From an uncultured Chloroflexia bacterium (GTDB taxonomy: Bacteria > Chloroflexota > Limnocylindria > Limnocylindrales > CSP1-4), in the NCBI GenBank assembly GCA_963739885.1, contig CAVUCC010000003.1, positions 9,580 through 73,579 of the forward strand: DNA of 64,000 bases, in the 5' to 3' direction. Below the pieces are notes generated by a model that saw only the letters and a program-made list of their open reading frames with translations, was not told where the DNA came from and made no database searches. The position numbers and the translations under genes are program-made. This document shows, piece after piece, positions 1 to 64,000 of the stretch; the first letter of the stretch is position 1; every line of letters begins with the position of its first letter.

Positions 1-65
1 ATCGCACGGCGCATCGCGTCGGTGGGGTGCGTGACGGTGTCTGAGCGAAGGTCGATCGGAGGCAT
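1..65 (-). CDS. L-threonine aldolase / beta-eliminating lyase family protein, first 21 codons only (gene runs off the left edge)
   Basis: The reverse complement of 1-65 reads ATG CCT CCG ATC GAC CTT CGC TCA GAC ACC GTC ACG CAC CCC ACC GAC GCG ATG CGC CGT GCG = MPPIDLRSDTVTHPTDAMRRA. The DLRSDTVT-P opening is the usual N-terminus of low-specificity threonine aldolases. The fragment is too short to appear in the ORF track. Confidence 0.5.
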   Translation of the reverse strand, partial: MPPIDLRSDTVTHPTDAMRRA

Positions 66-164
66 GGCCCGGCGAGCATAGCGTGGGTCCATGAGGCAGG
101 CCGCCAACGGCGGCAGGTGCGGCTCACGACGAGCGCGCCGCTGGCGGCCGAAGGGGTCGCCTGC

Positions 165-170
165 TATGAT
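165..170 (+). promoter_or_regulatory. Possible -10 element (TATGAT) for tRNA-Asp
   Basis: A TATGAT hexamer lies 14 nt upstream of the mature tRNA 5' end. Only a weak -35 (TGGCGG) sits 17 nt upstream. This is a pattern match only. Confidence 0.25.
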
Positions 171-184
171 CCGCCACCGACCGC

Positions 185-261
185 GGACCCGTGGTGTAGC
201 GGCCCAACATGCCAGCCTGTCACGCTGGAGATCGCCGGTTCGAATCCGGTCGGGTCCGCCA
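185..261 (+). tRNA. tRNA-Asp (anticodon GTC), CCA encoded
   Basis: Cloverleaf folded by hand. Acceptor GGACCCG (185-191) pairs with CGGGTCC (251-257). D-arm is GTGT/ACAT. Anticodon stem CCAGC (212-216) pairs with GCTGG (224-228), with loop CTGTCAC and anticodon GTC at 219-221. T-arm is GCCGG-TTCGAAT-CCGGT. Discriminator is G258, followed by CCA at 259-261. Confidence 0.93.
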
Positions 262-430
262 TCAACAAACCCGATTCTTCCTACGCCCCGTCCGCCCGCC
301 CGGACGGGGCGTTCCTCTGCCCGCGTGTCTTCCCCTGAGCCTGCACACGGCGACCTCCGGATGGCGCGGATTCAGCGTGAAGGCCGGCAGCAGGGCGACC
401 CCGAGGCCGCGTGTCGGCTACCCTGCGCGC

Positions 431-2185
431 GTGAGCGTACGCGATCCCGCCTACGATCCCCGGCGCCGCACCGAGAGCGGGGCTCCGTCCGGCGCGCCTC
501 CGGCAGGTCCGCGCTCCCGGGCGCAGCGCTTCCTGCCCGGGACGGCCCTGGTCGGGCTCGTGCTGATCGTCCTGCTGGCAATCACCGCTGGACTGCTCGG
601 CGCCGGTGGTGCCGCTCCGACCCCGCCGGCAGCCGGACCTGTCGCGCTCGCGACCGAGGCTCCGCCGTCATCCCCGGACGCCGGTGGTTCTGCCGCGACC
701 CCCACGGGCGAGCCCGGTGCGAGCGGCCCGAATGCTTCCACCCAGACCCCGATCGACGCCCCGACCACGGCGACGGACGTCGCGATCGTGCCGGTCGTCA
801 ACTTCCGATCGACGCGCACCTCGATCCGCGCCGCCAACATCGACGCGATCGCGAGCGGCAGCGGCTCGCTCAAAGCGCTGGTGCTGGTCAGGGCGGATGC
901 GGATCCGATCCTGGCCGCGCTCGGGCTGGACCGCGGATCTCTCGGCAAGCGCCTGGTGACCGTCGAAGACGCAGCAGCGCTGGGCTCGTACCTCGCCGCC
1001 CACCGTTCGACGGCGGGCTTCCTGCGTGCGGACCAGGTCGATCCGTCGGTCCGCGCCCTCGCGTGGGGCTCGAAGACACTGTTCGGCGAGGACCGCGTCG
1101 CAAAGCTTTCGGCCTGGCCGCTCACCGCAAGGCTGGGGGCTCAGGCGAACGCGACGCCAGCGTACGACCCGAAGACCGCGTGGACGCTGGTCGCGGGTGG
1201 CGACATTCTCCTCGACCGTGGCGTCTCGCTCGCGATCGACGCGAGCAAGGGCGGCACGAGCTTCCCGTTCGACGGCGGAACCGCCGACATCACCGGGATC
1301 TGCAGGAATTGCTCGCCGTTCGGCTGGGACACCCCGTATACGAAACGAACCGGGAACGCCGGCGCCGTTCGCCAGCTCGTCAAGGGCGCGGACCTCGCGA
1401 TCGCCAACTTCGAGAACCCGGCTCCCAAGAGCTGGCGGTTCCACGATCACGGGACGGTGTTCTCCGCCGACCCGCGCAACATCGCGGTGCTCAAGTCGGC
1501 CGGCATCGACTGGGTGTCCATGGCCAACAACCACATCGGTGACGCGGGACGGAACGGGATCCTCCAGACGGCCGCCAACCTCGACAAGTACGGCATCGCC
1601 CACTCGGGGGCCGGCGCGAACACGACCCAGGCGCACAAGGCGTCACTGATCAAGGTGGGCGACGTCACGGTCGGGCTCCTGGGCTACGACACGATCGCTG
1701 CCTACTACAAGTCGGGCCCGAGCACCCCCGGCAGCGCCCGGATGACCCTCGCGGCGCTCAAGCGAGATGTGGCCGCTGCGCGCAAGGCAGGCGCCGACGT
1801 CGTGATCGTGTTCCCGCACTGGGGTATCGAATACCAGGCGACGCCGACGGCGCTCCAGGAGAAGCTCGGGCACGCGGCGATCGATGCCGGTGCGGACATG
1901 GTCATCGGCAACCACCCGCACTGGGTGGAGGCGATGGAGGTCTACAAGGGCAAGCCGATCTGGTACGCGCTGGGCAACTTCGTGTTCGATCAGACGTGGT
2001 CGATCCCGACCATGGAGGGAATCACGCTGGAGCTGACCTTCGATGGCACCCGGCTCGTCCAGGCTCGCATCCGCCCGCACCTGATCCTCGGCCGGGCGCA
2101 GCCCAACTTCCTCGACCCGGCGGGCGACGGGAAAGCTGTCATGAGCCAGATGTTCAAGGCGTCGAAGGGGCTGCTCCCCTGGTAG
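431..2185 (+). CDS. CapA family (poly-gamma-glutamate synthesis-type metallophosphatase) membrane-anchored protein
   Basis: The C-terminal ~370 aa carry CapA-family blocks: WTLVAGGDILLDRGV, ANFENPAP, SMANNHIGDAG, HSGAG, VGLLGY, FPHWGIEY, GNHPHW and ALGNFVFDQ. The N-terminus has one TM helix (LVGLVLIVLLAITAGLL) and a Pro/Ala/Thr-rich linker. The ORF-track start (209) lies inside the tRNA, so an in-frame GTG at 431 is used (377 is an alternative). The start is uncertain. Confidence 0.8.
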   Translation: MSVRDPAYDPRRRTESGAPSGAPPAGPRSRAQRFLPGTALVGLVLIVLLAITAGLLGAGGAAPTPPAAGPVALATEAPPSSPDAGGSAATPTGEPGASGPNASTQTPIDAPTTATDVAIVPVVNFRSTRTSIRAANIDAIASGSGSLKALVLVRADADPILAALGLDRGSLGKRLVTVEDAAALGSYLAAHRSTAGFLRADQVDPSVRALAWGSKTLFGEDRVAKLSAWPLTARLGAQANATPAYDPKTAWTLVAGGDILLDRGVSLAIDASKGGTSFPFDGGTADITGICRNCSPFGWDTPYTKRTGNAGAVRQLVKGADLAIANFENPAPKSWRFHDHGTVFSADPRNIAVLKSAGIDWVSMANNHIGDAGRNGILQTAANLDKYGIAHSGAGANTTQAHKASLIKVGDVTVGLLGYDTIAAYYKSGPSTPGSARMTLAALKRDVAAARKAGADVVIVFPHWGIEYQATPTALQEKLGHAAIDAGADMVIGNHPHWVEAMEVYKGKPIWYALGNFVFDQTWSIPTMEGITLELTFDGTRLVQARIRPHLILGRAQPNFLDPAGDGKAVMSQMFKASKGLLPW

Positions 2186-2405
2186 CCCGCCCGTCGTCGC
2201 CCGAAACCCCGTGTCCGCTGGAACGCTGCGGGTTCACTGCAGCGGGTACGGCTGGCTGGTTGGTAGCGAGGCCGTCCGGTTGGAGCGCCGGCCGTTCCGG
2301 ATGGCGTCCAGGGGGCCGGTGCGTTCCGGGGATTCGGGCCGACAACCGCCCGAGTGGACGCTGGGCGATCCACACCCGAGGGTGCCGCAATTGCAGGACG
2401 CTGGG

Positions 2406-3401
2406 TCAGTCGCCCCAGCCGAACGGCCCCGGTGACCGACCCTCGAGGCCCGCGAACAGATCGTCCTCCGAGTCCGGCGCCGGGACCCGCGATTCGCGGC
2501 GGATGTACGCCTCGCGGTTCCAGTACTCCGCCCACGCCTCCTTGCCGAACCGCACGAACGGGTTGTCGTCGGAGATCTGGGTGACGTGTGCCTTGATCGC
2601 CGCCCATCGCTGGTCGAGGACCGATGACACGTCGATCCAGGCGGTGATGGCGTCGTCGGGGACGAGCATGCGCGCCATGGCTGCCTCGAACTCGGCCTGC
2701 TCCTCCGGCGTCGGGTTCTCGGGCGGCGACCAGAACGAGCGCTCGCCCATCGCCTCCAGCCGCTCCTGCATCGCCTGGCGCACGGAGGCCGGGATCGCCT
2801 GCTCGTAGATCTTGGCGGGAGTCCACGGCGCGAGGCCACCGGCGTCCGCCTCCGGACCGGTACCGCCATGCTCGGGTGCGAGCTGGCCCGGGTACCAGGC
2901 AGGCTCACCCGCCCGCTCGAACGCGCCCACGGCCACCACGTGGCTTCGGATGTGATCGGGGTGTCCGTACCCACCGAAGTCGTTGTAGGTGGTCATGACG
3001 TCGGGCTGGAACCGGCGAACCATCCAGGTCGCCCGTCCGATGGCCTCGTCGATGTCCGCCTGCCAGAAACAACGCGGATCCTGGTTGCCGGCGCGGCCCA
3101 TCATGTCCGAGTCGCGATACCCGAGGTTGTCCCACTCGGTGACCCCGAGCGCGCCCATCGCCCGCTCGAGCTCCACCGCCCTCGTCTCGCCCAGGCGTCG
3201 GTGGTTGTCCGGCGTGTCGAGCTCGGGGACGACGATCTCGCCCATCTCGCCGCGGGTGCAGGTGATGAGGACCAGCCGTCTCCCCTCACGGACCGTCTTT
3301 GCCATCGTCCCGCCGGTGCCGATCGTCTCGTCGTCGGGATGGGCATGGACGGTCATCAGGGTGGGGATGTGGGGGGTGGGTTGGGACGTCGACTCGGTCA
3401 T
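2406..3401 (-). CDS. PIG-L/LmbE family deacetylase (mycothiol conjugate amidase Mca / MshB-like)
   Basis: Family motifs MTVHAHPDDETIGTGGT, ITCTRGEMGEI and GGYGHPDHIRSH are present. Three in-frame ATGs are possible starts (3458, 3401 and one just before MTVHAHPDDE). No clear SD, so the start is uncertain. Confidence 0.75.
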   Translation of the reverse strand: MTESTSQPTPHIPTLMTVHAHPDDETIGTGGTMAKTVREGRRLVLITCTRGEMGEIVVPELDTPDNHRRLGETRAVELERAMGALGVTEWDNLGYRDSDMMGRAGNQDPRCFWQADIDEAIGRATWMVRRFQPDVMTTYNDFGGYGHPDHIRSHVVAVGAFERAGEPAWYPGQLAPEHGGTGPEADAGGLAPWTPAKIYEQAIPASVRQAMQERLEAMGERSFWSPPENPTPEEQAEFEAAMARMLVPDDAITAWIDVSSVLDQRWAAIKAHVTQISDDNPFVRFGKEAWAEYWNREAYIRRESRVPAPDSEDDLFAGLEGRSPGPFGWGD

Positions 3402-3632
3402 GGACGAATCGTAGCGCGAGGCGCCGCCGGACCCGGATCCCGATGACGCCATGGTCACGAAGCGTCACGGCGCCGTCACGAAGCCCGGTGATCATTCGCC
3501 GCCCGGAGCTCAGCTCCGCCCTCCATCAAGGACGCGAACGAGGCATCACGTTGATCAGATCGATCCGCTGCCCCTCGATCGCCGCCCCACGAAGCATCGC
3601 TGCGTCGGGCCAGCGGGCTGCTCGGGGCCCTG

Positions 3633-4160
3633 GTGCTCGCCGGTCTGCTGTCGACCATGGTGGTGGTGGGTAGCGTCCTGTTCGTGGTCTCGATCCCGGT
3701 CGGCCGCGTGTCGAGCTACCTGGTGCCGGTGATCGATGGACTGCTGATCGTTCTGGGCGTGCTCCTGCTCGCCGGTCGCAACCCGTTCAATCGGCTGTCC
3801 GGGATGCGTGTGCCGCTGGTCGCCAACCCCTACGGCCAGGCGTACGCGTACGGCGTCATGCTCGGGCCGATCGCGCTGCCGTGCGCGGGCCCGTTCCTCG
3901 CCGCGCTGCTCGCAGTGTCGGTTGGCGTGGGCGATGCCATCGCCCAGATCGGCACGTTCGTCGTGTTCGGGCTGGGATTCGGGCTGCCCCTGGTGCTGCT
4001 ATCGCTGCTCGCGAGCTCCCGCCAGCGCGACGTCGTTCGCGCGGTCGTGTCGCACCGTCGGGTCATCGAGAGTGTGTCGGGCGTGCTGCTGATCGTCGTG
4101 GCGCTCATCGATCTGAGCCAGAGCTGGGACGGGATCCTGTTCACGCTCGGGCTGGGGTAA
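3633..4160 (+). CDS. CcdA/DsbD-type thiol-disulfide transporter-like membrane protein (short form)
   Basis: A multi-TM protein with the CcdA-like motif GPIALPCAGPFLAALL. It is only 175 aa, and the usual first Cys-containing helix is not found upstream in any frame. GTG start. Confidence 0.45.
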   Translation: MLAGLLSTMVVVGSVLFVVSIPVGRVSSYLVPVIDGLLIVLGVLLLAGRNPFNRLSGMRVPLVANPYGQAYAYGVMLGPIALPCAGPFLAALLAVSVGVGDAIAQIGTFVVFGLGFGLPLVLLSLLASSRQRDVVRAVVSHRRVIESVSGVLLIVVALIDLSQSWDGILFTLGLG

Positions 4161-4196
4161 GCCGCGCGGCTGGCCGTCACGCTACCCTGCCAGTCC

Positions 4197-4718
4197 ATGA
4201 CCGATCCTCACGCCGATCCCGACCCCGCCGCTGCCGAGCCGTTCCGCTCGCCGGCGACCGACGCCCTGGAGGCGATCGGGATCCCCTTCCGGCTCGTCCG
4301 GACGAAGGTCGCCCGCCACGCCGAGGAAAGCGCGGCCTTCCAGGGCATCCCGCTCGGCTCGCTGCTCCGAACCATCCTGGTCCGGCGGGCCACCGATGAC
4401 TACGTGTTTGTGCTGGTTCCGGGTGGCCGGCGGTTCGACTGGCCGAAGCTTCGGGCGCTGCTGGGGACCAACCGCCTGAGCCTGCCCGATGCCGAGGAAG
4501 CAAGGGCGATCACCGGCTACGAGCGCGGCGCCATCACGCCGTTCGGGGCGGCCAGGGCGTGGCCGGTCATCGCCGATGCCTCGATCGAACGGCTCGACAT
4601 CGTCGCCATCGGTGGCGGGGCACGCGGCGTCAACGTCCACGTCTCACCGGCGGACCTGGTACGGGCGACCCGGGCACAGGTCACCGACATCACCGTCCTG
4701 GAGCCTGCCGCCGACTGA
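4197..4718 (+). CDS. YbaK/EbsC-type aminoacyl-tRNA deacylase domain protein
   Basis: YbaK-domain pattern: LRTILVRR..DYVFVLVPGGRRFDWPKLRALLG and ITGYERGAITPFG. Confidence 0.7.
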   Translation: MTDPHADPDPAAAEPFRSPATDALEAIGIPFRLVRTKVARHAEESAAFQGIPLGSLLRTILVRRATDDYVFVLVPGGRRFDWPKLRALLGTNRLSLPDAEEARAITGYERGAITPFGAARAWPVIADASIERLDIVAIGGGARGVNVHVSPADLVRATRAQVTDITVLEPAAD

Positions 4719-4741
4719 GATCGCGAGCGATCGGTCCGGCT

Positions 4742-4790
4742 GCGCCGGAGAACGCCGCCCCGCGCCGGAGAACGCCGCCCTGCGCCGCCG
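4742..4790. repeat. Intergenic tandem repeat, 20-bp unit x ~2.5 (GCGCCGGAGAACGCCGCCCY)
   Basis: Copies at 4742-4761 and 4762-4781 differ only at the last base. A partial third copy lies at 4782-4790. The repeat sits between the YbaK stop and the CoA-transferase start. Confidence 0.85.
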
Positions 4791-4813
4791 CTCACCTCGC
4801 TACCATCGGCTCG

Positions 4814-6118
4814 ATGCCCGAATTTGCTGTGCCCGGACCTGGCGTACCCGAACCTGCCGTGCCCGGGCCGCTCGAGGGTCTTCGCGTCGTCGACTGCTCG
4901 ACCGTGCTGGCAGGACCCTTCTGCACGATGCTGCTCGCCGACCTCGGGGCGGACGTGGTCAAGGTCGAGCCACCCGAGGGTGACGGCACGCGGGGCTGGG
5001 GACCGCCGTGGGTGGGATCCGCTGCCGATCGGACGCGGACGGCCGCCTACTACCTCTCTGTCAACCGCAACAAGCGCTCGATCCGGCTCGATCTGCGGAG
5101 CGATCGCGGACGGGGCGTGCTTCGCCGGCTCCTCGCGACCGGTGACGTGTTCGTGGAGAATTTCCGGGTCGGTCGTCTCGAGCGCCTCGGCTTCGGCGAC
5201 GAGGCGCTGACCGCAATCAACCCGGCGCTAGTTCACCTCGCCGTCTCGGGCTTCGGACCCGACGGACCGGATGCGGCCAGCCCCGGCTACGACTTCGTGG
5301 TCCAGGCCGTCGGCGGGCTGATGTCGATCACCGGGGCCACCGACGAGGATGGCGGGCGACCGACCAAGGTGGGGGTGGCGATCAGCGACGTCGTGACCGG
5401 GCTGTTCGGCGCGGTATCGGTGCTCGCGGCCCTGGTCGCACGCGGCCGAACCGGGGCGGCGCACGCGGGCGCCCATGCCGGCGCGAGCGGCCCGGCATTC
5501 GCCGGCGGTCAGCGGATCGATGTATCGCTCCTCGAATCCACCCTGGCCGTGCTGGTGAACCAGGCGCAGAACGCGTTCGTGACCGGGAACGCACCCGGCC
5601 GGCTGGGGAACGCCCACCCCACGATCGTGCCCTACGAGACGTTTCGCACGAGAGATGGCGAGCTGGCACTCGCGGTGGGCAGCGAGCGCCAGTGGCCGCG
5701 GCTGTGCGAGGGCATCGGGCTGCCCGAGCTTGCCGCCGATCCCCGGTTCGCCACCAACGGGGATCGGGTCGAGCGGCGCACCGACCTCCGGCCCATCCTG
5801 GCCGAGCGGTTCCTCACCCGAACCACCGGGGAGTGGCTGGACGTGCTCGGCGCCGCCGAGATCCCCTGCGGACCGATCAACGACGTCGTGGCCGCGTTCG
5901 ACGCCCCGCAGGCCCGGGCGCGCCGGATGGCCGTCGACGTGGACCACCCGGTGATGGGGCCCATCCGCCAGGTCGGGCTGCCATTCGAGCTGTCGGCGAC
6001 ACCAGCCTCGATCCGGACGGCGCCTCCGCTGCTCGGCGAGCACTCCCGGGAGATCCTGGCCGAGCTTGGCTACGACGCCGACGAGACCGAGACGTTGGCG
6101 TCGGCCGGTGTGATCTGA
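4814..6118 (+). CDS. CaiB/BaiF family III CoA-transferase
   Basis: Motifs LEGLRVVDCSTVLAGPFCTMLLADLGADVVKVEPPEGD, YYLSVNRNKRSIRLDL and FVENFRVG. Start taken at the in-frame ATG 4814 (MPEFAVPG...), because the upstream part of ORF 4559.. is Arg-rich nonsense. Confidence 0.85.
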   Translation: MPEFAVPGPGVPEPAVPGPLEGLRVVDCSTVLAGPFCTMLLADLGADVVKVEPPEGDGTRGWGPPWVGSAADRTRTAAYYLSVNRNKRSIRLDLRSDRGRGVLRRLLATGDVFVENFRVGRLERLGFGDEALTAINPALVHLAVSGFGPDGPDAASPGYDFVVQAVGGLMSITGATDEDGGRPTKVGVAISDVVTGLFGAVSVLAALVARGRTGAAHAGAHAGASGPAFAGGQRIDVSLLESTLAVLVNQAQNAFVTGNAPGRLGNAHPTIVPYETFRTRDGELALAVGSERQWPRLCEGIGLPELAADPRFATNGDRVERRTDLRPILAERFLTRTTGEWLDVLGAAEIPCGPINDVVAAFDAPQARARRMAVDVDHPVMGPIRQVGLPFELSATPASIRTAPPLLGEHSREILAELGYDADETETLASAGVI

Positions 6119-6232
6119 CCCGGAGTGGTTGGGGCGCCGGCTCGCCCGGTCGTCGGCGCGACGCGCGGCTGACCGGGCGTCGGCGCGACTCGCGCGATCG
6201 CCCAGCCGCCTGCGCCACGTCCGCGATCGCGA

Positions 6233-7531
6233 TCAGCGGATCTTGTCGAACTTGACCGGATCGTAGATGTCGAGCGCCGCGGAGCCGGTGACCGCCAGCG
6301 TGCCCAGCGCACCCTTGTGCGTCCGGAAGATCGAATGGTCGACGATCACGTACGTGCCCGGCACCTCGACCTTGAACTCGACGCCCACGGCACCGCCGGA
6401 CGAGACCACGGTCGACTGGACGCTGTGGTTCTCCAGGGCGAACGAACCCTCCACGTAGACGGTATCGAAGATCTCGCCGATCACGTGGAAGCTCGATACG
6501 AGGTTGGGGCCGATGTTGCCGACGAACAGTCGGACCCTGTCGCCGGTCTTGATCTCATTGTCGAACGTGCCCAGGGAACGGTCGCCCACGATCGAGTCAG
6601 GACGCCCGTTGAACACGACGAAGGTCGGCCGTTCCTCGTTTCCCAGCTCGGGCGAGAACGTGAGATGGCCGGCGTCGTGCAGCTGCGCATGCGCCTTCTG
6701 CGCCCCGAGCGTCGTGTAGAACTCGCTCTGCATCAGAAAGTACTCGTGATCGACCGCCGACAGCCCGGCCGCCGGCTCGACCACGACCAGCCCGTACATC
6801 CCATGGGAGATGTGCATCGGGATGTCAGGGAAGGCGCAGTGGTAGATGAAGATGCCCGGATGGAGCAGCTTGACCTTGAGCTCGCTCTCGTTGCCGGGCA
6901 GCGTGTCCAGGCTGACCGAGCCCCCTCCGGGGCCGGTCACGGCGTGGAAGTCCACGTTGTGGGGCATCGAGTTACCGGGGTCGTTGCTGAGAAGGAAGTC
7001 GACCGTGTCACCCACCCGGGCCCGGATCATGGGACCCGGGACGCGCCCGTCGAAGGTCCAGAAGTCCATGGTCGTGCCCGGCACCACCGCGGCCACGACC
7101 TCGCGGGTCGTGAAGTGGACTTCGTGATTCATGGGCCCGTTGCGCTTCGTCTGCTTCTGGTACGTCCCGTCCCGATAGAGCGCGAAGTCGGCCGACCGGG
7201 GGAGCTCGCTCGGGTGGCGCGAGATCTCGTCCACGGTGACGGCCTTGGCCGGCTGGCTCGACGGAGCTGCCGGGGTCTGCGACGGGGCGGCCGCCGGCGC
7301 GGCGCTGGCCGGAGCCGCGGTTGGAGTCGAGCCGGCCGCAGCCGGATCTCCGGATCCCGCGGGCTGCGCGTTCGGCCCGAACGTCCACTGGGGTGCGGCC
7401 GCAGGTGCGCAGGCCGCCAGGAGCGCCACACCCGATGCCCCGGCCGCGATGGACGCCCCGCGAAGGAGGTCGCGGCGGCTCAGTCGTCGATCGGTCGGGA
7501 CGGCGAGTGGCTGGCCGTCATGGGCAGACAT
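6233..7531 (-). CDS. nirK: Copper-containing nitrite reductase, Tat-exported lipoprotein form
   Basis: Cu-ligand blocks MPHNVDFHAVTGPGGG and FIYHCAFPDIPMHISHGMYG. The N-terminus has a twin-arginine signal plus lipobox (SRRDLLRGASIAAGASGVALLAACAP), followed by an Ala/Pro-rich linker. GGAGG lies upstream of the ATG. Confidence 0.85.
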   Translation of the reverse strand: MSAHDGQPLAVPTDRRLSRRDLLRGASIAAGASGVALLAACAPAAAPQWTFGPNAQPAGSGDPAAAGSTPTAAPASAAPAAAPSQTPAAPSSQPAKAVTVDEISRHPSELPRSADFALYRDGTYQKQTKRNGPMNHEVHFTTREVVAAVVPGTTMDFWTFDGRVPGPMIRARVGDTVDFLLSNDPGNSMPHNVDFHAVTGPGGGSVSLDTLPGNESELKVKLLHPGIFIYHCAFPDIPMHISHGMYGLVVVEPAAGLSAVDHEYFLMQSEFYTTLGAQKAHAQLHDAGHLTFSPELGNEERPTFVVFNGRPDSIVGDRSLGTFDNEIKTGDRVRLFVGNIGPNLVSSFHVIGEIFDTVYVEGSFALENHSVQSTVVSSGGAVGVEFKVEVPGTYVIVDHSIFRTHKGALGTLAVTGSAALDIYDPVKFDKIR

Positions 7532-7567
7532 CGGGCTCTACCTCCTTGCTGTGCCGGGTGCGCTGTG

Positions 7568-7605
7568 GAAATCATTACTAACTTACTGCATATTAGGACT
7601 GTGAC
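7568..7605. promoter_or_regulatory. AT-rich island in the nirK / nitrilase divergent promoter region (candidate operator/promoter)
   Basis: GAAATCATTACTAACTTACTGCATATTAGGACTGTGAC stands out from the GC-rich surroundings. It contains TTACT-N3-TTACT, and on the nirK strand TAATAT and TAGTAAT -10-like hexamers, about 40-70 nt upstream of the nirK ATG. Confidence 0.3.
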
Positions 7606-7700
7606 GATGTGCCCGTTGTGGCGGGGCCAGGCGGCCTCATCCAGGGCCGTTGGGACCGGCCCAGGCAGACGCACCCTGCGATCGACGGTGCCCCGGTGGG

Positions 7701-8696
7701 ATGATGGGCGCACCTCCAGAGGAGTCGATCTTGGCCCCCGTCAGCCCACTGCGTGCAGCCGTCGTTCAGGCGGCACCTGCCGCCTTCGATACCGAGCGCA
7801 CCGTCGAGCGGGTCGCCGAGCTCGCCGGCCGCGCCGCGGCGAGCGGAGCGGGCATCGTCGTTTTTCCGGAAGCGTTCGTGGGCGGCTACCCGAAGGGAGC
7901 CGACTTCGGCGCGAGGGTTGGGTCGCGCAGCCCGGAGGGCCGCGAATGGTTCCGGCGCTACATGGCCGGCGCCATCGATGTCCCCGGCCCGGTAACGGGC
8001 CAGCTGGGCGCGATCGCACGGTCATCCGGCCTGGTCATGGTGGTGGGGGTCATCGAGCGGGACCGGGAAACCCTCTACTGCACGGCCTTGCTCCTGGGAC
8101 CGGACGGCACCCTGCTGGGCAAGCATCGGAAGGTGATGCCGACGGCGATGGAGCGCCTGATCTGGGGGTTCGGTGACGGATCCACGCTGCGGGTCGTCGA
8201 GACGGCGGTGGGGCGGGTGGGCGCGGTCATCTGCTGGGAGAACTACATGCCGCAGCTGCGGCTGGCGATGTACGGGCAGGGTGTGCAGCTCTATTGCGCC
8301 CCGACGGTGGACGATCGTGAGACCTGGCTCCCGACGATGCGCCACATTGCTCTCGAAGGCCGCTGCTTCGTGCTATCGGCCTGCCAGTTCGCCCGCCGCT
8401 CGGACTATCCGACCGATTACCCGGTCGAGACGGGGGATCCCGATGCCGTGCTGATCGGCGGGGGCAGCTGCATCGTCGACCCCATGGGGCGGGTGCTGGC
8501 CGGTCCGGCACGGGACGGTGAAGCGGTGCTCGTCGCCGACCTCGATCTCGCCGACCTGGATCGGGCGGCGTTCGACCTCGACGTCGTCGGTCACTACGGC
8601 CGACCCGACATCTTCCGGCTCGAAGTCGACACAAGCTCCCGAGCGACCGTGGTGCTCGGGTCTGCGCAATCGGAGGAGACGGAAGCTGACAGCTAG
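7701..8696 (+). CDS. Nitrilase / carbon-nitrogen hydrolase family protein
   Basis: The Glu-Lys-Cys triad is in its usual context: VVFPEAFVGGYPKG, GKHRKVMPTAMERLIWG and AVICWENYMPQLR. Start taken at ATG 7701. Confidence 0.85.
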   Translation: MMGAPPEESILAPVSPLRAAVVQAAPAAFDTERTVERVAELAGRAAASGAGIVVFPEAFVGGYPKGADFGARVGSRSPEGREWFRRYMAGAIDVPGPVTGQLGAIARSSGLVMVVGVIERDRETLYCTALLLGPDGTLLGKHRKVMPTAMERLIWGFGDGSTLRVVETAVGRVGAVICWENYMPQLRLAMYGQGVQLYCAPTVDDRETWLPTMRHIALEGRCFVLSACQFARRSDYPTDYPVETGDPDAVLIGGGSCIVDPMGRVLAGPARDGEAVLVADLDLADLDRAAFDLDVVGHYGRPDIFRLEVDTSSRATVVLGSAQSEETEADS

Positions 8697-9118
8697 CCGC
8701 GCGTGGCCCCGCCGGCGCCGGCGAGGTCCGCCAGCGTCTCCGCCCCCAGGGTGGTGAGCATCGCCTCCTGGCCGCGGAAGAACACATCATGCACGTCGCA
8801 ATGCCCGTCGGAGCCGCACGGGCTGCCTCGCAGCACGCAGGTTCGGCGCCGGCTGTCTCCCTCGACAGCCTCGATCACCTCGAGCAGGTTGATGCTCGCG
8901 GCATCACGCGAGAGCCGGTAGCCACCCGCCCGTCCGGGCGCCGCCTCGACGAGGCCAGCCCGCTGCAGATCGGCGAGCACCTGCGGCAGGAACCGAACGG
9001 GGATCCGCATCGCGTCCGCGATCCGGCGTGCCGACAGCAGGCCGCCGCCAGCTCCGCGGGCGAGGGCCAACATGGCACGGACGGCGTAGTCGCCGCGCTT
9101 GGTGAGCTCGAGACGCAT
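8693..9118 (-). CDS. Rrf2 family transcriptional regulator with three-Cys cluster motif (NsrR/IscR-like)
   Basis: MRLELTKRGDYAVRAMLALA is a typical Rrf2 N-terminal wHTH. The C-terminal CVLRGSPCGSDGHCDVH provides three Cys as in Fe-S-binding Rrf2 proteins. Start at the in-frame ATG 9118; the upstream part of ORF 8693..9361 is not protein-like. Confidence 0.8.
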   Translation of the reverse strand: MRLELTKRGDYAVRAMLALARGAGGGLLSARRIADAMRIPVRFLPQVLADLQRAGLVEAAPGRAGGYRLSRDAASINLLEVIEAVEGDSRRRTCVLRGSPCGSDGHCDVHDVFFRGQEAMLTTLGAETLADLAGAGGATRG

Positions 9119-9359
9119 CGGAGCGAGTATGCGGCCCAACGCGCGTCCATGCCCACCGGCGACCGACTCCCAACCGACCGACCGCGCCTTCCGCGTACCT
9201 GACGCGGCCCTCCGTCCGGGACGCGGGAGCTGCGGCACGCCGCGATGCGTCCGACCTGGCCACACGCGCCCGCCGGCTCGGCGCGGAAGCCGTCGTCCGA
9301 GGTCCATCTTGCTCATCGCTGCCGGCTGACCCCACAGGGACACCCGGTAGACTGCGGGC

Positions 9360-10382
9360 ATGCCCCGCTTCAGCTACGGCGGCCAGGCGCTCATCGAGGG
9401 CGTCATGATGCGTGGCCGAGACGCCATCGCCGTCGCCCTTCGCCATCCGGACGGCCGGATCGTGTTCGCCACCGAGCGGCTCGACTCCGGCTTCCACGGC
9501 AATCGCCTGTCGCGCGCCCCGTTCGTGCGGGGCCTGGTGGTGCTGTACGAGACGCTGGTCGTGGGAACACGCTGGCTGATCCGCTCGGCAGGCCTCCAGG
9601 TCGAGGGCGAGGGTGTCGAGATCGGCAAGGGATCGGTCGCGATCATGCTCGGCATCACGGCGATCCTGGGCATCGGACTGTTCTTCATCCTGCCCCTGGT
9701 CGTGGCCACGTTCGCGGCCGGCAACGTCGAGAACGATCTCGTCCAGCATACGATCGAGGGCCTCGTCCGGATCGCGATCTTCCTCGGCTACCTGGCGCTG
9801 ATCGCCCGCACGCCGGACATCGCCCGCGTCTTCCGCTACCACGGTGCCGAGCACATGACGATCCACGCGCTCGAGCACGGCGATCCGCTGCGACCCGAGG
9901 CGATCCGCAAGTACCCGACCGCCCATCCCCGGTGTGGCACCGAGTTCCTGGTGGTCGTGATCCTGCTCTCCATCCTCGCCTTCAGCCTGGTCGGTCGCCA
10001 GTCGCCGGTGATCATGGTGGGCAGCCGGATCCTGCTCATCCCGGTCATTGCGTCGGTGGGCTACGAGCTGTTGCGGCTGGGCGCGCGGCACCGATCGAAC
10101 CCGGTGGTCCGGGTGATCATGTGGCCCGGGATCCTGGTCCAGATGATCACCACCAAGCAGCCCAGCGACGACATGATCGAGGTGGCGGTGGTCGCGATCG
10201 AGGAGGCGCTGCGAGCCGACGGCGAGGCGGTACCCGAGGGTGGGCTGGACCTCGCTCGCGACCCGATGCCGCTCCAGGGCGAGACGGCGGCGACGGTGCG
10301 CGGTGTGGCAGGCCCGAGCGAGCCGGCGGTCGAGGGCGAGGCGATCTCCCCGGTCTCGATCGATCCGCCGCTCCCCGGTTGA
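9360..10382 (+). CDS. DUF1385 (YqhQ-like) membrane protein
   Basis: FSYGGQALIEGVMMRG and RYHGAEHMTIHALEHG are the DUF1385 signatures. The gene is in its usual position upstream of prfA/prmC. Confidence 0.8.
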   Translation: MPRFSYGGQALIEGVMMRGRDAIAVALRHPDGRIVFATERLDSGFHGNRLSRAPFVRGLVVLYETLVVGTRWLIRSAGLQVEGEGVEIGKGSVAIMLGITAILGIGLFFILPLVVATFAAGNVENDLVQHTIEGLVRIAIFLGYLALIARTPDIARVFRYHGAEHMTIHALEHGDPLRPEAIRKYPTAHPRCGTEFLVVVILLSILAFSLVGRQSPVIMVGSRILLIPVIASVGYELLRLGARHRSNPVVRVIMWPGILVQMITTKQPSDDMIEVAVVAIEEALRADGEAVPEGGLDLARDPMPLQGETAATVRGVAGPSEPAVEGEAISPVSIDPPLPG

Positions 10383-10415
10383 GCCGGACGCTGGCGCGGA
10401 CGGTGGAAGCGGATC

Positions 10416-11546
10416 ATGGCTGACGAGCACGGCCTCGACGCCAAGCTCGTCGACCTCGCCACGCAGTACGACGAGGTCTCGGCGCAGCTCGCGACCCCGG
10501 AGGTCCTCGTTGATCCCGCCCAGCTCAAGCGGCTGGGCCGGGAGCTGGCCCGCCTGGAGCCGGTCGTGGCGACCTACCGGGAGCTGCAGGGGATCCGGTC
10601 CCAGCTCGACGGCGCCCGCCACATGCGCGAAGCGGAGCCGGACGACGACATGAAGGCGCTCGCGCGCGAGGAGATCGCCGCCCTCGAGGCCAGGGAGCAG
10701 GCGCTGCTCGACGACCTGCGCGTCGAGCTGCTGCCGCGCGACCCCAACGACGGTCGCAACGTCATCGTCGAGATCCGGGCCGGGGCGGGTGGTGAGGAGG
10801 CGGCGTTGTTCGCGGCCGAGCTGCTGCGCATGTACACGCGATACGCGCAGGAGCATCGCTTCGGCGTCGATGTGATGAGCGCCAACGAGACGGGCATCGG
10901 CGGCATCAAGGAGGCCATCCTCGAGGTTACCGGCGATGGCGCCTACAGCCGGCTCAAGTTCGAGGGCGGCGTTCACCGCGTCCAGCGCGTGCCCACGACC
11001 GAGTCCAGCGGCCGGATCCACACGAGCACCGCGACCGTGATCGTGATGCCGGAGGCCGATGAGGTCGAGGTCGACATCGACGAGGAGCGGGAGCTCCGGA
11101 TCGAGGTCAAGCGCTCGAGCGGCCCCGGCGGCCAGTCGGTCAACACCACCAATTCGGCGGTCCGGATCACCCACCTGCCCACGGGGCTCGTGGTCGAGAT
11201 CCAGGACGAGAAGAGCCAGCACAAGAACAAGGCCAAGGCGATGGCCGTCCTGCGCAGCCGGCTGTACGACATGGAGCTCGCGAAGCAGCGCGAGGAGCAG
11301 AGCGCGACCCGCCGAACCATGGTCCAGGCCGGGGACCGGTCGGAGAAGATCCGGACCTACAACTTCCCCGACAACCGGGTGACCGACCATCGGATCGGGA
11401 CCACGATCCACAACGTCCCGGGCGTGCTCGCCGGGCAGCTCGACCCGCTGATCGATGCGCTGGTGATGGCCGACCAGGCCGACCGGCTTCACCACCTGAC
11501 GGAGAGCCACGATGGCGCGACGCCGAGCGCAGTCGCCCGCGGCTGA
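10416..11546 (+). CDS. prfA: Peptide chain release factor 1
   Basis: GGQ motif (GPGGQSVNTTNSAVRITHLPTG) and the RF1 codon-recognition region (RVQRVPTTESSGRIHTSTATV). Confidence 0.95.
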   Translation: MADEHGLDAKLVDLATQYDEVSAQLATPEVLVDPAQLKRLGRELARLEPVVATYRELQGIRSQLDGARHMREAEPDDDMKALAREEIAALEAREQALLDDLRVELLPRDPNDGRNVIVEIRAGAGGEEAALFAAELLRMYTRYAQEHRFGVDVMSANETGIGGIKEAILEVTGDGAYSRLKFEGGVHRVQRVPTTESSGRIHTSTATVIVMPEADEVEVDIDEERELRIEVKRSSGPGGQSVNTTNSAVRITHLPTGLVVEIQDEKSQHKNKAKAMAVLRSRLYDMELAKQREEQSATRRTMVQAGDRSEKIRTYNFPDNRVTDHRIGTTIHNVPGVLAGQLDPLIDALVMADQADRLHHLTESHDGATPSAVARG

Positions 11547-11817
11547 GAGGACCGGGCGCCCTTCGACTCCCTGCCGGATCGGGGATCCATCCGCGCCGGA
11601 TGGGCCCGGTCGGCCATCCGCACCTGAAGCTGCCGGCCGGACCCGATTCGTCGCGCCGGACGCACGCGGGCTGGGGCTGTATGAGGGCGGCACACGCCGG
11701 CTGTCATGCGACCGCCAGGAGCTGGAGCTGGTCCGCGATCGCGATCGGACGTCGGTGGAGGTCCTGGCCAGGAGCCGCGACCTCACCGCCACGGTCCGAA
11801 GCTAGGGCGGGGGATCG

Positions 11818-12732
11818 ATGACCGGCCCTGCCTTCACCGTGTCCGAGCTGCTCCGTCTGGCCGCGGAGCGGCTGGCCGCATCCGGCTCGGAGTCGCCTCG
11901 CCTCGACGCCGAGCTGTTGCTCGGCCAGACCCTGGGGATGGACCGGGCGGGCGTCCTGGCCCACGCCGGCGCCCCGGTCGGGGAGAGCCACCGCGAAGCG
12001 TTCGAGACCGCCATCACCCGGCGCGAGCAAGGGGAGCCGGTCGCCTACATCCGTGGCTTTCGCGAGTTCCACGGTCTCGCGTTCGCGACCGATTCGCGAG
12101 CCCTGATCCCGCGTCCCGAGACCGAGCTGCTGGTTGATGCGGCGATTGCCGACATCGTGGCCCGGCTGGCGAACCATCCCCGGGCGCCTGGAGCTCCCGC
12201 GCTTCGCGTCGCGGATGTCGGGACCGGCACGGGCGCGATCGCGATCGCGATCGTGGCCGCGCTTCGGCGACGCCGGATGGCCGACCACGTGCTCGTGGTA
12301 GCGATCGATGCCTCGCCGGCCGCCCTTGACCTGGCCCGCGAGAACGCGGTCGGGCATGGGGTCGCAGACCGGATCGTGTTCGTCGCGGCGGACCTGATCC
12401 CCCACCACGTGGACCCGCCCTATTCGATGGTGTGCGCGAACCTCCCGTACGTGCCCAGCGCGGACCTCGAGGTGCTGTCACCGGCTCTCTCGTTCGAGCC
12501 CCGTCAGGCTCTCGATGGCGGGCCCGACGGCCTGGACCTCATCCGGCGGCTCGTCGACTACCTGCCGACGTCGCTCGCCGTCGACGGGGTGGCGCTGCTC
12601 GAGATCGGCGCCGGGCAAGGGGACGCCATTGGCCGCGAGGTCGAGACGCGACTGCCGGGCTGGCGATGCGCGGTGTCGCCGGATCTGTCGGGCCGCTCGC
12701 GGCTGGTAAGGATCGAGCGCGGCTCCCGATGA
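11818..12732 (+). CDS. prmC: Release factor glutamine N5-methyltransferase
   Basis: SAM-binding DVGTGTGAIAIA and an NPPY-type motif (CANLPYVPS). Position follows prfA. Confidence 0.88.
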   Translation: MTGPAFTVSELLRLAAERLAASGSESPRLDAELLLGQTLGMDRAGVLAHAGAPVGESHREAFETAITRREQGEPVAYIRGFREFHGLAFATDSRALIPRPETELLVDAAIADIVARLANHPRAPGAPALRVADVGTGTGAIAIAIVAALRRRRMADHVLVVAIDASPAALDLARENAVGHGVADRIVFVAADLIPHHVDPPYSMVCANLPYVPSADLEVLSPALSFEPRQALDGGPDGLDLIRRLVDYLPTSLAVDGVALLEIGAGQGDAIGREVETRLPGWRCAVSPDLSGRSRLVRIERGSR

Positions 12733-13685
12733 GGGACCTTCGCCCGGCGACGCGGCCGGCGCCCGAGCTCCCGATCCGGCTGCTCGCCCTGGACATCGAC
12801 GGGACCCTGGTCGGCGACAGCTTCCGGGTGTCGGACCGGACTGCGGTCGCGATCAGGGCCGCGGTCGGCATGGGTGTCAGGGTGTCCCTGGCGACCGGCC
12901 GGATGGCCAGCTCCGGGGCTGTCTACGCGCACCAGCTTGGTCTGACGGAGCCGATCATCGGCCACCAGGGGGCGGTCGTCCGGATGATGCCCACGCATCC
13001 CGACGTGATCGACCCTCGCAAGTCGCCGTTCCGCGCCCGGGTGGGCCGGCTGCTGCATCACACCTCGCTGGCCGCGACGGCAGCGCGCGAGGCCATCGCC
13101 TGGTGCCTCGCGAAGGGCCTGGATCCGCACGTCAACACCCTGGAGCGGATCATCGCCTGGCGCGGCGACCGGCAGCTCGAGGACTACTCGGGCTACCTGG
13201 GCCCCGACGCCATCATCGTCGCCGACCTGGCTCGCGCGATCCGCCGGCCCGTGTCCAAGGTGATCGCGGTGGGTGAGCCGCCGCGCCCGATGGAGCTGGT
13301 CGCCGAGGCGCGTCGGGCATTCGCCGGCCGGGCCGGGGTCACCGTCTCGCATCCCAGGTTCCTCGAGTTCACGGCGCCGGGTGTCTCCAAGGGACGGGCC
13401 GTCGCCTGGCTGGCGCACCAGGCCGGGATCCCGATGAGCCAGGCGATGACGATCGGCGACGCGCTCAACGATCTCGAGATGATCGCGGCCGCCGGCCACG
13501 GTGCGTCGATGGTGACCGCGCCCGCGGCCGTCCGGGCCGCCGCCCGGTATGTCGCGCCGCCGGTCGAGGAGGACGGGGCCGCGATCCTGATCGAGGCACT
13601 GATCCTGGCACCGCCCGGGTCCGCCGCCCGGAACGCCGCGCGGCTGGCCGAGGAGGCGCTCGCCGCGGCGAGCGGGGCCTCGTGA
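12729..13685 (+). CDS. Cof-type HAD-IIB family hydrolase
   Basis: LALDIDGTLV (motif I) and TIGDALNDLEMI (motif IV). ATG 12729 overlaps the prmC TGA (ATGA). Confidence 0.8.
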   Translation: MRDLRPATRPAPELPIRLLALDIDGTLVGDSFRVSDRTAVAIRAAVGMGVRVSLATGRMASSGAVYAHQLGLTEPIIGHQGAVVRMMPTHPDVIDPRKSPFRARVGRLLHHTSLAATAAREAIAWCLAKGLDPHVNTLERIIAWRGDRQLEDYSGYLGPDAIIVADLARAIRRPVSKVIAVGEPPRPMELVAEARRAFAGRAGVTVSHPRFLEFTAPGVSKGRAVAWLAHQAGIPMSQAMTIGDALNDLEMIAAAGHGASMVTAPAAVRAAARYVAPPVEEDGAAILIEALILAPPGSAARNAARLAEEALAAASGAS

Positions 13686-14338
13686 CGAGGACCCGGATCC
13701 TCCCGGACGGCCCGGAGGCGCGCGCGGTCGCGGCACGGCTCCTGCGTGACGGTGAGATCGTGGCCATCCCCACCGACACCGTCTACGGGATCGCCGCCGA
13801 CCTCGCCCTGCCCGATGCGATCGAGCGCCTGTTCGCAGCCAAGCGACGGCCGCCCGAGAAGGCGGTGGCCGTGCTGCTGGCCGACGTGGCGCAGGCAACC
13901 GGGCTCGGGGTCATGGGCCCCGCAGCCCGGGCGCTCGCTGAACAGTTCTGGCCGGGTGGGTTGACCCTCGTGCTGCCGGTGCGGCCCGGCGCGCGGCTGC
14001 CGGACGTGCTGGCGGCCGGGACCCCGACCATCGGCGTGCGCGTCCCCGACCACCCATGCCCTCGCGCGCTGGCCTCCGGGCTTGGCCCGCTGCCGACCAC
14101 GTCGGCAAACCTGTCGGGCGCTCCGGACGCCCCCGACGCGGCAGCGGTGGGGGCCGCGCTCGGTGATGCCGTCGCGCTCGTCGTCGACGGCGGACCGATC
14201 CGCGCTGGGCCGGCCTCCACGGTGGTCGACTGCACGGGCGCACGCCCCGTCCTGCGCCGGATCGGTGCGATCGAGCCCGGGGCGATCTCCGCCGCCCTGG
14301 ATGCGGCCGGGATCCAGCACGATATCGGCGGAGCATGA
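13682..14338 (+). CDS. tsaC: L-threonylcarbamoyladenylate synthase (YrdC/TsaC type)
   Basis: VAIPTDTVYGIAAD, KRRPPEKAVAVLL and LPTTSANLSG. GTG 13682 overlaps the upstream TGA (GTGA). Confidence 0.88.
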   Translation: MTRTRILPDGPEARAVAARLLRDGEIVAIPTDTVYGIAADLALPDAIERLFAAKRRPPEKAVAVLLADVAQATGLGVMGPAARALAEQFWPGGLTLVLPVRPGARLPDVLAAGTPTIGVRVPDHPCPRALASGLGPLPTTSANLSGAPDAPDAAAVGAALGDAVALVVDGGPIRAGPASTVVDCTGARPVLRRIGAIEPGAISAALDAAGIQHDIGGA

Positions 14339-14446
14339 ACGTGGCTGGCGGCGCGAGGTAGAGTCAGGTCCGGTGACCCAGCGAGCGCCGGTCCGATCCC
14401 TCCCACCGGCTCCTGTGCACGGGCAGCACCGGTCGATGAGCGTTCG

Positions 14447-17020
14447 ATGAGCCTCCTGCGTCCGATCCGCGACACCCTGGCCACGTCGGCCGGCCTGGCC
14501 AGCGAGCGGCTGACCAGCCTCGGCTGGGGACGCCTGCTCCTGTCGTGGCTCGTGCAGGCCGCCATCCTGCTCGTGGTGGGCTGGCTGGTGCCGGGGATCG
14601 CCGTTGGAGATCTCGCCAGCGCCCTGCTCGCCGCCCTCGTTCTGGGGCTGCTCAATGCCCTCGTCCGGCCGATCCTGCTGCTCCTGACGCTGCCCCTGAC
14701 CGTCCTGACGATGGGCCTCCTCTCGCTGCTCATCAACGCGATCATGCTGGTCATGGCCGCGCCGCTCGTGCCTGGCCTGGCCGTCAGCTCGCTCGCCTCG
14801 GCCGTCGCTGCGGCGATCCTGATCACGGTCATGACCACGCTGGTCTCGATCGCCTTCTCGATCGACCAGGATGAGTCCTTCTATGCCGAGCTCAGCCGGC
14901 GGCTCTCGTCGCTGGACCGGGAACGGATCCCCGGCGGGCGGGGCCTGGTCGTGATCCAGATCGACGGGCTCGCCGCGCCGATCCTGCGCAACGCCATCCG
15001 GATGGGCATGACGCCGCACATGGCCAGGTGGATTCGCTCGGGCGCCTACCGCCTCATCGAATGGGAGTGCGTGCCGCCCTCGCAGACCGCGGCCAGCCAG
15101 GCTGGGATCCTCCACGGCAGCAACGACGACATCCCGGCCTTCCGTTGGTACGAGAAGGAGCGCTCGAAGTTGATGGTTGCCAACCATCCGGCCGACGCTG
15201 CGGAGATCGAACGCCGCCTGTCCGATGGGCACGGACTGCTCGCCCAGGACGGGATGAGCGCGAACAACCTGTTCTCCGGGGACGCGCGGCGGACCCTGTT
15301 CACGATGAGTCGGGTCCTCGATCCGTCGCGGGCGGCGGACGTGGACGCCTTCTCGCTCTACTTCGTGGATCCGGCGGCGTTCGTCCGCACGGCCGTCATG
15401 ACCCTGGGCGAGATGGTCAAGGAATGGCGCGAGGCGCGCCGGCAGCGCGTCCTGGGCATCGAGCCGCGGGTCCATCGCGGGGCGGCGTTCGCCGGCGTGC
15501 GGGCCCTGACCAACGTGCTGCTGCGCGACCTCAACGTGACCTTCACCGTGAACGCGATGGGCCGCGGTGTGCCGATCATGTACGTCGACTTCGTGGACTA
15601 CGACGAGGTCGCCCACCACGCCGGCCCGGAGCGACTCGAGTCGCTGCGCTCGCTGACGGGCCTGGACCGCGTGCTGGCGTCGATCGAGCGGGCCGCCGCG
15701 AACGCGCCTCGCGGCTACTCGATCGTGGTTCTCTCGGATCACGGCCAGAGCCAGGGTGCGACCTTCCTCCAGCGACACGGGGTCTCGCTCGACCAGCTGA
15801 TCCGCAGCCTGATGGGCGGGGCATCCTCGATGTCGCTGACCACCAGGGGCGAAGGCTGGGGACCGGTCAACGCGCTGCTGACCGAGATCAGCAACCGCCC
15901 CGGGGTCGCCGGACGAGCCACGGCGTCGGCGCTGGGCCATCGGCGCCAAGGCCGCGCTGTCGCGATCGAGATGCCCCGCGCCGCGCCGGCCCCCGAGACG
16001 CCCGAGGTGGTCGTCGCGGCCAGCGGGAACCTCGCCAACGTCTACTTCCTGACCGAGCGGCACCGCCTCTCGCTCGAAGAGATCGCGGACCGGTATCCCG
16101 GCCTGGTCGACGGTCTGGTCGCTCACCCGGGCGTCGGGTTCGTGCTGGTTCGCTCGTCGGCCCTGGGCGCGCTCGCGATCGGACGCGACGGCGTCCATCA
16201 CCTAACCGACGGACGGATCGACCGCACCGACCCGCTGGAGCCGTTCGGGCCGCGCACCGCTGACGATCTCCGTCGCCTCGACGGGTTCGCGCACGTGGGC
16301 GACCTCCTGATCAACAGCACCTACGATCCCGATCTCGAGGAGGTCGCGGCGTTCGAGGATCTGGTGGGGAGCCACGGCGGCTTCGGCGGTCCCCAGGTTC
16401 GCCCGTTCATCCTCGCTCCTGTCGACCTGCCGTTCGATGGCTATCCCGTCGTCGGGGCGCCGGCGGTCCATCGCCTGCTGGCCGCATGGGCGGACCGGCT
16501 CGGCGTCGGTGCGGGCTCCGGCGCCACGGAGGCGGTGCTGAGCCGATCCGGCCCCATCCCCCAGGCGCGCGGGATCGGAGCTGTGTCGCTCCTGACAGCA
16601 CTCACCAGCACGCTGTGGCTGGTCGCCGGCGTGCTGTTCATCGCCGGGTCACCGACCCTGACGCCAACCGCCGGCCTGGTGGGGATCGACGTCGATAGCC
16701 GGGCGACCCTGACCTCGGTGGGCATCGTCCTGCTCGGATTGGGCGTTGCCGGAGCGATCGCGAGCGTCGGTCTGTGGCGCCGCCGCGGATGGGCGAGGAT
16801 GGCGACGATGGCCTACTACGCGATCGGTGTCCTGCAGGCCATCGCGGCGCTTGGCTCGGAGGGGATCAGCGGCCCGTTCGCGCTCGGGCTGGCCCTGGTC
16901 CTGCTCGGGTTGTTGATCTTCTTCTACCTCTCCCGTCCCCATGTTGCCGCCGCCTTCCGATCGTCTCCCGAGCGAGGTGGTGAGGCCGCCAATCCTGTCG
17001 GGCGCGCGCCGACGCGCTAA
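14447..17020 (+). CDS. Three-part membrane protein: DUF360 (holin-4-like) N-terminus, alkaline-phosphatase-superfamily (type I phosphodiesterase-like) domain, C-terminal TM bundle
   Basis: The N-terminus (LLNALVRPILLLLTLPLTVLTMGLLSLLINAIML) is DUF360-like. The central metal/nucleophile blocks are VVIQIDGLAAP, PPSQTAASQAGILHG, YVDFVDYDEVAHHAGPE and VVLSDHGQSQG. The last ~200 aa form 4-5 hydrophobic helices. Confidence 0.6.
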   Translation: MSLLRPIRDTLATSAGLASERLTSLGWGRLLLSWLVQAAILLVVGWLVPGIAVGDLASALLAALVLGLLNALVRPILLLLTLPLTVLTMGLLSLLINAIMLVMAAPLVPGLAVSSLASAVAAAILITVMTTLVSIAFSIDQDESFYAELSRRLSSLDRERIPGGRGLVVIQIDGLAAPILRNAIRMGMTPHMARWIRSGAYRLIEWECVPPSQTAASQAGILHGSNDDIPAFRWYEKERSKLMVANHPADAAEIERRLSDGHGLLAQDGMSANNLFSGDARRTLFTMSRVLDPSRAADVDAFSLYFVDPAAFVRTAVMTLGEMVKEWREARRQRVLGIEPRVHRGAAFAGVRALTNVLLRDLNVTFTVNAMGRGVPIMYVDFVDYDEVAHHAGPERLESLRSLTGLDRVLASIERAAANAPRGYSIVVLSDHGQSQGATFLQRHGVSLDQLIRSLMGGASSMSLTTRGEGWGPVNALLTEISNRPGVAGRATASALGHRRQGRAVAIEMPRAAPAPETPEVVVAASGNLANVYFLTERHRLSLEEIADRYPGLVDGLVAHPGVGFVLVRSSALGALAIGRDGVHHLTDGRIDRTDPLEPFGPRTADDLRRLDGFAHVGDLLINSTYDPDLEEVAAFEDLVGSHGGFGGPQVRPFILAPVDLPFDGYPVVGAPAVHRLLAAWADRLGVGAGSGATEAVLSRSGPIPQARGIGAVSLLTALTSTLWLVAGVLFIAGSPTLTPTAGLVGIDVDSRATLTSVGIVLLGLGVAGAIASVGLWRRRGWARMATMAYYAIGVLQAIAALGSEGISGPFALGLALVLLGLLIFFYLSRPHVAAAFRSSPERGGEAANPVGRAPTR

Positions 17021-17334
17021 TCGCCGACGGGCGCGACGACCAGACTCGAAGGGGCCTCCCGAACGACGTCGGAGCGGGTCCGCGGCGCTGCGTCAGGGGT
17101 CCCGGCGCTTTCCGGCCCATCGTCCACATTGAGCACGTATCCGATGCCCTGGAACGTCGTGATGGGCCCCGCCTCGCCGGGCGCTGCGCCGAGCTTGCGC
17201 CGTACGCGACTCACCCGCACGCGCAGGTATTGGAGATCGTCGCGGTGCTCGGGCCCGTTGCAGGTCGCGACCCGCCGAGCCCATCGAACCGATGTGCAGG
17301 AACTCGTTGCCGCGGCCGTGGTTCCGCATCCCAC
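17017..17334 (-). pseudogene. Relic of an OmpR/KdpE-type response regulator (C-terminal winged-helix part only)
   Basis: ...GPEHRDDLQYLRVRVSRVRRKLGAAPGEAGPITTFQGIGYVL matches the recognition helix and wing of KdpE-like regulators. There is no receiver domain, and no room for one between 17020 and 17417. Upstream fragments (e.g. GNEFLHIG) are in another frame, and the segment between GRV and WGP is shortened. Confidence 0.5.
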
Positions 17335-17416
17335 CGGGTGGCCGTGGGAAGATACGGCTTGCCGTCACCGCCCCCCAACGAGCCCTTGAGCCAGTCGCCC
17401 GCCAGGAGGTCCACCC

Positions 17417-18836
17417 GTGTCCGACGTCGTCGCCCCGTCCGAGGCCCCCGCCCCGTCCGAGGTCGCCGAGGGCGGACGAGCCGCCGGCCATCCCACCCTG
17501 TCAACGTCGCGCGTCCCGAAGGCTGCGTGGGCACCGCTCGCCGAGGTCGACCCGGCGCTGTGGGCGGCGGTCGAGGCCGAACGTCACCGCCAGGCCGACA
17601 ACATCGAGCTGATCGCGAGCGAGAACTACGTGTGGCAGGCGGTCCTCGAGGCGCAGGGAACCTGGCTCACCAACAAGTACGCGGAAGGCCTGCCCGGCAA
17701 GCGCTACTACGGCGGCTGCGAGTACGTCGACATCGCCGAGGACCTCGCCCGCGACCGTGCGCTCGCCCTGTTCCCGGGTGCCGACCACGTGAACGTCCAG
17801 CCGCATGCCGGCGCGCAGGCCAACATGGCGGCCTACTTCGCGGTCCTCCGCCCGGGCGACCGGATCCTGGGCATGAGCCTGGCCCACGGCGGCCACCTCA
17901 CCCACGGCTCGCCGGTCAACTTCTCGGGCCGGCTGTACGAGGTCCATGCGTACGGCGTCACGCGCGAGGCGGAGCAGATCGACTACGACGCCCTCGACGG
18001 CACAGGCGGCCGAGGTTCGTCCGAAGGTCGTCGTCGCCGGGGCATCGGCATATCCGCGCACCTGGGACTTCGGGCGGCTGGCGGCCATCGCCCACGGCGT
18101 TGGGGCGCTGCTGTTCGTCGACATGGCCCACTTCGCGGGTCTCGTCGCGGCGGGCGTCCACCCGAGCCCGTTCCCCCACGCGGACCTGGTCACCACCACC
18201 ACCCACAAGACGCTCCGTGGGCCGCGCGGCGGGATGGTGTTCGCGCGCGCGGACCTGCCCGATGGTGTGGACCGGGCCGACTTCCCGGCGCTCGGCAAGA
18301 GCACCCTCGCGCAGGCAATCGACAAGTCGGTGTTCCCGGGCATCCAGGGTGGCCCGCTGATGCACGTCATCGCCGCCAAGGCGGTCGCCCTCCACCTCGC
18401 CGCCGGCGACGAGTTCCGCCGAGATCAGGTCCGCACGCTCGAGAACGCGAAGGTGCTCGCCGCGACCATCGCCGAGGCCGGTGCCCGGATCGTCAGCGGC
18501 GGAACCGACAACCATCTGGCCCTGGTCGACGTGACGCCCCTGGGTGTCACGGGGCGCGAGGCGGAGGCGATACTCGACGAGGTCGGCATCACCGTCAATA
18601 AGAACGCGATCCCGTTCGACGTGAACCCGCCCAACATCGCGTCCGGGATCCGGATCGGCACGCCCGCAACCACGACCCGCGGCATGGGCCCCGACGAGAT
18701 GCGCCTCATCGGGCGCTGGCTGGTGGATGCGATCCGGCTGCGCGACGACGAGGCGGCACGGGCCGGGATCCGGGCCGGGGTCCGGGACCTGGTCGCCGGC
18801 TTCCCCGTCCCGGGACTTCCCAACGGCATGGTCTGA
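17417..18836 (+). pseudogene. glyA: Serine hydroxymethyltransferase, split by one extra G at about 17999-18000 (probably a sequence error)
   Basis: ORF 17417.. carries [24 protein letters not shown] and [10 protein letters not shown] up to IDYDALD. ORF 17946..18836 continues [18 protein letters not shown]..., [14 protein letters not shown] and [14 protein letters not shown]. Removing one G from GACGGCACAG restores a single 472-codon frame. Confidence 0.9.
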
Positions 18837-18844
18837 CGGGTGCG

Positions 18845-19987
18845 ATGGGGCTGACCGGCGATGTCAGGCGGGATCTGCCGCTCCTGATCGCCACGTTCGT
18901 CGTGGCCGCGCTGCTGTCACTGGCGCTCACGCCGCTCGTCCGGCGGCTGGCGATCCGCCTCGACAACATCGACCACCCCGACCATCGCCGGGTCAACGCC
19001 GCGCCCGTTCCCCGTGGGGGCGGCGTCGCGGTCGCGATCGCGTTCCTGGCCGTGGCGGCCGGGCTGCTGGTGGTCAACGGCGGCCTGGAGGTGGCGACCG
19101 TGCGCCGCGAGATCGAGCCCGGTGAGATGGTCGCCCTGCTCATCGGCGGCGCCGCGGCGGTGATTCTCGGCGCGCTCGACGACACGCTGCAGCTGCGCGC
19201 CCGCTGGCAGCTCCTGGCCCAGCTCGCGCTGGCGGTCATCGCCGTCGTTGCCGGGATCTCGGTCGGCTCCATCAACAACCCGTTCGGGCCCAACAACATC
19301 CCGATCACCGGTCCGTATGGCGTGGCGTTCACGATCGTGTGGGTCGTGGGCATGATCAACAGCATCAACTTCATCGACGGCCTCGACGGCCTGTCGACCG
19401 GGATCACGCTGATCGCCGCCGTGACCCTGGGCCTCATCTCGGTGGCCACGACCATCGCCCAGCCGTTCGTCGGCCTGCTGTGCTTCGCCCTGGCAGGGTC
19501 GCTGCTGGGCTTCCTGCGCTGGAACTTCCACCCGGCGTCCATCTTCATCGGCACCAGCGGCGTGATGTTCGTGGGCTACACGCTGGCGCTGCTCGCGATC
19601 CTGGGCTCGGCCAAGGTCGCGGTCGCGCTGCTCGTTCTGGGCGTCCCGATCATCGACACGTTCTGGATCATCGTCCGCCGGCTGGCGACCGGGCGATCCC
19701 CGTTCACCCCCGATCGCGGTCATATCCACCACCGCCTGTTGGACCTGGGCCTCACGCACGGGCAGACGGTGCTCGTGATCTACGCGATCTGCCTCGCGCT
19801 CGCGGTGCTGTCGTTCGTGCTGTCCGGGACGGGTCAGGTGTACGCGTTCCTCGGGCTGGCCCTCGGCTTCGGCTTCGGCCTGTTCCTCCTGACCCGGTTC
19901 GAGACCGCGAATGCCCTCGAGCCCGAGGCGTACGAGGCGGGCCCTTCGCACCCTGATTCGCCCGGCTCCGACAGCCCCGCGACGTAA
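18845..19987 (+). CDS. wecA: Polyprenyl-phosphate GlcNAc-1-phosphate transferase (MraY/WecA GT4 family)
   Basis: A polytopic protein with GMINSINFIDGLDGLSTG. Its position directly upstream of the atp operon matches rfe in mycobacteria. Confidence 0.8.
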   Translation: MGLTGDVRRDLPLLIATFVVAALLSLALTPLVRRLAIRLDNIDHPDHRRVNAAPVPRGGGVAVAIAFLAVAAGLLVVNGGLEVATVRREIEPGEMVALLIGGAAAVILGALDDTLQLRARWQLLAQLALAVIAVVAGISVGSINNPFGPNNIPITGPYGVAFTIVWVVGMINSINFIDGLDGLSTGITLIAAVTLGLISVATTIAQPFVGLLCFALAGSLLGFLRWNFHPASIFIGTSGVMFVGYTLALLAILGSAKVAVALLVLGVPIIDTFWIIVRRLATGRSPFTPDRGHIHHRLLDLGLTHGQTVLVIYAICLALAVLSFVLSGTGQVYAFLGLALGFGFGLFLLTRFETANALEPEAYEAGPSHPDSPGSDSPAT

Positions 19988-20111
19988 CGCCGGTGCGCCG
20001 GTGCGCCGGGTCGCGTCGGGCGGTGTCGACCGGCCGTCACCCCCAGCGGGATCCGGGGTCCGGACCCCGGATGGCCTCTGGTATAGTCTCCCGCGCGGTG
20101 GTCGGTCCCCC

Positions 20112-20339
20112 ATGTTCAACGGTTTCGGGATCTACGTTGTTCTGTTCTCCGAGATCGGTGTCACGTTCTTCGTGGGGACCATCGCGGGCGTACTCGCTGG
20201 ATGGTGGGTTGATCAGCAGCTCAACACGCTGCCCGTGTTCGCCGTCGGTGGTGCACTGGCCGGCTTCGGTCTCAGTGGACTCGCCGTGGCCAGGCTGATC
20301 CGCCGATTTCTCTCGCGATTCGATACGCATCAGGACTGA
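20112..20339 (+). CDS. AtpZ/AtpI-like small membrane protein of the ATP synthase operon
   Basis: A 75-aa product with two TM helices (MFNGFGIYVVLFSEIGVTFFVGTIAGVLAGWWV...LPVFAVGGALAGFGLSGLAV) immediately before atpB. Start at the in-frame ATG 20112. Confidence 0.65.
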   Translation: MFNGFGIYVVLFSEIGVTFFVGTIAGVLAGWWVDQQLNTLPVFAVGGALAGFGLSGLAVARLIRRFLSRFDTHQD

Positions 20340-20384
20340 CCGTCCGCCGGGACGGAGATCGAGACGAGGCCAGACGAGCGACAC

Positions 20385-21404
20385 GTGACCAACGAGACCT
20401 CCCCCGCTGCGACACCGGACATCGGCGGCACGGCGGCCCCGGTGCGCTGGACGACTCGCCGCAAGCTGCTGATCGCGATCGTCGCCATCGTGGTGCTGGA
20501 CGCCCTCGCGGTCGTCTTCCTCGCACCGGCGGGCTTTCCGGGGCCCAAGGCGGGCATCACCGGGAACCTGGAGCTGATCCCGCCGACCGTCGTGTACGAC
20601 TTCGCGCCCCGCGCAAGCGAGCCTGCCGGCTCGCTTGTGATCGACTTCCACCCCAGCATCACGTCCTCGATCGTGGTGTCGTGGATCGTGATGGTGCTGA
20701 TGATCGTGGTGTTCGTGGGCATCGCTCAGAACCTGGAGCGGCTGCCCGGCCGGGTCCAGAACGCCGTCGAGTACGTGTACGAGGCTCTCGAGGACTTCGC
20801 GCTGGCGCTCGGCGGCGCGCCCGCACGCCCCTACGTCGGGATCTTCATCACGCTGTTCGTGTTCATCGCCCTCGCCAACTGGACGGACCTGCTGATCTTC
20901 GGCGACAAGCTGAACTGGCTGCGCACGCCCACCAGCGACATCAACATCACGGTCGGACTGGCGCTGTTCAGCTTCGTGCTGTTCCACTTCGAGGGCGTGC
21001 GGAAGCTGGGAGCGCGGCGCTACCTGGCCAAGTTCTTCAACTTCAGCGGGTTCCGACGCAGCGTGGCCGACGGGGTCATCGACCTGTTCGTCGGGCTCAC
21101 CGAGTTCCTGCTCGAGTTCTTCAAGCCGGTGACGCTGGCCTTCCGGCTATGGGGCAACCTGTACGGCGGCGGCATCATGCTGGGCGTGTTCACGGCCCTG
21201 CTGCTTGGCGTCCTGCCGTTGCCGTTCGTGTTCCTGGAAGGATTCATCGGCTTCGTCCAGGCCCTGATCTTCAGCGTCCTGACCCTGATGTTCACGCTGC
21301 TCGCCATCGAGAGCCACGAGGAGGAGGCGCACGCCGCCCCCGCCATGGCGACCGAGCCCCAGGGCGGCGTCGGCCCACCCCTGTCCGCCGCCTCGACGCA
21401 ATGA
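20385..21404 (+). CDS. atpB: F0F1 ATP synthase subunit a
   Basis: Conserved Arg helix AFRLWGNLYGGGIM in a polytopic protein. GTG start, with an N-terminal extension. Confidence 0.92.
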   Translation: MTNETSPAATPDIGGTAAPVRWTTRRKLLIAIVAIVVLDALAVVFLAPAGFPGPKAGITGNLELIPPTVVYDFAPRASEPAGSLVIDFHPSITSSIVVSWIVMVLMIVVFVGIAQNLERLPGRVQNAVEYVYEALEDFALALGGAPARPYVGIFITLFVFIALANWTDLLIFGDKLNWLRTPTSDINITVGLALFSFVLFHFEGVRKLGARRYLAKFFNFSGFRRSVADGVIDLFVGLTEFLLEFFKPVTLAFRLWGNLYGGGIMLGVFTALLLGVLPLPFVFLEGFIGFVQALIFSVLTLMFTLLAIESHEEEAHAAPAMATEPQGGVGPPLSAASTQ

Positions 21405-21470
21405 GGCGGCTTCACCACTGGTCCGAGGAAGCGTCCGCGCCACGCGGACGCCAGAGGAGGTAGAGACTCG

Positions 21471-21695
21471 ATGGAACTGATCGGCGCCGGCCTTGCCGCG
21501 ATGGGTGTTATCGGCCCCGGCATCGGTATCGGCATCCTGACCGGCATGTCGACCAGCGCGATGGGCCGCAACCCCGACGCCTCGAGCGTCATCCGCGCCA
21601 CGTTCATCATCGGTGCAGCGTTCGCCGAGGGGCTCGGCGTGCTCGCGTTCGTGGTCGGCGTCCTGATCATCTTCCTCAACCCGGCCGCCAAGTAG
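21471..21695 (+). CDS. atpE: F0F1 ATP synthase subunit c
   Basis: A 74-aa hairpin protein with the carboxylate helix IIGAAFAEGLGVLAFVVG. Confidence 0.93.
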   Translation: MELIGAGLAAMGVIGPGIGIGILTGMSTSAMGRNPDASSVIRATFIIGAAFAEGLGVLAFVVGVLIIFLNPAAK

Positions 21696-21793
21696 CCGGC
21701 GCACCGAGCGGACGCCATGGACTTTCTCGCGGTCGCCTCCGGGGCTCTCCCGGGGGACTCGCCTTCAATGCAGCAGGCGGCGAATCCGGGCTC

Positions 21794-22288
21794 GTGATCA
21801 ACGGGTTCTGGCTCATCGTCGCGCTGCTCAACTTCGTCCTGCTCTACGTCGTGCTGCAGCTGTTCGCGTTCGGTCCGATCTCGCGCATGCTCGAGGCACG
21901 CCGAACACGGATCGAGCAGGGGCTGCAGGACGCGGAGCAGGCGCGGCGGGATCGCGAGTCGGGTGAGCAGGAGCGCCTGGCCGCCCTCCAGGAGGCCCGC
22001 CGGGAGGCGAATGACATCATCAACCGTGCCCAGAGGGTCGCCACCGAGACGCGCGAGCAGGACGTGGCGGCGACTCGCGATGAGCTCGACCGGATGCGCG
22101 ACCGTGCGACGGCCGAGATCGACGCCGAGAAGCAGCGGGCCATCACCGAGCTCCGCTCGGAGGTGACCGAGCTCGCCCTCGCGGCCGCGGGTCAGGTCGT
22201 CGGCGAGTCGATGACCGGTGACCGTCAGCGGCGCCTCGTGGCCGACTTCCTGGCCGATTCATCCCCCACGGGCGAGACGGCCAGCTGA
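21794..22288 (+). CDS. atpF: F0F1 ATP synthase subunit b
   Basis: A single N-terminal TM helix (FWLIVALLNFVLLYVVLQLF) followed by a long charged coiled coil. The true start may lie upstream: ATG 21717 is in another frame and would fuse if a G is missing in the run at about 21750-21760 (see findings). Confidence 0.85.
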   Translation: MINGFWLIVALLNFVLLYVVLQLFAFGPISRMLEARRTRIEQGLQDAEQARRDRESGEQERLAALQEARREANDIINRAQRVATETREQDVAATRDELDRMRDRATAEIDAEKQRAITELRSEVTELALAAAGQVVGESMTGDRQRRLVADFLADSSPTGETAS

Positions 22289-22839
22289 TGGCCCGTCCGG
22301 TCACTGCCGCGCGCCGCTACGCGGAGGCCGCCCTCGCGGTCGCCCTCGAGACCGACCAGCTCGACCGCTGGCGTGACGATCTCGAGCTCGCCTCGGCCAT
22401 GCTGAGCCGGCCCGAGGTCGCGCCGGTCGTGGACAGCCCGGCGATCCCCGCCGAGCAGCGGCTGGACGTGGTGGCCGGGCTGCTGGAGACCCGGGTCCAG
22501 GCGGGCGTGCTGCGGCTCGTGGGCCTGCTCATCGAGCGCGGAGGGGTCCGGATCCTGCCGCGGGTCAGCGAGGAGTACCAGCGCCAGCTCAATGCTCATC
22601 GCGGCATCGTGGTGGCCAGCGTGACCAGCGCCGCACCGCTCACCGCGGACGAGACGGCAGCTGTTCGCGCCCGGGTGGAGGCGATGGCCGGCGCCGAGGT
22701 CGACCTCCGCGCCACCGTCGTCCCGGACCTGCTGGGCGGGCTCACCATCCAGATCCGCGACCAGTTGCTCGACGCGTCAATCCGCGGCCGGCTGGAGCGG
22801 CTGCGCGACCAGCTCCACGCGGGGCAACGCGTCCGCTAG
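22288..22839 (+). CDS. atpH: F0F1 ATP synthase subunit delta (OSCP)
   Basis: Size, position between atpF and atpA, and the OSCP-like C-terminus ([24 protein letters not shown]). The ATG overlaps the atpF TGA by 1 nt. Confidence 0.85.
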
Positions 22840-22890
22840 CCCCAGCCCCGAAACCGATACCCGGGTTCAACCCCGAACCACATATCCCCA

Positions 22891-22938
22891 CCAAAGCTCG
22901 AACCAAAGCTCGAACCAAAGCCCGAACGAACGCCCGAA
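22891..22938. repeat. Imperfect 12-bp tandem repeat x4 (CCAAAGCTCGAA) in the atpH-atpA spacer
   Basis: Four adjacent units: CCAAAGCTCGAA, CCAAAGCTCGAA, CCAAAGCCCGAA, CGAACGCCCGAA. They lie directly upstream of the atpA SD (GGAG) and ATG 22949. Confidence 0.8.
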
Positions 22939-22948
22939 CGGAGACGCG

Positions 22949-24481
<1,533 letters not shown>

Positions 24482-24511
24482 ACCTCCTGGCCGCGCTCGG
24501 CGGAAACGTCC

Positions 24512-25372
24512 ATGCCTAGCCAGCGCGAGATCCGGCGCCGCATCGGGTCGGCCCGCAACATCAAGCAGATCACCCGCGCCATGCAGTTCGTCGCGGCCTC
24601 GAAGCTCCGCCGCGCCCAGCAGTCGACGCTCGCCGCTCGCCCGTACCGCGAGAAGCTCGACGAGATCATCGCCGACCTGGCGTCCGTGCTCAGCGGTGAG
24701 GACCACCCGCTGCTCGCGGGCCGCGACCTCGACCAGGCGCACAACCGCCTGATCGTGATCATGACCTCGGATCGCGGCCTGGCCGGCGCGCTCAACACCA
24801 ACACCGTTCGGTTCACGGCGCACGAGATCACCGAGCACCCGGGCGACCTCAAGGTGGTGCCCATGGGCCGTAAGGGCCGGGATGCCATGCGCCGCGCAGG
24901 TGTCCCCATCGCCGCCTTCTTCGAGGGGTTCGGGGAACGCCCGGCGTTCACCGACATCCTGCCCGTCGCGCGCCTCGTCTCCGACGACTTCGTCGACGGT
25001 GTCTACGACCGCATCGACGTGGTCTATCCGCGGTTCGAGTCCACGCTCGTCCAGCGCCCGGTCCTGGAGCAGCTGCTGCCGATCCAGCCCGCGGAGGACA
25101 TCGAGGGCATCCCCGGTCACCAGTTCCTGTTCGAGCCCGATCCCGGAGCGTTCCTCCAGGCGCTGCTCCCTCGGTATGTCTCCACCCGGCTGTACGCAGC
25201 CGTGCTCGAGACCACAGCCAGCTTCTTCTCCAGCCAGATGGTCGCGATGAAGAACGCCACCGAGAACGCCGAGGAGCTCATCGACGATCTCACCCTGTCC
25301 TACAACAAGGTCCGTCAGGCCAACATCACTCGCGAGATGGTCGAGATCGCGAGCGGCGCCCAGGCCCGCTAG
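24512..25372 (+). CDS. atpG: F0F1 ATP synthase subunit gamma
   Basis: N-terminus MPSQREIRRRIGSARNIKQITRAMQFVAASKLRRAQ and C-terminus RQANITREMVEI. Confidence 0.95.
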   Translation: MPSQREIRRRIGSARNIKQITRAMQFVAASKLRRAQQSTLAARPYREKLDEIIADLASVLSGEDHPLLAGRDLDQAHNRLIVIMTSDRGLAGALNTNTVRFTAHEITEHPGDLKVVPMGRKGRDAMRRAGVPIAAFFEGFGERPAFTDILPVARLVSDDFVDGVYDRIDVVYPRFESTLVQRPVLEQLLPIQPAEDIEGIPGHQFLFEPDPGAFLQALLPRYVSTRLYAAVLETTASFFSSQMVAMKNATENAEELIDDLTLSYNKVRQANITREMVEIASGAQAR

Positions 25373-26818
<1,446 letters not shown>

Positions 26819-26903
26819 TGAACGCCACCATCGCGACCGCCTACGCGATCGCGGGCGCGGGCGCGGGATCCGCCATCCGGCTCCGCCGCAAGGGGATGAG
26901 CTG

Positions 26904-27335
26904 ATGCCGCTGCTGCTGGAGATCGTGACCCCCGAGCGGCTGGCGTACTCGGACGAGGTGGACATGGTCCTCGTCCCCGGCGTCGACGGTGAGCTCGGCA
27001 TCCTGCCTCACCATGCCCCGCTGGTCAGCCTGCTCGGCGTCGGCGAGCTTCGGATCCGAAAGGGCGTCGACGAGGAGAGCTTCGCCATCGTCGGCGGGTT
27101 CCTCCAGGTTCGGCCGGACAAGGTCGTGGTCATGGCGGAGACGGCGGACCTCGCCTCGGACATCGATCTCGAGCGCGCCCAGGAAGCCCGGCGTGAAGCG
27201 GAGCGTGCGCTGGAGTCCGGGTTCCACGAGGGGGCGGACCTGTTGGCCGCCCGCGCCCAGCTCCAGCAGGCCCTGATGCGGGTTCGGGTCGCGGAGCGCC
27301 GACGGCATCGAGAGGGTCCGCGCCGCGGAGGCTGA
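26904..27335 (+). CDS. atpC: F0F1 ATP synthase subunit epsilon
   Basis: MPLLLEIVTPERLAYSDEVDMVLVPGVDGELGILPHHAPL is a typical epsilon N-terminus. Start at the in-frame ATG 26904 of ORF 26484..27335. Confidence 0.9.
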   Translation: MPLLLEIVTPERLAYSDEVDMVLVPGVDGELGILPHHAPLVSLLGVGELRIRKGVDEESFAIVGGFLQVRPDKVVVMAETADLASDIDLERAQEARREAERALESGFHEGADLLAARAQLQQALMRVRVAERRRHREGPRRGG

Positions 27336-27337
27336 CC

Positions 27338-28669
27338 ATGGCCGACGCGCGATTGTTTCACTGGGAGTACCGGCCCGAGCAGCCACCGCCCGAGACGTTC
27401 CGGATCGAGGGCGGCCGGCCGCTGGCCGGAACCGTGCACGTCAGCGGGGCCAAGAACGCCGCGCTCAAGCTGCTGGCGGCCGCCACCCTGACCGGCGAGC
27501 GCTGCCGGTTCGAGAACGTGCCCGAGATCGAGGACGTCCGGGTCATGGTCGGGGTCCTGACCGATCTCGGCGTCGTGGTGGACCATCCGGCCGAGGGCGT
27601 GTACGAGGTCGCCGCGGGCGACGTCGACTGGCTGTTCATCCCGCTCGAGGCCGCCGCCAAGATGCGCGCCTCGTTCATCCTGCTGGGCCCGCTGCTGTCC
27701 CGCTTCGGCCAGGTGATCATCAGCAACCCGGGTGGCGACCGGATCGGCCGGCGGCCCGTCAACCTGCATGTCGACGCGATGCGCGCGCTCGGCGCCCGGA
27801 TCGAGTACCGCAACGGCTACTACTTCGCTCAGGCGCCGGGACGCCTCCGTGGCAGTGAGGTCACCTTCCCCCAGGTCACGGTCATGGGCACCGAGAACGC
27901 GATGCTCGCGGCGACCCTCGCGGAAGGCCACACGGTCATCCGGCCCGCGGCCCAGGAGCCGGAGATCGACGACCTGATCGCGTTCCTGTGCAAGATGGGT
28001 GCACAGGTCCGGCGGACCAGCCCCGACACGATCGAGGTCGACGGTCGCCGCCGGCTGCGGGGCGCCAATCACGTGGTGGTGCCGGACCGGATCGAGACCG
28101 CGACGTTCCTGATCGCGGCCGCCGTCACCGGCGGCCGCCTGACGCTCGAGAACGCTCCCTGCGACCACGTCGCCGCGCTGGTCGAGGTGTTCGGGTCGAT
28201 GGGCGTGCCGGTTGCCTGCGGTCCGCGGTCGATCGAGATCGACGCCACCGGCCTGCGGCCCGGTGACCTGCGTGCGTCGGACGTGGAGACCGCGCCGTAC
28301 CCTGGTCTGGCCACCGACATCCAGCCGCCGCTGTGCGTCCTGCTCACCCAGGCCGCCGGCACGTCTCGCGTCCATGAGGCGGTGTTCGAGGACCGAATCG
28401 AGTGGCTGTCCGAGCTGCGCAAGCTCGGCGCCCGGATCGACATCGAGGATGCCCACCATGCATCGATCCACGGGCCGGCGCGGCTTCACGGAGCCGAGGC
28501 GACGATCGGGGATCTGCGCGCGGGCGCATCGCTGATCCTGGCCGCGCTCGCAGCCGACGGCCCGTCGCTGATCCACGGCGCGCATCACGTACAGCGGGGG
28601 TATGAGAACATCGATCGCAAGTTCCAGCAGCTGGGCGCAAGCATCACCCGTTCGGCCGACGCGGCCTGA
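27338..28669 (+). CDS. murA: UDP-N-acetylglucosamine 1-carboxyvinyltransferase (Asp in place of the fosfomycin-target Cys)
   Basis: VHVSGAKNAALKLLAA and the active-site loop NPGGDRIGRRPVNLH, with GAC (Asp134) at 27737-27739. Confidence 0.95.
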   Translation: MADARLFHWEYRPEQPPPETFRIEGGRPLAGTVHVSGAKNAALKLLAAATLTGERCRFENVPEIEDVRVMVGVLTDLGVVVDHPAEGVYEVAAGDVDWLFIPLEAAAKMRASFILLGPLLSRFGQVIISNPGGDRIGRRPVNLHVDAMRALGARIEYRNGYYFAQAPGRLRGSEVTFPQVTVMGTENAMLAATLAEGHTVIRPAAQEPEIDDLIAFLCKMGAQVRRTSPDTIEVDGRRRLRGANHVVVPDRIETATFLIAAAVTGGRLTLENAPCDHVAALVEVFGSMGVPVACGPRSIEIDATGLRPGDLRASDVETAPYPGLATDIQPPLCVLLTQAAGTSRVHEAVFEDRIEWLSELRKLGARIDIEDAHHASIHGPARLHGAEATIGDLRAGASLILAALAADGPSLIHGAHHVQRGYENIDRKFQQLGASITRSADAA

Positions 28670-28759
28670 CATCGCGGGCGCCCGACCTATCCCTGTTCAC
28701 CCTGCTCGGCTCGCCGCCCGCCGGCGCCGCGCGACCACCGGAGTAGCATTCCCGCCGTC

Positions 28760-29758
28760 ATGAAGATTGGGATCGATCTCGGCACCGCGAACGTCATCGT
28801 CTACGTGAAGGGCAAGGGCATCGTCATCACCGAGCCCTCGGTCGTTGCGGTCGGTGAGGACAACCGCATCGTCGCCGTGGGCGAGGAGGCCCGCGAGATG
28901 ATCGGGCGAACCCCCGGCAACATCCAGGCGATCAGGCCGATGAAGGACGGCGTCATCGCCGACTACGTGATCACCGAGGCGATGCTCCGGTTCTTCATCG
29001 GCAAGGCAACGCGCGGCCGGATCGGCCTGTCGCGGCCCGAGGTGATGATCTCGGTGCCGGCCGGGGTTACCTCGGTCGAGAAGCGCGCGGTCCGCGACGC
29101 GGCGCTCAAGGCCGGCGCCAAGGAGGCGTTCCTGATCGAGGAGCCCCTGGCCGCGGCGATCGGCGCCAACGTGCCCATCAGCGGCCCGTCGGGGAACATG
29201 ATCATCGACATCGGGGGCGGCACGTCGGAGATCGCGGTGATCGCGCTGGGCGGGATCGTGGTATCCCACAGCCTGCGCGTGGGCGGTAACCGGTTCGACG
29301 ACGCGATCGCGACCTACGTCCGCAAGAAGTACAACCTGATGGTCGGCGAGCGGACGGCCGAGGAGGTCAAGATCCAGATCGGCACCGCGCTGCCGCTCGA
29401 GCGCGAGCTCACGATGGAGGTCCGCGGCCGCGACCTGATCGCCGGTCTGCCACGCACGATCCCGATCTCCTCGTCCGAGGCGATGGAGGCGATCGAGGTG
29501 CCGCTGCAGCAGCTGGTGGCCGCGGTTCGCACGGTGCTGGAGCAGACGCCGCCGGAGCTCTCGTCGGACATCATCGACAAGGGGATGGTGATGTCGGGAG
29601 GAGGCTCGCTGCTGCGCAACATCGACAAGCTGCTGACCCAGGTGACCGGCGTGCCCTGCCACGTGGCCGAGAACTCGCTCAACTGCGTCGCCCTCGGCAC
29701 GGGGCTCGCCCTCGAGCACTTCGACTTCTTCAAGAAGTCCCTGGTCCAGCAGATCTGA
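28760..29758 (+). CDS. mreB: Rod shape-determining actin homologue MreB
   Basis: [34 protein letters not shown] and [11 protein letters not shown]. Confidence 0.93.
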
Positions 29759-29801
29759 AGCCCGCTGCAGTGGCCGAGCTGAGATCGAGCGGGGGAGCAG
29801 G

Positions 29802-30512
29802 GTGAAGGCGTTCATCGATCTCCACTGCCATACGTCGGCCTCGTTCAATTCGCTGGCGCCACCCGAAGCCGTCGTCAAGGCCGCGGCTGACCGCGGGCTC
29901 ACCTATCTTGCGATCACCGACCACGACCTCATCGACGGGGCGCTCCGTGCGCGTGAGGCCGCGCCCCACGGCCTGACCGTGATCGTGGGAGAGGAGATCC
30001 GGACCGCCGACGGCGACCTGATCGCGCTGTTCCTGGACCGCGCCGTGCCACCGGGACTCTCGGCACGCGACACCATCGCCGCCGTCCGCGCGCAGGGAGG
30101 CGTCCTGGGCATCCCGCATCCGTTCGACCGCTTCCGGGGCTCGATGCTCAAGGACCCCAAGCTGGAGGCGACGGCCGCCCAGGTGGACTGGATCGAGGCG
30201 TACAACGCCCGCGTCGTCGGGGCCACGGGCAACGAGCGCGCCGCCTCCTTCGCGCGCGACATGCACCTGCCGGGGGTCGCGGTGTCGGACGCGCACAGCG
30301 TGCTCGAGGTTGGCGTCGCCTACACCGTCGTCGACGGCGATCCCTCGACGCCGGAAGGCCTGCTGGCCGCCCTGACCGATGTCGAGCTTGTGCCGGGTCG
30401 CGCTTCGTATATCGTGCGGACGATCACGCCGCTCGCCAAGCTCGTCAATCGCGCCCGGGGAAAGCGGCGTGTGCCTCCGACCTCCACCGGTCCGGCCGGC
30501 CTGCCGCGATGA
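29802..30512 (+). CDS. PHP-domain metal-dependent phosphoesterase
   Basis: IDLHCHTSAS, AITDHD and GIPHPFD. GTG start. Confidence 0.8.
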   Translation: MKAFIDLHCHTSASFNSLAPPEAVVKAAADRGLTYLAITDHDLIDGALRAREAAPHGLTVIVGEEIRTADGDLIALFLDRAVPPGLSARDTIAAVRAQGGVLGIPHPFDRFRGSMLKDPKLEATAAQVDWIEAYNARVVGATGNERAASFARDMHLPGVAVSDAHSVLEVGVAYTVVDGDPSTPEGLLAALTDVELVPGRASYIVRTITPLAKLVNRARGKRRVPPTSTGPAGLPR

Positions 30513-31630
30513 GTGAGCCACCCGTGTCCGACATCGAGCCCCAGCCCATGGCCGCCGCCCTGTCCCCTGCCGAGCCCGCCGATGAGGACTCGGTCGACGC
30601 TTCGGTGGAGCGTGTGTCACTGGGCAGCCGGCTGCGCCAGACCAAGACGATCGTCTCGATCCTGGTTCCGCTGGCGATCATCATCTTCTTCGTCGCGCTC
30701 AACTGGCAGTCGCTGTCGAAGGTCCCGGAGCTGATCGGTGGCGCGAGCCCGGCGCTCGTCCTGGTCGCCTTCCTCGTGTTCTATCTGGGGTTCCCGCTGC
30801 GTGGCCTGCGCTGGACGCTGCTGCTCCGCGGCACCGGGTTCGCGATCGGGGTCAAGGACGCGACCGAGATCCTGTTCCTGTCGTGGCTCGTGAACTGCGT
30901 GGTGCCGGCGAAGCTCGGGGATGTGTACCGCGCCTACCTGCTCCGGCTCAACAGCACGGCATCGCTCAGTCGCACGTTCGGCACCGTGTTCATCGAACGG
31001 ATCATGGATATCTTCACGATCGCCTTGCTGGGCATCGCGGCCGGCTACTGGAGCTTCCGCAGCGGGCTGCCGTCGTCGATCCAGCTGCTGTTCGTCGTGG
31101 CGCTGGTGGTCGTGGGGCTGCTCGCGGTCGCGCTGTTCACCATGCGCAACTTCGGACGGCGCGTCATCAGCGCGCTGCCGCTGCCACACCGGGTCATCGA
31201 GTTCTACGACCGCTTCGAGCAGGGCGTGTTCGGGGCGCTCAAGCGGAGCCAGCTGCCGAGCCTGGGGGCGCTGAGCGTCGCGATCTGGATGACCGAGGCC
31301 CTGCGCCTCTACTTCGTGGTCCTCGCGTTCGGGTTCCCCGACGTGGAGCTGGGCGTCTCGGGTGCCGTGTTTGTCGCCCTCATCGGCTCGCTGCTGACGG
31401 CGGTGCCGCTCAGCCCGGCCGGGCTCGGGATCGTCGAGGCGGGAATCGTGGGAGTCCTCACGCTCGTCTACCAGGTGCCGCTCCCCGAGGCGACGGCGAT
31501 CGCGCTGCTGGATCGGGCGATCAGCGTGTTCTCGGTCATCGTGCTCGGGTCGATCCTGTACGCGGTCTCGCCGCGTCGTCGCGGAGCGGGCCTGTCGAGG
31601 CCGGTCGAGGCCAGCGCGCCCGCGCACTGA
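30509..31630 (+). CDS. UPF0104 flippase-like (lysylphosphatidylglycerol-synthase TM-region family) membrane protein
   Basis: A polytopic protein with FPLRGLRWTLLLRGTG. The ATG overlaps the TGA of the PHP gene (ATGA). Confidence 0.7.
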   Translation: MSEPPVSDIEPQPMAAALSPAEPADEDSVDASVERVSLGSRLRQTKTIVSILVPLAIIIFFVALNWQSLSKVPELIGGASPALVLVAFLVFYLGFPLRGLRWTLLLRGTGFAIGVKDATEILFLSWLVNCVVPAKLGDVYRAYLLRLNSTASLSRTFGTVFIERIMDIFTIALLGIAAGYWSFRSGLPSSIQLLFVVALVVVGLLAVALFTMRNFGRRVISALPLPHRVIEFYDRFEQGVFGALKRSQLPSLGALSVAIWMTEALRLYFVVLAFGFPDVELGVSGAVFVALIGSLLTAVPLSPAGLGIVEAGIVGVLTLVYQVPLPEATAIALLDRAISVFSVIVLGSILYAVSPRRRGAGLSRPVEASAPAH

Positions 31631-31882
31631 GATGCCATCGGAAGGCGTTGCCCGGTGCGGCGCGGGGGCGGGGGCAATGCCGGGGCGGGCGGCTGGGTAC
31701 CGGGACCCAATACCCCGATCGGGTCATGCCCGGATCGGCCCGGACCTCACCGCACCTCACGCCAGCTTGTGCGCAGAGGCAACGTACATGAGTACCAACG
31801 GGGGATTGGGACGAGATCCCGCCGGGTTGACACTGCAGACCGATCCCGCGCACAGGGCGTGGGAGCCTAGCCCAAGGCGAGC

Positions 31883-32458
31883 ATGACGAGCGAGAACGGC
31901 CGCGCGTTCAACGAGTGGCTCCGAGCGCAGCTCAAGGCCAAGAAGATGTCGCAGCGCCAGCTGGCGCAGCAGTCGGGCGTCGACCATTCGACGATCTCCC
32001 GGCTGATCCGGGGTGACCGCATGCCGTCGCTCGGGACGGCGACCAAGCTTGCCCGTGGCCTGCGCGAGATTCGCGAGGACTCCGACACGTCGACGGCCCT
32101 CGGCGTGGTCTCCGTGGGACCGCAGAACCCGACCGCCCGCGTCGAGTACGCCCTGCGCGCAGACGACGTCCTGAGCGAGCCGCAGGTCCGCCAGATCATG
32201 GAGTACTACCTGGCGGTTCGTATCCGTCGCTTCGCTCGAACCTACCAGGGCGCCGGCGGCGAGTCCGCTGCCACCAACAACCCCAGGTCGACCAGCGCGT
32301 CGGCCAGCGCCTACGGCCACAGCCCGACCGTGTCCAGCGTCACCAGCGTCGGTGGCGCGGGCGTGGCGGCGCCTCCGGTGCTCCGATCCGCGCCGCCCCG
32401 GTACGGCGTCCAGCGAGCGGCCGTCAGGCCGCCGACGAGGACGCCTGGCCGACAATAG
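31883..32458 (+). CDS. XRE-family helix-turn-helix protein with Ser/Ala/Pro-rich tail
   Basis: MSQRQLAQQSGVDHSTISRLIRGDRMPSLGTATKLARGL is a canonical Cro/C1-type HTH. Confidence 0.75.
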   Translation: MTSENGRAFNEWLRAQLKAKKMSQRQLAQQSGVDHSTISRLIRGDRMPSLGTATKLARGLREIREDSDTSTALGVVSVGPQNPTARVEYALRADDVLSEPQVRQIMEYYLAVRIRRFARTYQGAGGESAATNNPRSTSASASAYGHSPTVSSVTSVGGAGVAAPPVLRSAPPRYGVQRAAVRPPTRTPGRQ

Positions 32459-32590
32459 AAGACTCCACTTACGGCCTGAACGTCCCTCCACGTTCGGGTC
32501 TCGGGGACAGCGAACGCCGGTCCGCGGGGGCCGGCGTTCGCGATTCCGGGGCCCATCCGGCGCCTCGCGCCGGATGGGTCGCCTCCCGGC

Positions 32591-34210
32591 TCAGCGCGCG
32601 GCTGCCGGCGCACGGAACACGGAGATCGTGCGGCGAGGCCCGGCGTCGAATCGATCGGTCAGCCCCAGTGCTGGAGCGTGGCTGGCCAGCCACGCCGACT
32701 CCGCGGGCCCGCCGCAGGCGGCCCCCACCGCATCGGCGAACAACGGGTCGCACACGACCACGGCGACCGACGGGGCTCCTTCGCCCGCCAGCGCATCGGC
32801 GTCCAATGGCATGACGCCCCGATGCTCGAGTGGGAACCGGAGCGCGTCCGCGGACTTGAAGGGCGGGATGCCGTCCAGCGCGAACGGGGCTCCGCCGGCC
32901 GAGGTGATCACCCGAGCCGCAGCCTGGTCCACGAGGGCCCAGCCACCGTCGGGCGACACCGCCGGGGGCCACGCGGAGACCGCGATCGTGACGAGCACCA
33001 CGCCGACCGTGCCGGCGACGACCGCCGTGGGACCGACCTTGTGACCGCCGGGCCGGACGTCGCCCGTGACCACGTGGTCGAGGCGGGCCCGGGTTCCCAC
33101 GCCGAGCGATGCCAGCCGCGCCAGCCCGACGCCGGCGAGCGCCAGCACCAGCGGATCGAGGAAGGCATGGTAGTGGTCGTTGGGCAGCCCCGGCGTGACC
33201 ACTGCGAGACTTGGCGCGAACGCGGCCAGGGCGAGGACGGACCAGCCGATCGTGAGCATCAGCCAGGCCGCCGCCCGGCGATCCGATGAGCGACCGGTCA
33301 TGACCGCCAGCCCGGCCAGCCCGCACACGAGCAGGAACACGAGCATCGCCGCCGCCGGCCGGTCCGTGATCAGGGCCGAGAATGGCCAGGTGACCGAGCG
33401 GAGCCCCACCGTCACCACGCTCCCGACGAGCCCGCCACCCGACGAGCCACCCCCGCCACCTTCGAGGTAGTCGAGGATGGCACGCGTCTCGGCGAAGTCA
33501 TGGGTCAGCTCGTTGACCACCAGCGGGAGATAGCCCGCGACGATGATCGCGACGCCGCCCAGGCCCGCGCGCAGGAGTGCCCCGATCCCCGTGCTTGCGG
33601 CGCGCCGGCGTCGAACGTCGGCCAGGTAGGCGATCACGAGCGGCAGCAGGGCGATCACCCCGAGCACGTGACACTGCATCGTGACCATGGCTCCGAGCGC
33701 GGACAGCAGCCACCAGCGGGGCCGGCCGGACTGCCATGCGTGAAGGGCCGCGGCGTATGCGACCGCCGCCGCGAACGGGATCAGGTTGGGGTTCCAGATG
33801 AAGGTCGACTCGTCGATCCCGGCCGGCGAGACCGCCGCCAGCAGGCCTGCGGAAATCCCCGCCAGCGGTCCCCCGATGAGCCTGGCCAGCCACCAGACGG
33901 CCCCCACCGCGCCGATCCCGATCAGGGCGATCTCGGCCGTCACCGCGACCGGATCCGCGTTGGAGATCACGGCGGCCGGGGCGAGCAGGTAGTAGTAGAC
34001 GGCACCGTGGTGGAAGGTCCCGACCGACGTGCGCGGTCCGAGCAGCGGCACCTCGCCGCGATGGATGAGGGCGTCGAGCACGATCATGTCGTGGCCCTGG
34101 TCGGCGTCCCACGCGCCCCGCACGTCGAGACCGGGCAGGCGGGTCAGGGCTGCGAGCACGAGGATCGCGAGCAGCACCCCGAGCTCGAGGCGGCCCGGGC
34201 GGATCCTCAT
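32591..34210 (-). CDS. ArnT/PMT-like GT-C family membrane glycosyltransferase (GT39/GT83-like)
   Basis: A 540-aa polytopic protein with an acidic first loop (WDADQGHD) and a soluble C-terminal domain. Start at the in-frame ATG 34210, which overlaps the nfo TGA (ATGA). The upstream part of ORF 32591..34771 is Arg/Gly nonsense. Confidence 0.65.
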   Translation of the reverse strand: MRIRPGRLELGVLLAILVLAALTRLPGLDVRGAWDADQGHDMIVLDALIHRGEVPLLGPRTSVGTFHHGAVYYYLLAPAAVISNADPVAVTAEIALIGIGAVGAVWWLARLIGGPLAGISAGLLAAVSPAGIDESTFIWNPNLIPFAAAVAYAAALHAWQSGRPRWWLLSALGAMVTMQCHVLGVIALLPLVIAYLADVRRRRAASTGIGALLRAGLGGVAIIVAGYLPLVVNELTHDFAETRAILDYLEGGGGGSSGGGLVGSVVTVGLRSVTWPFSALITDRPAAAMLVFLLVCGLAGLAVMTGRSSDRRAAAWLMLTIGWSVLALAAFAPSLAVVTPGLPNDHYHAFLDPLVLALAGVGLARLASLGVGTRARLDHVVTGDVRPGGHKVGPTAVVAGTVGVVLVTIAVSAWPPAVSPDGGWALVDQAAARVITSAGGAPFALDGIPPFKSADALRFPLEHRGVMPLDADALAGEGAPSVAVVVCDPLFADAVGAACGGPAESAWLASHAPALGLTDRFDAGPRRTISVFRAPAAAR

Positions 34211-35181
34211 CGCCGGGCGTCCTGGTCGTCGTGCTCGGCCGGGGCGCTGCGTCCTCTCGAGCTCCTGATCGTGAACGCCTCCGGTGGCAGCGGGTCGAGG
34301 GGCCGGCCCGCCGCCAGCTCCTGGGCGCGCCGGATGTTGATGGCGTCGTACCCCTCGTCCATGCCGGGGGTCTCGATGTAGTAGGTGACGTGCCCGAGGG
34401 ACGGGTGGCGGAGGATCCGAGCGAGGCCCTGGACCCCGATCTCGCCCGCCCCAACGTGCTCGTGGCGGTCCATTCGCGAGCCGCAGGGGTAGCGTAAATC
34501 GTTGAGGTGGATCATGTGCAGCCTGTCCAGGCCGAGCTGGTCGCCGAACGCCTCGACCAGCGCATCGACGCCGGCAGCATCCCCGATCGGATAGCCGGCG
34601 CCCCACAGGTGCGCGGTGTCGAGGCAGAACCCGAAGCGCTCGCGATCCACGCCAGCCGCAACCGCAGCCGCCTCGATGGCGGCCAGATCCTCGACCCGGG
34701 CGCCCATCCCGAACCCGCCGCCGGCACCGTTCTCGAATGCCAGGACGACGCCCGAAGGGGACGGGTCCCACAGCTCGAGCACGCCAGCCAGGCCGTTCGC
34801 GAGCCGTTCCGTCCCGGCCTCGTGTCCCGCTCCCCGATGCGATCCGATGTGCACGTTCACGTACCTGGCGCCGTAGGCCCCGGCGACCTCGAGCTCGTGG
34901 GCGAGGACCTGGATCGACCGGTCGAATAAGTCCGGATCCGGGCTGGCCAGGTTGATCAGGTACGGGGCGTGGATCGCGAGCGGGGCGATGTCGAGCGCCG
35001 CAAGCCGCTCACGGAACGCAGGCAGCTCACGCGGCAGCGTGTGCCGGCGGCGCCAGGACGCGGGGTTGTCGCTGAACACCTGGATCGCGGACGCGCCGAT
35101 CTCGGCGGCCCGATCCGCCGCCCGGACCATGCCGTTGCCCAGCGAGAGGTGTGCGCCAAGTCGCCGGCCGTTCGGGAGCAT
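34207..35181 (-). CDS. nfo: Deoxyribonuclease IV (endonuclease IV)
   Basis: GAHLSL, IQVFSDNPASW, CLDTAHLWGAGY and MIHLND. Confidence 0.88.
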   Translation of the reverse strand: MLPNGRRLGAHLSLGNGMVRAADRAAEIGASAIQVFSDNPASWRRRHTLPRELPAFRERLAALDIAPLAIHAPYLINLASPDPDLFDRSIQVLAHELEVAGAYGARYVNVHIGSHRGAGHEAGTERLANGLAGVLELWDPSPSGVVLAFENGAGGGFGMGARVEDLAAIEAAAVAAGVDRERFGFCLDTAHLWGAGYPIGDAAGVDALVEAFGDQLGLDRLHMIHLNDLRYPCGSRMDRHEHVGAGEIGVQGLARILRHPSLGHVTYYIETPGMDEGYDAINIRRAQELAAGRPLDPLPPEAFTIRSSRGRSAPAEHDDQDARR

Positions 35182-35261
35182 CGACCGAAGCGTAGCGGAG
35201 CGGCGCGGGCCGGCGCCTCGGACTTCCGTTCAGGCTCCGCCGACGGCGCCTCGGCGGGCGG

Positions 35262-35328
35262 CCCCGACGCAGGTGAGCGACCCCGACGCAGGTGAGCGAC
35301 CCCGGCGCAGGTGAGCGACCCCGACGCT
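35262..35328. repeat. Intergenic tandem repeat, 19-bp unit x3.5 (CCCCGACGCAGGTGAGCGA)
   Basis: Units at 35262-35280, 35281-35299 and 35300-35318 (one A>G change), plus a partial copy at 35319-35328 that runs into the hpf stop codon (35327-35329). The repeat lies upstream of the nfo start. Confidence 0.9.
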
Positions 35329-35932
35329 AGGCGCGTCCGCTTCGTCCCGTGCCGCTCCTGCCGCGGGGCGGGGTGTACTCGCCGCCCACGACTGGCTCGA
35401 TCAGCCCGAAGTCGCCGTCCTTGCGGCGGTAGAGCACGCTGATCCGCTCGTTCTCGGCATTCACGAACACGTAGAAGTCGTGGCCGAGCTCATCCATCGC
35501 GGTGACCGCGTCCTCCTCGAACATCGGCTCGATCGCAAACCGCTTGGTCTTGACGACCTGGCGCTCGTGGTCTCCGTCCGAGGTCCCGTCGGCAATTCGC
35601 CGCAGGATCGACTTCTCCTCCTGGGGCCTGGCCCGAACCCGCGGCTTCTCCTTGTAGTCGATCGCCTGGCGCTCGACCTTGTCCACCACGACATCCAGCG
35701 CCGCCTGGTACGAGGCGCCGGCCGCTCGGCTGCGCAGCGTCCGACCGTCGATGACGAGGGTCACGTCCACGATGTGCGCGTCGGCCGCGCTGCGATGCGC
35801 CTCGTTCGACAGCTCGACGATGGCGTCAGAGCGGTCGTCCAGGAGCCGTTCGAGACGGGCGAACTTGCGCTCGGCGTACTGCCTGACGCGGTCCGGAACC
35901 TCGAGGTTCTTGCCCCTGACGATCGTCCTCAC
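35327..35932 (-). CDS. hpf: Ribosome hibernation-promoting factor, long form
   Basis: IVRGKNLEVPDRVRQYAERKFARLERLL (S30AE domain) and the C-terminal dimerisation domain FYVFVNAENERISVLYRRKDGDFGLIEP. GTG 35932 is preceded by GGGAGG at 6 nt. Confidence 0.88.
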   Translation of the reverse strand: MRTIVRGKNLEVPDRVRQYAERKFARLERLLDDRSDAIVELSNEAHRSAADAHIVDVTLVIDGRTLRSRAAGASYQAALDVVVDKVERQAIDYKEKPRVRARPQEEKSILRRIADGTSDGDHERQVVKTKRFAIEPMFEEDAVTAMDELGHDFYVFVNAENERISVLYRRKDGDFGLIEPVVGGEYTPPRGRSGTGRSGRA

Positions 35933-36070
35933 GACTGACCTCCCGGCGCGATGCGAGCGCCTGGCTGTGGGGGCGGACGGGCCGGTGGACCGGCCCGGCC
36001 CCGTGACCCGAGTATAGCCGCGAGACACCGGTCGTTCGGAAGAGCCGCCAGGCGCGATCGGAGGTGTCCG

Positions 36071-36790
36071 TCAGCGCTCGCGGGCGACGGCGATCGCGCT
36101 CACGGCGGTCGCTCCGGCGGCGATCAGGGCGCCGGCCGTGGCGGTCAGGGTCGCGCCGGTCGTGACCACGTCGTCGACCAGGACCACCCATCTTCCGGCC
36201 ACGCTCCCGGCCGCCTGGGGACGGACGGTGAACGCGTCCCGCACGTTCGTGGCCCGATGCCGCCGGTCCAGGCGGTATTGGGGCACCGTGGCGCGATCGC
36301 GGATCACGGCGGACGAGCAGGGGAGCCCGAGCGACTCCGCGGCGGACGTCGCGATCAGCTCCGCCTGGTCGTACCCGCGCTCGCGGCGGCGGGAGACATG
36401 GACCGGCACCGGGACGAGCACCTCGCCGCCGGCCCCCACGCGCGCCCAGCGAGTCGCGACCGCCTCGCCCAGCGGCCGTGCCAGCCGCTGCTCACCCGTG
36501 TACTTGAGCGCATGCAGGGCGCGGCGCACGACACCCGCGAACGGCGCGCACCATTCGAGCTGGAGCAGCGGCTCGGGCGGTCCCTCCGCGAGCCCGAGCG
36601 GAGCCCCCGCCGGCAGGTCCAGCCGCGCATCCACGGCCGGACGGCAGCGGGTGCACAGCGGCGGGCCTTCGACACCGCAGCCGGGACACACGGCCGGTAG
36701 CGCGAGATCCAGGGCCCTGCCGACCGAGGCACGCACGAGCGACGACACACGACCAGCGTGCCGCACGCACCATATCGGCGGCTCTCGCAT
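36071..36790 (-). CDS. comF: ComF family phosphoribosyltransferase-domain protein
   Basis: An N-terminal Cys4 finger (CPGCG...CTRC) and the PRT motif VVLVDDVVTTGATL. Confidence 0.8.
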   Translation of the reverse strand: MREPPIWCVRHAGRVSSLVRASVGRALDLALPAVCPGCGVEGPPLCTRCRPAVDARLDLPAGAPLGLAEGPPEPLLQLEWCAPFAGVVRRALHALKYTGEQRLARPLGEAVATRWARVGAGGEVLVPVPVHVSRRRERGYDQAELIATSAAESLGLPCSSAVIRDRATVPQYRLDRRHRATNVRDAFTVRPQAAGSVAGRWVVLVDDVVTTGATLTATAGALIAAGATAVSAIAVARER

Positions 36791-36882
36791 GCCTTATCGG
36801 CCGCTTACCGCGCCCGATCGGCGACGTTGCCGGCGCCATCGCGGCCCGGAGGTGACGGGATCGCCGCGCCCGGGCACGAAAC

Positions 36883-36912
36883 GGCGGCGCCCGGTCGGAG
36901 CCGGGCGCCGCC
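36883..36912 (-). terminator. Stem-loop terminator downstream of dhaK
   Basis: A perfect 12-bp stem, GGCGGCGCCCGG / CCGGGCGCCGCC, with a 6-nt loop lies 22 nt past the dhaK stop. On the transcribed strand it is followed by GTTTCGT. Confidence 0.55.
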
Positions 36913-36934
36913 TGTGACGGACGCGGAATGGGGG

Positions 36935-37930
36935 TCAGAACACCCGGTAGGCCACCTCGGCGGGGGCGAGCAGGAGCTCCTTGAGCTCGGCGTCGACCTT
37001 GAGCAGCGAGATGTGGGCACCCGCCATCTCGAGCGACGTGCAGTACTCGCCGACGTAGCTGCGGAAGACCTTGATCCCCTTGTCGGCCAGCCGCTTGTGC
37101 GCGGTGCCGTAGAGCAGGTACAGCTCGCTGACCGGGGTGCCGCCGAGGCCGTTGACCATCAGCGCGACCTCGTCGCCGGACTTGAACGGGAGATCCGGCA
37201 CGATCGCGTCGAGCAGCAGGTCCACGATCTGGTTCGCGGTCATCATCTTGGTCCGCTGCCGGCCCGGCTCGCCATGGATGCCGATCCCGACCTCCATCTC
37301 GTCGTCCGCGATCTCGAACAGCGGCGTGCCGCGCACCGGCGGCGTGCACGACGAAAGGGCGACGCCCATGGTCCGCACGTTGGCGATCGCCTTCTCGCCG
37401 ACGCGAACGCACTCCTCGAGGGAGCCGCCTTTGTCGGCCATCGCCGCCGCCGCCTTGATCACGAAGAAGTTGCCGGCGACGCCGCGACGCCCGACCGTCC
37501 AGGTCGAGTCCTTGACGGCGACGTCGTCGTTGACCAGCAGGTAGCCGATCTTCTGGCCCTCGGCCTCCTGGAGCTCCTTGGCCATCTCCCAGGCGGCGCG
37601 GTCGCCGGTGTAGTTGTTGACGATGTAGAGCACGCCCTTGGGCGTTTCCATGAGCTTGGAGGTCTCGGTCACGAACTCGACCGGCGGACCCGCGAACACG
37701 TCGCCCGGGCAGGCCGCGTCGAGCATGCCCGGCCCGACGATCATCGTATGCGCCGGCTCGTGGCCCGAGCCCGACCCCTGGATGATCGACACCCGATCGG
37801 CCTTGGGCATGTCGGCCCGGTAGATCAGGTTGTACTTGGGCTCGTACTTGAGCGCGCCACCGCTGGCGAGCTGGATGCCCTCGAGGAACTCGGGCACGAA
37901 CTCCCTGGGATCGTTGACGAACTTCTTCAC
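36935..37930 (-). CDS. dhaK: Dihydroxyacetone kinase subunit DhaK
   Basis: KKFVNDPREFVPEFLEG and IIQGSGSGHEPAHTM. GTG start with AAGGGGA upstream. Confidence 0.9.
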   Translation of the reverse strand: MKKFVNDPREFVPEFLEGIQLASGGALKYEPKYNLIYRADMPKADRVSIIQGSGSGHEPAHTMIVGPGMLDAACPGDVFAGPPVEFVTETSKLMETPKGVLYIVNNYTGDRAAWEMAKELQEAEGQKIGYLLVNDDVAVKDSTWTVGRRGVAGNFFVIKAAAAMADKGGSLEECVRVGEKAIANVRTMGVALSSCTPPVRGTPLFEIADDEMEVGIGIHGEPGRQRTKMMTANQIVDLLLDAIVPDLPFKSGDEVALMVNGLGGTPVSELYLLYGTAHKRLADKGIKVFRSYVGEYCTSLEMAGAHISLLKVDAELKELLLAPAEVAYRVF

Positions 37931-37942
37931 GGTACGTTCCCC

Positions 37943-38602
37943 TTATGCCTCGCCGTACTTCTCACGCCAGGCCGCGGCGACGGCCTGGAGAATGACCCCG
38001 ATCGCGGTGGCGCCGGCGTCCACCGAATCCCGGCTTCGCTCACCCGTGTAGGCGGCACGGCCGCGCAGGGCGAGCATTCCCTTGGTGTCCTCGGCCGCCT
38101 TGACGGCCACGTCGGCTGCCTGCTGGACCGCGGCCACGCCGTGGTCCGCGGCGGTCGCCGGATCCTTGAAGCTGGCCTCCAGGTTGTCGGTCACCGGAGA
38201 TAGCGCGTCGAGCAGCGTCTTGTCACCCAGCGACGCCCCGCCACGGGCCATGATCCCCGCGATGGCGGCCCGGAGCATCTCGATCACGAGGTCGGGTGTC
38301 AGGTCCTGCTCCCCGGCGGTCACGCCGGCGCGCAGGAACGCGGTGCCCCACATCGGCCCGCTCACGCCGCCGACCTTGCCGGACAGCGTCAGGCCGATCT
38401 TCTTGAGCACCGCGCCCGCGTTGGGCCGATCCCAGCTGTCATAGTCGGCCAGGACCACTTCCCAGCCGTTCCGCAGCGAGTACCCGAAGTCGCCGTCGCC
38501 CACGATCGAGTCGAGCTGGGCGAAGTAATCCGCGTTGTCGACGATCGTCTTCGACATCGTCTTGATCACGAGATCGAGATCGTCGAGGGATGATGCCGTC
38601 AT
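37943..38602 (-). CDS. dhaL: Dihydroxyacetone kinase subunit DhaL
   Basis: IVGDGDFGYSLRNG and GVSGPMWGTAFL. ATG 38602 is preceded by GGGAGG. Confidence 0.88.
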   Translation of the reverse strand: MTASSLDDLDLVIKTMSKTIVDNADYFAQLDSIVGDGDFGYSLRNGWEVVLADYDSWDRPNAGAVLKKIGLTLSGKVGGVSGPMWGTAFLRAGVTAGEQDLTPDLVIEMLRAAIAGIMARGGASLGDKTLLDALSPVTDNLEASFKDPATAADHGVAAVQQAADVAVKAAEDTKGMLALRGRAAYTGERSRDSVDAGATAIGVILQAVAAAWREKYGEA

Positions 38603-38641
38603 CCCTGCCTCCCTTCGAGGTTGCACCTCCTGCCGCCGCGT

Positions 38642-39415
38642 CTACGAGGCCAGAACCGCCTCCAGATCCGCGAGCGTGATGTAGTTGCCCGGGTTCGCCC
38701 CGCTCCGGTTCGCGATGACGCGCGTCTGCTCACCGTCCGGGTCACCCAGTGACGTCACGACCAGCGATGCCTCGGTGTTGTCCTCCTCCTGTGTGTATCC
38801 ATTGACGGTCATCAGGCAGCGCAGGCCTGCGCCGACGGCGGCCAGCAGGCCGTTGCGGGAGTCCTCGACCACGAGCACGCCGGACGGCGCGACGTCCAGC
38901 CGCTCGAGCGCGAGGAGATAGATCGCCGGATCGGGCTTCTTGCGCGGGACCACGTCGCCCGCCAGGAGCACGTCGAACCGGCCGGCCCGCTCCCTGCCCA
39001 CCGCGTACTCGAGGATCGCGCGCACGGACGGCTCGGCCGAGGTCGAGGCCACCGCGAGCTTCCAGCCGGCGTCCTGCGCCTCGGAGATGAGGCGCCGGAT
39101 GCCCGGCCGCGGCGGCAGCTTGCCGTCCGCGACCATCTGCGTGTAGATGGCGGTCTTGCGCTTGTGCCACGTGGCCACCTCGGCGGCAAGCGCGTCCGGA
39201 TCCTCGGGCAGACCGGCCGCCTGGATCACCTCGGGCGTCAGCGCGCTCGCCATCCGTTCCTTGCCGCCGCCGACCTTGAGCCGCCGGCCGTACTCCTCCT
39301 CGGACCAGCGGAGCGGGACCCCGAACTCCTCGAACACCTGGTTGAACGCCGGGAGATGGCCGTAGCGCTCGGTGTCGGCCAGCACCCCGTCGCAGTCGAA
39401 GATGAGCGCGCTCAT
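38642..39415 (-). CDS. HAD-IA family sugar-phosphate phosphatase (CbbY-like)
   Basis: LIFDCDGVLADTE, GGGKERM and VVEDSRNGLLAAVGAG. Confidence 0.75.
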   Translation of the reverse strand: MSALIFDCDGVLADTERYGHLPAFNQVFEEFGVPLRWSEEEYGRRLKVGGGKERMASALTPEVIQAAGLPEDPDALAAEVATWHKRKTAIYTQMVADGKLPPRPGIRRLISEAQDAGWKLAVASTSAEPSVRAILEYAVGRERAGRFDVLLAGDVVPRKKPDPAIYLLALERLDVAPSGVLVVEDSRNGLLAAVGAGLRCLMTVNGYTQEEDNTEASLVVTSLGDPDGEQTRVIANRSGANPGNYITLADLEAVLAS

Positions 39416-39419
39416 CGGC

Positions 39420-40271
39420 TCACCATGCCTTCCCCGCGCCGCCGAACATCTCGATGTGGTGCGCGGCCATGTCCTTCACGGCGGAACGCTGGACCTTGAA
39501 GATCGACGGCGGGTCGTACTTGCCGGGGTGCTCGGTCATGTAGTCGTAGCCCGACTTCATGAACGCGATCTTGAGCGCGGTCGAGATGTTGACCTTGGCG
39601 CAGCCGCGGCTCACGAGGTCCGTGAACTGCTCGGGGCTCATGCCCGTCCCGCCGTGGAGCGCCACCGGGATGCCGGTCGCGGCCACGATGTCGGACACGC
39701 GCTGGGAGTCGAGCTTGGGCGTCGCCGCGTACGTGCCGTGCGCGTTGCCGATGGCGGGCGCGAACACGTCCACCCCGGTGGCCTCGATGAACTCGACCAC
39801 GGTCTCGAGCCGCTGGACGTGCTCGGCCTCGTCCCCGGTCATGTCCTCGGTCCGCTTGAAGCCCTCGATCTCGCCTTCCACGGCGGCGCCGTAGCGGCGA
39901 GCCTCGGCCACGACCTCGATGCACTGGCGCTGGTTCTCCTCGACCGTCAGGCTCGAGGCGTCGAACAGCACCGAGTTCCAGCCCGCGGCCAGGCAGGCCG
40001 AGATGACGGACCGGTCCGGGCAGTGGTCCAGGTGCAGCGCAACCGGGACCGTGAGGTTGCGCGTCAGCTCGGTCCACATGGCGTACATGAGCTCGACGCC
40101 GGTGAGCTGCACGTGCTTGACCGACGTCTGCACGATCAGCGGAGCCTTGAGCTCCTCGGCCGCCGCGAGGACGGCCTCCATGGTGAGGTCGTTGACGACG
40201 TTGATCGCGGCCACGCCGTAGCGCTCGTCGAACGCCCGCTTGAGGATCTCCTGGGTCGGAACGACCGGCAC
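39420..40271 (-). CDS. Class II ketose-bisphosphate aldolase (fructose/tagatose-1,6-bisphosphate aldolase family)
   Basis: YGVAAINVVN, VALHLDHC and VALHGGTGMS. GTG start with GGAGGTG upstream, 1 nt after the sorC-type gene stop. Confidence 0.85.
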   Translation of the reverse strand: MPVVPTQEILKRAFDERYGVAAINVVNDLTMEAVLAAAEELKAPLIVQTSVKHVQLTGVELMYAMWTELTRNLTVPVALHLDHCPDRSVISACLAAGWNSVLFDASSLTVEENQRQCIEVVAEARRYGAAVEGEIEGFKRTEDMTGDEAEHVQRLETVVEFIEATGVDVFAPAIGNAHGTYAATPKLDSQRVSDIVAATGIPVALHGGTGMSPEQFTDLVSRGCAKVNISTALKIAFMKSGYDYMTEHPGKYDPPSIFKVQRSAVKDMAAHHIEMFGGAGKAW

Positions 40272-40272
40272 C

Positions 40273-41295
40273 TCACACCTCCGTCATGGGACGCTCATCG
40301 GATCCCGGGCCCCGCTCGGCCAGGACGCGTGCATTGACCTCGTCGACGACGAGAACGTCGACGACGCCCGTCCGCAGCACCCCGAGGATGGCAACCGGCT
40401 TCTCGCGTTCGCTGGCCACGACCACCACCGTGTCGATGGCGCCCAGCTCGTTCAGACCGAGTCCGACCAGGCGCCCGGTCTCTGGTGAGTCGAGGCGACG
40501 GCCGCGGATGTCGACGTAGTTGCCGAGCACATCGCCCACCGCGCCGGCCGAGCGGAGGCGGGCGATCTCCTCGAGCGAGAAGCACCCGCTGCGGACCATC
40601 GTGCAGTCGTCGTCGGTCCCTCCGATCCCGACCAGCGCGATCGAGGCCGACGCGGCTACCTGCAGCGGCTCGGCGATGGCGGCCTCGCGCAGCAGCTGGT
40701 TGCGCATCCGCGAGCTCTCGACGTACGCGGGCGCGTACAGCCCGAGAACGGTGCCTCCGCAGCGATCGGCCAGCCGGCGGACGATCTCGTTGGGGTTGGT
40801 CGGCACGTCCGCACGGGCCGACCCGCCCATGGCGCTCACGAACGTGGCCCGGATATGGCGGCCCGGGTTGAAGAAGCGGGGAACCTCGCCGGCGTCTCGT
40901 CCGTGGCTCACGGCGACCACCGAGCCGTCGTTCACGGTGCGCTCGAGATAGCGGGCGGCGGCGCGCGCCACCTCCTCGCGCTGGGCCTGCGGATCGTCAC
41001 GGGCCGGGGCGACGATGACCTCCGCGAGCGCGAACCTGTCCCGGAGGCGCCGCTCGAGGTCGACGTGCAGCCACGATGGGGCCGAGACGCGGATGTCGAC
41101 GACGCCCAGCGCCCTCGCGCGGTCGAGCAGCCGCTGCACCTTCGGGCGCGACAGCCCGAAGTGGCGAGCGAGCGCCTCCTGCGTCAGCCCGTCCTCGTAG
41201 TAGCCCAGCGAGAGACGGGCAAGGAGCTCGAACTCATCGTGCGCAAGGTCGTCAAGCGCCGCCAACGGGATCCCTCGGGGTGAGCAATTGCTCAC
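40273..41295 (-). CDS. SorC/DeoR-type sugar-binding transcriptional regulator
   Basis: The HTH is GLTQEALARHFGLSRPKVQRLLDRARALGVVDIRV, followed by a sugar-phosphate-binding domain. The start is either GTG 41295 or TTG 41265. With the latter, the palindrome at 41280-41295 lies just upstream of the coding region. Confidence 0.82.
   Translation of the reverse strand: MSNCSPRGIPLAALDDLAHDEFELLARLSLGYYEDGLTQEALARHFGLSRPKVQRLLDRARALGVVDIRVSAPSWLHVDLERRLRDRFALAEVIVAPARDDPQAQREEVARAAARYLERTVNDGSVVAVSHGRDAGEVPRFFNPGRHIRATFVSAMGGSARADVPTNPNEIVRRLADRCGGTVLGLYAPAYVESSRMRNQLLREAAIAEPLQVAASASIALVGIGGTDDDCTMVRSGCFSLEEIARLRSAGAVGDVLGNYVDIRGRRLDSPETGRLVGLGLNELGAIDTVVVVASEREKPVAILGVLRTGVVDVLVVDEVNARVLAERGPGSDERPMTEV
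41280..41295. promoter_or_regulatory. Perfect 16-bp palindrome GTGAGCAATTGCTCAC (candidate operator of the sorC-fba-dha operon)
   Basis: A self-complementary 16-mer at the 5' end of the regulator gene. A third GCTCAC half-site lies at 41308-41313, 18 nt from the one at 41290-41295. Confidence 0.45.
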
Positions 41296-41364
41296 GAATG
41301 GGTAGATGCTCACCCCAAGTGTGCGACGCCGCGGCGAAGAGCGCAAGCAGCCCCCGGGTGTGCC

Positions 41365-41394
41365 GGGCGTCGCCGGCGGGAGGGGTCGACGCCC
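41365..41394 (-). terminator. Stem-loop immediately after the DUF192 gene (end of the Tad operon)
   Basis: An 8-bp stem, GGGCGTCG / CGACGCCC, with a 14-nt loop abuts the stop codon at 41395-41397. There is no clear U-tract. Confidence 0.3.
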
Positions 41395-41769
41395 TCAGGC
41401 GATCTCGAGAACCTCCAGGCGATCGCCCACCGTGGTCCCGGTCGCGTCGATCGTGCCCGCAGGCAGCTCCAGCACGCCGTCAGCGCCCCGTACCAGGGGC
41501 ACGAGCCCGGTCCACGCGCGCAACCGCCGGTGCACGGACCGCACGGGTCGGGCGCCGTCCGCGTCCGGCCGGCCCACGAACACGGCATCGATCGGGAAGC
41601 GCATGAACATCATGTGGATGCCGTTGCTGGCCGGCAGCCATAGCCCGGTGCCCGCCGGCAGCGAGCGCCGCCCCATGAGGCCCATGAACTTGGCCCACAG
41701 GGAGCCGGCCGTCTCGAGCTCCTCGGCCAGGACGGTGCCCCGGTCGAGGTTGCGCGCGGTCCCCGCCAA
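41395..41769 (-). CDS. DUF192 domain protein
   Basis: FMGLMGRRSLP and GIHMMFMRFPIDAVF are the DUF192 core. Only the last 124 codons of ORF 41395..43302 are protein-like. A TTG start at 41769 lies 8 nt after the tadC stop. Confidence 0.7.
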   Translation of the reverse strand: MAGTARNLDRGTVLAEELETAGSLWAKFMGLMGRRSLPAGTGLWLPASNGIHMMFMRFPIDAVFVGRPDADGARPVRSVHRRLRAWTGLVPLVRGADGVLELPAGTIDATGTTVGDRLEVLEIA

Positions 41770-41777
41770 CGAGCCTG

Positions 41778-42710
41778 TCAGACCTTGAGGTTGATCATGA
41801 TCAGGATGATCGCCGGGCCGAGGATGACGATGAACAGCGACGGGAAGATGCACCCGACCAGCGGGAACAGCATCTTGATCGGCGCCTTGGCCGCCATCTC
41901 CTCGGCGCGCTGCCGGCGCTCGATCCGCAGCTGCTCCGACTGGACCTGGAGCACCTTGCTGATCGACACGCCCAGCTGCTCGGCCTGGATGATCGCCCCG
42001 ATGAAGTTGGTGAGCGCCGGGACCTCGGTCCGGGGAACGATGTCCCGCAGCGCATCGCGCCGCGCCTTGCCAACGCGGATCTCGGCCAGCGCCCGCCGGA
42101 ACTCGTCGGTCAGCGGTCCCTGCAGCTTCTCGACCACCTTGCCCAGCGCCCCGTCGAAGCCGAGGCCGGCGCGGACGGAGATCGTCAGCAGGTCCAGGGC
42201 GTCCGGGATCTGGAGCAGGATGCCGTGCTGCCGGGCTCGCACGCGGCCGCCCAGCCAGAACTCGGGCAGCGTGTACCCGAGGAAGCCGCCGATGACGACC
42301 ATCACGAGCTCGATCAACGCCGGGAACCCGAGGAGTCCGACCACGAAGAACAGCAGGAAGAACAGGCCGGCGCCGACGATCGCACCCACGGCCTTGATGC
42401 CGAGCCAGTCGGCGACCCGCAGGTCGCCGGGGTTGCCGGCCAGGGCCAGGCGCTTCTCGGTGGACTGGGTGAACGAGGTGCTGGTGATCCGGGCGACGGT
42501 GCCGGACAGCCGGTTGGCCAGCGGACGGATGGTGCGCTCGTAGAGCGGCTGCTGGAGCTCGAGCTCCTCGAGGTTCTTGGCCTGCATCGTGCCCAGCTGC
42601 GTGAGGCGGGCCTGCACCGGGTCGATGGGCGCGCTGCCCGCGAGTCCCAGGAAGATCAGCAGGATCGCGCCGGCCGCCAGGACCGCGACGATGATGGTGA
42701 TGGGGTCCAT
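41778..42710 (-). CDS. tadC: Tad pilus inner-membrane platform protein (T2SS-F family), TadC
   Basis: T2SSF-type topology and sequence (LDLLTISVRAGLGFDGAL..., QAEQLGVSISKVL). Last platform gene after tadB. Confidence 0.85.
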   Translation of the reverse strand: MDPITIIVAVLAAGAILLIFLGLAGSAPIDPVQARLTQLGTMQAKNLEELELQQPLYERTIRPLANRLSGTVARITSTSFTQSTEKRLALAGNPGDLRVADWLGIKAVGAIVGAGLFFLLFFVVGLLGFPALIELVMVVIGGFLGYTLPEFWLGGRVRARQHGILLQIPDALDLLTISVRAGLGFDGALGKVVEKLQGPLTDEFRRALAEIRVGKARRDALRDIVPRTEVPALTNFIGAIIQAEQLGVSISKVLQVQSEQLRIERRQRAEEMAAKAPIKMLFPLVGCIFPSLFIVILGPAIILIMINLKV

Positions 42711-42713
42711 GCG

Positions 42714-43724
42714 CTAGACCTCGATGTCCACGATCTTGCGGATGAACATGAAGCCCATGAACATCGCGAAGCCGCCGATGAACAGGATGATCACCCCGGC
42801 CGGCAGCCCGATGACCGAGATCCGATCGTCGAACATGGGCTGCATGAAGCCGGGGGCTGCGATGAACAGGAAGCCGGCCAGGCCGATGGGCAGCATCCCG
42901 ACGACGTAGCCCGACAGCCGCTGCTGCGCGGTGAGGGTCCGGATCTCGCCCTTGATCCGCACTCGCTCGCGGATCGTGAACGCGATCGAGTCGAGGATCT
43001 CGGCCAGGTTGCCGCCGACCTGGTGCTGGATCGAGATGGCGGTCGCCATCAGCTCCAGGTCGTCGGACCGCACCCGCCGGACCATGTTCTCGAGCGCCGT
43101 GTCGAACGCCAGGCCCAGGTTGACCTCGCGGATGACGCGTCCGAACTCGGTCGAGATCGGCGGCCGCGACTCGCGCACCACGAGCTCGATGGCCTGGAGG
43201 AACGAGGACCCGGCGCGCAGCGCGTTGGCGATCAGGGTGATCGTGTCGGGCAGCTGCTTGTTGAACCCATTGAGGCGGCTCGACTTCCGCCGGCCCAGCC
43301 ACAGGCGTGGCAGGAAGAACCCGATCAGCGCGCCGACCAGCAGCACGATCGGGTTGCGCAGGGTGGGCACGCCGATCGAGACCACGATCATCAGCAGCGG
43401 CACGCCCACGATGCAGGCGGCCCAGATCATGAGGTACTCGCTGACCTTGAGGCGCAGATCCGCCCGCGCGATCTCGCGCGCGAGGTTGGCCCCGAAGTCT
43501 CGCTGCTCGACGACCTTGTTGAGCGCCGACATGGCCTGGCTGGACTGCAGCGCCTCGGCCAGGCCGACCTGGCTGGCCGATTCCGGTTTCTCCGGTCGGG
43601 TCGAGGCATAGCGCTGGAGTCGGGCGTTGACGCCCGAGCTGCCGCCTGACATCGCGATCCCGACCGCGATCACCACGATCGCGAGGGCAGCGACACCGGC
43701 GATGGCGATCGTCATCGTATCCAC
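42714..43724 (-). CDS. tadB: Tad pilus inner-membrane platform protein (T2SS-F family), TadB
   Basis: T2SSF domain (LPDTITLIANALRAGSSFLQAIE..., HQVGGNLAEILD). Follows cpaF. Confidence 0.85.
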   Translation of the reverse strand: MDTMTIAIAGVAALAIVVIAVGIAMSGGSSGVNARLQRYASTRPEKPESASQVGLAEALQSSQAMSALNKVVEQRDFGANLAREIARADLRLKVSEYLMIWAACIVGVPLLMIVVSIGVPTLRNPIVLLVGALIGFFLPRLWLGRRKSSRLNGFNKQLPDTITLIANALRAGSSFLQAIELVVRESRPPISTEFGRVIREVNLGLAFDTALENMVRRVRSDDLELMATAISIQHQVGGNLAEILDSIAFTIRERVRIKGEIRTLTAQQRLSGYVVGMLPIGLAGFLFIAAPGFMQPMFDDRISVIGLPAGVIILFIGGFAMFMGFMFIRKIVDIEV

Positions 43725-43745
43725 AAGCGGTCTCCCCAGTCCCTG

Positions 43746-45155
43746 CTAGTAGCTGAAGCCGAACAGCCCGGGCGGGAGGTGGATGCCCTGGACCTCGAAC
43801 TTCTCCACGAACTTGGGCCGGATCCCGGTCGGCTTGAGCCGGCCCTGGATCTTGCCCTCCTCGACGCCCGTCTGCTCGAACACGAACACGTCCTGCATGA
43901 CGATGACGTCACCCTCCATCCCCTGGACCTCGGTGATGTTGGTGATCCGGCGGGTTCCATCCTTGAGGCGGGACTGATGGACGATGACGTCGACGGCCGA
44001 GGCGATCTGCTCGCGGATGGCCCGCACGGGCAGGTCGACGCCAGCCATCAGGACCATCGTCTCGAGCCGCGACAGCATGTCGCGCGGGCTGTTGGCGTGG
44101 CCGGTGGACATCGAGCCATCGTGGCCGGTGTTCATGGCCTGGAGCATGTCCAGCGCCTCGCCCGACGGCACTCGCCGACGATGATCCGGTCGGGCCGCAT
44201 GCGCAGCGAGTTGCGGACCAGGTCCCGGATCGGGATCTGGCCCTTGCCCTCGATGTTGGGTGGGCGGGACTCGAGGGTCACCACGTGCTCCTGCCGGAGC
44301 TGGAGCTCTGCCGCGTCCTCGATGGTCACGATCCGCTCGTCGTTGGGGATGAAGGAGGACAGGACGTTGAGCGTCGTCGTCTTGCCCGAGCCCGTGCCGC
44401 CGGAGACGAAGATGTTGAGCCGGGCCTCCACCGAGGCGCGCAGGAACTCGAACATCTCGGGCGTCGCGGTTCCGAAATCGGATCAGGTCGTCCACGGTGA
44501 AGGGGGAGGCCGAGAACTTCCGGATCGTGATCACGGGACCCACCAGCGACAGCGGCGGGATGATCGCGTTGACGCGCGAGCCGTCCGTGAGGCGGGCGTC
44601 GACCATGGGGCTCGACTCATCCACGCGGCGACCGATCGGCGCGATGATCCGATCGATGATCCGCATCACGTGGTCGTCGTTCTGGAACACGACGTTGGTC
44701 AGCTCAAGGCGGCCGCTGCGCTCGATGTACACCTGGCGAGGGCCGTTGACCATCACCTCGCTGATGCTCTCGTCGCGGAGCAACGGCTCCAGCGGGCCGA
44801 GGCCGATGATCTCGTCGGTGATCTGCTCGAGCATCCGCACCCGTTCGGCGCGGGTGAGGGCGAGACCCTCCTCGTCGATGACCTTGCCGAAGATCTCCTC
44901 GATCTGCCGACGCACCTCGACCTGGTTCGACAGGTCGAGCTTGGGGTCGAGGTCCTGAATGACCCGGTTCTGGATCCGGAACTTGACGTCCCGGAACGAC
45001 TCCCTGACCGGCGCCTGGGTCATCAGCCGCCCGCTCGGCGCGGCCGGCGCCTGGCTCCCGCCTCCGCCCCCCGGCGTCGTGGCGGGAACGCTGGACCCGT
45101 CGGGTGCCGATCCGGCGCCGGGACGGGCGCTTTCGATCCGCTTCAGCAGGGACAT
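43746..45155 (-). pseudogene. cpaF: Tad pilus ATPase CpaF/TadA, with a ~310-nt segment thrown out of frame by two compensating 1-nt indels
   Basis: The main frame gives the N-terminus up to FTVDDLIRF, and the C-terminus from [26 protein letters not shown]. The Walker A/B core ([36 protein letters not shown]...[13 protein letters not shown]) is in ORF 44132..44455. There is an extra T in the TTT run at 44475-44477 and a missing base at about 44165. Confidence 0.9.
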
Positions 45156-45201
45156 CAGTCACACCCCTTCGGCCGCGAACGGCCATGCACACGCTGCCGC
45201 G

Positions 45202-46464
45202 TCATCGCCACGCGAACAGTGACTTCTTCTGGCCGGCCTTCTTGGCGGGCTCGTCGGCCGCAGCGGCCTTCGTCCCCACCACGGCCGAGGCGAGGCGAAG
45301 GATGTCCTGCGACACCTGGGCCTCTCGGTTGGACAGGAAGAACGGCACCCCTCGGTTGAGGGCGTAGACGACGCTCCGACCGTCGGAGACGATCGTATGA
45401 TCCACGCGGCGACCGATCGAATGCTCCACGTCGGCGACCCGAATCCCCAGCGACGAGTCGGCACGGTTGAGTACCAGCCGGATCTTGTCCGGAGGGTAGC
45501 CGAGCTGATCGGCGACCTCCAGGAACAGGCGGATGTTCTTGATCGACGTGATCTCGAGCGACAGCATCGTGAGCACGGTGTCGGCCTGGTCCAGGATCGC
45601 CAGCGTGGTGTCGTTGAACGAGGCCATGCAGTCGACGACGACCAGGTCGTTGTCCAGCCGCAGGCTCTCGATCATGGCCTTGGCGCCCACGGGCGTGATC
45701 AGCTCGGCCATCTCGGGCGATGGCGGGGCGAGCAGCACGCGGATCCCCGAGGAGTGATTGATGACGAACGTGTCCAGTGATTCGAGCTCGCCGCTCTCGA
45801 GCTCCGGGATCACATCCGCGATCGACTTGTTCTTGGGGTTGAGGTTGAGCAGCACGCCCACGTCACCGAACTGGAACGAGGCGTCAACCAGGCATGTTCG
45901 CTGGCCGAGCTCGGTGGCTGCGGCCACGGCGAGGTTGACGGCGAGCGTCGTCCGGCCCACGCCGCCCTTGGGGCCGAAGACCGCGACCACGCGGCCCGGC
46001 TCCTGGTCCTCGCGCGTCGAGTGCCCCGCCGGAGCGGCGGCGGCCGCGCCGGCCACCGGCTGCACCGCCATCCGTGACAGCTTCTCGCGCTCGCGCGTGT
46101 AGACGTGCCGGATCGACAGCGTGAGCTCGTCCGACGAGAACGGCTTGACCAGGAACTCGCGAGCCCCGGCCAGCATCGATCGGCGGAGGTAGTCCGCCTC
46201 GCCCTGGACGGACATCATCACAACCGCCGCGGTCGGGACCTCGGCGGCCATCTGCTCGGTGGCGGTGATGCCGTCCATGTCGGGCATGTTGATGTCCATC
46301 AGGACGATGTCGGGCTTCACGCTCCGCGCCGTGTCGATCGCCTCGCGGCCCGACGCGGCAGCCCCGACGACCTCGATGTCCGCCTCGAAGCCGAGCAGCT
46401 TCGAAAGGTGGTCACGGGTCTCCGGGATGTCGTCGACGATCAGGACGCGGATCTTGTCGGGCAT
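45202..46464 (-). CDS. Response-regulator receiver fused to CpaE/TadZ-type ParA/MinD ATPase
   Basis: The receiver has IRVLIVDDIPETR, VLMDINMPDMDG and FLVKP. The ATPase domain has VAVFGPKGGVGRTTLAVNLA. Start at ATG 46464; the upstream Pro-rich part of the ORF overlaps cpaB. Confidence 0.85.
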   Translation of the reverse strand: MPDKIRVLIVDDIPETRDHLSKLLGFEADIEVVGAAASGREAIDTARSVKPDIVLMDINMPDMDGITATEQMAAEVPTAAVVMMSVQGEADYLRRSMLAGAREFLVKPFSSDELTLSIRHVYTREREKLSRMAVQPVAGAAAAAPAGHSTREDQEPGRVVAVFGPKGGVGRTTLAVNLAVAAATELGQRTCLVDASFQFGDVGVLLNLNPKNKSIADVIPELESGELESLDTFVINHSSGIRVLLAPPSPEMAELITPVGAKAMIESLRLDNDLVVVDCMASFNDTTLAILDQADTVLTMLSLEITSIKNIRLFLEVADQLGYPPDKIRLVLNRADSSLGIRVADVEHSIGRRVDHTIVSDGRSVVYALNRGVPFFLSNREAQVSQDILRLASAVVGTKAAAADEPAKKAGQKKSLFAWR

Positions 46465-46534
46465 TGGTCGGTCGTGGTGCCTCGAAGGATGTTGACGTGG
46501 TGCCGGCGGCGGGACGGGGTCCGGCCGGGATGGT

Positions 46535-46560
46535 GATGGGCCGGATGCCACCGGCCCATC
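46535..46560 (-). other. 10-bp perfect stem-loop in the cpaB / cpaE-like spacer
   Basis: GATGGGCCGG - ATGCCA - CCGGCCCATC. It lies in the 143-nt gap between two genes of the same operon. Confidence 0.35.
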
Positions 46561-46607
46561 GGGTCGCTGCGAGGCTCTCAAGGGTGGAGCCTGTTCGATA
46601 CGGGACG

Positions 46608-47600
46608 TTACGGAGCGGCGCTCGGGCTTGGGCTCGGGCTTGGGCTCGGGACCACGGCCGGGTGGCCGGACGGAAGGACGTTGGGAAGCGGCGACGGCTC
46701 GATGACCTGGACGATCTGCGGCGGTAGGACCCCGTAGTCGTCGACCAGGACGCGGAGCGTGATGCCGGTGGTCGGAACGATCGGGCACGGTGTCGCCTGG
46801 CCGTTCGCCGTCTGGCAGTCGGCCGTCGCCCGGAGCACGAGCGAGATGTCACCCTGCATCTGGGCGAACTTGATCACCTCGGCCTGCTGGACCGTGGCGG
46901 CCACGATCACCATCTCCTGCTGATCGGTGCCGAGGCTGGTGCCACTGCCGGTGCTGTTGTCACCGGTGGCCGCGGGCGGTGGCGGCAGCAGCGTCGCGAG
47001 CACCTGGAGGCCCTCGGCGAGCACCTTGACCGTGGTCGAGTTGTACGGAATGTCGGTGTTGGTGTACGCGGGTCCCGTCGAGGGCGGCGGCGTGGCGTTC
47101 CCGCGCGGCGCCGTGGTCGAGATCTCGACCAGGGGCACCGTCTCGGCGCCCGTGAGACCCATCACGAGGTCAACGTAGTCGCCGGACTTGATGAGCGTCC
47201 CCACGCCGGTCGTCTGGTCGACGAGCAGCGATACCCCCACGTAGCCCGCCGGCACGTCGATGCTGGTCACGGTGCCCGACGGGTTGATGATGTCGGCGGT
47301 GATCAGCTGTTCGGCGCTGACGGCCTTGCGCGCCGTCTGCCCGATGACGAACGACGTGTCGCCGAACCCATTCGCGGGCTTGTCGGCGATCGGAATCTCC
47401 TTGGTCTTGACGTCGGCCGCCGTGATCTTGGTGCTGAGCGGGATGTCCTTGGCCGCAACCACGACGAGCGTGGTCGTCGCATTGGCCCCCGAATTCGATG
47501 ACGGGTTGCTGTTTCCGTTCAGTGTGAACAGGATCAGGACGAACGCGACCACCGCGAGGAAGATCCCGATGAGCAGGACCAACCGGTTTGAGCGTTTCAA
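46608..47600 (-). CDS. cpaB: Flp pilus assembly protein CpaB/RcpC (SAF-domain)
   Basis: An N-terminal TM helix (LVLLIGIFLAVVAFVLILF), a SAF-like VVVAAKDIPLSTKITAADVKTKEIP, and a C-terminal (PS)n tail. A TTG start at 47600 lies 5 nt after GGGGAGG; ATG 47636 is the alternative. Confidence 0.82.
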   Translation of the reverse strand: MKRSNRLVLLIGIFLAVVAFVLILFTLNGNSNPSSNSGANATTTLVVVAAKDIPLSTKITAADVKTKEIPIADKPANGFGDTSFVIGQTARKAVSAEQLITADIINPSGTVTSIDVPAGYVGVSLLVDQTTGVGTLIKSGDYVDLVMGLTGAETVPLVEISTTAPRGNATPPPSTGPAYTNTDIPYNSTTVKVLAEGLQVLATLLPPPPAATGDNSTGSGTSLGTDQQEMVIVAATVQQAEVIKFAQMQGDISLVLRATADCQTANGQATPCPIVPTTGITLRVLVDDYGVLPPQIVQVIEPSPLPNVLPSGHPAVVPSPSPSPSPSAAP

Positions 47601-47848
47601 CGAAACCTCCCCAAGCCGTGTGACAGGTGGCAACACTCTAGCACCGGGATTCTCCCTCGTTACCGCCCAAAAGGGCTAGGACCGTTGGGAAGAAATGGGC
47701 AGAGACGCTGCACCTCGTAAGGTGTGCTGCAAGGCTGGGCGCGATCACCGGAGGCGAGCGTGTCGGCAGGCCGACATGATGGCGGGTCAGTGAAATGCGG
47801 AGCCCGCCAGCGCGTGCCGGCGGGCTGCCTTCGGTGGGTGGTGGCTGC

Positions 47849-48046
47849 TTACGGCGTGTACGACTGGAGCGTGGCACCAACGGTGCTGAGCTTGTCGCTG
47901 ACCTGGCTGCCCATGAAGATCAGGGCAATGATGGAAACGATCGCGATGAGGGCGAGGATGAGTGCGTATTCGGCCAGCCCCTGGCCGTCCTCGTCGTCCC
48001 GGCCGACAGCAGCCGACACAACGGTCATCACCTTCGTGAGAAGCAT
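47849..48046 (-). CDS. flp: Flp family type IVb pilin (paralogue 1)
   Basis: MLLTKVMTVVSAAVGRDDEDG/QGLAEYALILALIAIVSIIALIF... has the G-X4-EY processing motif and a hydrophobic helix. ATG 48046 is preceded by GGGAGGTG. Confidence 0.88.
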   Translation of the reverse strand: MLLTKVMTVVSAAVGRDDEDGQGLAEYALILALIAIVSIIALIFMGSQVSDKLSTVGATLQSYTP

Positions 48047-48207
48047 GGACTCGATCACCTCCCTTCTGAGCTGTCGCTCGATTCCGAGGGGGGATGCAGC
48101 CGCGATACCGCGCCCGCGAGCCCCCGGTGCGTCGTACGTTAGGCATCCTGTCCGGGAATACAACCGGACGAACGTCCTGAATGGTGAGCGGACTCAACAA
48201 CGAAGAA

Positions 48208-48235
48208 CGCCGGCCGCCTGGTCGGGCAGCCGGCG
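48208..48235 (-). terminator. Rho-independent terminator after flp paralogue 2
   Basis: An 11-bp stem (CGCCGGCCGCC / GGCAGCCGGCG, one G-U pair) with a 6-nt loop. On the transcribed strand it is followed by TTCTTCGTTGTTG. Confidence 0.6.
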
Positions 48236-48261
48236 CGCTCTGTGTTGAACGTGGAACCCGG

Positions 48262-48432
48262 TTAGACCGAGTTGCCGACGGTCGACAGGATGGTCGAGAC
48301 CTGGCCGCCCAGGAAGATGAGGGCGATGATCGCGACGATCGCGATCAGGGCGAGGATCAGCGCGTACTCCGCGAGACCCTGGCCTTCCTCGTCACGAGAG
48401 ACGAGCGAGATGAGTGCATTGAACAGCGTCAT
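48262..48432 (-). CDS. flp: Flp family type IVb pilin (paralogue 2)
   Basis: MTLFNALISLVSRDEEG/QGLAEYALILALIAIVAIIALIFLGGQVSTILSTVGNSV. ATG 48432 is preceded by GGAAGGAGG. Confidence 0.9.
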   Translation of the reverse strand: MTLFNALISLVSRDEEGQGLAEYALILALIAIVAIIALIFLGGQVSTILSTVGNSV

Positions 48433-48484
48433 GGATGGTTGCCTCCTTCCCTGAGAGCTCGCGGATCGTTCCGCGGCGAACGGG

Positions 48485-48513
48485 ACGATAGGTCGCTTTG
48501 TGTTGGGCGTCAA
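48485..48513 (-). promoter_or_regulatory. Sigma-70-like promoter for flp paralogue 2
   Basis: On the minus strand: TTGACG (48513-48508), a 17-nt spacer, then TATCGT (48490-48485), about 50 nt upstream of the ATG. Confidence 0.4.
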
Positions 48514-48560
48514 CCCCGACAAACGGGGTATTGGTGCACCTCGGCACCCATCCCGGGCAT

Positions 48561-48596
48561 CGCGAAGGGCCGCCGGCAAGCCGGCGGCCCTTCGCG
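48561..48596 (-). terminator. Strong stem-loop after flp paralogue 3
   Basis: A perfect 16-bp stem, CGCGAAGGGCCGCCGG / CCGGCGGCCCTTCGCG, with loop CAAG lies 17 nt past the flp3 stop. No U-tract. Confidence 0.55.
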
Positions 48597-48612
48597 TGTT
48601 GCCTGAGCCTGG

Positions 48613-48783
48613 TTAGACCGAGTTGCCCACGGTCGACAGGATGCTCGAGACCTGGCCGCCCAGGAAGATGAGGGCGATGATCGCGACGATCGCGATGAGG
48701 GCGAGGATCAGCGCGTACTCCGCGAGACCCTGGCCTTCCTCGTCCGTCCGGAACGAGGCGAGAAGCGAGGTAATGAGTGCCAT
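48613..48783 (-). CDS. flp: Flp family type IVb pilin (paralogue 3)
   Basis: MALITSLLASFRTDEEG/QGLAEYALILALIAIVAIIALIFLGGQVSSILSTVGNSV. ATG 48783 is preceded by GGGAGG. Confidence 0.9.
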   Translation of the reverse strand: MALITSLLASFRTDEEGQGLAEYALILALIAIVAIIALIFLGGQVSSILSTVGNSV

Positions 48784-48966
48784 TCGGTTCCTCCCGAGAG
48801 AGATAAGGGCCCGCCCTGAGGTCCAGGGCGACACCAAACGTAAGGGCTGCGTGAAGGCGCGCCAATGGGACGAAGGTCCTGTGCCGTGGGGCCCGTCCCG
48901 AGTGGTGCACGCTCACGTTCGGCCACGTCGACAAGTCGCGGTGCCAGGGTGCTCCGGGATGAGCGT

Positions 48967-49131
48967 CTACGGCCCGCCGTGGGCTGCATCGACGAGCACC
49001 CCGACTGCGTCGGCCAGCGTACCGCCGAAGAAGAAGATGATGACCAGCGCGAGGGCCACGGCCAGGCCGAGGATCAGGGTGGTCTCCAGGATGCCGGGGC
49101 CCGTCTCGCTGCCGGCCTGCTGACCCGTCAT
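48967..49131 (-). CDS. Unlisted 54-aa Flp-like (pseudo)pilin
   Basis: Hand translation gives MTGQQAGSETG/PGILETTLILGLAVALALVIIFFFGGTLADAVGVLVDAAHGGP. It has Gly then Glu at +5 as in Flp, but Thr at +6 instead of Tyr, followed by a hydrophobic helix. The ATG (49131-49129) overlaps the TGA (49130-49128) of the upstream kinase gene. The ORF is below the ORF-track size cut-off. Confidence 0.55.
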   Translation of the reverse strand: MTGQQAGSETGPGILETTLILGLAVALALVIIFFFGGTLADAVGVLVDAAHGGP

Positions 49132-50363
49132 CCCTCACCGGGTACCTCGCCCGCCGGCTCCGCCGCGGACACGGGCGCAGCCAAACGGCTGCCGGAATCC
49201 TCGTTCGTCGCGGCCGCCGCGAGCGGGACGACCAGCCGGAGCTCGCTGCCGCCGGCCAGGATCTCCACCTTGGCGGCGATGTAACCGGCACGCGCGACCA
49301 CGTCGCGCTGGGTTGCCGCGGGCAGGACGACTACCGCCGCGGCCTCGGCTGCCTCGGCCGCGGCCCGTCGCACGTCGTGCCGGTCCTGGATCATCTGGCG
49401 GATCGCGTCGGGCACGTCATCGGTGGGGACCTCGGGCAGCGGCTCGGCCTGCTCGGGAGGGATCGCCGCCCGCTCGGCGACCAGCCGTACCTCGAGCTCG
49501 TCCGTCCAGTCCAGGATCAGCGACATCCGCTCGGGCTCCAGGTGGAGGTAGGCGGTCAGGGCCTCATCCACGATCCGGAACACGGTGGACTCCAGCTCCA
49601 TCGGCAGCCGCCGGTCCTGGCCGAGCGACTCGAAGGTCACCGGGATGCCCTCGCGCCGTCCGCGATCGCGGGCGGAGCGTCGGAGCGTCGGCAGCAACCC
49701 GAGGTCGTCGAGGACCATGGGTCGGACGTCGAAGATGAAGCTCTTGGTGGCATCGAGCGTCTGCTGGACCATTGCGATCAGCTGCTCCAGCTCGTGCTGC
49801 GCCTGGTCGACATCGTCGTTCACCAGGCGCGCCACGATCTGCGCCTGGAGCACGATGTTGGTCAACGACTGGGCGGGTCCGTCGTGCATCGCGCGCGCGA
49901 TCTCCCGGCGGAGGTCCTCCTGGGCGTTGAGCACCACCCTGGACACGGGTGGCGGCGGGGCATCGTCCGCGGGCATGTCCTCGCCGGCGGCGGCCGGCGC
50001 GACCACCGCGACACCCGGCGGGCCAGCCTCGAGCGCCGTCACGATCTCTGCCAGGGCATCGCGGTGGCGGGCCAGCGCCTTGCGCTTGCTCTCGAGCAGG
50101 TCGACCTGGCTCTCCATCAGCACGGCTCGCCGGGTCAGGGCCACCAGCTGGTTGAGCGCGTCCGCCTGGGCGTCGCCGGGTTGGGCGATCACCTTGTTGG
50201 TCGCGCTCGCCCGCTTCTGCTCGTGGCGCGTGGCCTCGACCCTGGCCTGACCGATGAGCATGTCGATCTCGGTCAGCTCGCGCTCCAGGGTGGCGACGTC
50301 GGCCGAGAGCCGGGCGGCGAGCTCCGGGGCAGAGCCGGAGGGCAGTTCCTGGGAGGCGGTCAT
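49128..50363 (-). CDS. DegS-like cytoplasmic HisKA_3 histidine kinase homologue with degenerate ATP-binding domain
   Basis: It has an N-terminal coiled coil and no TM helix. The H-box AMHDGPAQSLTN and FDVRPMVLDDLGL are intact. The N-box position reads RIVDEALTAYLHL (no Asn). The G1 position reads VAERAAI instead of DDGxGF, and there is no G2 box. Confidence 0.7.
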   Translation of the reverse strand: MTASQELPSGSAPELAARLSADVATLERELTEIDMLIGQARVEATRHEQKRASATNKVIAQPGDAQADALNQLVALTRRAVLMESQVDLLESKRKALARHRDALAEIVTALEAGPPGVAVVAPAAAGEDMPADDAPPPPVSRVVLNAQEDLRREIARAMHDGPAQSLTNIVLQAQIVARLVNDDVDQAQHELEQLIAMVQQTLDATKSFIFDVRPMVLDDLGLLPTLRRSARDRGRREGIPVTFESLGQDRRLPMELESTVFRIVDEALTAYLHLEPERMSLILDWTDELEVRLVAERAAIPPEQAEPLPEVPTDDVPDAIRQMIQDRHDVRRAAAEAAEAAAVVVLPAATQRDVVARAGYIAAKVEILAGGSELRLVVPLAAAATNEDSGSRLAAPVSAAEPAGEVPGEG

Positions 50364-50394
50364 GGTGGGGCGGTGCCCGCTGTGGGACGGCCGC

Positions 50395-51138
50395 TCAATC
50401 CTCGGGCATCCGGATCCAGCCCTGTCGCATCGCGTAGACCACGGCCTGGGTCCGGTCGTTGACGGACAGCTTGCGCAGGATGGAGCTCATGTGGTTCTTG
50501 ACGGTCTGCTCCGAGATCGACAGCGCGTAGGCCACCTGCTTGTTGGTCATGCCCTGCGCGATGTTGTCCAGGATCTCCACCTCGCGCGGCGACAGCGGCG
50601 CGAAGATCGGCGCGGCCTCCTGGCCGTAGACGGCCAGCTCCCGGAACTCCTTGAGCACCCGCGAGGCGACGGCCGGCCGGCTGAACACCTTGTCGTTGAT
50701 GAGGTACTCGCCCGCGACCACCCGCCGGATGACCATGACCAGGTCCTCGGGGGCGATGTCCTTGAGGATGAACGCGGCCGCCCCGGCCTTGATGGACTCG
50801 AACAGGGCGTCCTCGTCCTCTTCGGTGGACAGCACGATGATCGCCGCCGACGGCAGCTCGCGCTTGACCCGCTGGGTGGTCTCGATACCGCCCGGCGTCG
50901 GCAGCGAGAGATCCATCAGGATCACGTCCGGGTTGGTCGCCAGGGAGGCGTCCATCGCACTCCGCGCATCGTCGGCCTCGGCGACGATCTCGAAATCCGG
51001 CTCCTGCTCGAGGATGTTGCGGATGCCCACGCGGAACAGGGCATGATGGTCGACGATCAGGATTTGCACCCGTTCGAACGACTGGTTCCGCCGATCCGAG
51101 CCGCCTCGCCGGCGCTCGGGTCCCTGGTACTCGGTCAT
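50395..51138 (-). CDS. NarL/LuxR (DegU-like) response regulator
   Basis: The receiver has ILIVDHH, VILMDLSLP and FILKD. The LuxR HTH is LSPREVEILDNIAQGMTNKQVAYALSISEQTVKNHMSSILRKL. The ATG overlaps the TGA of the upstream kinase (ATGA). Confidence 0.88.
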   Translation of the reverse strand: MTEYQGPERRRGGSDRRNQSFERVQILIVDHHALFRVGIRNILEQEPDFEIVAEADDARSAMDASLATNPDVILMDLSLPTPGGIETTQRVKRELPSAAIIVLSTEEDEDALFESIKAGAAAFILKDIAPEDLVMVIRRVVAGEYLINDKVFSRPAVASRVLKEFRELAVYGQEAAPIFAPLSPREVEILDNIAQGMTNKQVAYALSISEQTVKNHMSSILRKLSVNDRTQAVVYAMRQGWIRMPED

Positions 51139-52181
51139 CCGATCTCCTTTCGCGTCAACGGGATCGCCAGCCGGACCACCGTGCCCGCCTGGGGGCGGGA
51201 TCGCACTTCGAACACTGCGCCGATCAGCTCGGCGCGCTCACGCATGAACTGGAGGCCGAAGTTGCGGCGTCCGCGAGCGGCAACGGCACCGGTCTCGAAC
51301 CCTCGGCCATCATCATGAATCTCCAGGACCCATTGTCCATCGTCGATCATCGAGGCAACCGTCACGTTCGTGGCCGCCGCGTGCTTCCGGATATTCTGCA
51401 GGGCCTCCTGTAGCACGCGCAGCGCCACGGTCTGACTGGCCTCGGGGAGATCGCTCGTCGGGCCGCGGAGATCGGTGGTGACGTGCAGCTCGCCCACCGC
51501 AGACTGAGTGCTCACCGCGTCCTCGATCGCGCCGTCCAGACCGAGCTCTGCGAGGACGGGCGGTCGCAGCCGGCGGATGAAGCTCCGGACGTCGTCCAGC
51601 TCACGCCGTAGCAGCTCCCGGAGCATCCGGAGCTCGGTCCGCGCAAGCGGGTGGTCGGAATCGAAGACGCGATCGATGAACTCGACCTGGAAGATCGCGT
51701 TGGACAGCGCCTGGGCCGGGCCGTCGTGCACCTCCTTCGACATCCGGACCCGCTCGGCCTCCTGCGCTTCCACCAGCCGCATCTGTAGCTCGGCCGGCCC
51801 GTGGGGCAGCTCGATGTCGGTGATCAGCGAGCTGTCGCCGCGTTCCAGAAACAGCCACGTCGCCTCGAGGTTGCGGACGGCGTGGCCCAACCTGCCCAGC
51901 TCGGCCTCGCGGTGTCCGAGCGCGTCTCGCGCACGGTCGAGCTCGGCCCCGGCGCCCGGCGGCACCTTGTCGGCCCGCTCGAGCACCTCGAGACTGTCGC
52001 GCAGCTCCTCCAGGTGGGCGACCTCCTCGAGGTACGCCTGCCGGAACCGATCGCGAGCGGCGCGCACCGTGTTCGCGGCGTAGGCCAGCGCCTCCGTCGA
52101 CTCAGCGAGCAACTCGTCGTACCGGCCCCCGGTGGGCACGCCACTGGCATCCATCGGAGTGAGTGTATCGGCCGTGCTCAT
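51135..52181 (-). CDS. DegS-like cytoplasmic HisKA_3 sensor histidine kinase (complete catalytic domain)
   Basis: It has a coiled-coil N-terminus and no TM helix. The H-box is VHDGPAQALSNAIFQ, the N-box LQEALQNIRKHA, G1 EIHDDGRGF and G2 NFGLQFMRERA. ATG 52181 overlaps the TGA of the upstream GT-C gene. Confidence 0.85.
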   Translation of the reverse strand: MSTADTLTPMDASGVPTGGRYDELLAESTEALAYAANTVRAARDRFRQAYLEEVAHLEELRDSLEVLERADKVPPGAGAELDRARDALGHREAELGRLGHAVRNLEATWLFLERGDSSLITDIELPHGPAELQMRLVEAQEAERVRMSKEVHDGPAQALSNAIFQVEFIDRVFDSDHPLARTELRMLRELLRRELDDVRSFIRRLRPPVLAELGLDGAIEDAVSTQSAVGELHVTTDLRGPTSDLPEASQTVALRVLQEALQNIRKHAAATNVTVASMIDDGQWVLEIHDDGRGFETGAVAARGRRNFGLQFMRERAELIGAVFEVRSRPQAGTVVRLAIPLTRKEIG

Positions 52182-53884
52182 GGTGCCGCGACCGCCGCTG
52201 CACCGACGGGACGGGTCTCCGCTACCCCCGCGCAGGCGATCCGGAACACGCGGACGTCCGCGATCGCCGCGGCGTCGGCCGGGTCGGGCGGCACCGGCAG
52301 CAGGACCTCCTGGAAGCAGGTGGCGTCCGGATCGGGACCATCCAGGATCGCCGGCCATGCGCCGCGCTCCCGGCTGGCCACGATCAACCAGCGAGCCCCG
52401 AACCGGGTGGCCAGGTCCAGCACGTCCGCGGGTGTCTCGTCCGGCAGGCCCAGGGTTTGCACACGGGCGGCCTCGGCCAGCCAGATCGGGAAGTCGTGGA
52501 TGACCGGCGCGCTGCCGTCGAGGGGCGCACCCACCTCGGCCATCTCGCGCTCCAGCACCGCGTAGGTTCGCTGGGTGTCGCGAGCTCCAGCCCCGAAGCC
52601 GGGCAGCAGGGCCGCCGTGAACAGGGCGGATGCCGAAACCGCCAGCAGCGGCCCCAGCCAGGCCACCGGCCGCGTCCAGCCCAGCCGCCGGCCGACGGCC
52701 GCGATCAGCGCATCGAGCGCCCCGGCCGCCGAGACGAGCAGCAGAACGTGGACCGGAACGGCGGCATGGAGGAAGGTCCCCCAGGTGGTCGCCACCGGGA
52801 ACAGCAGGCTGGTGACCAGGAACGTGACCGCGCTCAGCAGCAGCAGCGGGCGAAGCGCCCGATCGCGCGCCTGCCAGGGCAGGGCCACCGCGCCGATCAG
52901 GGACACCGGCACGCCCAGGAACAGCAGCACGCTGAACAGGTTGTGGCCCAGGCCGTCGATCCGCATCTGGAGCAGGGTGCCGGCGCCAACCGAGAGGTAT
53001 CGAGCCAGGGTGGGCGGGTCGTTCCAGGCGAAGATGTCGTACCCGGTCACCGACAGCGCGTTGGACAGCGCCTGACCGGGCAGCGGGTTGCCGAACACGA
53101 GCCAGTCACGAACGGCCCAGGGCACGAACACGACCAGGCTGACGGCCGCCACCATGCCGATCAGCCGGCCACGGACCGCCTTCGTCTCACCTCGCCGTCG
53201 CCAGGCCAGCCAGGCCCAGACCAGGGCGAGCCAGGCCGCCTCGTTGCGGGTCAGCGCCGCCGCCCCCAGCAGGAGCCCGATCCCCAGCAATCGAGGGTCG
53301 GTGAGCCGGGCACCACGCGGGTCCCGGAGCACCCGCGTCATCAGCAGGCAGGCGCCAAGGGCCAGGGCGCCGAACAGCATGGTCGAATCGGGTAGCGCGG
53401 AATGGAGGACGAGCGGCAGGTAGACGGCAGCAGCCAGGCCCGTCCCGACCGCCAGCGTTCGGGCACGACCGGCCGGCAGCGCCCGCTCCGCGGCGAGGTC
53501 GGCGGCCAGCCGCCAGGCGAGGACGGCCACGATCGCGCCTGCGAGCACCGGCACGACCTGCGCCGCGCGCATCGCGGCCTCGAGCGAGATCGGCGACGGC
53601 CCGGCGACCAGCGCCATCGGGATCGCGGCCAGCAGCGACGGCAGCGGCAGCCACACCTCGAACGCCGGGCGCGGGAACACCAGCGGCGGCGTGCCGTAGC
53701 TCCACAGCGCGTCTGACACCAGGCCCCGGCCCTCGACCAGGTTGCGCGCCACCCCCACGTAGTAGGCCGTGTCTTCCGGCTTGGGGAAGGGGATCAGCGA
53801 TGCCGCCGCGATCCTGACGGCCGCCGCCACCGCGAAGATCACGGCAGCGGTCAGCCACGCCTCGTGACGGATCAAGGAGCGCAT
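52178..53884 (-). CDS. ArnT/PMT-like GT-C membrane glycosyltransferase (paralogue B)
   Basis: A 568-aa product with about 11 TM helices, an acidic first loop (FPKPEDTAYYVGVARNL) and a soluble C-terminal domain. ATG 53884 is in frame within ORF 52178..55483; the rest of that ORF is out-of-frame overlap with the next gene. Confidence 0.7.
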   Translation of the reverse strand: MRSLIRHEAWLTAAVIFAVAAAVRIAAASLIPFPKPEDTAYYVGVARNLVEGRGLVSDALWSYGTPPLVFPRPAFEVWLPLPSLLAAIPMALVAGPSPISLEAAMRAAQVVPVLAGAIVAVLAWRLAADLAAERALPAGRARTLAVGTGLAAAVYLPLVLHSALPDSTMLFGALALGACLLMTRVLRDPRGARLTDPRLLGIGLLLGAAALTRNEAAWLALVWAWLAWRRRGETKAVRGRLIGMVAAVSLVVFVPWAVRDWLVFGNPLPGQALSNALSVTGYDIFAWNDPPTLARYLSVGAGTLLQMRIDGLGHNLFSVLLFLGVPVSLIGAVALPWQARDRALRPLLLLSAVTFLVTSLLFPVATTWGTFLHAAVPVHVLLLVSAAGALDALIAAVGRRLGWTRPVAWLGPLLAVSASALFTAALLPGFGAGARDTQRTYAVLEREMAEVGAPLDGSAPVIHDFPIWLAEAARVQTLGLPDETPADVLDLATRFGARWLIVASRERGAWPAILDGPDPDATCFQEVLLPVPPDPADAAAIADVRVFRIACAGVAETRPVGAAAVAAP

Positions 53885-55464
53885 CGCGGATCGTCGGACG
53901 AGCGGCACATCGGATACACGGCCACGTCCGCGTGCTGGAGGATGGGCGGCCCGATCCACGGCGGCCGCTCCCCGTTGGTCAGGATCTCGGTCACGGCGGG
54001 GACGGTGTCGCCCGGCTCGAGCACGAGCCACCGGGTGTCGTACGCGTCGCCGACCTCCTTGACCGTGATCAGCGGGTCGTTGACCAGCACAACGCCGGGG
54101 TGGCCGGTCCAGTAGCGGTAGCCGGCCGCGTCGATGGACATCACCCGGTCCGTGACGGGCGCTCCGGCCAGGTCCAGCGCGATCCCCACCGAGCGCATCC
54201 GCGCGGCGTTGGCCTCCCAGCCGCCGTGGACGATGACGGCGCCCAGGGCCGCGGCCAGCACGCCGAACCCGACCGCCCCCGCGACGAACACCCGGGCCGC
54301 CTGCGCGAAGTCCCAGCTCGGGCGGCGTCTGGCCGCCCAGCCAGCCGCGAGCACCACGCCCTCGAGCGCGAGGACGTATCCGTGGGGCGCCAGCGCCACC
54401 GCCGAGTGGATGAACGTGCCGCCCGGGACGTGGACCGCGGAGACCAGCGCGCTGAACGCGAACAGCAGGACGGCGTAGCCGAGATAGGGGCCGAACATCG
54501 CGTCGCGCCGCCGGCTCCACGCCCCGATGACCAGGAACGGGACCAGGATCAGGGCACACACCAGGACGCTGAAGATGAACGCCGCGGACACGAGACCGCC
54601 GATCCGCGTCAGCAGCAGCGGGATGAGACCCATGCCCAGCAGGTGATCGAGGCTGGCCGGCGTGGTGATGCTGTTCCACTCGCCGATGTTGCGGATGAAC
54701 AGCACCTTGCCCGAGGCCGTCGACGGCGACAGCGAGCCGAACGTCGCCAGCTGACGCGGGTACCACGGCGCCATGACCACCAGAAACAGGGCCACCGACC
54801 CGAAGGCCGCGGTCCACGGGATGTGGCGTCCGCGCACGCGGTCCCAGAGGAAGGCGAGGCCGAGTACGCCCAGCACCAGCAGACCATCGTTGCGCGATAG
54901 CGTGGCCACGCCCGCCAGCAGGCCCGCGAGCGCGAAGTCGCGTCCGGCACGGGGTCGTCCGCTGAGCGCGCGCCCCGCCAGCCACAGCGAACCGGCCACC
55001 AGCGGCTGGTACAGGGAGAAGTTGTCCGGCTGGGCCATGAACACGAACGACATGGCCGGCAGCGCGGTCAGGATCGCCGCCCCCACCGAGACCCACTCGG
55101 GGGCTCCGGCGTCGCGCCCGATCGCCCATGCCAGCGGCGCCGCGAACGCGCCGGCGAAGGCGAACGGCAGTGCCGAGGCCATCGCGGTCGGGCCAAGCAG
55201 CCAGATGAACGGCACCTGGACCAGCGATGCGAGCGGCATCCAGTGGGCGTTGGACGGGATCGGCAGGACCGGATTGGCGGGGATCACCCCACCCACCTCG
55301 GCGAAGATCCAGACCACGTCCACGTTGAAGCCGTGTCCCGCGGCCAGCTGCCGCGCAACGTCCACGTAATAGAAGGAATCGGGGTAGGCGGGGTTGGGGA
55401 ACACGGCGGCGACGAGCAGTCGGGCCACCAGGGCGAACAGGTAGAGCGCGACCGGGATGCGCAC
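53872..55464 (-). CDS. ArnT/PMT-like GT-C membrane glycosyltransferase (paralogue A)
   Basis: A 530-aa polytopic protein with first loop NPAYPDSFYYVDVARQLAAGHGF and a C-terminal soluble domain. GTG start. Confidence 0.7.
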   Translation of the reverse strand: MRIPVALYLFALVARLLVAAVFPNPAYPDSFYYVDVARQLAAGHGFNVDVVWIFAEVGGVIPANPVLPIPSNAHWMPLASLVQVPFIWLLGPTAMASALPFAFAGAFAAPLAWAIGRDAGAPEWVSVGAAILTALPAMSFVFMAQPDNFSLYQPLVAGSLWLAGRALSGRPRAGRDFALAGLLAGVATLSRNDGLLVLGVLGLAFLWDRVRGRHIPWTAAFGSVALFLVVMAPWYPRQLATFGSLSPSTASGKVLFIRNIGEWNSITTPASLDHLLGMGLIPLLLTRIGGLVSAAFIFSVLVCALILVPFLVIGAWSRRRDAMFGPYLGYAVLLFAFSALVSAVHVPGGTFIHSAVALAPHGYVLALEGVVLAAGWAARRRPSWDFAQAARVFVAGAVGFGVLAAALGAVIVHGGWEANAARMRSVGIALDLAGAPVTDRVMSIDAAGYRYWTGHPGVVLVNDPLITVKEVGDAYDTRWLVLEPGDTVPAVTEILTNGERPPWIGPPILQHADVAVYPMCRSSDDPRCAP

Positions 55465-55580
55465 GGCTGGTGCAGACTAGCACCGGGGTTCGCCCCGACA
55501 GAGGGGTACGAATCGGCTACCGTGGACGTCACCCGGTGGGTCGCTGGGCCCCTGTCCCAGCGCGTATCGTCTCCCGCGTG

Positions 55581-56480
55581 ATGTCAGTCGGCTCGCGCCC
55601 GAGCTCGTTCGTGCTGTCGCCGTCGGGGCGCAGGATGGTCTGGATCGTCCTGGGCGCCGGGTCGGTCATCGGCCTCCTGATCGGCCTGGGGGCGCTTCGG
55701 CTCCACCTCACGACCGACCCGCTGGCCGACGTCCACGCGTACTACGACGCGGGCGCGAGGCTCAACGCCGGACTCCCCCTGTACGACCAGGCCGCGACGA
55801 CCAACGACCCCAGATTTTACCGGTACCCGCCCCTGCTCGCGATCCTGTTCCGGCCATTGGCCCTGTTGTCGTTCGAGGCAGCTGCCGCCGTTTGGATGGC
55901 CGTCCTGGGGGTGGCGACCCTGTTGACCGTGTGGCGTCTCAGCCGTGGCCTGCCGCTCCTGCTGGCCGCCGGGATGCTGGCCATGCCGATCCTGTGGACG
56001 CTCGCGATCGGGCAGGCACAGGTCCTCGTCACGCTGCTCCTCGCGTATGGCACGCCGTTGGGTGTCGCGCTCGCCGGCCATCTCAAGCTCACGCCGTGGC
56101 TGGTGGCGGTGTACTGGGTGGGACGCCGTGACCTGGTGACCGTACGGCGGCTGCTGGTGTGGGTTGTGATCATCGGACTCGCCCAGGTCGCCCTGGCGCC
56201 GCAGGCGACCATCGACTACCTGGCCTTCCCGTCACTGACCCAGGTGGGTGAGGTCGTCAACCTCTCGCCCTACGCCGTGTCGCCGCTCCTGTGGGTCCTC
56301 GTCGTGACGCTCGGGACCCTGCTCGCCCTGCGTCTGGCGCCGACGCGCTGGGGCTGGGCCGCCGCCGTTGCGCTCGGGGTGGGTGCCACGCCGCGCCTGC
56401 TGGGGTACCAGCTGTCGTCGCTCCTGGCCGCATTCGGCGGGCCTGACCATCGTCCCAACCGGCGTGAGGGAGGTTCGTGA
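55581..56480 (+). CDS. DUF2029 / GT87-like polyprenol-phosphate-sugar-dependent glycosyltransferase (paralogue 1)
   Basis: A polytopic protein with first-loop motif DPLADVHAYYDAGARLNAGLPLYD...FYRYPP, then GQAQVLVTLLL and LKLTPW. Start ATG 55581 (GTG 55578 is possible). Confidence 0.7.
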   Translation: MSVGSRPSSFVLSPSGRRMVWIVLGAGSVIGLLIGLGALRLHLTTDPLADVHAYYDAGARLNAGLPLYDQAATTNDPRFYRYPPLLAILFRPLALLSFEAAAAVWMAVLGVATLLTVWRLSRGLPLLLAAGMLAMPILWTLAIGQAQVLVTLLLAYGTPLGVALAGHLKLTPWLVAVYWVGRRDLVTVRRLLVWVVIIGLAQVALAPQATIDYLAFPSLTQVGEVVNLSPYAVSPLLWVLVVTLGTLLALRLAPTRWGWAAAVALGVGATPRLLGYQLSSLLAAFGGPDHRPNRREGGS

Positions 56481-57657
56481 GGCAGCGCGGCCCCGACCTC
56501 GGCCCGTGGCTCGTCGCCGGTGCCGTGGCGTGGGTGGGCCTCGCATGGCTGGGCTGGTCCCTATGGCAGGGCACGCCGCATCGGGCCGGCTTCGATCTCA
56601 CGCTCCTGCTCGATGCCGCTCGCCGAGTGCTGGGCGGCCGAAGCCCCTACGACCCGGCGATGCTCTCCGGCACCGCTCCCCAGGCGACCGAGCTGTTCTA
56701 CTCGTATCCCCCGCCCGTGGCCCAGGCGCTCACCCTACTGGCCTGGATGCCAGACGGCGTGGCCCTGATCGTCTGGATCGCCGGCGCGACGGCAGGACTG
56801 GGCGTGATCGCCGGCCTGATCGCGCGTGCTCTCGACGCTGACGGGAGGGGCGTGGCGGTCCGCGTCGTCGCCGCGGCCCCGCTCGTCCTGCCTTTCGGGA
56901 TCGCGCTCCTGTTCGGAAACCTGGACGCGTGGTTCCCGCTCGCCTTCGGTGCGCTGCTGCTGGCGGTGTTGCCGGGGGCGTCGAGGCGGACGCAGCTGGC
57001 GGCCGGCGCAGCCATTGCCATCGCAACGATCGCCAAGCTCCACCCGGCGCCGCTCCTCCTGTGGGTGGCCGTCAGGGCCTTCCGCGATGGCGGCGGGGCC
57101 CAGGCGCGCGTCCTCGCGGCGGCGGTCGTCACCGGGCTGGGCGTCGTTGCGGTGAGCCTCGTCGTCGGCGGGCTCGGACCATGGCGGACTACGTCGGGGT
57201 CGTTCGGGCCGGCGCCGGCACGGGGCTCGTTGATTCGCGGAACGCCGGGCCGGTGTCGCTGCTGGGCCAGGCGACCGGTCTCGGCGGCGGCGCGCTGCAG
57301 ATGGCCCAGGCCATCGTGTCGCTCGCCGTGGTGGCCGCGACGCTGCTCGCCGCCTGGCGAGTCCGCGAGCCGGTCACGAGCCTCGCCATCGCGAGCGCCA
57401 TGTCACTGATGACGCTGCCCGTCACCTGGTACCACTACCCGGTGGCGCTGGTCCCGGTGGCGATCGCGCTCGTCATTCGCTATCCGGCAACGAGGTCGCG
57501 AGTCGTGCTGGCGACCGTCGTGGTGGATGCGGCAATCGCGTACCTGCCGCTGCTCTGGCTCGCTGTCGCCGTGCTGCTGGTGGCCTGCCTGGCGCCAGAC
57601 GGTACCCGGACCCATGGCACTCCAGTCCCGGTTACGGGACGCACCACCGGGTTCTAG
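56477..57657 (+). pseudogene. DUF2029 / GT87-like glycosyltransferase (paralogue 2), frameshifted at about 57184
   Basis: ORF 56477.. gives GFDLTLLLDAARRVLGGRSPYD...LFYSYPPP, AKLHPA and ...VVGGLGPW. The sequence continues as ADYVGVVRAGAGTGLVDSRNAG...LPVTWYHYPVAL in ORF 56929..57657. One G appears to be missing after TGG (57182-57184). Confidence 0.75.
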
Positions 57658-57666
57658 ACTGCCTCG

Positions 57667-58471
57667 ATGCCCTACAGCAGCCTCACCATCGTCCTGCCGG
57701 CGTTCAACGAGGAGGCCCGTCTCGGGCCGGCCCTCGATGAGCTGTTCGGCTACCTCCATCGCCGGGGCGATCATGCCCGCGATGGGCGGCCCGGGAGCGC
57801 ACGAGCTGCCCGCCAACATCGACGTGCTGGTGGTCAACGACGGCAGCACGGACGGTACGGCCGCGCTGGTCCAGGCCCGGCCCGAGCTCGCCGCGGGCGA
57901 GCTCGCGTTGCTGAGCGTTCCCCACGGTGGCAAGGGTGCGGCCGTCCAGGCCGGGATGCTGGCCGCCCGCGGCGATCTGGTGGTCTTCGCTGACGCGGAC
58001 ATGGCGACGCCGCCTGATGAGCTCGCGCCGCTCGTGCAGGTCCTGGCTTCGGCCGATGCGGTCTACGGCAGCCGGATCCAGCCCGACGGCAGCGACATGC
58101 GCAAGTCCCAGCCGCCCTGGCGGCGGTCGCTGGGCCGCGCCTTCCACGCGCTCGCCTCGCTGTGGGTGGTGGGACCGGTGCAGGACACCCAGTGCGGGTT
58201 CAAGGGCTTCCGGCGACATGTCGCCCAGGACGTGTTCGCGCGGCAGCGGATCACCAGCATCGTGTTCGACGTGGAGGTCATCTTCCTCGTGCGCCGGCGC
58301 GGCTACAGCTGGACGGTGGTGCCCATCCAGTGGGCGGATCGTCGCGGCTCGCGCATGCACCCGGGCTTCCTGCTGGCTCTTCGGGTCGCCTGGGACCTGT
58401 TCCGGATCCCGTTCCTGCATCGTGACGTGAAACGGGTCGCGAAGGAGACCGGCGACCAGGCGACGGCCTGA
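57667..58471 (+). pseudogene. GT2 polyprenyl(dolichyl)-phosphate hexose synthase-type glycosyltransferase, frameshifted at about 57764-57767
   Basis: ATG 57667 gives MPYSSLTIVLPAFNEEARLGPALDELFGYLHRR. The rest (IDVLVVNDGSTDGT, VVFADADMATPPDE, GSRI, QCGFKGF) is in ORF 57527..58471. The likely site is the GGGG run at 57764-57767. Confidence 0.8.
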
Positions 58472-58484
58472 TCGGGGGCGGGAG

Positions 58485-59583
58485 ATGAGGCTCACGGACG
58501 CCCTCTCCAGACTCCTGCCGCTGTTCGCGATCGGCGTGCTCGTGCTCACGGTCGGGGCCACGCTCGCGGTGGCTGGCGACACCCACGGCTATGACTTCCG
58601 GGCGTACTACGACGCCGCCGCCCGGGTGCTGCACGGGCAGTCCGCCTACGACCAGGCGTACGACCTTGCGGGGGCCGGCGGCCTGTTCTTCTACCCGCCG
58701 ACCTTCATCCCGCTGGTGCTCCCATTCGCCCTGCTGCCGGTGGACGTAGCGACCTGGGCATGGACGGGGCTCATGCTGGCGGCGTTCGCGCTCGCGGTCG
58801 CCGCGATGCCGATCGCGTGGCGCACCCGCTGGTGGATCGTGCTGCTGGCCGGTTTGTCGTGGCCGTTCGTCTACAACATCAAGCTCGGGCAGGTGGGTCC
58901 GTTGCTGCTGCTGCTGTTCGCCTCGGCCTGGCGGTGGCGGGACCGACCGGTGGTGTTCGGCGTCGCGAGCGGGCTCGGGGCAGCGATCAAGGTCCAGCCG
59001 GGCCTCCTGCTGGTGTGGGCCCTGGTGCGACGCGAGTGGGGTGCCGTGCTTGCCGGAGCCGTGACGCTGGTGGGCCTGGCCGGCGTGGCCTTGCTCCTGA
59101 CCGGTCCGGTGGCGTGGCCCGACTTCGCAGGCCTGCTGACCCGCGTGTCGCGACCCGATCGCGACCCCGCAGAACGTGACGCCCGGCGCGATCGCCTGGC
59201 AGCTCGGCGCGTCGCGGACGATGGCGGAAGCGATCCAGGTCGCGACCATGGTGACGGTGGCCGCCGTCTTCATCGTGGCCACGATCTGGCTGCCGGTGGA
59301 GGCGTCGCTCATGGTGGCGATCATCGCGACGCAGCTCGCGTCGCCGATCCTCTGGGACCACTACGCGATCGTGCTGCTGCTGCCGGTGGCCTGGCTGCTG
59401 GACCGCGGCCACGTGTGGGCCGTTCTGATCCCGCTGGTGACCCCGGTGTTCCTGGTCGGCACCACGCCACCGGTCGTCTACCCCATCGTGTTCGCGGCGA
59501 CGCTGCTGGCCGTGGTGGTCGAGGGCTACCGGGATCGTGTGCGGTCGCTTCCGGTTTCTCGAGGCGTGCCGGCCCGTGCGTGA
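58485..59583 (+). pseudogene. DUF2029 / GT87-like glycosyltransferase (paralogue 3), frameshifted at about 59151
   Basis: GYDFRAYYDAAARVLHGQSAYD...LFFYPP, LGQVGPLLLLL, IKVQPG and ...LLTRVS are in ORF 58485... The sequence continues as DPIATPQNVTPGAIAWQLG...ILWDHYAIVLLLP in ORF 59176..59583. There is one extra base at 59151. Confidence 0.75.
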
Positions 59584-60456
59584 GGTCAACTGGCTCCGGC
59601 TCGGACGGGACGCGCTGGTCCTTCTCGGGATCCTCGCGGCGGTCGCGATGTGGTGGTTCTACACATTCGGAGGGCTGGGGCAGCCGGTCGACGTCCGCTA
59701 CTACTGGGCGGCGGATCCCGGCCACCTCTATCTGCACCCGGAGCTGGCGGAGAAGAACGGGTACAACTATACGCCCGCCTTCGAGTACGTGGTCGGCTGG
59801 GGAAGGTTGCTCCCGTTCGACGTGTTCGTGGCGATCTGGCGGGCGATCCTGCTTGGCGGCCGTCGTCTACCTCGCCGGGCCGCTGACACTGCCGGTGCTC
59901 CTGACGGTCCCGGTCGCGTCGGAGATCAACGCCGGCAACATCCAGATCCTGCTCGCACTGGCGATCGTGCTGGGGTTCCGGTGGGCCGGGCGCGTGGGCG
60001 TTCGTGCTGCTGACCAAGGTGACCCCGGGAGTCGGGTTGCTGTGGTTTCTGGTGCGCCGTGAGTGGCGTCCGCTGCTGATCGCGGGTGGGGTGACCGGCG
60101 TCCTGTTGCTGGCGTCGCTCGTGACCCATGGCAGCCAGTGGCCCGGCTACCTCGACCTCATCACCAGCGGCGCGTCCCCGGCCGTGGCGCCCTACTACCT
60201 GCCGCTGTGGGTCCGGTTGCCGCCGGCGATCGCGCTGATCGTGATCGGCGCCCGGCTCGGCTGGCGCTGGACCGTGGTTGCCGGCTCCACGCTTGCGCTG
60301 CCGGTGTTCTACATCATCAGCTGGTCGATGCTGGTGGGCATGCTGCCGTTCGTGCGGGAAGCCGGCGGCCGTTGGCTCGCTGCGCACGGGTGGTCGCTGG
60401 AGCGCGCCGATCGGGGTCGCCGTGCGATGGCGGAGCCGAGGGTCTCAGCGTCGTGA
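59576..60456 (+). pseudogene. DUF2029 / GT87-like glycosyltransferase (paralogue 4), two frameshifts (about 59855 and about 59989)
   Basis: The protein can be read through three frames. Frame 1 gives VREVNWL...VDVRYYWAADPGHLY...FDVFVAIWRAILL. Frame 2 gives AAVVYLAGPLTLPVLLTVPVASEINAGNIQILLALAIVLGFRWA. Frame 3 gives GAWAFVLLTKVTPGVGLLWFLV... to the stop at 60456. The extra bases lie in GG (59855-59856) and GGG (59988-59990). GTG 59576 overlaps the upstream stop (ATG 59537 is an alternative start). Confidence 0.65.
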
Positions 60457-61364
60457 CAACTGCGATAGACGAGCCCGCATCAGCGAAGAGTTGGCCGGCG
60501 CCCTGGCTCGTCGCCCTCGCCGCGATCGGGGCCACGCTGCTGCTGGTGGTCGCCATCAACCGCTGGGCCACACCGTCTGACGAGCACGCCTACTGGCTGG
60601 CCGCTCAGCACCTGGCTGCGGGACAGCCACTCTATGACGCAACCGCCGAACCCGGCACCCCATACGCTTATTGGTATCCCCCACCCATTGCGCAGGCGCT
60701 TGCGCCGCTCACGCCGTTCATCTCGTCCGCGGCGTTCACCGCCGCGTGGACGGTGATGCTCCTCGCCTGTCTGGTGTTCCTCGGCAATCGGCGCGTGCTG
60801 GTCTCGCTGGCGCTCGTCGCCTACCTGCCCGTCGCCGTTGAGCTGTGGTTCCGGAACGTTCACCTGTTGCTTGCCGTGCTGATAGTCCTCGCCCTTCGCC
60901 GGTCGCCGCTGTTCTGGGTTCCGGCAGCAGCCATCAAGGTGACCCCGGTCCTCGGCATCCCTTTCCTGTTGGCGGCCCGCCGGTATCGCGAGGCCGCCCT
61001 GACCGTCGTCGTGGGTGGGGTGGTGCTCATGATCAGCCTTGCCCTCTCGCCCGATGTCTGGCGCCAGTTCTTGGACGTGGTCGTCAGCAAGGGAGGCACC
61101 AGTGGGTCGAGCCTGGTCCCTGTCCCGTTCCCGGTCCGCTTCGGGCTTGCGCTCGTGTTGGCCGTGGTGGCCGGCCGCCTGGGGGATCGCCGCGGCGAGG
61201 TGCTCCTCGTCGCTGCGCTCACGATCGGGAACCCCACGCTGTGGATGACGGCGCTGAGCCTGCTTGTCGCCGTCGTGCCCTTGTGGCGATCAGCCCCCAG
61301 CGACTATGCGGCAGGGGCCTCAGCAAAGAGGCCCACACGCTTCGCGATCCCCCTCCGCCGATAG
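60453..61364 (+). CDS. DUF2029 / GT87-like glycosyltransferase (paralogue 5)
   Basis: SDEHAYWLAAQHLAAGQPLYD...YAYWYPPP and IKVTPV. GTG 60453 overlaps the upstream TGA (GTGA). Confidence 0.7.
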   Translation: MTTAIDEPASAKSWPAPWLVALAAIGATLLLVVAINRWATPSDEHAYWLAAQHLAAGQPLYDATAEPGTPYAYWYPPPIAQALAPLTPFISSAAFTAAWTVMLLACLVFLGNRRVLVSLALVAYLPVAVELWFRNVHLLLAVLIVLALRRSPLFWVPAAAIKVTPVLGIPFLLAARRYREAALTVVVGGVVLMISLALSPDVWRQFLDVVVSKGGTSGSSLVPVPFPVRFGLALVLAVVAGRLGDRRGEVLLVAALTIGNPTLWMTALSLLVAVVPLWRSAPSDYAAGASAKRPTRFAIPLRR

Positions 61365-63424
61365 AGCACGAACGCGGCCCCATAGCACACGGCAACGACC
61401 AGCAGCAGCGCGCGGAAGCCGGTTAGCAGGGCGACATACTCGAGCGCCCCGCCGAGCATCGCGCCCAACAGGTTCGAGGCGAACGCCATGTCCGCCTCCG
61501 CGGTGTCACGGAACGAGTAGGTGAACACGAGGTTGGCGAAGAACACGGGCGCGAACGCGATCGCGCTGGCGAGGACGTAGCGCAGCTCGGGGGGATCGAT
61601 CAGCAGACTGTCGGCCGGGACGAGGTAGGCCACGGCGATCGATGCGAACAAGGCCACATAGAGCGGTACTGGACTCCGCGTGCTGATGCGGGCGTTCAGC
61701 AGGATGGCCAGCAGGACGCTCGCCAGGATGGCGAAGAACGCCATCGCGTTGACGATCCAGGTCGTTCCGAACAGCAGGCTGAAGGACACGAGGCTCTTGG
61801 TTTCGAGCAGCAGGAAGGCGACGCCGAGCGCGAAGAAATGTGGCTTGAAGCGCCCGATCGGCGTGTGGGTGACGCGTGTCGCGCCGAGGACGCTGGCCAG
61901 GGCCAGCAGCAGGAGGAAGCCGAGCGCCACCAGGTAGTAGGGGGCGATCTCCGGGACGCGCAGGTACAGGAACGGCCAGTCGTCGGTTGCCAGCTGCGGC
62001 GCGGGCTGCCCGACGCGCGGGACCGGATCCGAGCCATCGCCGGGCGGTGGAGCGCCGCCGAGCGCGTCGACCGCGGGGCCCGCTGCCAGGACCGCTTCCG
62101 CCGGTCCGACGAGGCGTACGAGGCGGTGCGGGCCGAACACCGAACCCAGCATCGAGTCGAGCTTCGCGACGATCCAGGGCTCGCGATACAGGTTGTACAT
62201 CACGAACATGCCGTCGGGTGCGAGGTGGTCCCTGGCGGCCTGGAACGCTTCGGTGGTGAACAGGAACGACTCCAGCCGGACGTTGGACATCGAGCTCGCG
62301 AGCGTCAGCGAGTCGGTCAGGCCGAGGACGATCAGGTCGTACCGGTCGTTGGTCGCGTTCAGGAACGCGCGTCCGTCGTCGACGTGCACGGTGACGCGCG
62401 GGTCCGCGTAGACGCCCTCGGGATGGAAGTCCCGGCCGATCTCGGCCAGCAAGGGATCGATCTCGACCGCATCCACGTGTTGGGCGCCGCGCGCCAGGGC
62501 CAGGGCCACGTCCGATCCCGAGCCTGCCCCGATGATCAGCACGCGATCGTACGTTCGATCGGGAAACCATCGGTAGGCCTGGCTGTGCATCGGGCTCTGC
62601 GCGGCGGCCGTGGAGTCGAGCATCGTCTGGTGCGGGATGCCGTCCACGTACATCGCGTAGGGCGGCCCCGCAGCCGTGTTGCTGATCGAGGTCCTCGCTC
62701 CATCAGTCGTCCAGGCCGTGATGCGGTAGTACGGCGACCACATGTCCTCGCTCGCCCGGCCGACCAGGGCGCTCGAGACGATGACCAGCAGCATCGCCGC
62801 GCCACCCAGCGCCGACCAGGGTGTGGGGCCGGTGCCCAGCGCGAGCAGCAGGATCAGCCCGCCGAGGAACGCGAACCAGACCGTCGGGTCGGTGCCCAGG
62901 TACGACATGACCGCGAAGCTCGCGATCCCTGCCATCGATCCGGCGATGTCGACGGCGTAGGCGCGAAGCGGCGGCATCGCTTTGAGCAGCGGTCCGAGCG
63001 GCAGCGCGAGCGAAGCCGTGAGCGCCGTGACGAGCACGATCAGGAGCGGCAGGACGATGAAGTTCACGTCGGCGCTGTGCGATGCCTGGAGCCCGAAGAA
63101 CACCTCGCTGGTGCCTCGGACCTGGACGTTGAGCTGTGCCCCGTACACCAGAAGCACCGTGGGCAGCAGGAGCAGGGGGAACGGCGACACCAGAAGGCGC
63201 GGTGCGCGTCGGCCGAGAAGGATTCCGAGCCCGATGCCCAGGAAGCTGGCCATCAGCAGGAAGTTCGTGAAGAAGCCGACGTACTTGACGTTCGCCGGGA
63301 CCCAGCGGATCAGCAGCAGCTCCGCGAACAGCACGCTTGCGCTAGTCAGGAACAGGCGCACGGCCGGCCGCGCCAGGACGCCAACCGGAGGGATCGGGCG
63401 GCGGGGATCCGGAACGCGGAGCAT
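61304..63424 (-). CDS. Membrane-embedded spermidine synthase-fold (SAM-dependent transferase-like) protein
   Basis: The N-terminus has about 7 TM helices. The central domain (RVLIIGAGSGSDVALALARGAQHVDAVEIDPLL, VHVDDGRAFL, YDLIVLGLTDS) is of PABS/spermidine synthase type. A C-terminal TM bundle follows. The 3' end overlaps the convergent GT87 paralogue 5 by 61 nt. Confidence 0.7.
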   Translation of the reverse strand: MLRVPDPRRPIPPVGVLARPAVRLFLTSASVLFAELLLIRWVPANVKYVGFFTNFLLMASFLGIGLGILLGRRAPRLLVSPFPLLLLPTVLLVYGAQLNVQVRGTSEVFFGLQASHSADVNFIVLPLLIVLVTALTASLALPLGPLLKAMPPLRAYAVDIAGSMAGIASFAVMSYLGTDPTVWFAFLGGLILLLALGTGPTPWSALGGAAMLLVIVSSALVGRASEDMWSPYYRITAWTTDGARTSISNTAAGPPYAMYVDGIPHQTMLDSTAAAQSPMHSQAYRWFPDRTYDRVLIIGAGSGSDVALALARGAQHVDAVEIDPLLAEIGRDFHPEGVYADPRVTVHVDDGRAFLNATNDRYDLIVLGLTDSLTLASSMSNVRLESFLFTTEAFQAARDHLAPDGMFVMYNLYREPWIVAKLDSMLGSVFGPHRLVRLVGPAEAVLAAGPAVDALGGAPPPGDGSDPVPRVGQPAPQLATDDWPFLYLRVPEIAPYYLVALGFLLLLALASVLGATRVTHTPIGRFKPHFFALGVAFLLLETKSLVSFSLLFGTTWIVNAMAFFAILASVLLAILLNARISTRSPVPLYVALFASIAVAYLVPADSLLIDPPELRYVLASAIAFAPVFFANLVFTYSFRDTAEADMAFASNLLGAMLGGALEYVALLTGFRALLLVVAVCYGAAFVLYRRRGIAKRVGLFAEAPAA

Positions 63425-63458
63425 GAGCGGAAGGGTAGCGGCGGGCCGAGGTTAGGCA

Positions 63459-64000
63459 ATGGCCCATGTGGCGGTCATCCAGACATGGATCGCCCGGGTC
63501 TTCCGCCGTACCTCCGCTACCCTGCGTCTCGTGCTCCCTCCGCCGCAATTCTCGTCTCGGCGCCGCGAGTTGACGATCGGCATCTGCGTCGCCTTGGCGG
63601 CGTTCCTCGTCTACTGGCTGTCGAACCGGCTGTACGACGCGGGCCGCGGGGACCTGTTCTATCTCGCGGACTCGTTCCTCCACGGGCACACCTGGATCGA
63701 CGTCGTGCTGGGCCCCAACGACGTGATCTACTTCGGCGGCCACGCGTACGTCCCGTTCGCGCCGTTCCCCGCCATCGCGCTGATGCCCCTGGTCGCCCTG
63801 ATCGGCCCGGTGACCGCCGACCAGTGGGAGACCGGGATCAACGCCGGGTTGGCCGCGTTCGTCGTGTTCCTGGCGTGGTGGGCGTCGGGCCGGATCGGCG
63901 TCACCCGGTGGCGGGATCGCCTCGCGCTCGCGGTGCTGCTCGGCTTCTCGACCCAGGTGTGGTGGGTGACCACCCGTGGCGGCGTGTGGCACACGGGCCA
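63459..64000 (+). CDS. GT-C type membrane glycosyltransferase, N-terminal 180 codons (runs off the right edge)
   Basis: Hand translation from ATG 63459 gives MAHVAVIQ...LTIGICVALAAFLVYWLSNRLYDAGRGDLFYLADSFLHGHTWID...PFAPFPAIALMPLV...STQVWWVTTRGGVWHTG. There is no stop before 64000, so it is absent from the ORF track. The acidic first loop and TM pattern resemble the other GT-C genes. Confidence 0.55.
   Translation, partial: MAHVAVIQTWIARVFRRTSATLRLVLPPPQFSSRRRELTIGICVALAAFLVYWLSNRLYDAGRGDLFYLADSFLHGHTWIDVVLGPNDVIYFGGHAYVPFAPFPAIALMPLVALIGPVTADQWETGINAGLAAFVVFLAWWASGRIGVTRWRDRLALAVLLGFSTQVWWVTTRGGVWHTG

Follow-up and report, generated by a model that had tools for sequence, protein, structure and literature searches.

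What does a bacterium assemble with a locus in which eight GT-C-type glycosyltransferase genes and one GT2 gene of the polyprenyl-phosphate glycosyltransferase class lie within 12 kb? The array is found in an uncultured Chloroflexota bacterium from soil that probably belongs to the class Limnocylindria, a group abundant in soil and freshwater yet uncultured; the window, that is, the whole stretch of DNA analysed here, comprises 64,000 nt of contig CAVUCC010000003.1 (GCA_963739885.1; positions 9,580-73,579 of the forward strand). Searches of the literature and of annotations retrieved no published or annotated pathway for this gene set, in keeping with the earlier remark that its layout matches none of the known LM/LAM, arabinogalactan or teichoic-acid loci, and a literature search on the Limnocylindria envelope returned nothing. 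We regard the cluster as real and uncharacterised, and as probably building or decorating a cell-surface glycan by a mechanism of known type. With a probability of roughly 0.7, this is an envelope-glycan locus for polyprenyl-phosphate-hexose-dependent glycosylation outside the cytoplasmic membrane, following the lipid-linked-monosaccharide route, whose frameshifts are assembly errors.

Open reading frames with the ends given in the preliminary description are present. So are the overlaps it reported, namely 13 nt between the minus-strand genes here termed A and B, and 4, 8 and 4 nt at the G1/G2, G3/G4 and G4/G5 junctions of the GT87 paralogues; the junctions in the array leave no space for a further gene. 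B and G1 diverge from a 116-bp intergenic region (55465..55580) that we presume, from the layout, to be a shared promoter region; a consensus promoter scan of these 116 bp gave no match.

The candidate donor synthase, GT2 (57667..58471, plus strand; 267 aa when intact, with a 1-nt insertion at 57789), sits between G2 and G3 as previously noted, matches Pfam Glycos_transf_2 (79.9 bits) and has ArnC (4e-12), DPMS (9e-7) and GtrB (8e-5) as its closest PDB relatives. By sequence relationship it thus belongs to the DPMS/GtrB/ArnC/ALG5 class, in agreement with the polyprenyl-phosphate type assigned to it before. Across the lineage its orthologues share 75-87% identity, and the automatic annotation of IMG names them dolichyl-phosphate beta-glucosyltransferase. 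NCBIfam equivalog cut-offs are missed by GT2 (ArnC, 48.9 vs 529 bits; Dol-P hexose transferase, 48.1 vs 375 bits) and reached by no other enzyme of the array. Given the glucosyltransferase name and these scores, the mannose precedent drawn earlier from PimE and Rv2181 is insecure. Hydropathy analysis found no transmembrane (TM) segment in the 267 aa, and hence none of the C-terminal membrane helices of GtrB and ArnC; a soluble GT2 form would resemble actinobacterial Ppm1. That the array is fed by a single synthase, as had been supposed, is more than a 64-kb window can tell, and a close relative has another GT2 together with a GtrA-like gene.

On the transferase side, five plus-strand paralogues exceed the gathering cut-off of Pfam GT87 (PF09594; 25 bits) when read intact: G1 (55581..56480; 299 aa; 46.9 bits) and G5 (60453..61364; 303 aa; 46.0 bits), both intact here, and G2 (56477..57657; 393 aa; 72.2 bits), the core member G3 (58485..59583; 365 aa; 103.7 bits) and the short G4 (59576..60456; 292 aa; 29.7 bits), which were scored on the intact copies of L013, a 98.85%-identical contig. 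In the window itself, profile searches placed GT87 in G1 and G5 and, for G2 and G3, in the N-terminal part. An Asp in the first loop, the Tyr of a YxYPP motif and the Lys of K(L/V)xP are invariant in G1-G5 and two further paralogues, and six of these seven have a Tyr four residues after the Asp. The residues D58, Y62 and K195 are essential in PimE (PMC12041525), D58 as the catalytic Asp where the first extracytoplasmic loop begins, Y62 in a supporting role and K195 in binding phosphate. G1-G5 fit this pattern, as mapped by motif spacing rather than by direct alignment. Orthology to PimE/Rv2181 (NCBIfam PRK13375) found no support, the best score being 42.6 bits (G3) against a cut-off of 413 bits, and most of the paralogues are shorter than PimE (292-303 aa).

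A (52178..53884, minus strand; 568 aa, ~10 TM helices by hydropathy) and B (53872..55464, minus strand; 530 aa) align in BLASTP over 381 aa at 32% identity (E=9e-22), which identifies them as paralogues; both are classed here as ArnT-like GT-C proteins. Pfam supports the earlier family placement for G1-G5. For A, B and R it returned nothing, even with the threshold relaxed to E<=5 (for A and B, PMT_2/PMT included), and their GT-C assignment needed structure. The AF2 model of B (pLDDT 80, pTM 0.84) retrieved ArnT as the best Foldseek match (5ezm and 5f15, with 5ezm on top; E=2e-7, TM 0.51), and all strong matches were GT-C proteins, the others being STT3, AglB, PglB, AftA and ALG12; as modelled, B has a GT-C fold with ArnT-like architecture. 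B is highly conserved in the lineage: homologues 68-87% identical to it number over 2000, and many of these have a PF13231 (PMT_2) match and an ArnT-family or GT39 name; the precomputed PF13231 match extends to many orthologues 70-74% identical to B and is marked weak for the orthologue in L015, an 88.6%-identical relative. In its first extracytoplasmic loop, D29 of the motif AYPDSFYY is conserved to at least 90%. The corresponding motif of A, PEDTAYY, likewise places an acidic residue in that loop, and NCBIfam links A weakly to the LA_3751 family of putative glycosyltransferases.

The last transferase gene, R, begins at 63459, where a further GT-C gene had been reported, and is cut by the window edge after the N-terminal 180 aa of a ~400-430-aa protein (63459..64000, plus strand). 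Its full-length copy in L013 (432 aa; AF2 pLDDT 86, pTM 0.87) is predicted to adopt a GT-C fold, the top 28 Foldseek matches being GT-C folds throughout, among them the GT-C-like GPI-transamidase subunit PIGU. Profile-profile alignment by hhalign (90.6% probability, E=1.3e-6) points to remote homology between the R and B families, and the first loop of R contains invariant D62 and D68. Grouped at 50% identity, the family amounts to 2873 clusters (E<=0.001). Of 48 members scanned against Pfam, 42 hit none of its recognised glycosyltransferase families, and some members match YfhO or PMT_2. R represents an unclassified GT-C branch, for which family databases could add an entry.

Are these genes functional in the strain? 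The preliminary description took G2, GT2, G3 and G4 as intact, but the spans 56477-57657, 57667-58471, 58485-59583 and 59576-60456 are not multiples of three, and each gene is frameshifted in this assembly. Its count of five GT87-like paralogues stands, with three of them interrupted here. GC3 frame analysis and translation locate one frame change each in G2, GT2 and G3 and two in G4. Alignment to L013, where the four genes are intact (393, 267, 365 and 292 aa), resolves them into five single-base indels, a deletion at 57186 and insertions at 57789, 59151, 59857 and 59990. If these were real, the array would be decaying, with G2, G3, G4 and the sole donor synthase reduced to pseudogenes and the locus being lost or switched off in this strain. 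We judge this improbable, despite two observations in its favour: of eight frameshifts identified across the window, five crowd into the 3 kb between 57186 and 59990, with three in the other ~60 kb, a clustering that uniform sequencing error does not predict; and strains often vary in their surface-glycan loci or lose them, with gene content differing here in L015 and L019. Against decay, every gene is intact in L013, and the codon changes relative to it are mostly synonymous (25 synonymous and 2 non-synonymous in G4), with neither new stop codons nor deletions. The window also has frameshifts in glyA, an essential gene, and in the part of cpaF that encodes Walker A, and related MAG loci carry frameshifts of their own at other sites. 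The indels sit in short G/C runs and not in long phase-variation tracts, and G4 is a single frame in the relative L012. The intact L013 copies, the synonymous substitutions and the damage to glyA and cpaF make assembly errors the most likely origin of the five array frameshifts.

While the families, folds, conserved catalytic residues and conserved gene order are observed, the donor, the acceptor, the order of steps and the product in the following scheme are inferred. On the cytoplasmic face, the soluble GT2 would use a nucleotide sugar to load polyprenyl phosphate with a hexose, glucose or mannose. The lipid-sugar would then be flipped across the membrane by a protein encoded outside the window, which contains no flippase of the GtrA/ArnEF type (tblastn with a GtrA_DPMS_TM protein of L019 likewise gave no match). 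At the outer face, the eight GT-C enzymes (A, B, R and G1-G5), with their first-loop Asp, would each pass the sugar on to an acceptor attached to the membrane or the wall; the window has no acceptor-forming enzyme. The earlier remark that a nucleotide-sugar pathway is absent here needs qualifying: a gene of the UDP-Glc/GDP-Man dehydrogenase family is located ~9 kb past the right edge in the near-identical contig.

Does the array act as one pathway? Its core, A-B divergent from GT87-GT2-G3-R, keeps its order in L015, L016 and L017 and partly in L012 (a G3 orthologue is present in all four), and remains linked in relatives with B proteins at 72-93% identity. The sequences of B, GT2 and R share 62-87% identity over hundreds of clusters, and such high conservation recommends the locus as a candidate pathway for a major envelope glycoconjugate in Limnocylindria. 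Around this core, composition changes even between relatives 88% identical: the number of GT87 genes varies, as does the presence of the gene S. The array is therefore an expanded, strain-variable version of a smaller core and may not be the one fixed, stepwise pathway first proposed; the genes may instead serve several acceptors. With identities of no more than ~33%, the additional GT87 genes are old paralogues that come and go between close relatives, and their variable set suggests strain-variable decoration of a surface glycan. Taken further, the locus could be a glycosylation island, in which GT-C enzymes act on different acceptors (for example A and B on proteins, the GT87 enzymes on a lipid or wall polymer) and have in common only the lipid-sugar donor. 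We hold this to be possible, though rather less than probable. Such an island would accommodate the age of the paralogues, the varying membership and the LtaS/EptA-like sulfatase-family, FemAB-like and GT4 genes found beside R in relatives, and the acceptors of known GT-C enzymes include proteins, lipids and polymers. Against it, close overlaps of 4-13 nt and the two divergent operons suggest co-expression, and the core is retained across relatives. Within the lipid-linked-sugar reading, a more specific version is put forward tentatively: that the core (A, B, GT87, GT2, G3 and R) makes an undescribed lipoglycan or wall glycopolymer, a core component of the Limnocylindria envelope whose assembly from a single polyprenyl-phosphate hexose would take place entirely outside the membrane, using a GT-C family without a Pfam model (R), under a co-transcribed two-component system and with strain-specific GT87 expansions diversifying the surface.

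Several known systems share parts of this scheme. In the mycobacterial and corynebacterial PIM/LM/LAM pathways, the GT2 enzyme Ppm1 makes polyprenyl-phosphate-mannose, which is used by PimE, Rv2181/MptC (GT87) and other GT-C enzymes. The array likewise combines a soluble GT2 donor synthase with GT87 enzymes, and its paralogues share the active-site pattern of PimE; unlike those pathways, whose genes are scattered in mycobacteria, it is tightly packed, belongs to another phylum, may use glucose as its sugar and has no PimA/PimB, inositol or arabinan genes in the window. The three-component systems GtrA/GtrB/GtrV, CsbB/GtcA/YfhO and ArnC/ArnEF/ArnT also pair a GT2 of the ArnC/GtrB/DPMS class with a transferase, comparable to the ArnT-like GT-C enzymes here, and the R family includes members with YfhO or PMT_2 matches. 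They differ in having a flippase, C-terminal TM helices on the GT2 and one transferase instead of eight. Finally, the PF13231 matches and the GT39 name (from NCBI) of B orthologues are reminiscent of actinobacterial protein O-mannosylation by Ppm1 and Pmt (GT39), whereas B itself lacks a Pfam match at E<=5, has ArnT and not PMT as its best structural match, and contains no MIR domain. Since the mechanism would be the well-known lipid-linked-sugar route, what is new here is a pathway and families, not a principle.

How might the array be controlled? The left boundary formerly drawn at 52178 cuts an operon. Downstream of B and A, an order also seen in L015-L017, lies a histidine kinase gene (51135..52181, minus strand; Pfam HisKA_3 and HATPase_c) that is translationally coupled to A, its ATG at 52181 and the TGA of A sharing the sequence ATGA; its product has 348 aa, as in L015. 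It overlaps by 4 nt the gene of a NarL/LuxR-type response regulator (50395..51138, minus strand; Pfam Response_reg and GerE), for which the public collection holds an identical protein named NarL/FixJ family. A second histidine kinase gene (49128..50363, minus strand; HisKA_3, E=7e-13) ends the operon and occupies the same position in L015, L016 and L017. Co-transcription of B-A with this kinase-regulator-kinase set suggests envelope-responsive control. Three flp genes and a Tad locus adjoin the operon, a synteny preserved in L015, L016 and L017, which raises the idea that array enzymes glycosylate the Flp pilins; TfpW, a GT-C enzyme that arabinosylates Pseudomonas pilins, offers a precedent. 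We think this very unlikely: the genomes concerned are closely related and may simply have inherited the synteny, eight or more transferases far exceed what pilin modification needs, and in the stretches of L012 and L019 that were analysed the glycosyltransferase genes occur without a Tad locus.

S (61304..63424, minus strand), lastly, was correctly described: in this 706-aa membrane protein, a Rossmann domain resembling that of spermidine synthase is flanked by TM bundles on both sides. S matches Pfam Spermine_synth (49.2 bits, cut-off 22.9) and the NCBIfam fused MFS/spermidine synthase model (43.2 bits, cut-off 40), and aligns with Thermus thermophilus SpeE (1uir, E=1.7e-11), with about six N-terminal and seven C-terminal hydrophobic helices around the soluble domain. 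The acidic residue of GGG(D/E)G and the first Asp of D-x-T-D-P are key aminopropyltransferase residues; aligned to 1uir and 3bwb, S lacks both, reading IIGAGSGS for GGG(E/D)G and VLGLTDS for IID(L/T)TDP. It is also absent from L015 and stands alone in other phyla, and the accessory role proposed for it finds no support here; S is variable, and its membership in the system is doubtful. The public collection contains identical copies of S, A, B, G1 and G5, encoded on a contig of 203,483 bp.

What does this array of glycosyltransferase genes assemble? The best reading, in our view, is the known lipid-linked-monosaccharide route, whereby the GT2 protein, a putative polyprenyl-phosphate hexose synthase, would form a polyprenyl-phosphate hexose in the cell interior, the lipid-sugar would be flipped across the membrane, and GT-C enzymes would pass the sugar on outside it; a conserved core is supplemented by strain-variable GT87 additions. 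Families, folds and synteny of the array are direct observations; donor, acceptor, step order and product are what we infer. As the chief alternative, the array would not form one pathway but act on several acceptors. Literature searches (GT87 with Chloroflexi, DUF2029, Limnocylindria envelope, membrane-fused spermidine synthase) returned no characterised counterpart. While the principle of a lipid-linked-sugar route is already known, the pathway, the lineage and the family of R, the GT-C gene at the right edge of the window, are new.

The proposed assignment of five paralogues, G1–G5, to GT87 held for all of them, at 46.9, 72.2, 103.7, 29.7 and 46.0 bits, respectively, against a Pfam cut-off of 25 bits. 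Sharing at most ~33% identity over at least 200 aa, they are, judging by sequence, old paralogues. A first-loop Asp, the Tyr of a YxYPP motif and a Lys are invariant in G1–G5 and in two short paralogues beyond the right edge, matching the pattern of D58, Y62 and K195, the essential residues of PimE (PMC12041525). None of the G proteins approached the NCBIfam equivalog cut-off for PimE, and phmmer with G3 against PDB sequences found nothing useful. The two short paralogues (X287 and X258, of 287 and 258 aa; L013/L018, a near-identical contig and its extension, 10724–12447) are membrane proteins 48–52% identical to each other that keep the Asp, Tyr and Lys.

The closest solved relatives of GT2 are ArnC, DPMS and GtrB. 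Hydropathy predicted no TM helix in it, no NCBIfam equivalog cut-off was reached, and its orthologues bear an automatic IMG name only (dolichyl-phosphate beta-glucosyltransferase). The window contains no GtrA-type flippase gene. At a related locus (L019, 5006–8746; R 92% identical), a GT2 gene lies beside a GtrA-like gene and seems to be interrupted by the reverse transcriptase of a group II intron (RVT_1 + GIIM). The 706-aa membrane protein S carries a spermidine-synthase-like domain flanked by two TM bundles, in which GAGSG and GLTDS align with the aminopropyltransferase motifs GGG(D/E)G and D(L/T)TDP. In Planctomycetota and Acidobacteriota, the genes adjoining S homologues are unrelated, and a search for a conserved partner in other phyla found none.

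Membership of A, B and R in GT-C was borne out by structure models (B and R) and paralogy (A and B, E=9e-22), but not by Pfam profiles, which matched none of A, B, R, X287 and X258 at E≤5. NCBIfam had no match for B, R, X287 and X258, and a weak one, to LA_3751, for A; phmmer with A, B and R, and a profile of the R family, found nothing useful among PDB sequences. For the B model (pLDDT 80), ArnT was the best structural match and the others were GT-C enzymes only, and for the R model (pLDDT 86) the top 28 matches were all GT-C folds, among them PIGU, a GPI-transamidase subunit that is GT-C-like. The R-family profile matched the B family with 90.6% probability. That R is a divergent GT87 protein was rejected, since hhalign of its family to the GT87 paralogues gave a probability of only 1.4%. 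The R family comprises 2873 clusters at 50% identity; 42 of the 48 members scanned lack a recognised Pfam glycosyltransferase family, and homologues of B and R carry generic or hypothetical names only.

Genes were called by GC3 frame analysis and six-state segmentation of the window (G+C, 70%), and the gene ends and overlaps of the preliminary description proved correct on checking the sequence. On the minus strand lie B (53872–55464), A (52178–53884), a HisKA_3 histidine kinase (51135–52181), a NarL/LuxR-type regulator (50395–51138) and a second HisKA_3 kinase (49128–50363). The kinase ATG overlaps the A stop codon (ATGA), so that B-A-kinase-regulator(-kinase) forms a single translationally coupled unit, which the left boundary originally drawn for the array splits. 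Coupled to A, the kinase-regulator-kinase set (49128–52181, minus strand) may tie expression of the locus to envelope stress. Past a 116-bp gap follow G1, G2, GT2, G3, G4 and G5 on the plus strand, then S (minus) and R (plus), the latter interrupted by the window edge. A promoter and terminator scan was uninformative. The exact A, B, G1, G5 and S proteins are present on a public contig of 203,483 bp.

The spans initially assigned to G2, GT2, G3 and G4 are not divisible by three and conceal frame switches, one each in G2, GT2 and G3 and two in G4. L013, 98.85% identical to window positions 54148–64000, has all four genes intact (393, 267, 365 and 292 aa, respectively), and the sole single-base indels between the two (57186, 57789, 59151, 59857 and 59990) coincide exactly with the switches. 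Relative to the intact frames, codon differences are mostly synonymous (in G4, 25 synonymous and 2 non-synonymous), with no new stop codons. Elsewhere in the window, a frame change near 18000 in glyA (serine hydroxymethyltransferase; 17390–18836, plus strand) indicates indel errors in the assembly, and in cpaF (Tad ATPase CpaF; 43746–45158, minus strand) the Walker-A region GGTGSGKTT lies in another frame (44132–44482) than the rest, implying two compensating frameshifts. Related Chloroflexota MAG loci have frameshifts of their own at other sites, in the S and GT2 genes (L002, 11707–11709; L012, 10860–10862), and indel errors seem common across this set of assemblies. Taken together, the intact L013, the mostly synonymous changes and the frameshifts in glyA, cpaF and related MAGs make the five array frameshifts probably assembly errors. 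Genuine inactivation of the array in this strain would fit the packing of the indels into 3 kb, which assembly error leaves unexplained, but the same three observations render it improbable. Programmed frameshifting and phase variation were rejected, there being no long repeat tracts and the near-identical strain being intact.

The nearest relatives are uncultured Chloroflexota, many matches being named Candidatus Limnocylindrales. The exact S and B proteins gave no contig, and loci were obtained through near-identical cluster members. In L015 (88.6% DNA identity to the window), L016 and L017 (B 72–74% identical), one order is kept—Tad pilus, flp, kinase-regulator-kinase, A, B; divergent GT87, GT2, G3, R—while GT87 number (2 to 5 among loci), S and G4 vary, L015 lacking both S and G4. 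Genes 3′ of R in relatives encode LtaS/EptA-like sulfatase-family, FemAB-like and GT4 proteins. The array extends past the window in L013/L018, where it includes R, the GT87-like X287 and X258, a FemAB-like gene, a gene for a GT87 protein of 552 aa and one for a member of the UDP-Glc/GDP-Man dehydrogenase family; of a 465-aa gene 3′ of R in L015, L013 retains only a 145-aa remnant.

The Tad/Flp pilus locus (41778–48840, minus strand) encodes TadC, TadB, CpaF, RcpC/CpaB and a TadZ-like protein that carries a receiver domain, along with three tandem flp pilin genes. L015, L016 and L017 also have it beside their glycosyltransferase genes. That the array enzymes glycosylate the pilin is unlikely. 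A class II fructose-bisphosphate aldolase gene adjoins a SorC-type sugar-binding regulator gene (39420–41394, minus strand), a pair that belongs to ordinary carbohydrate metabolism.
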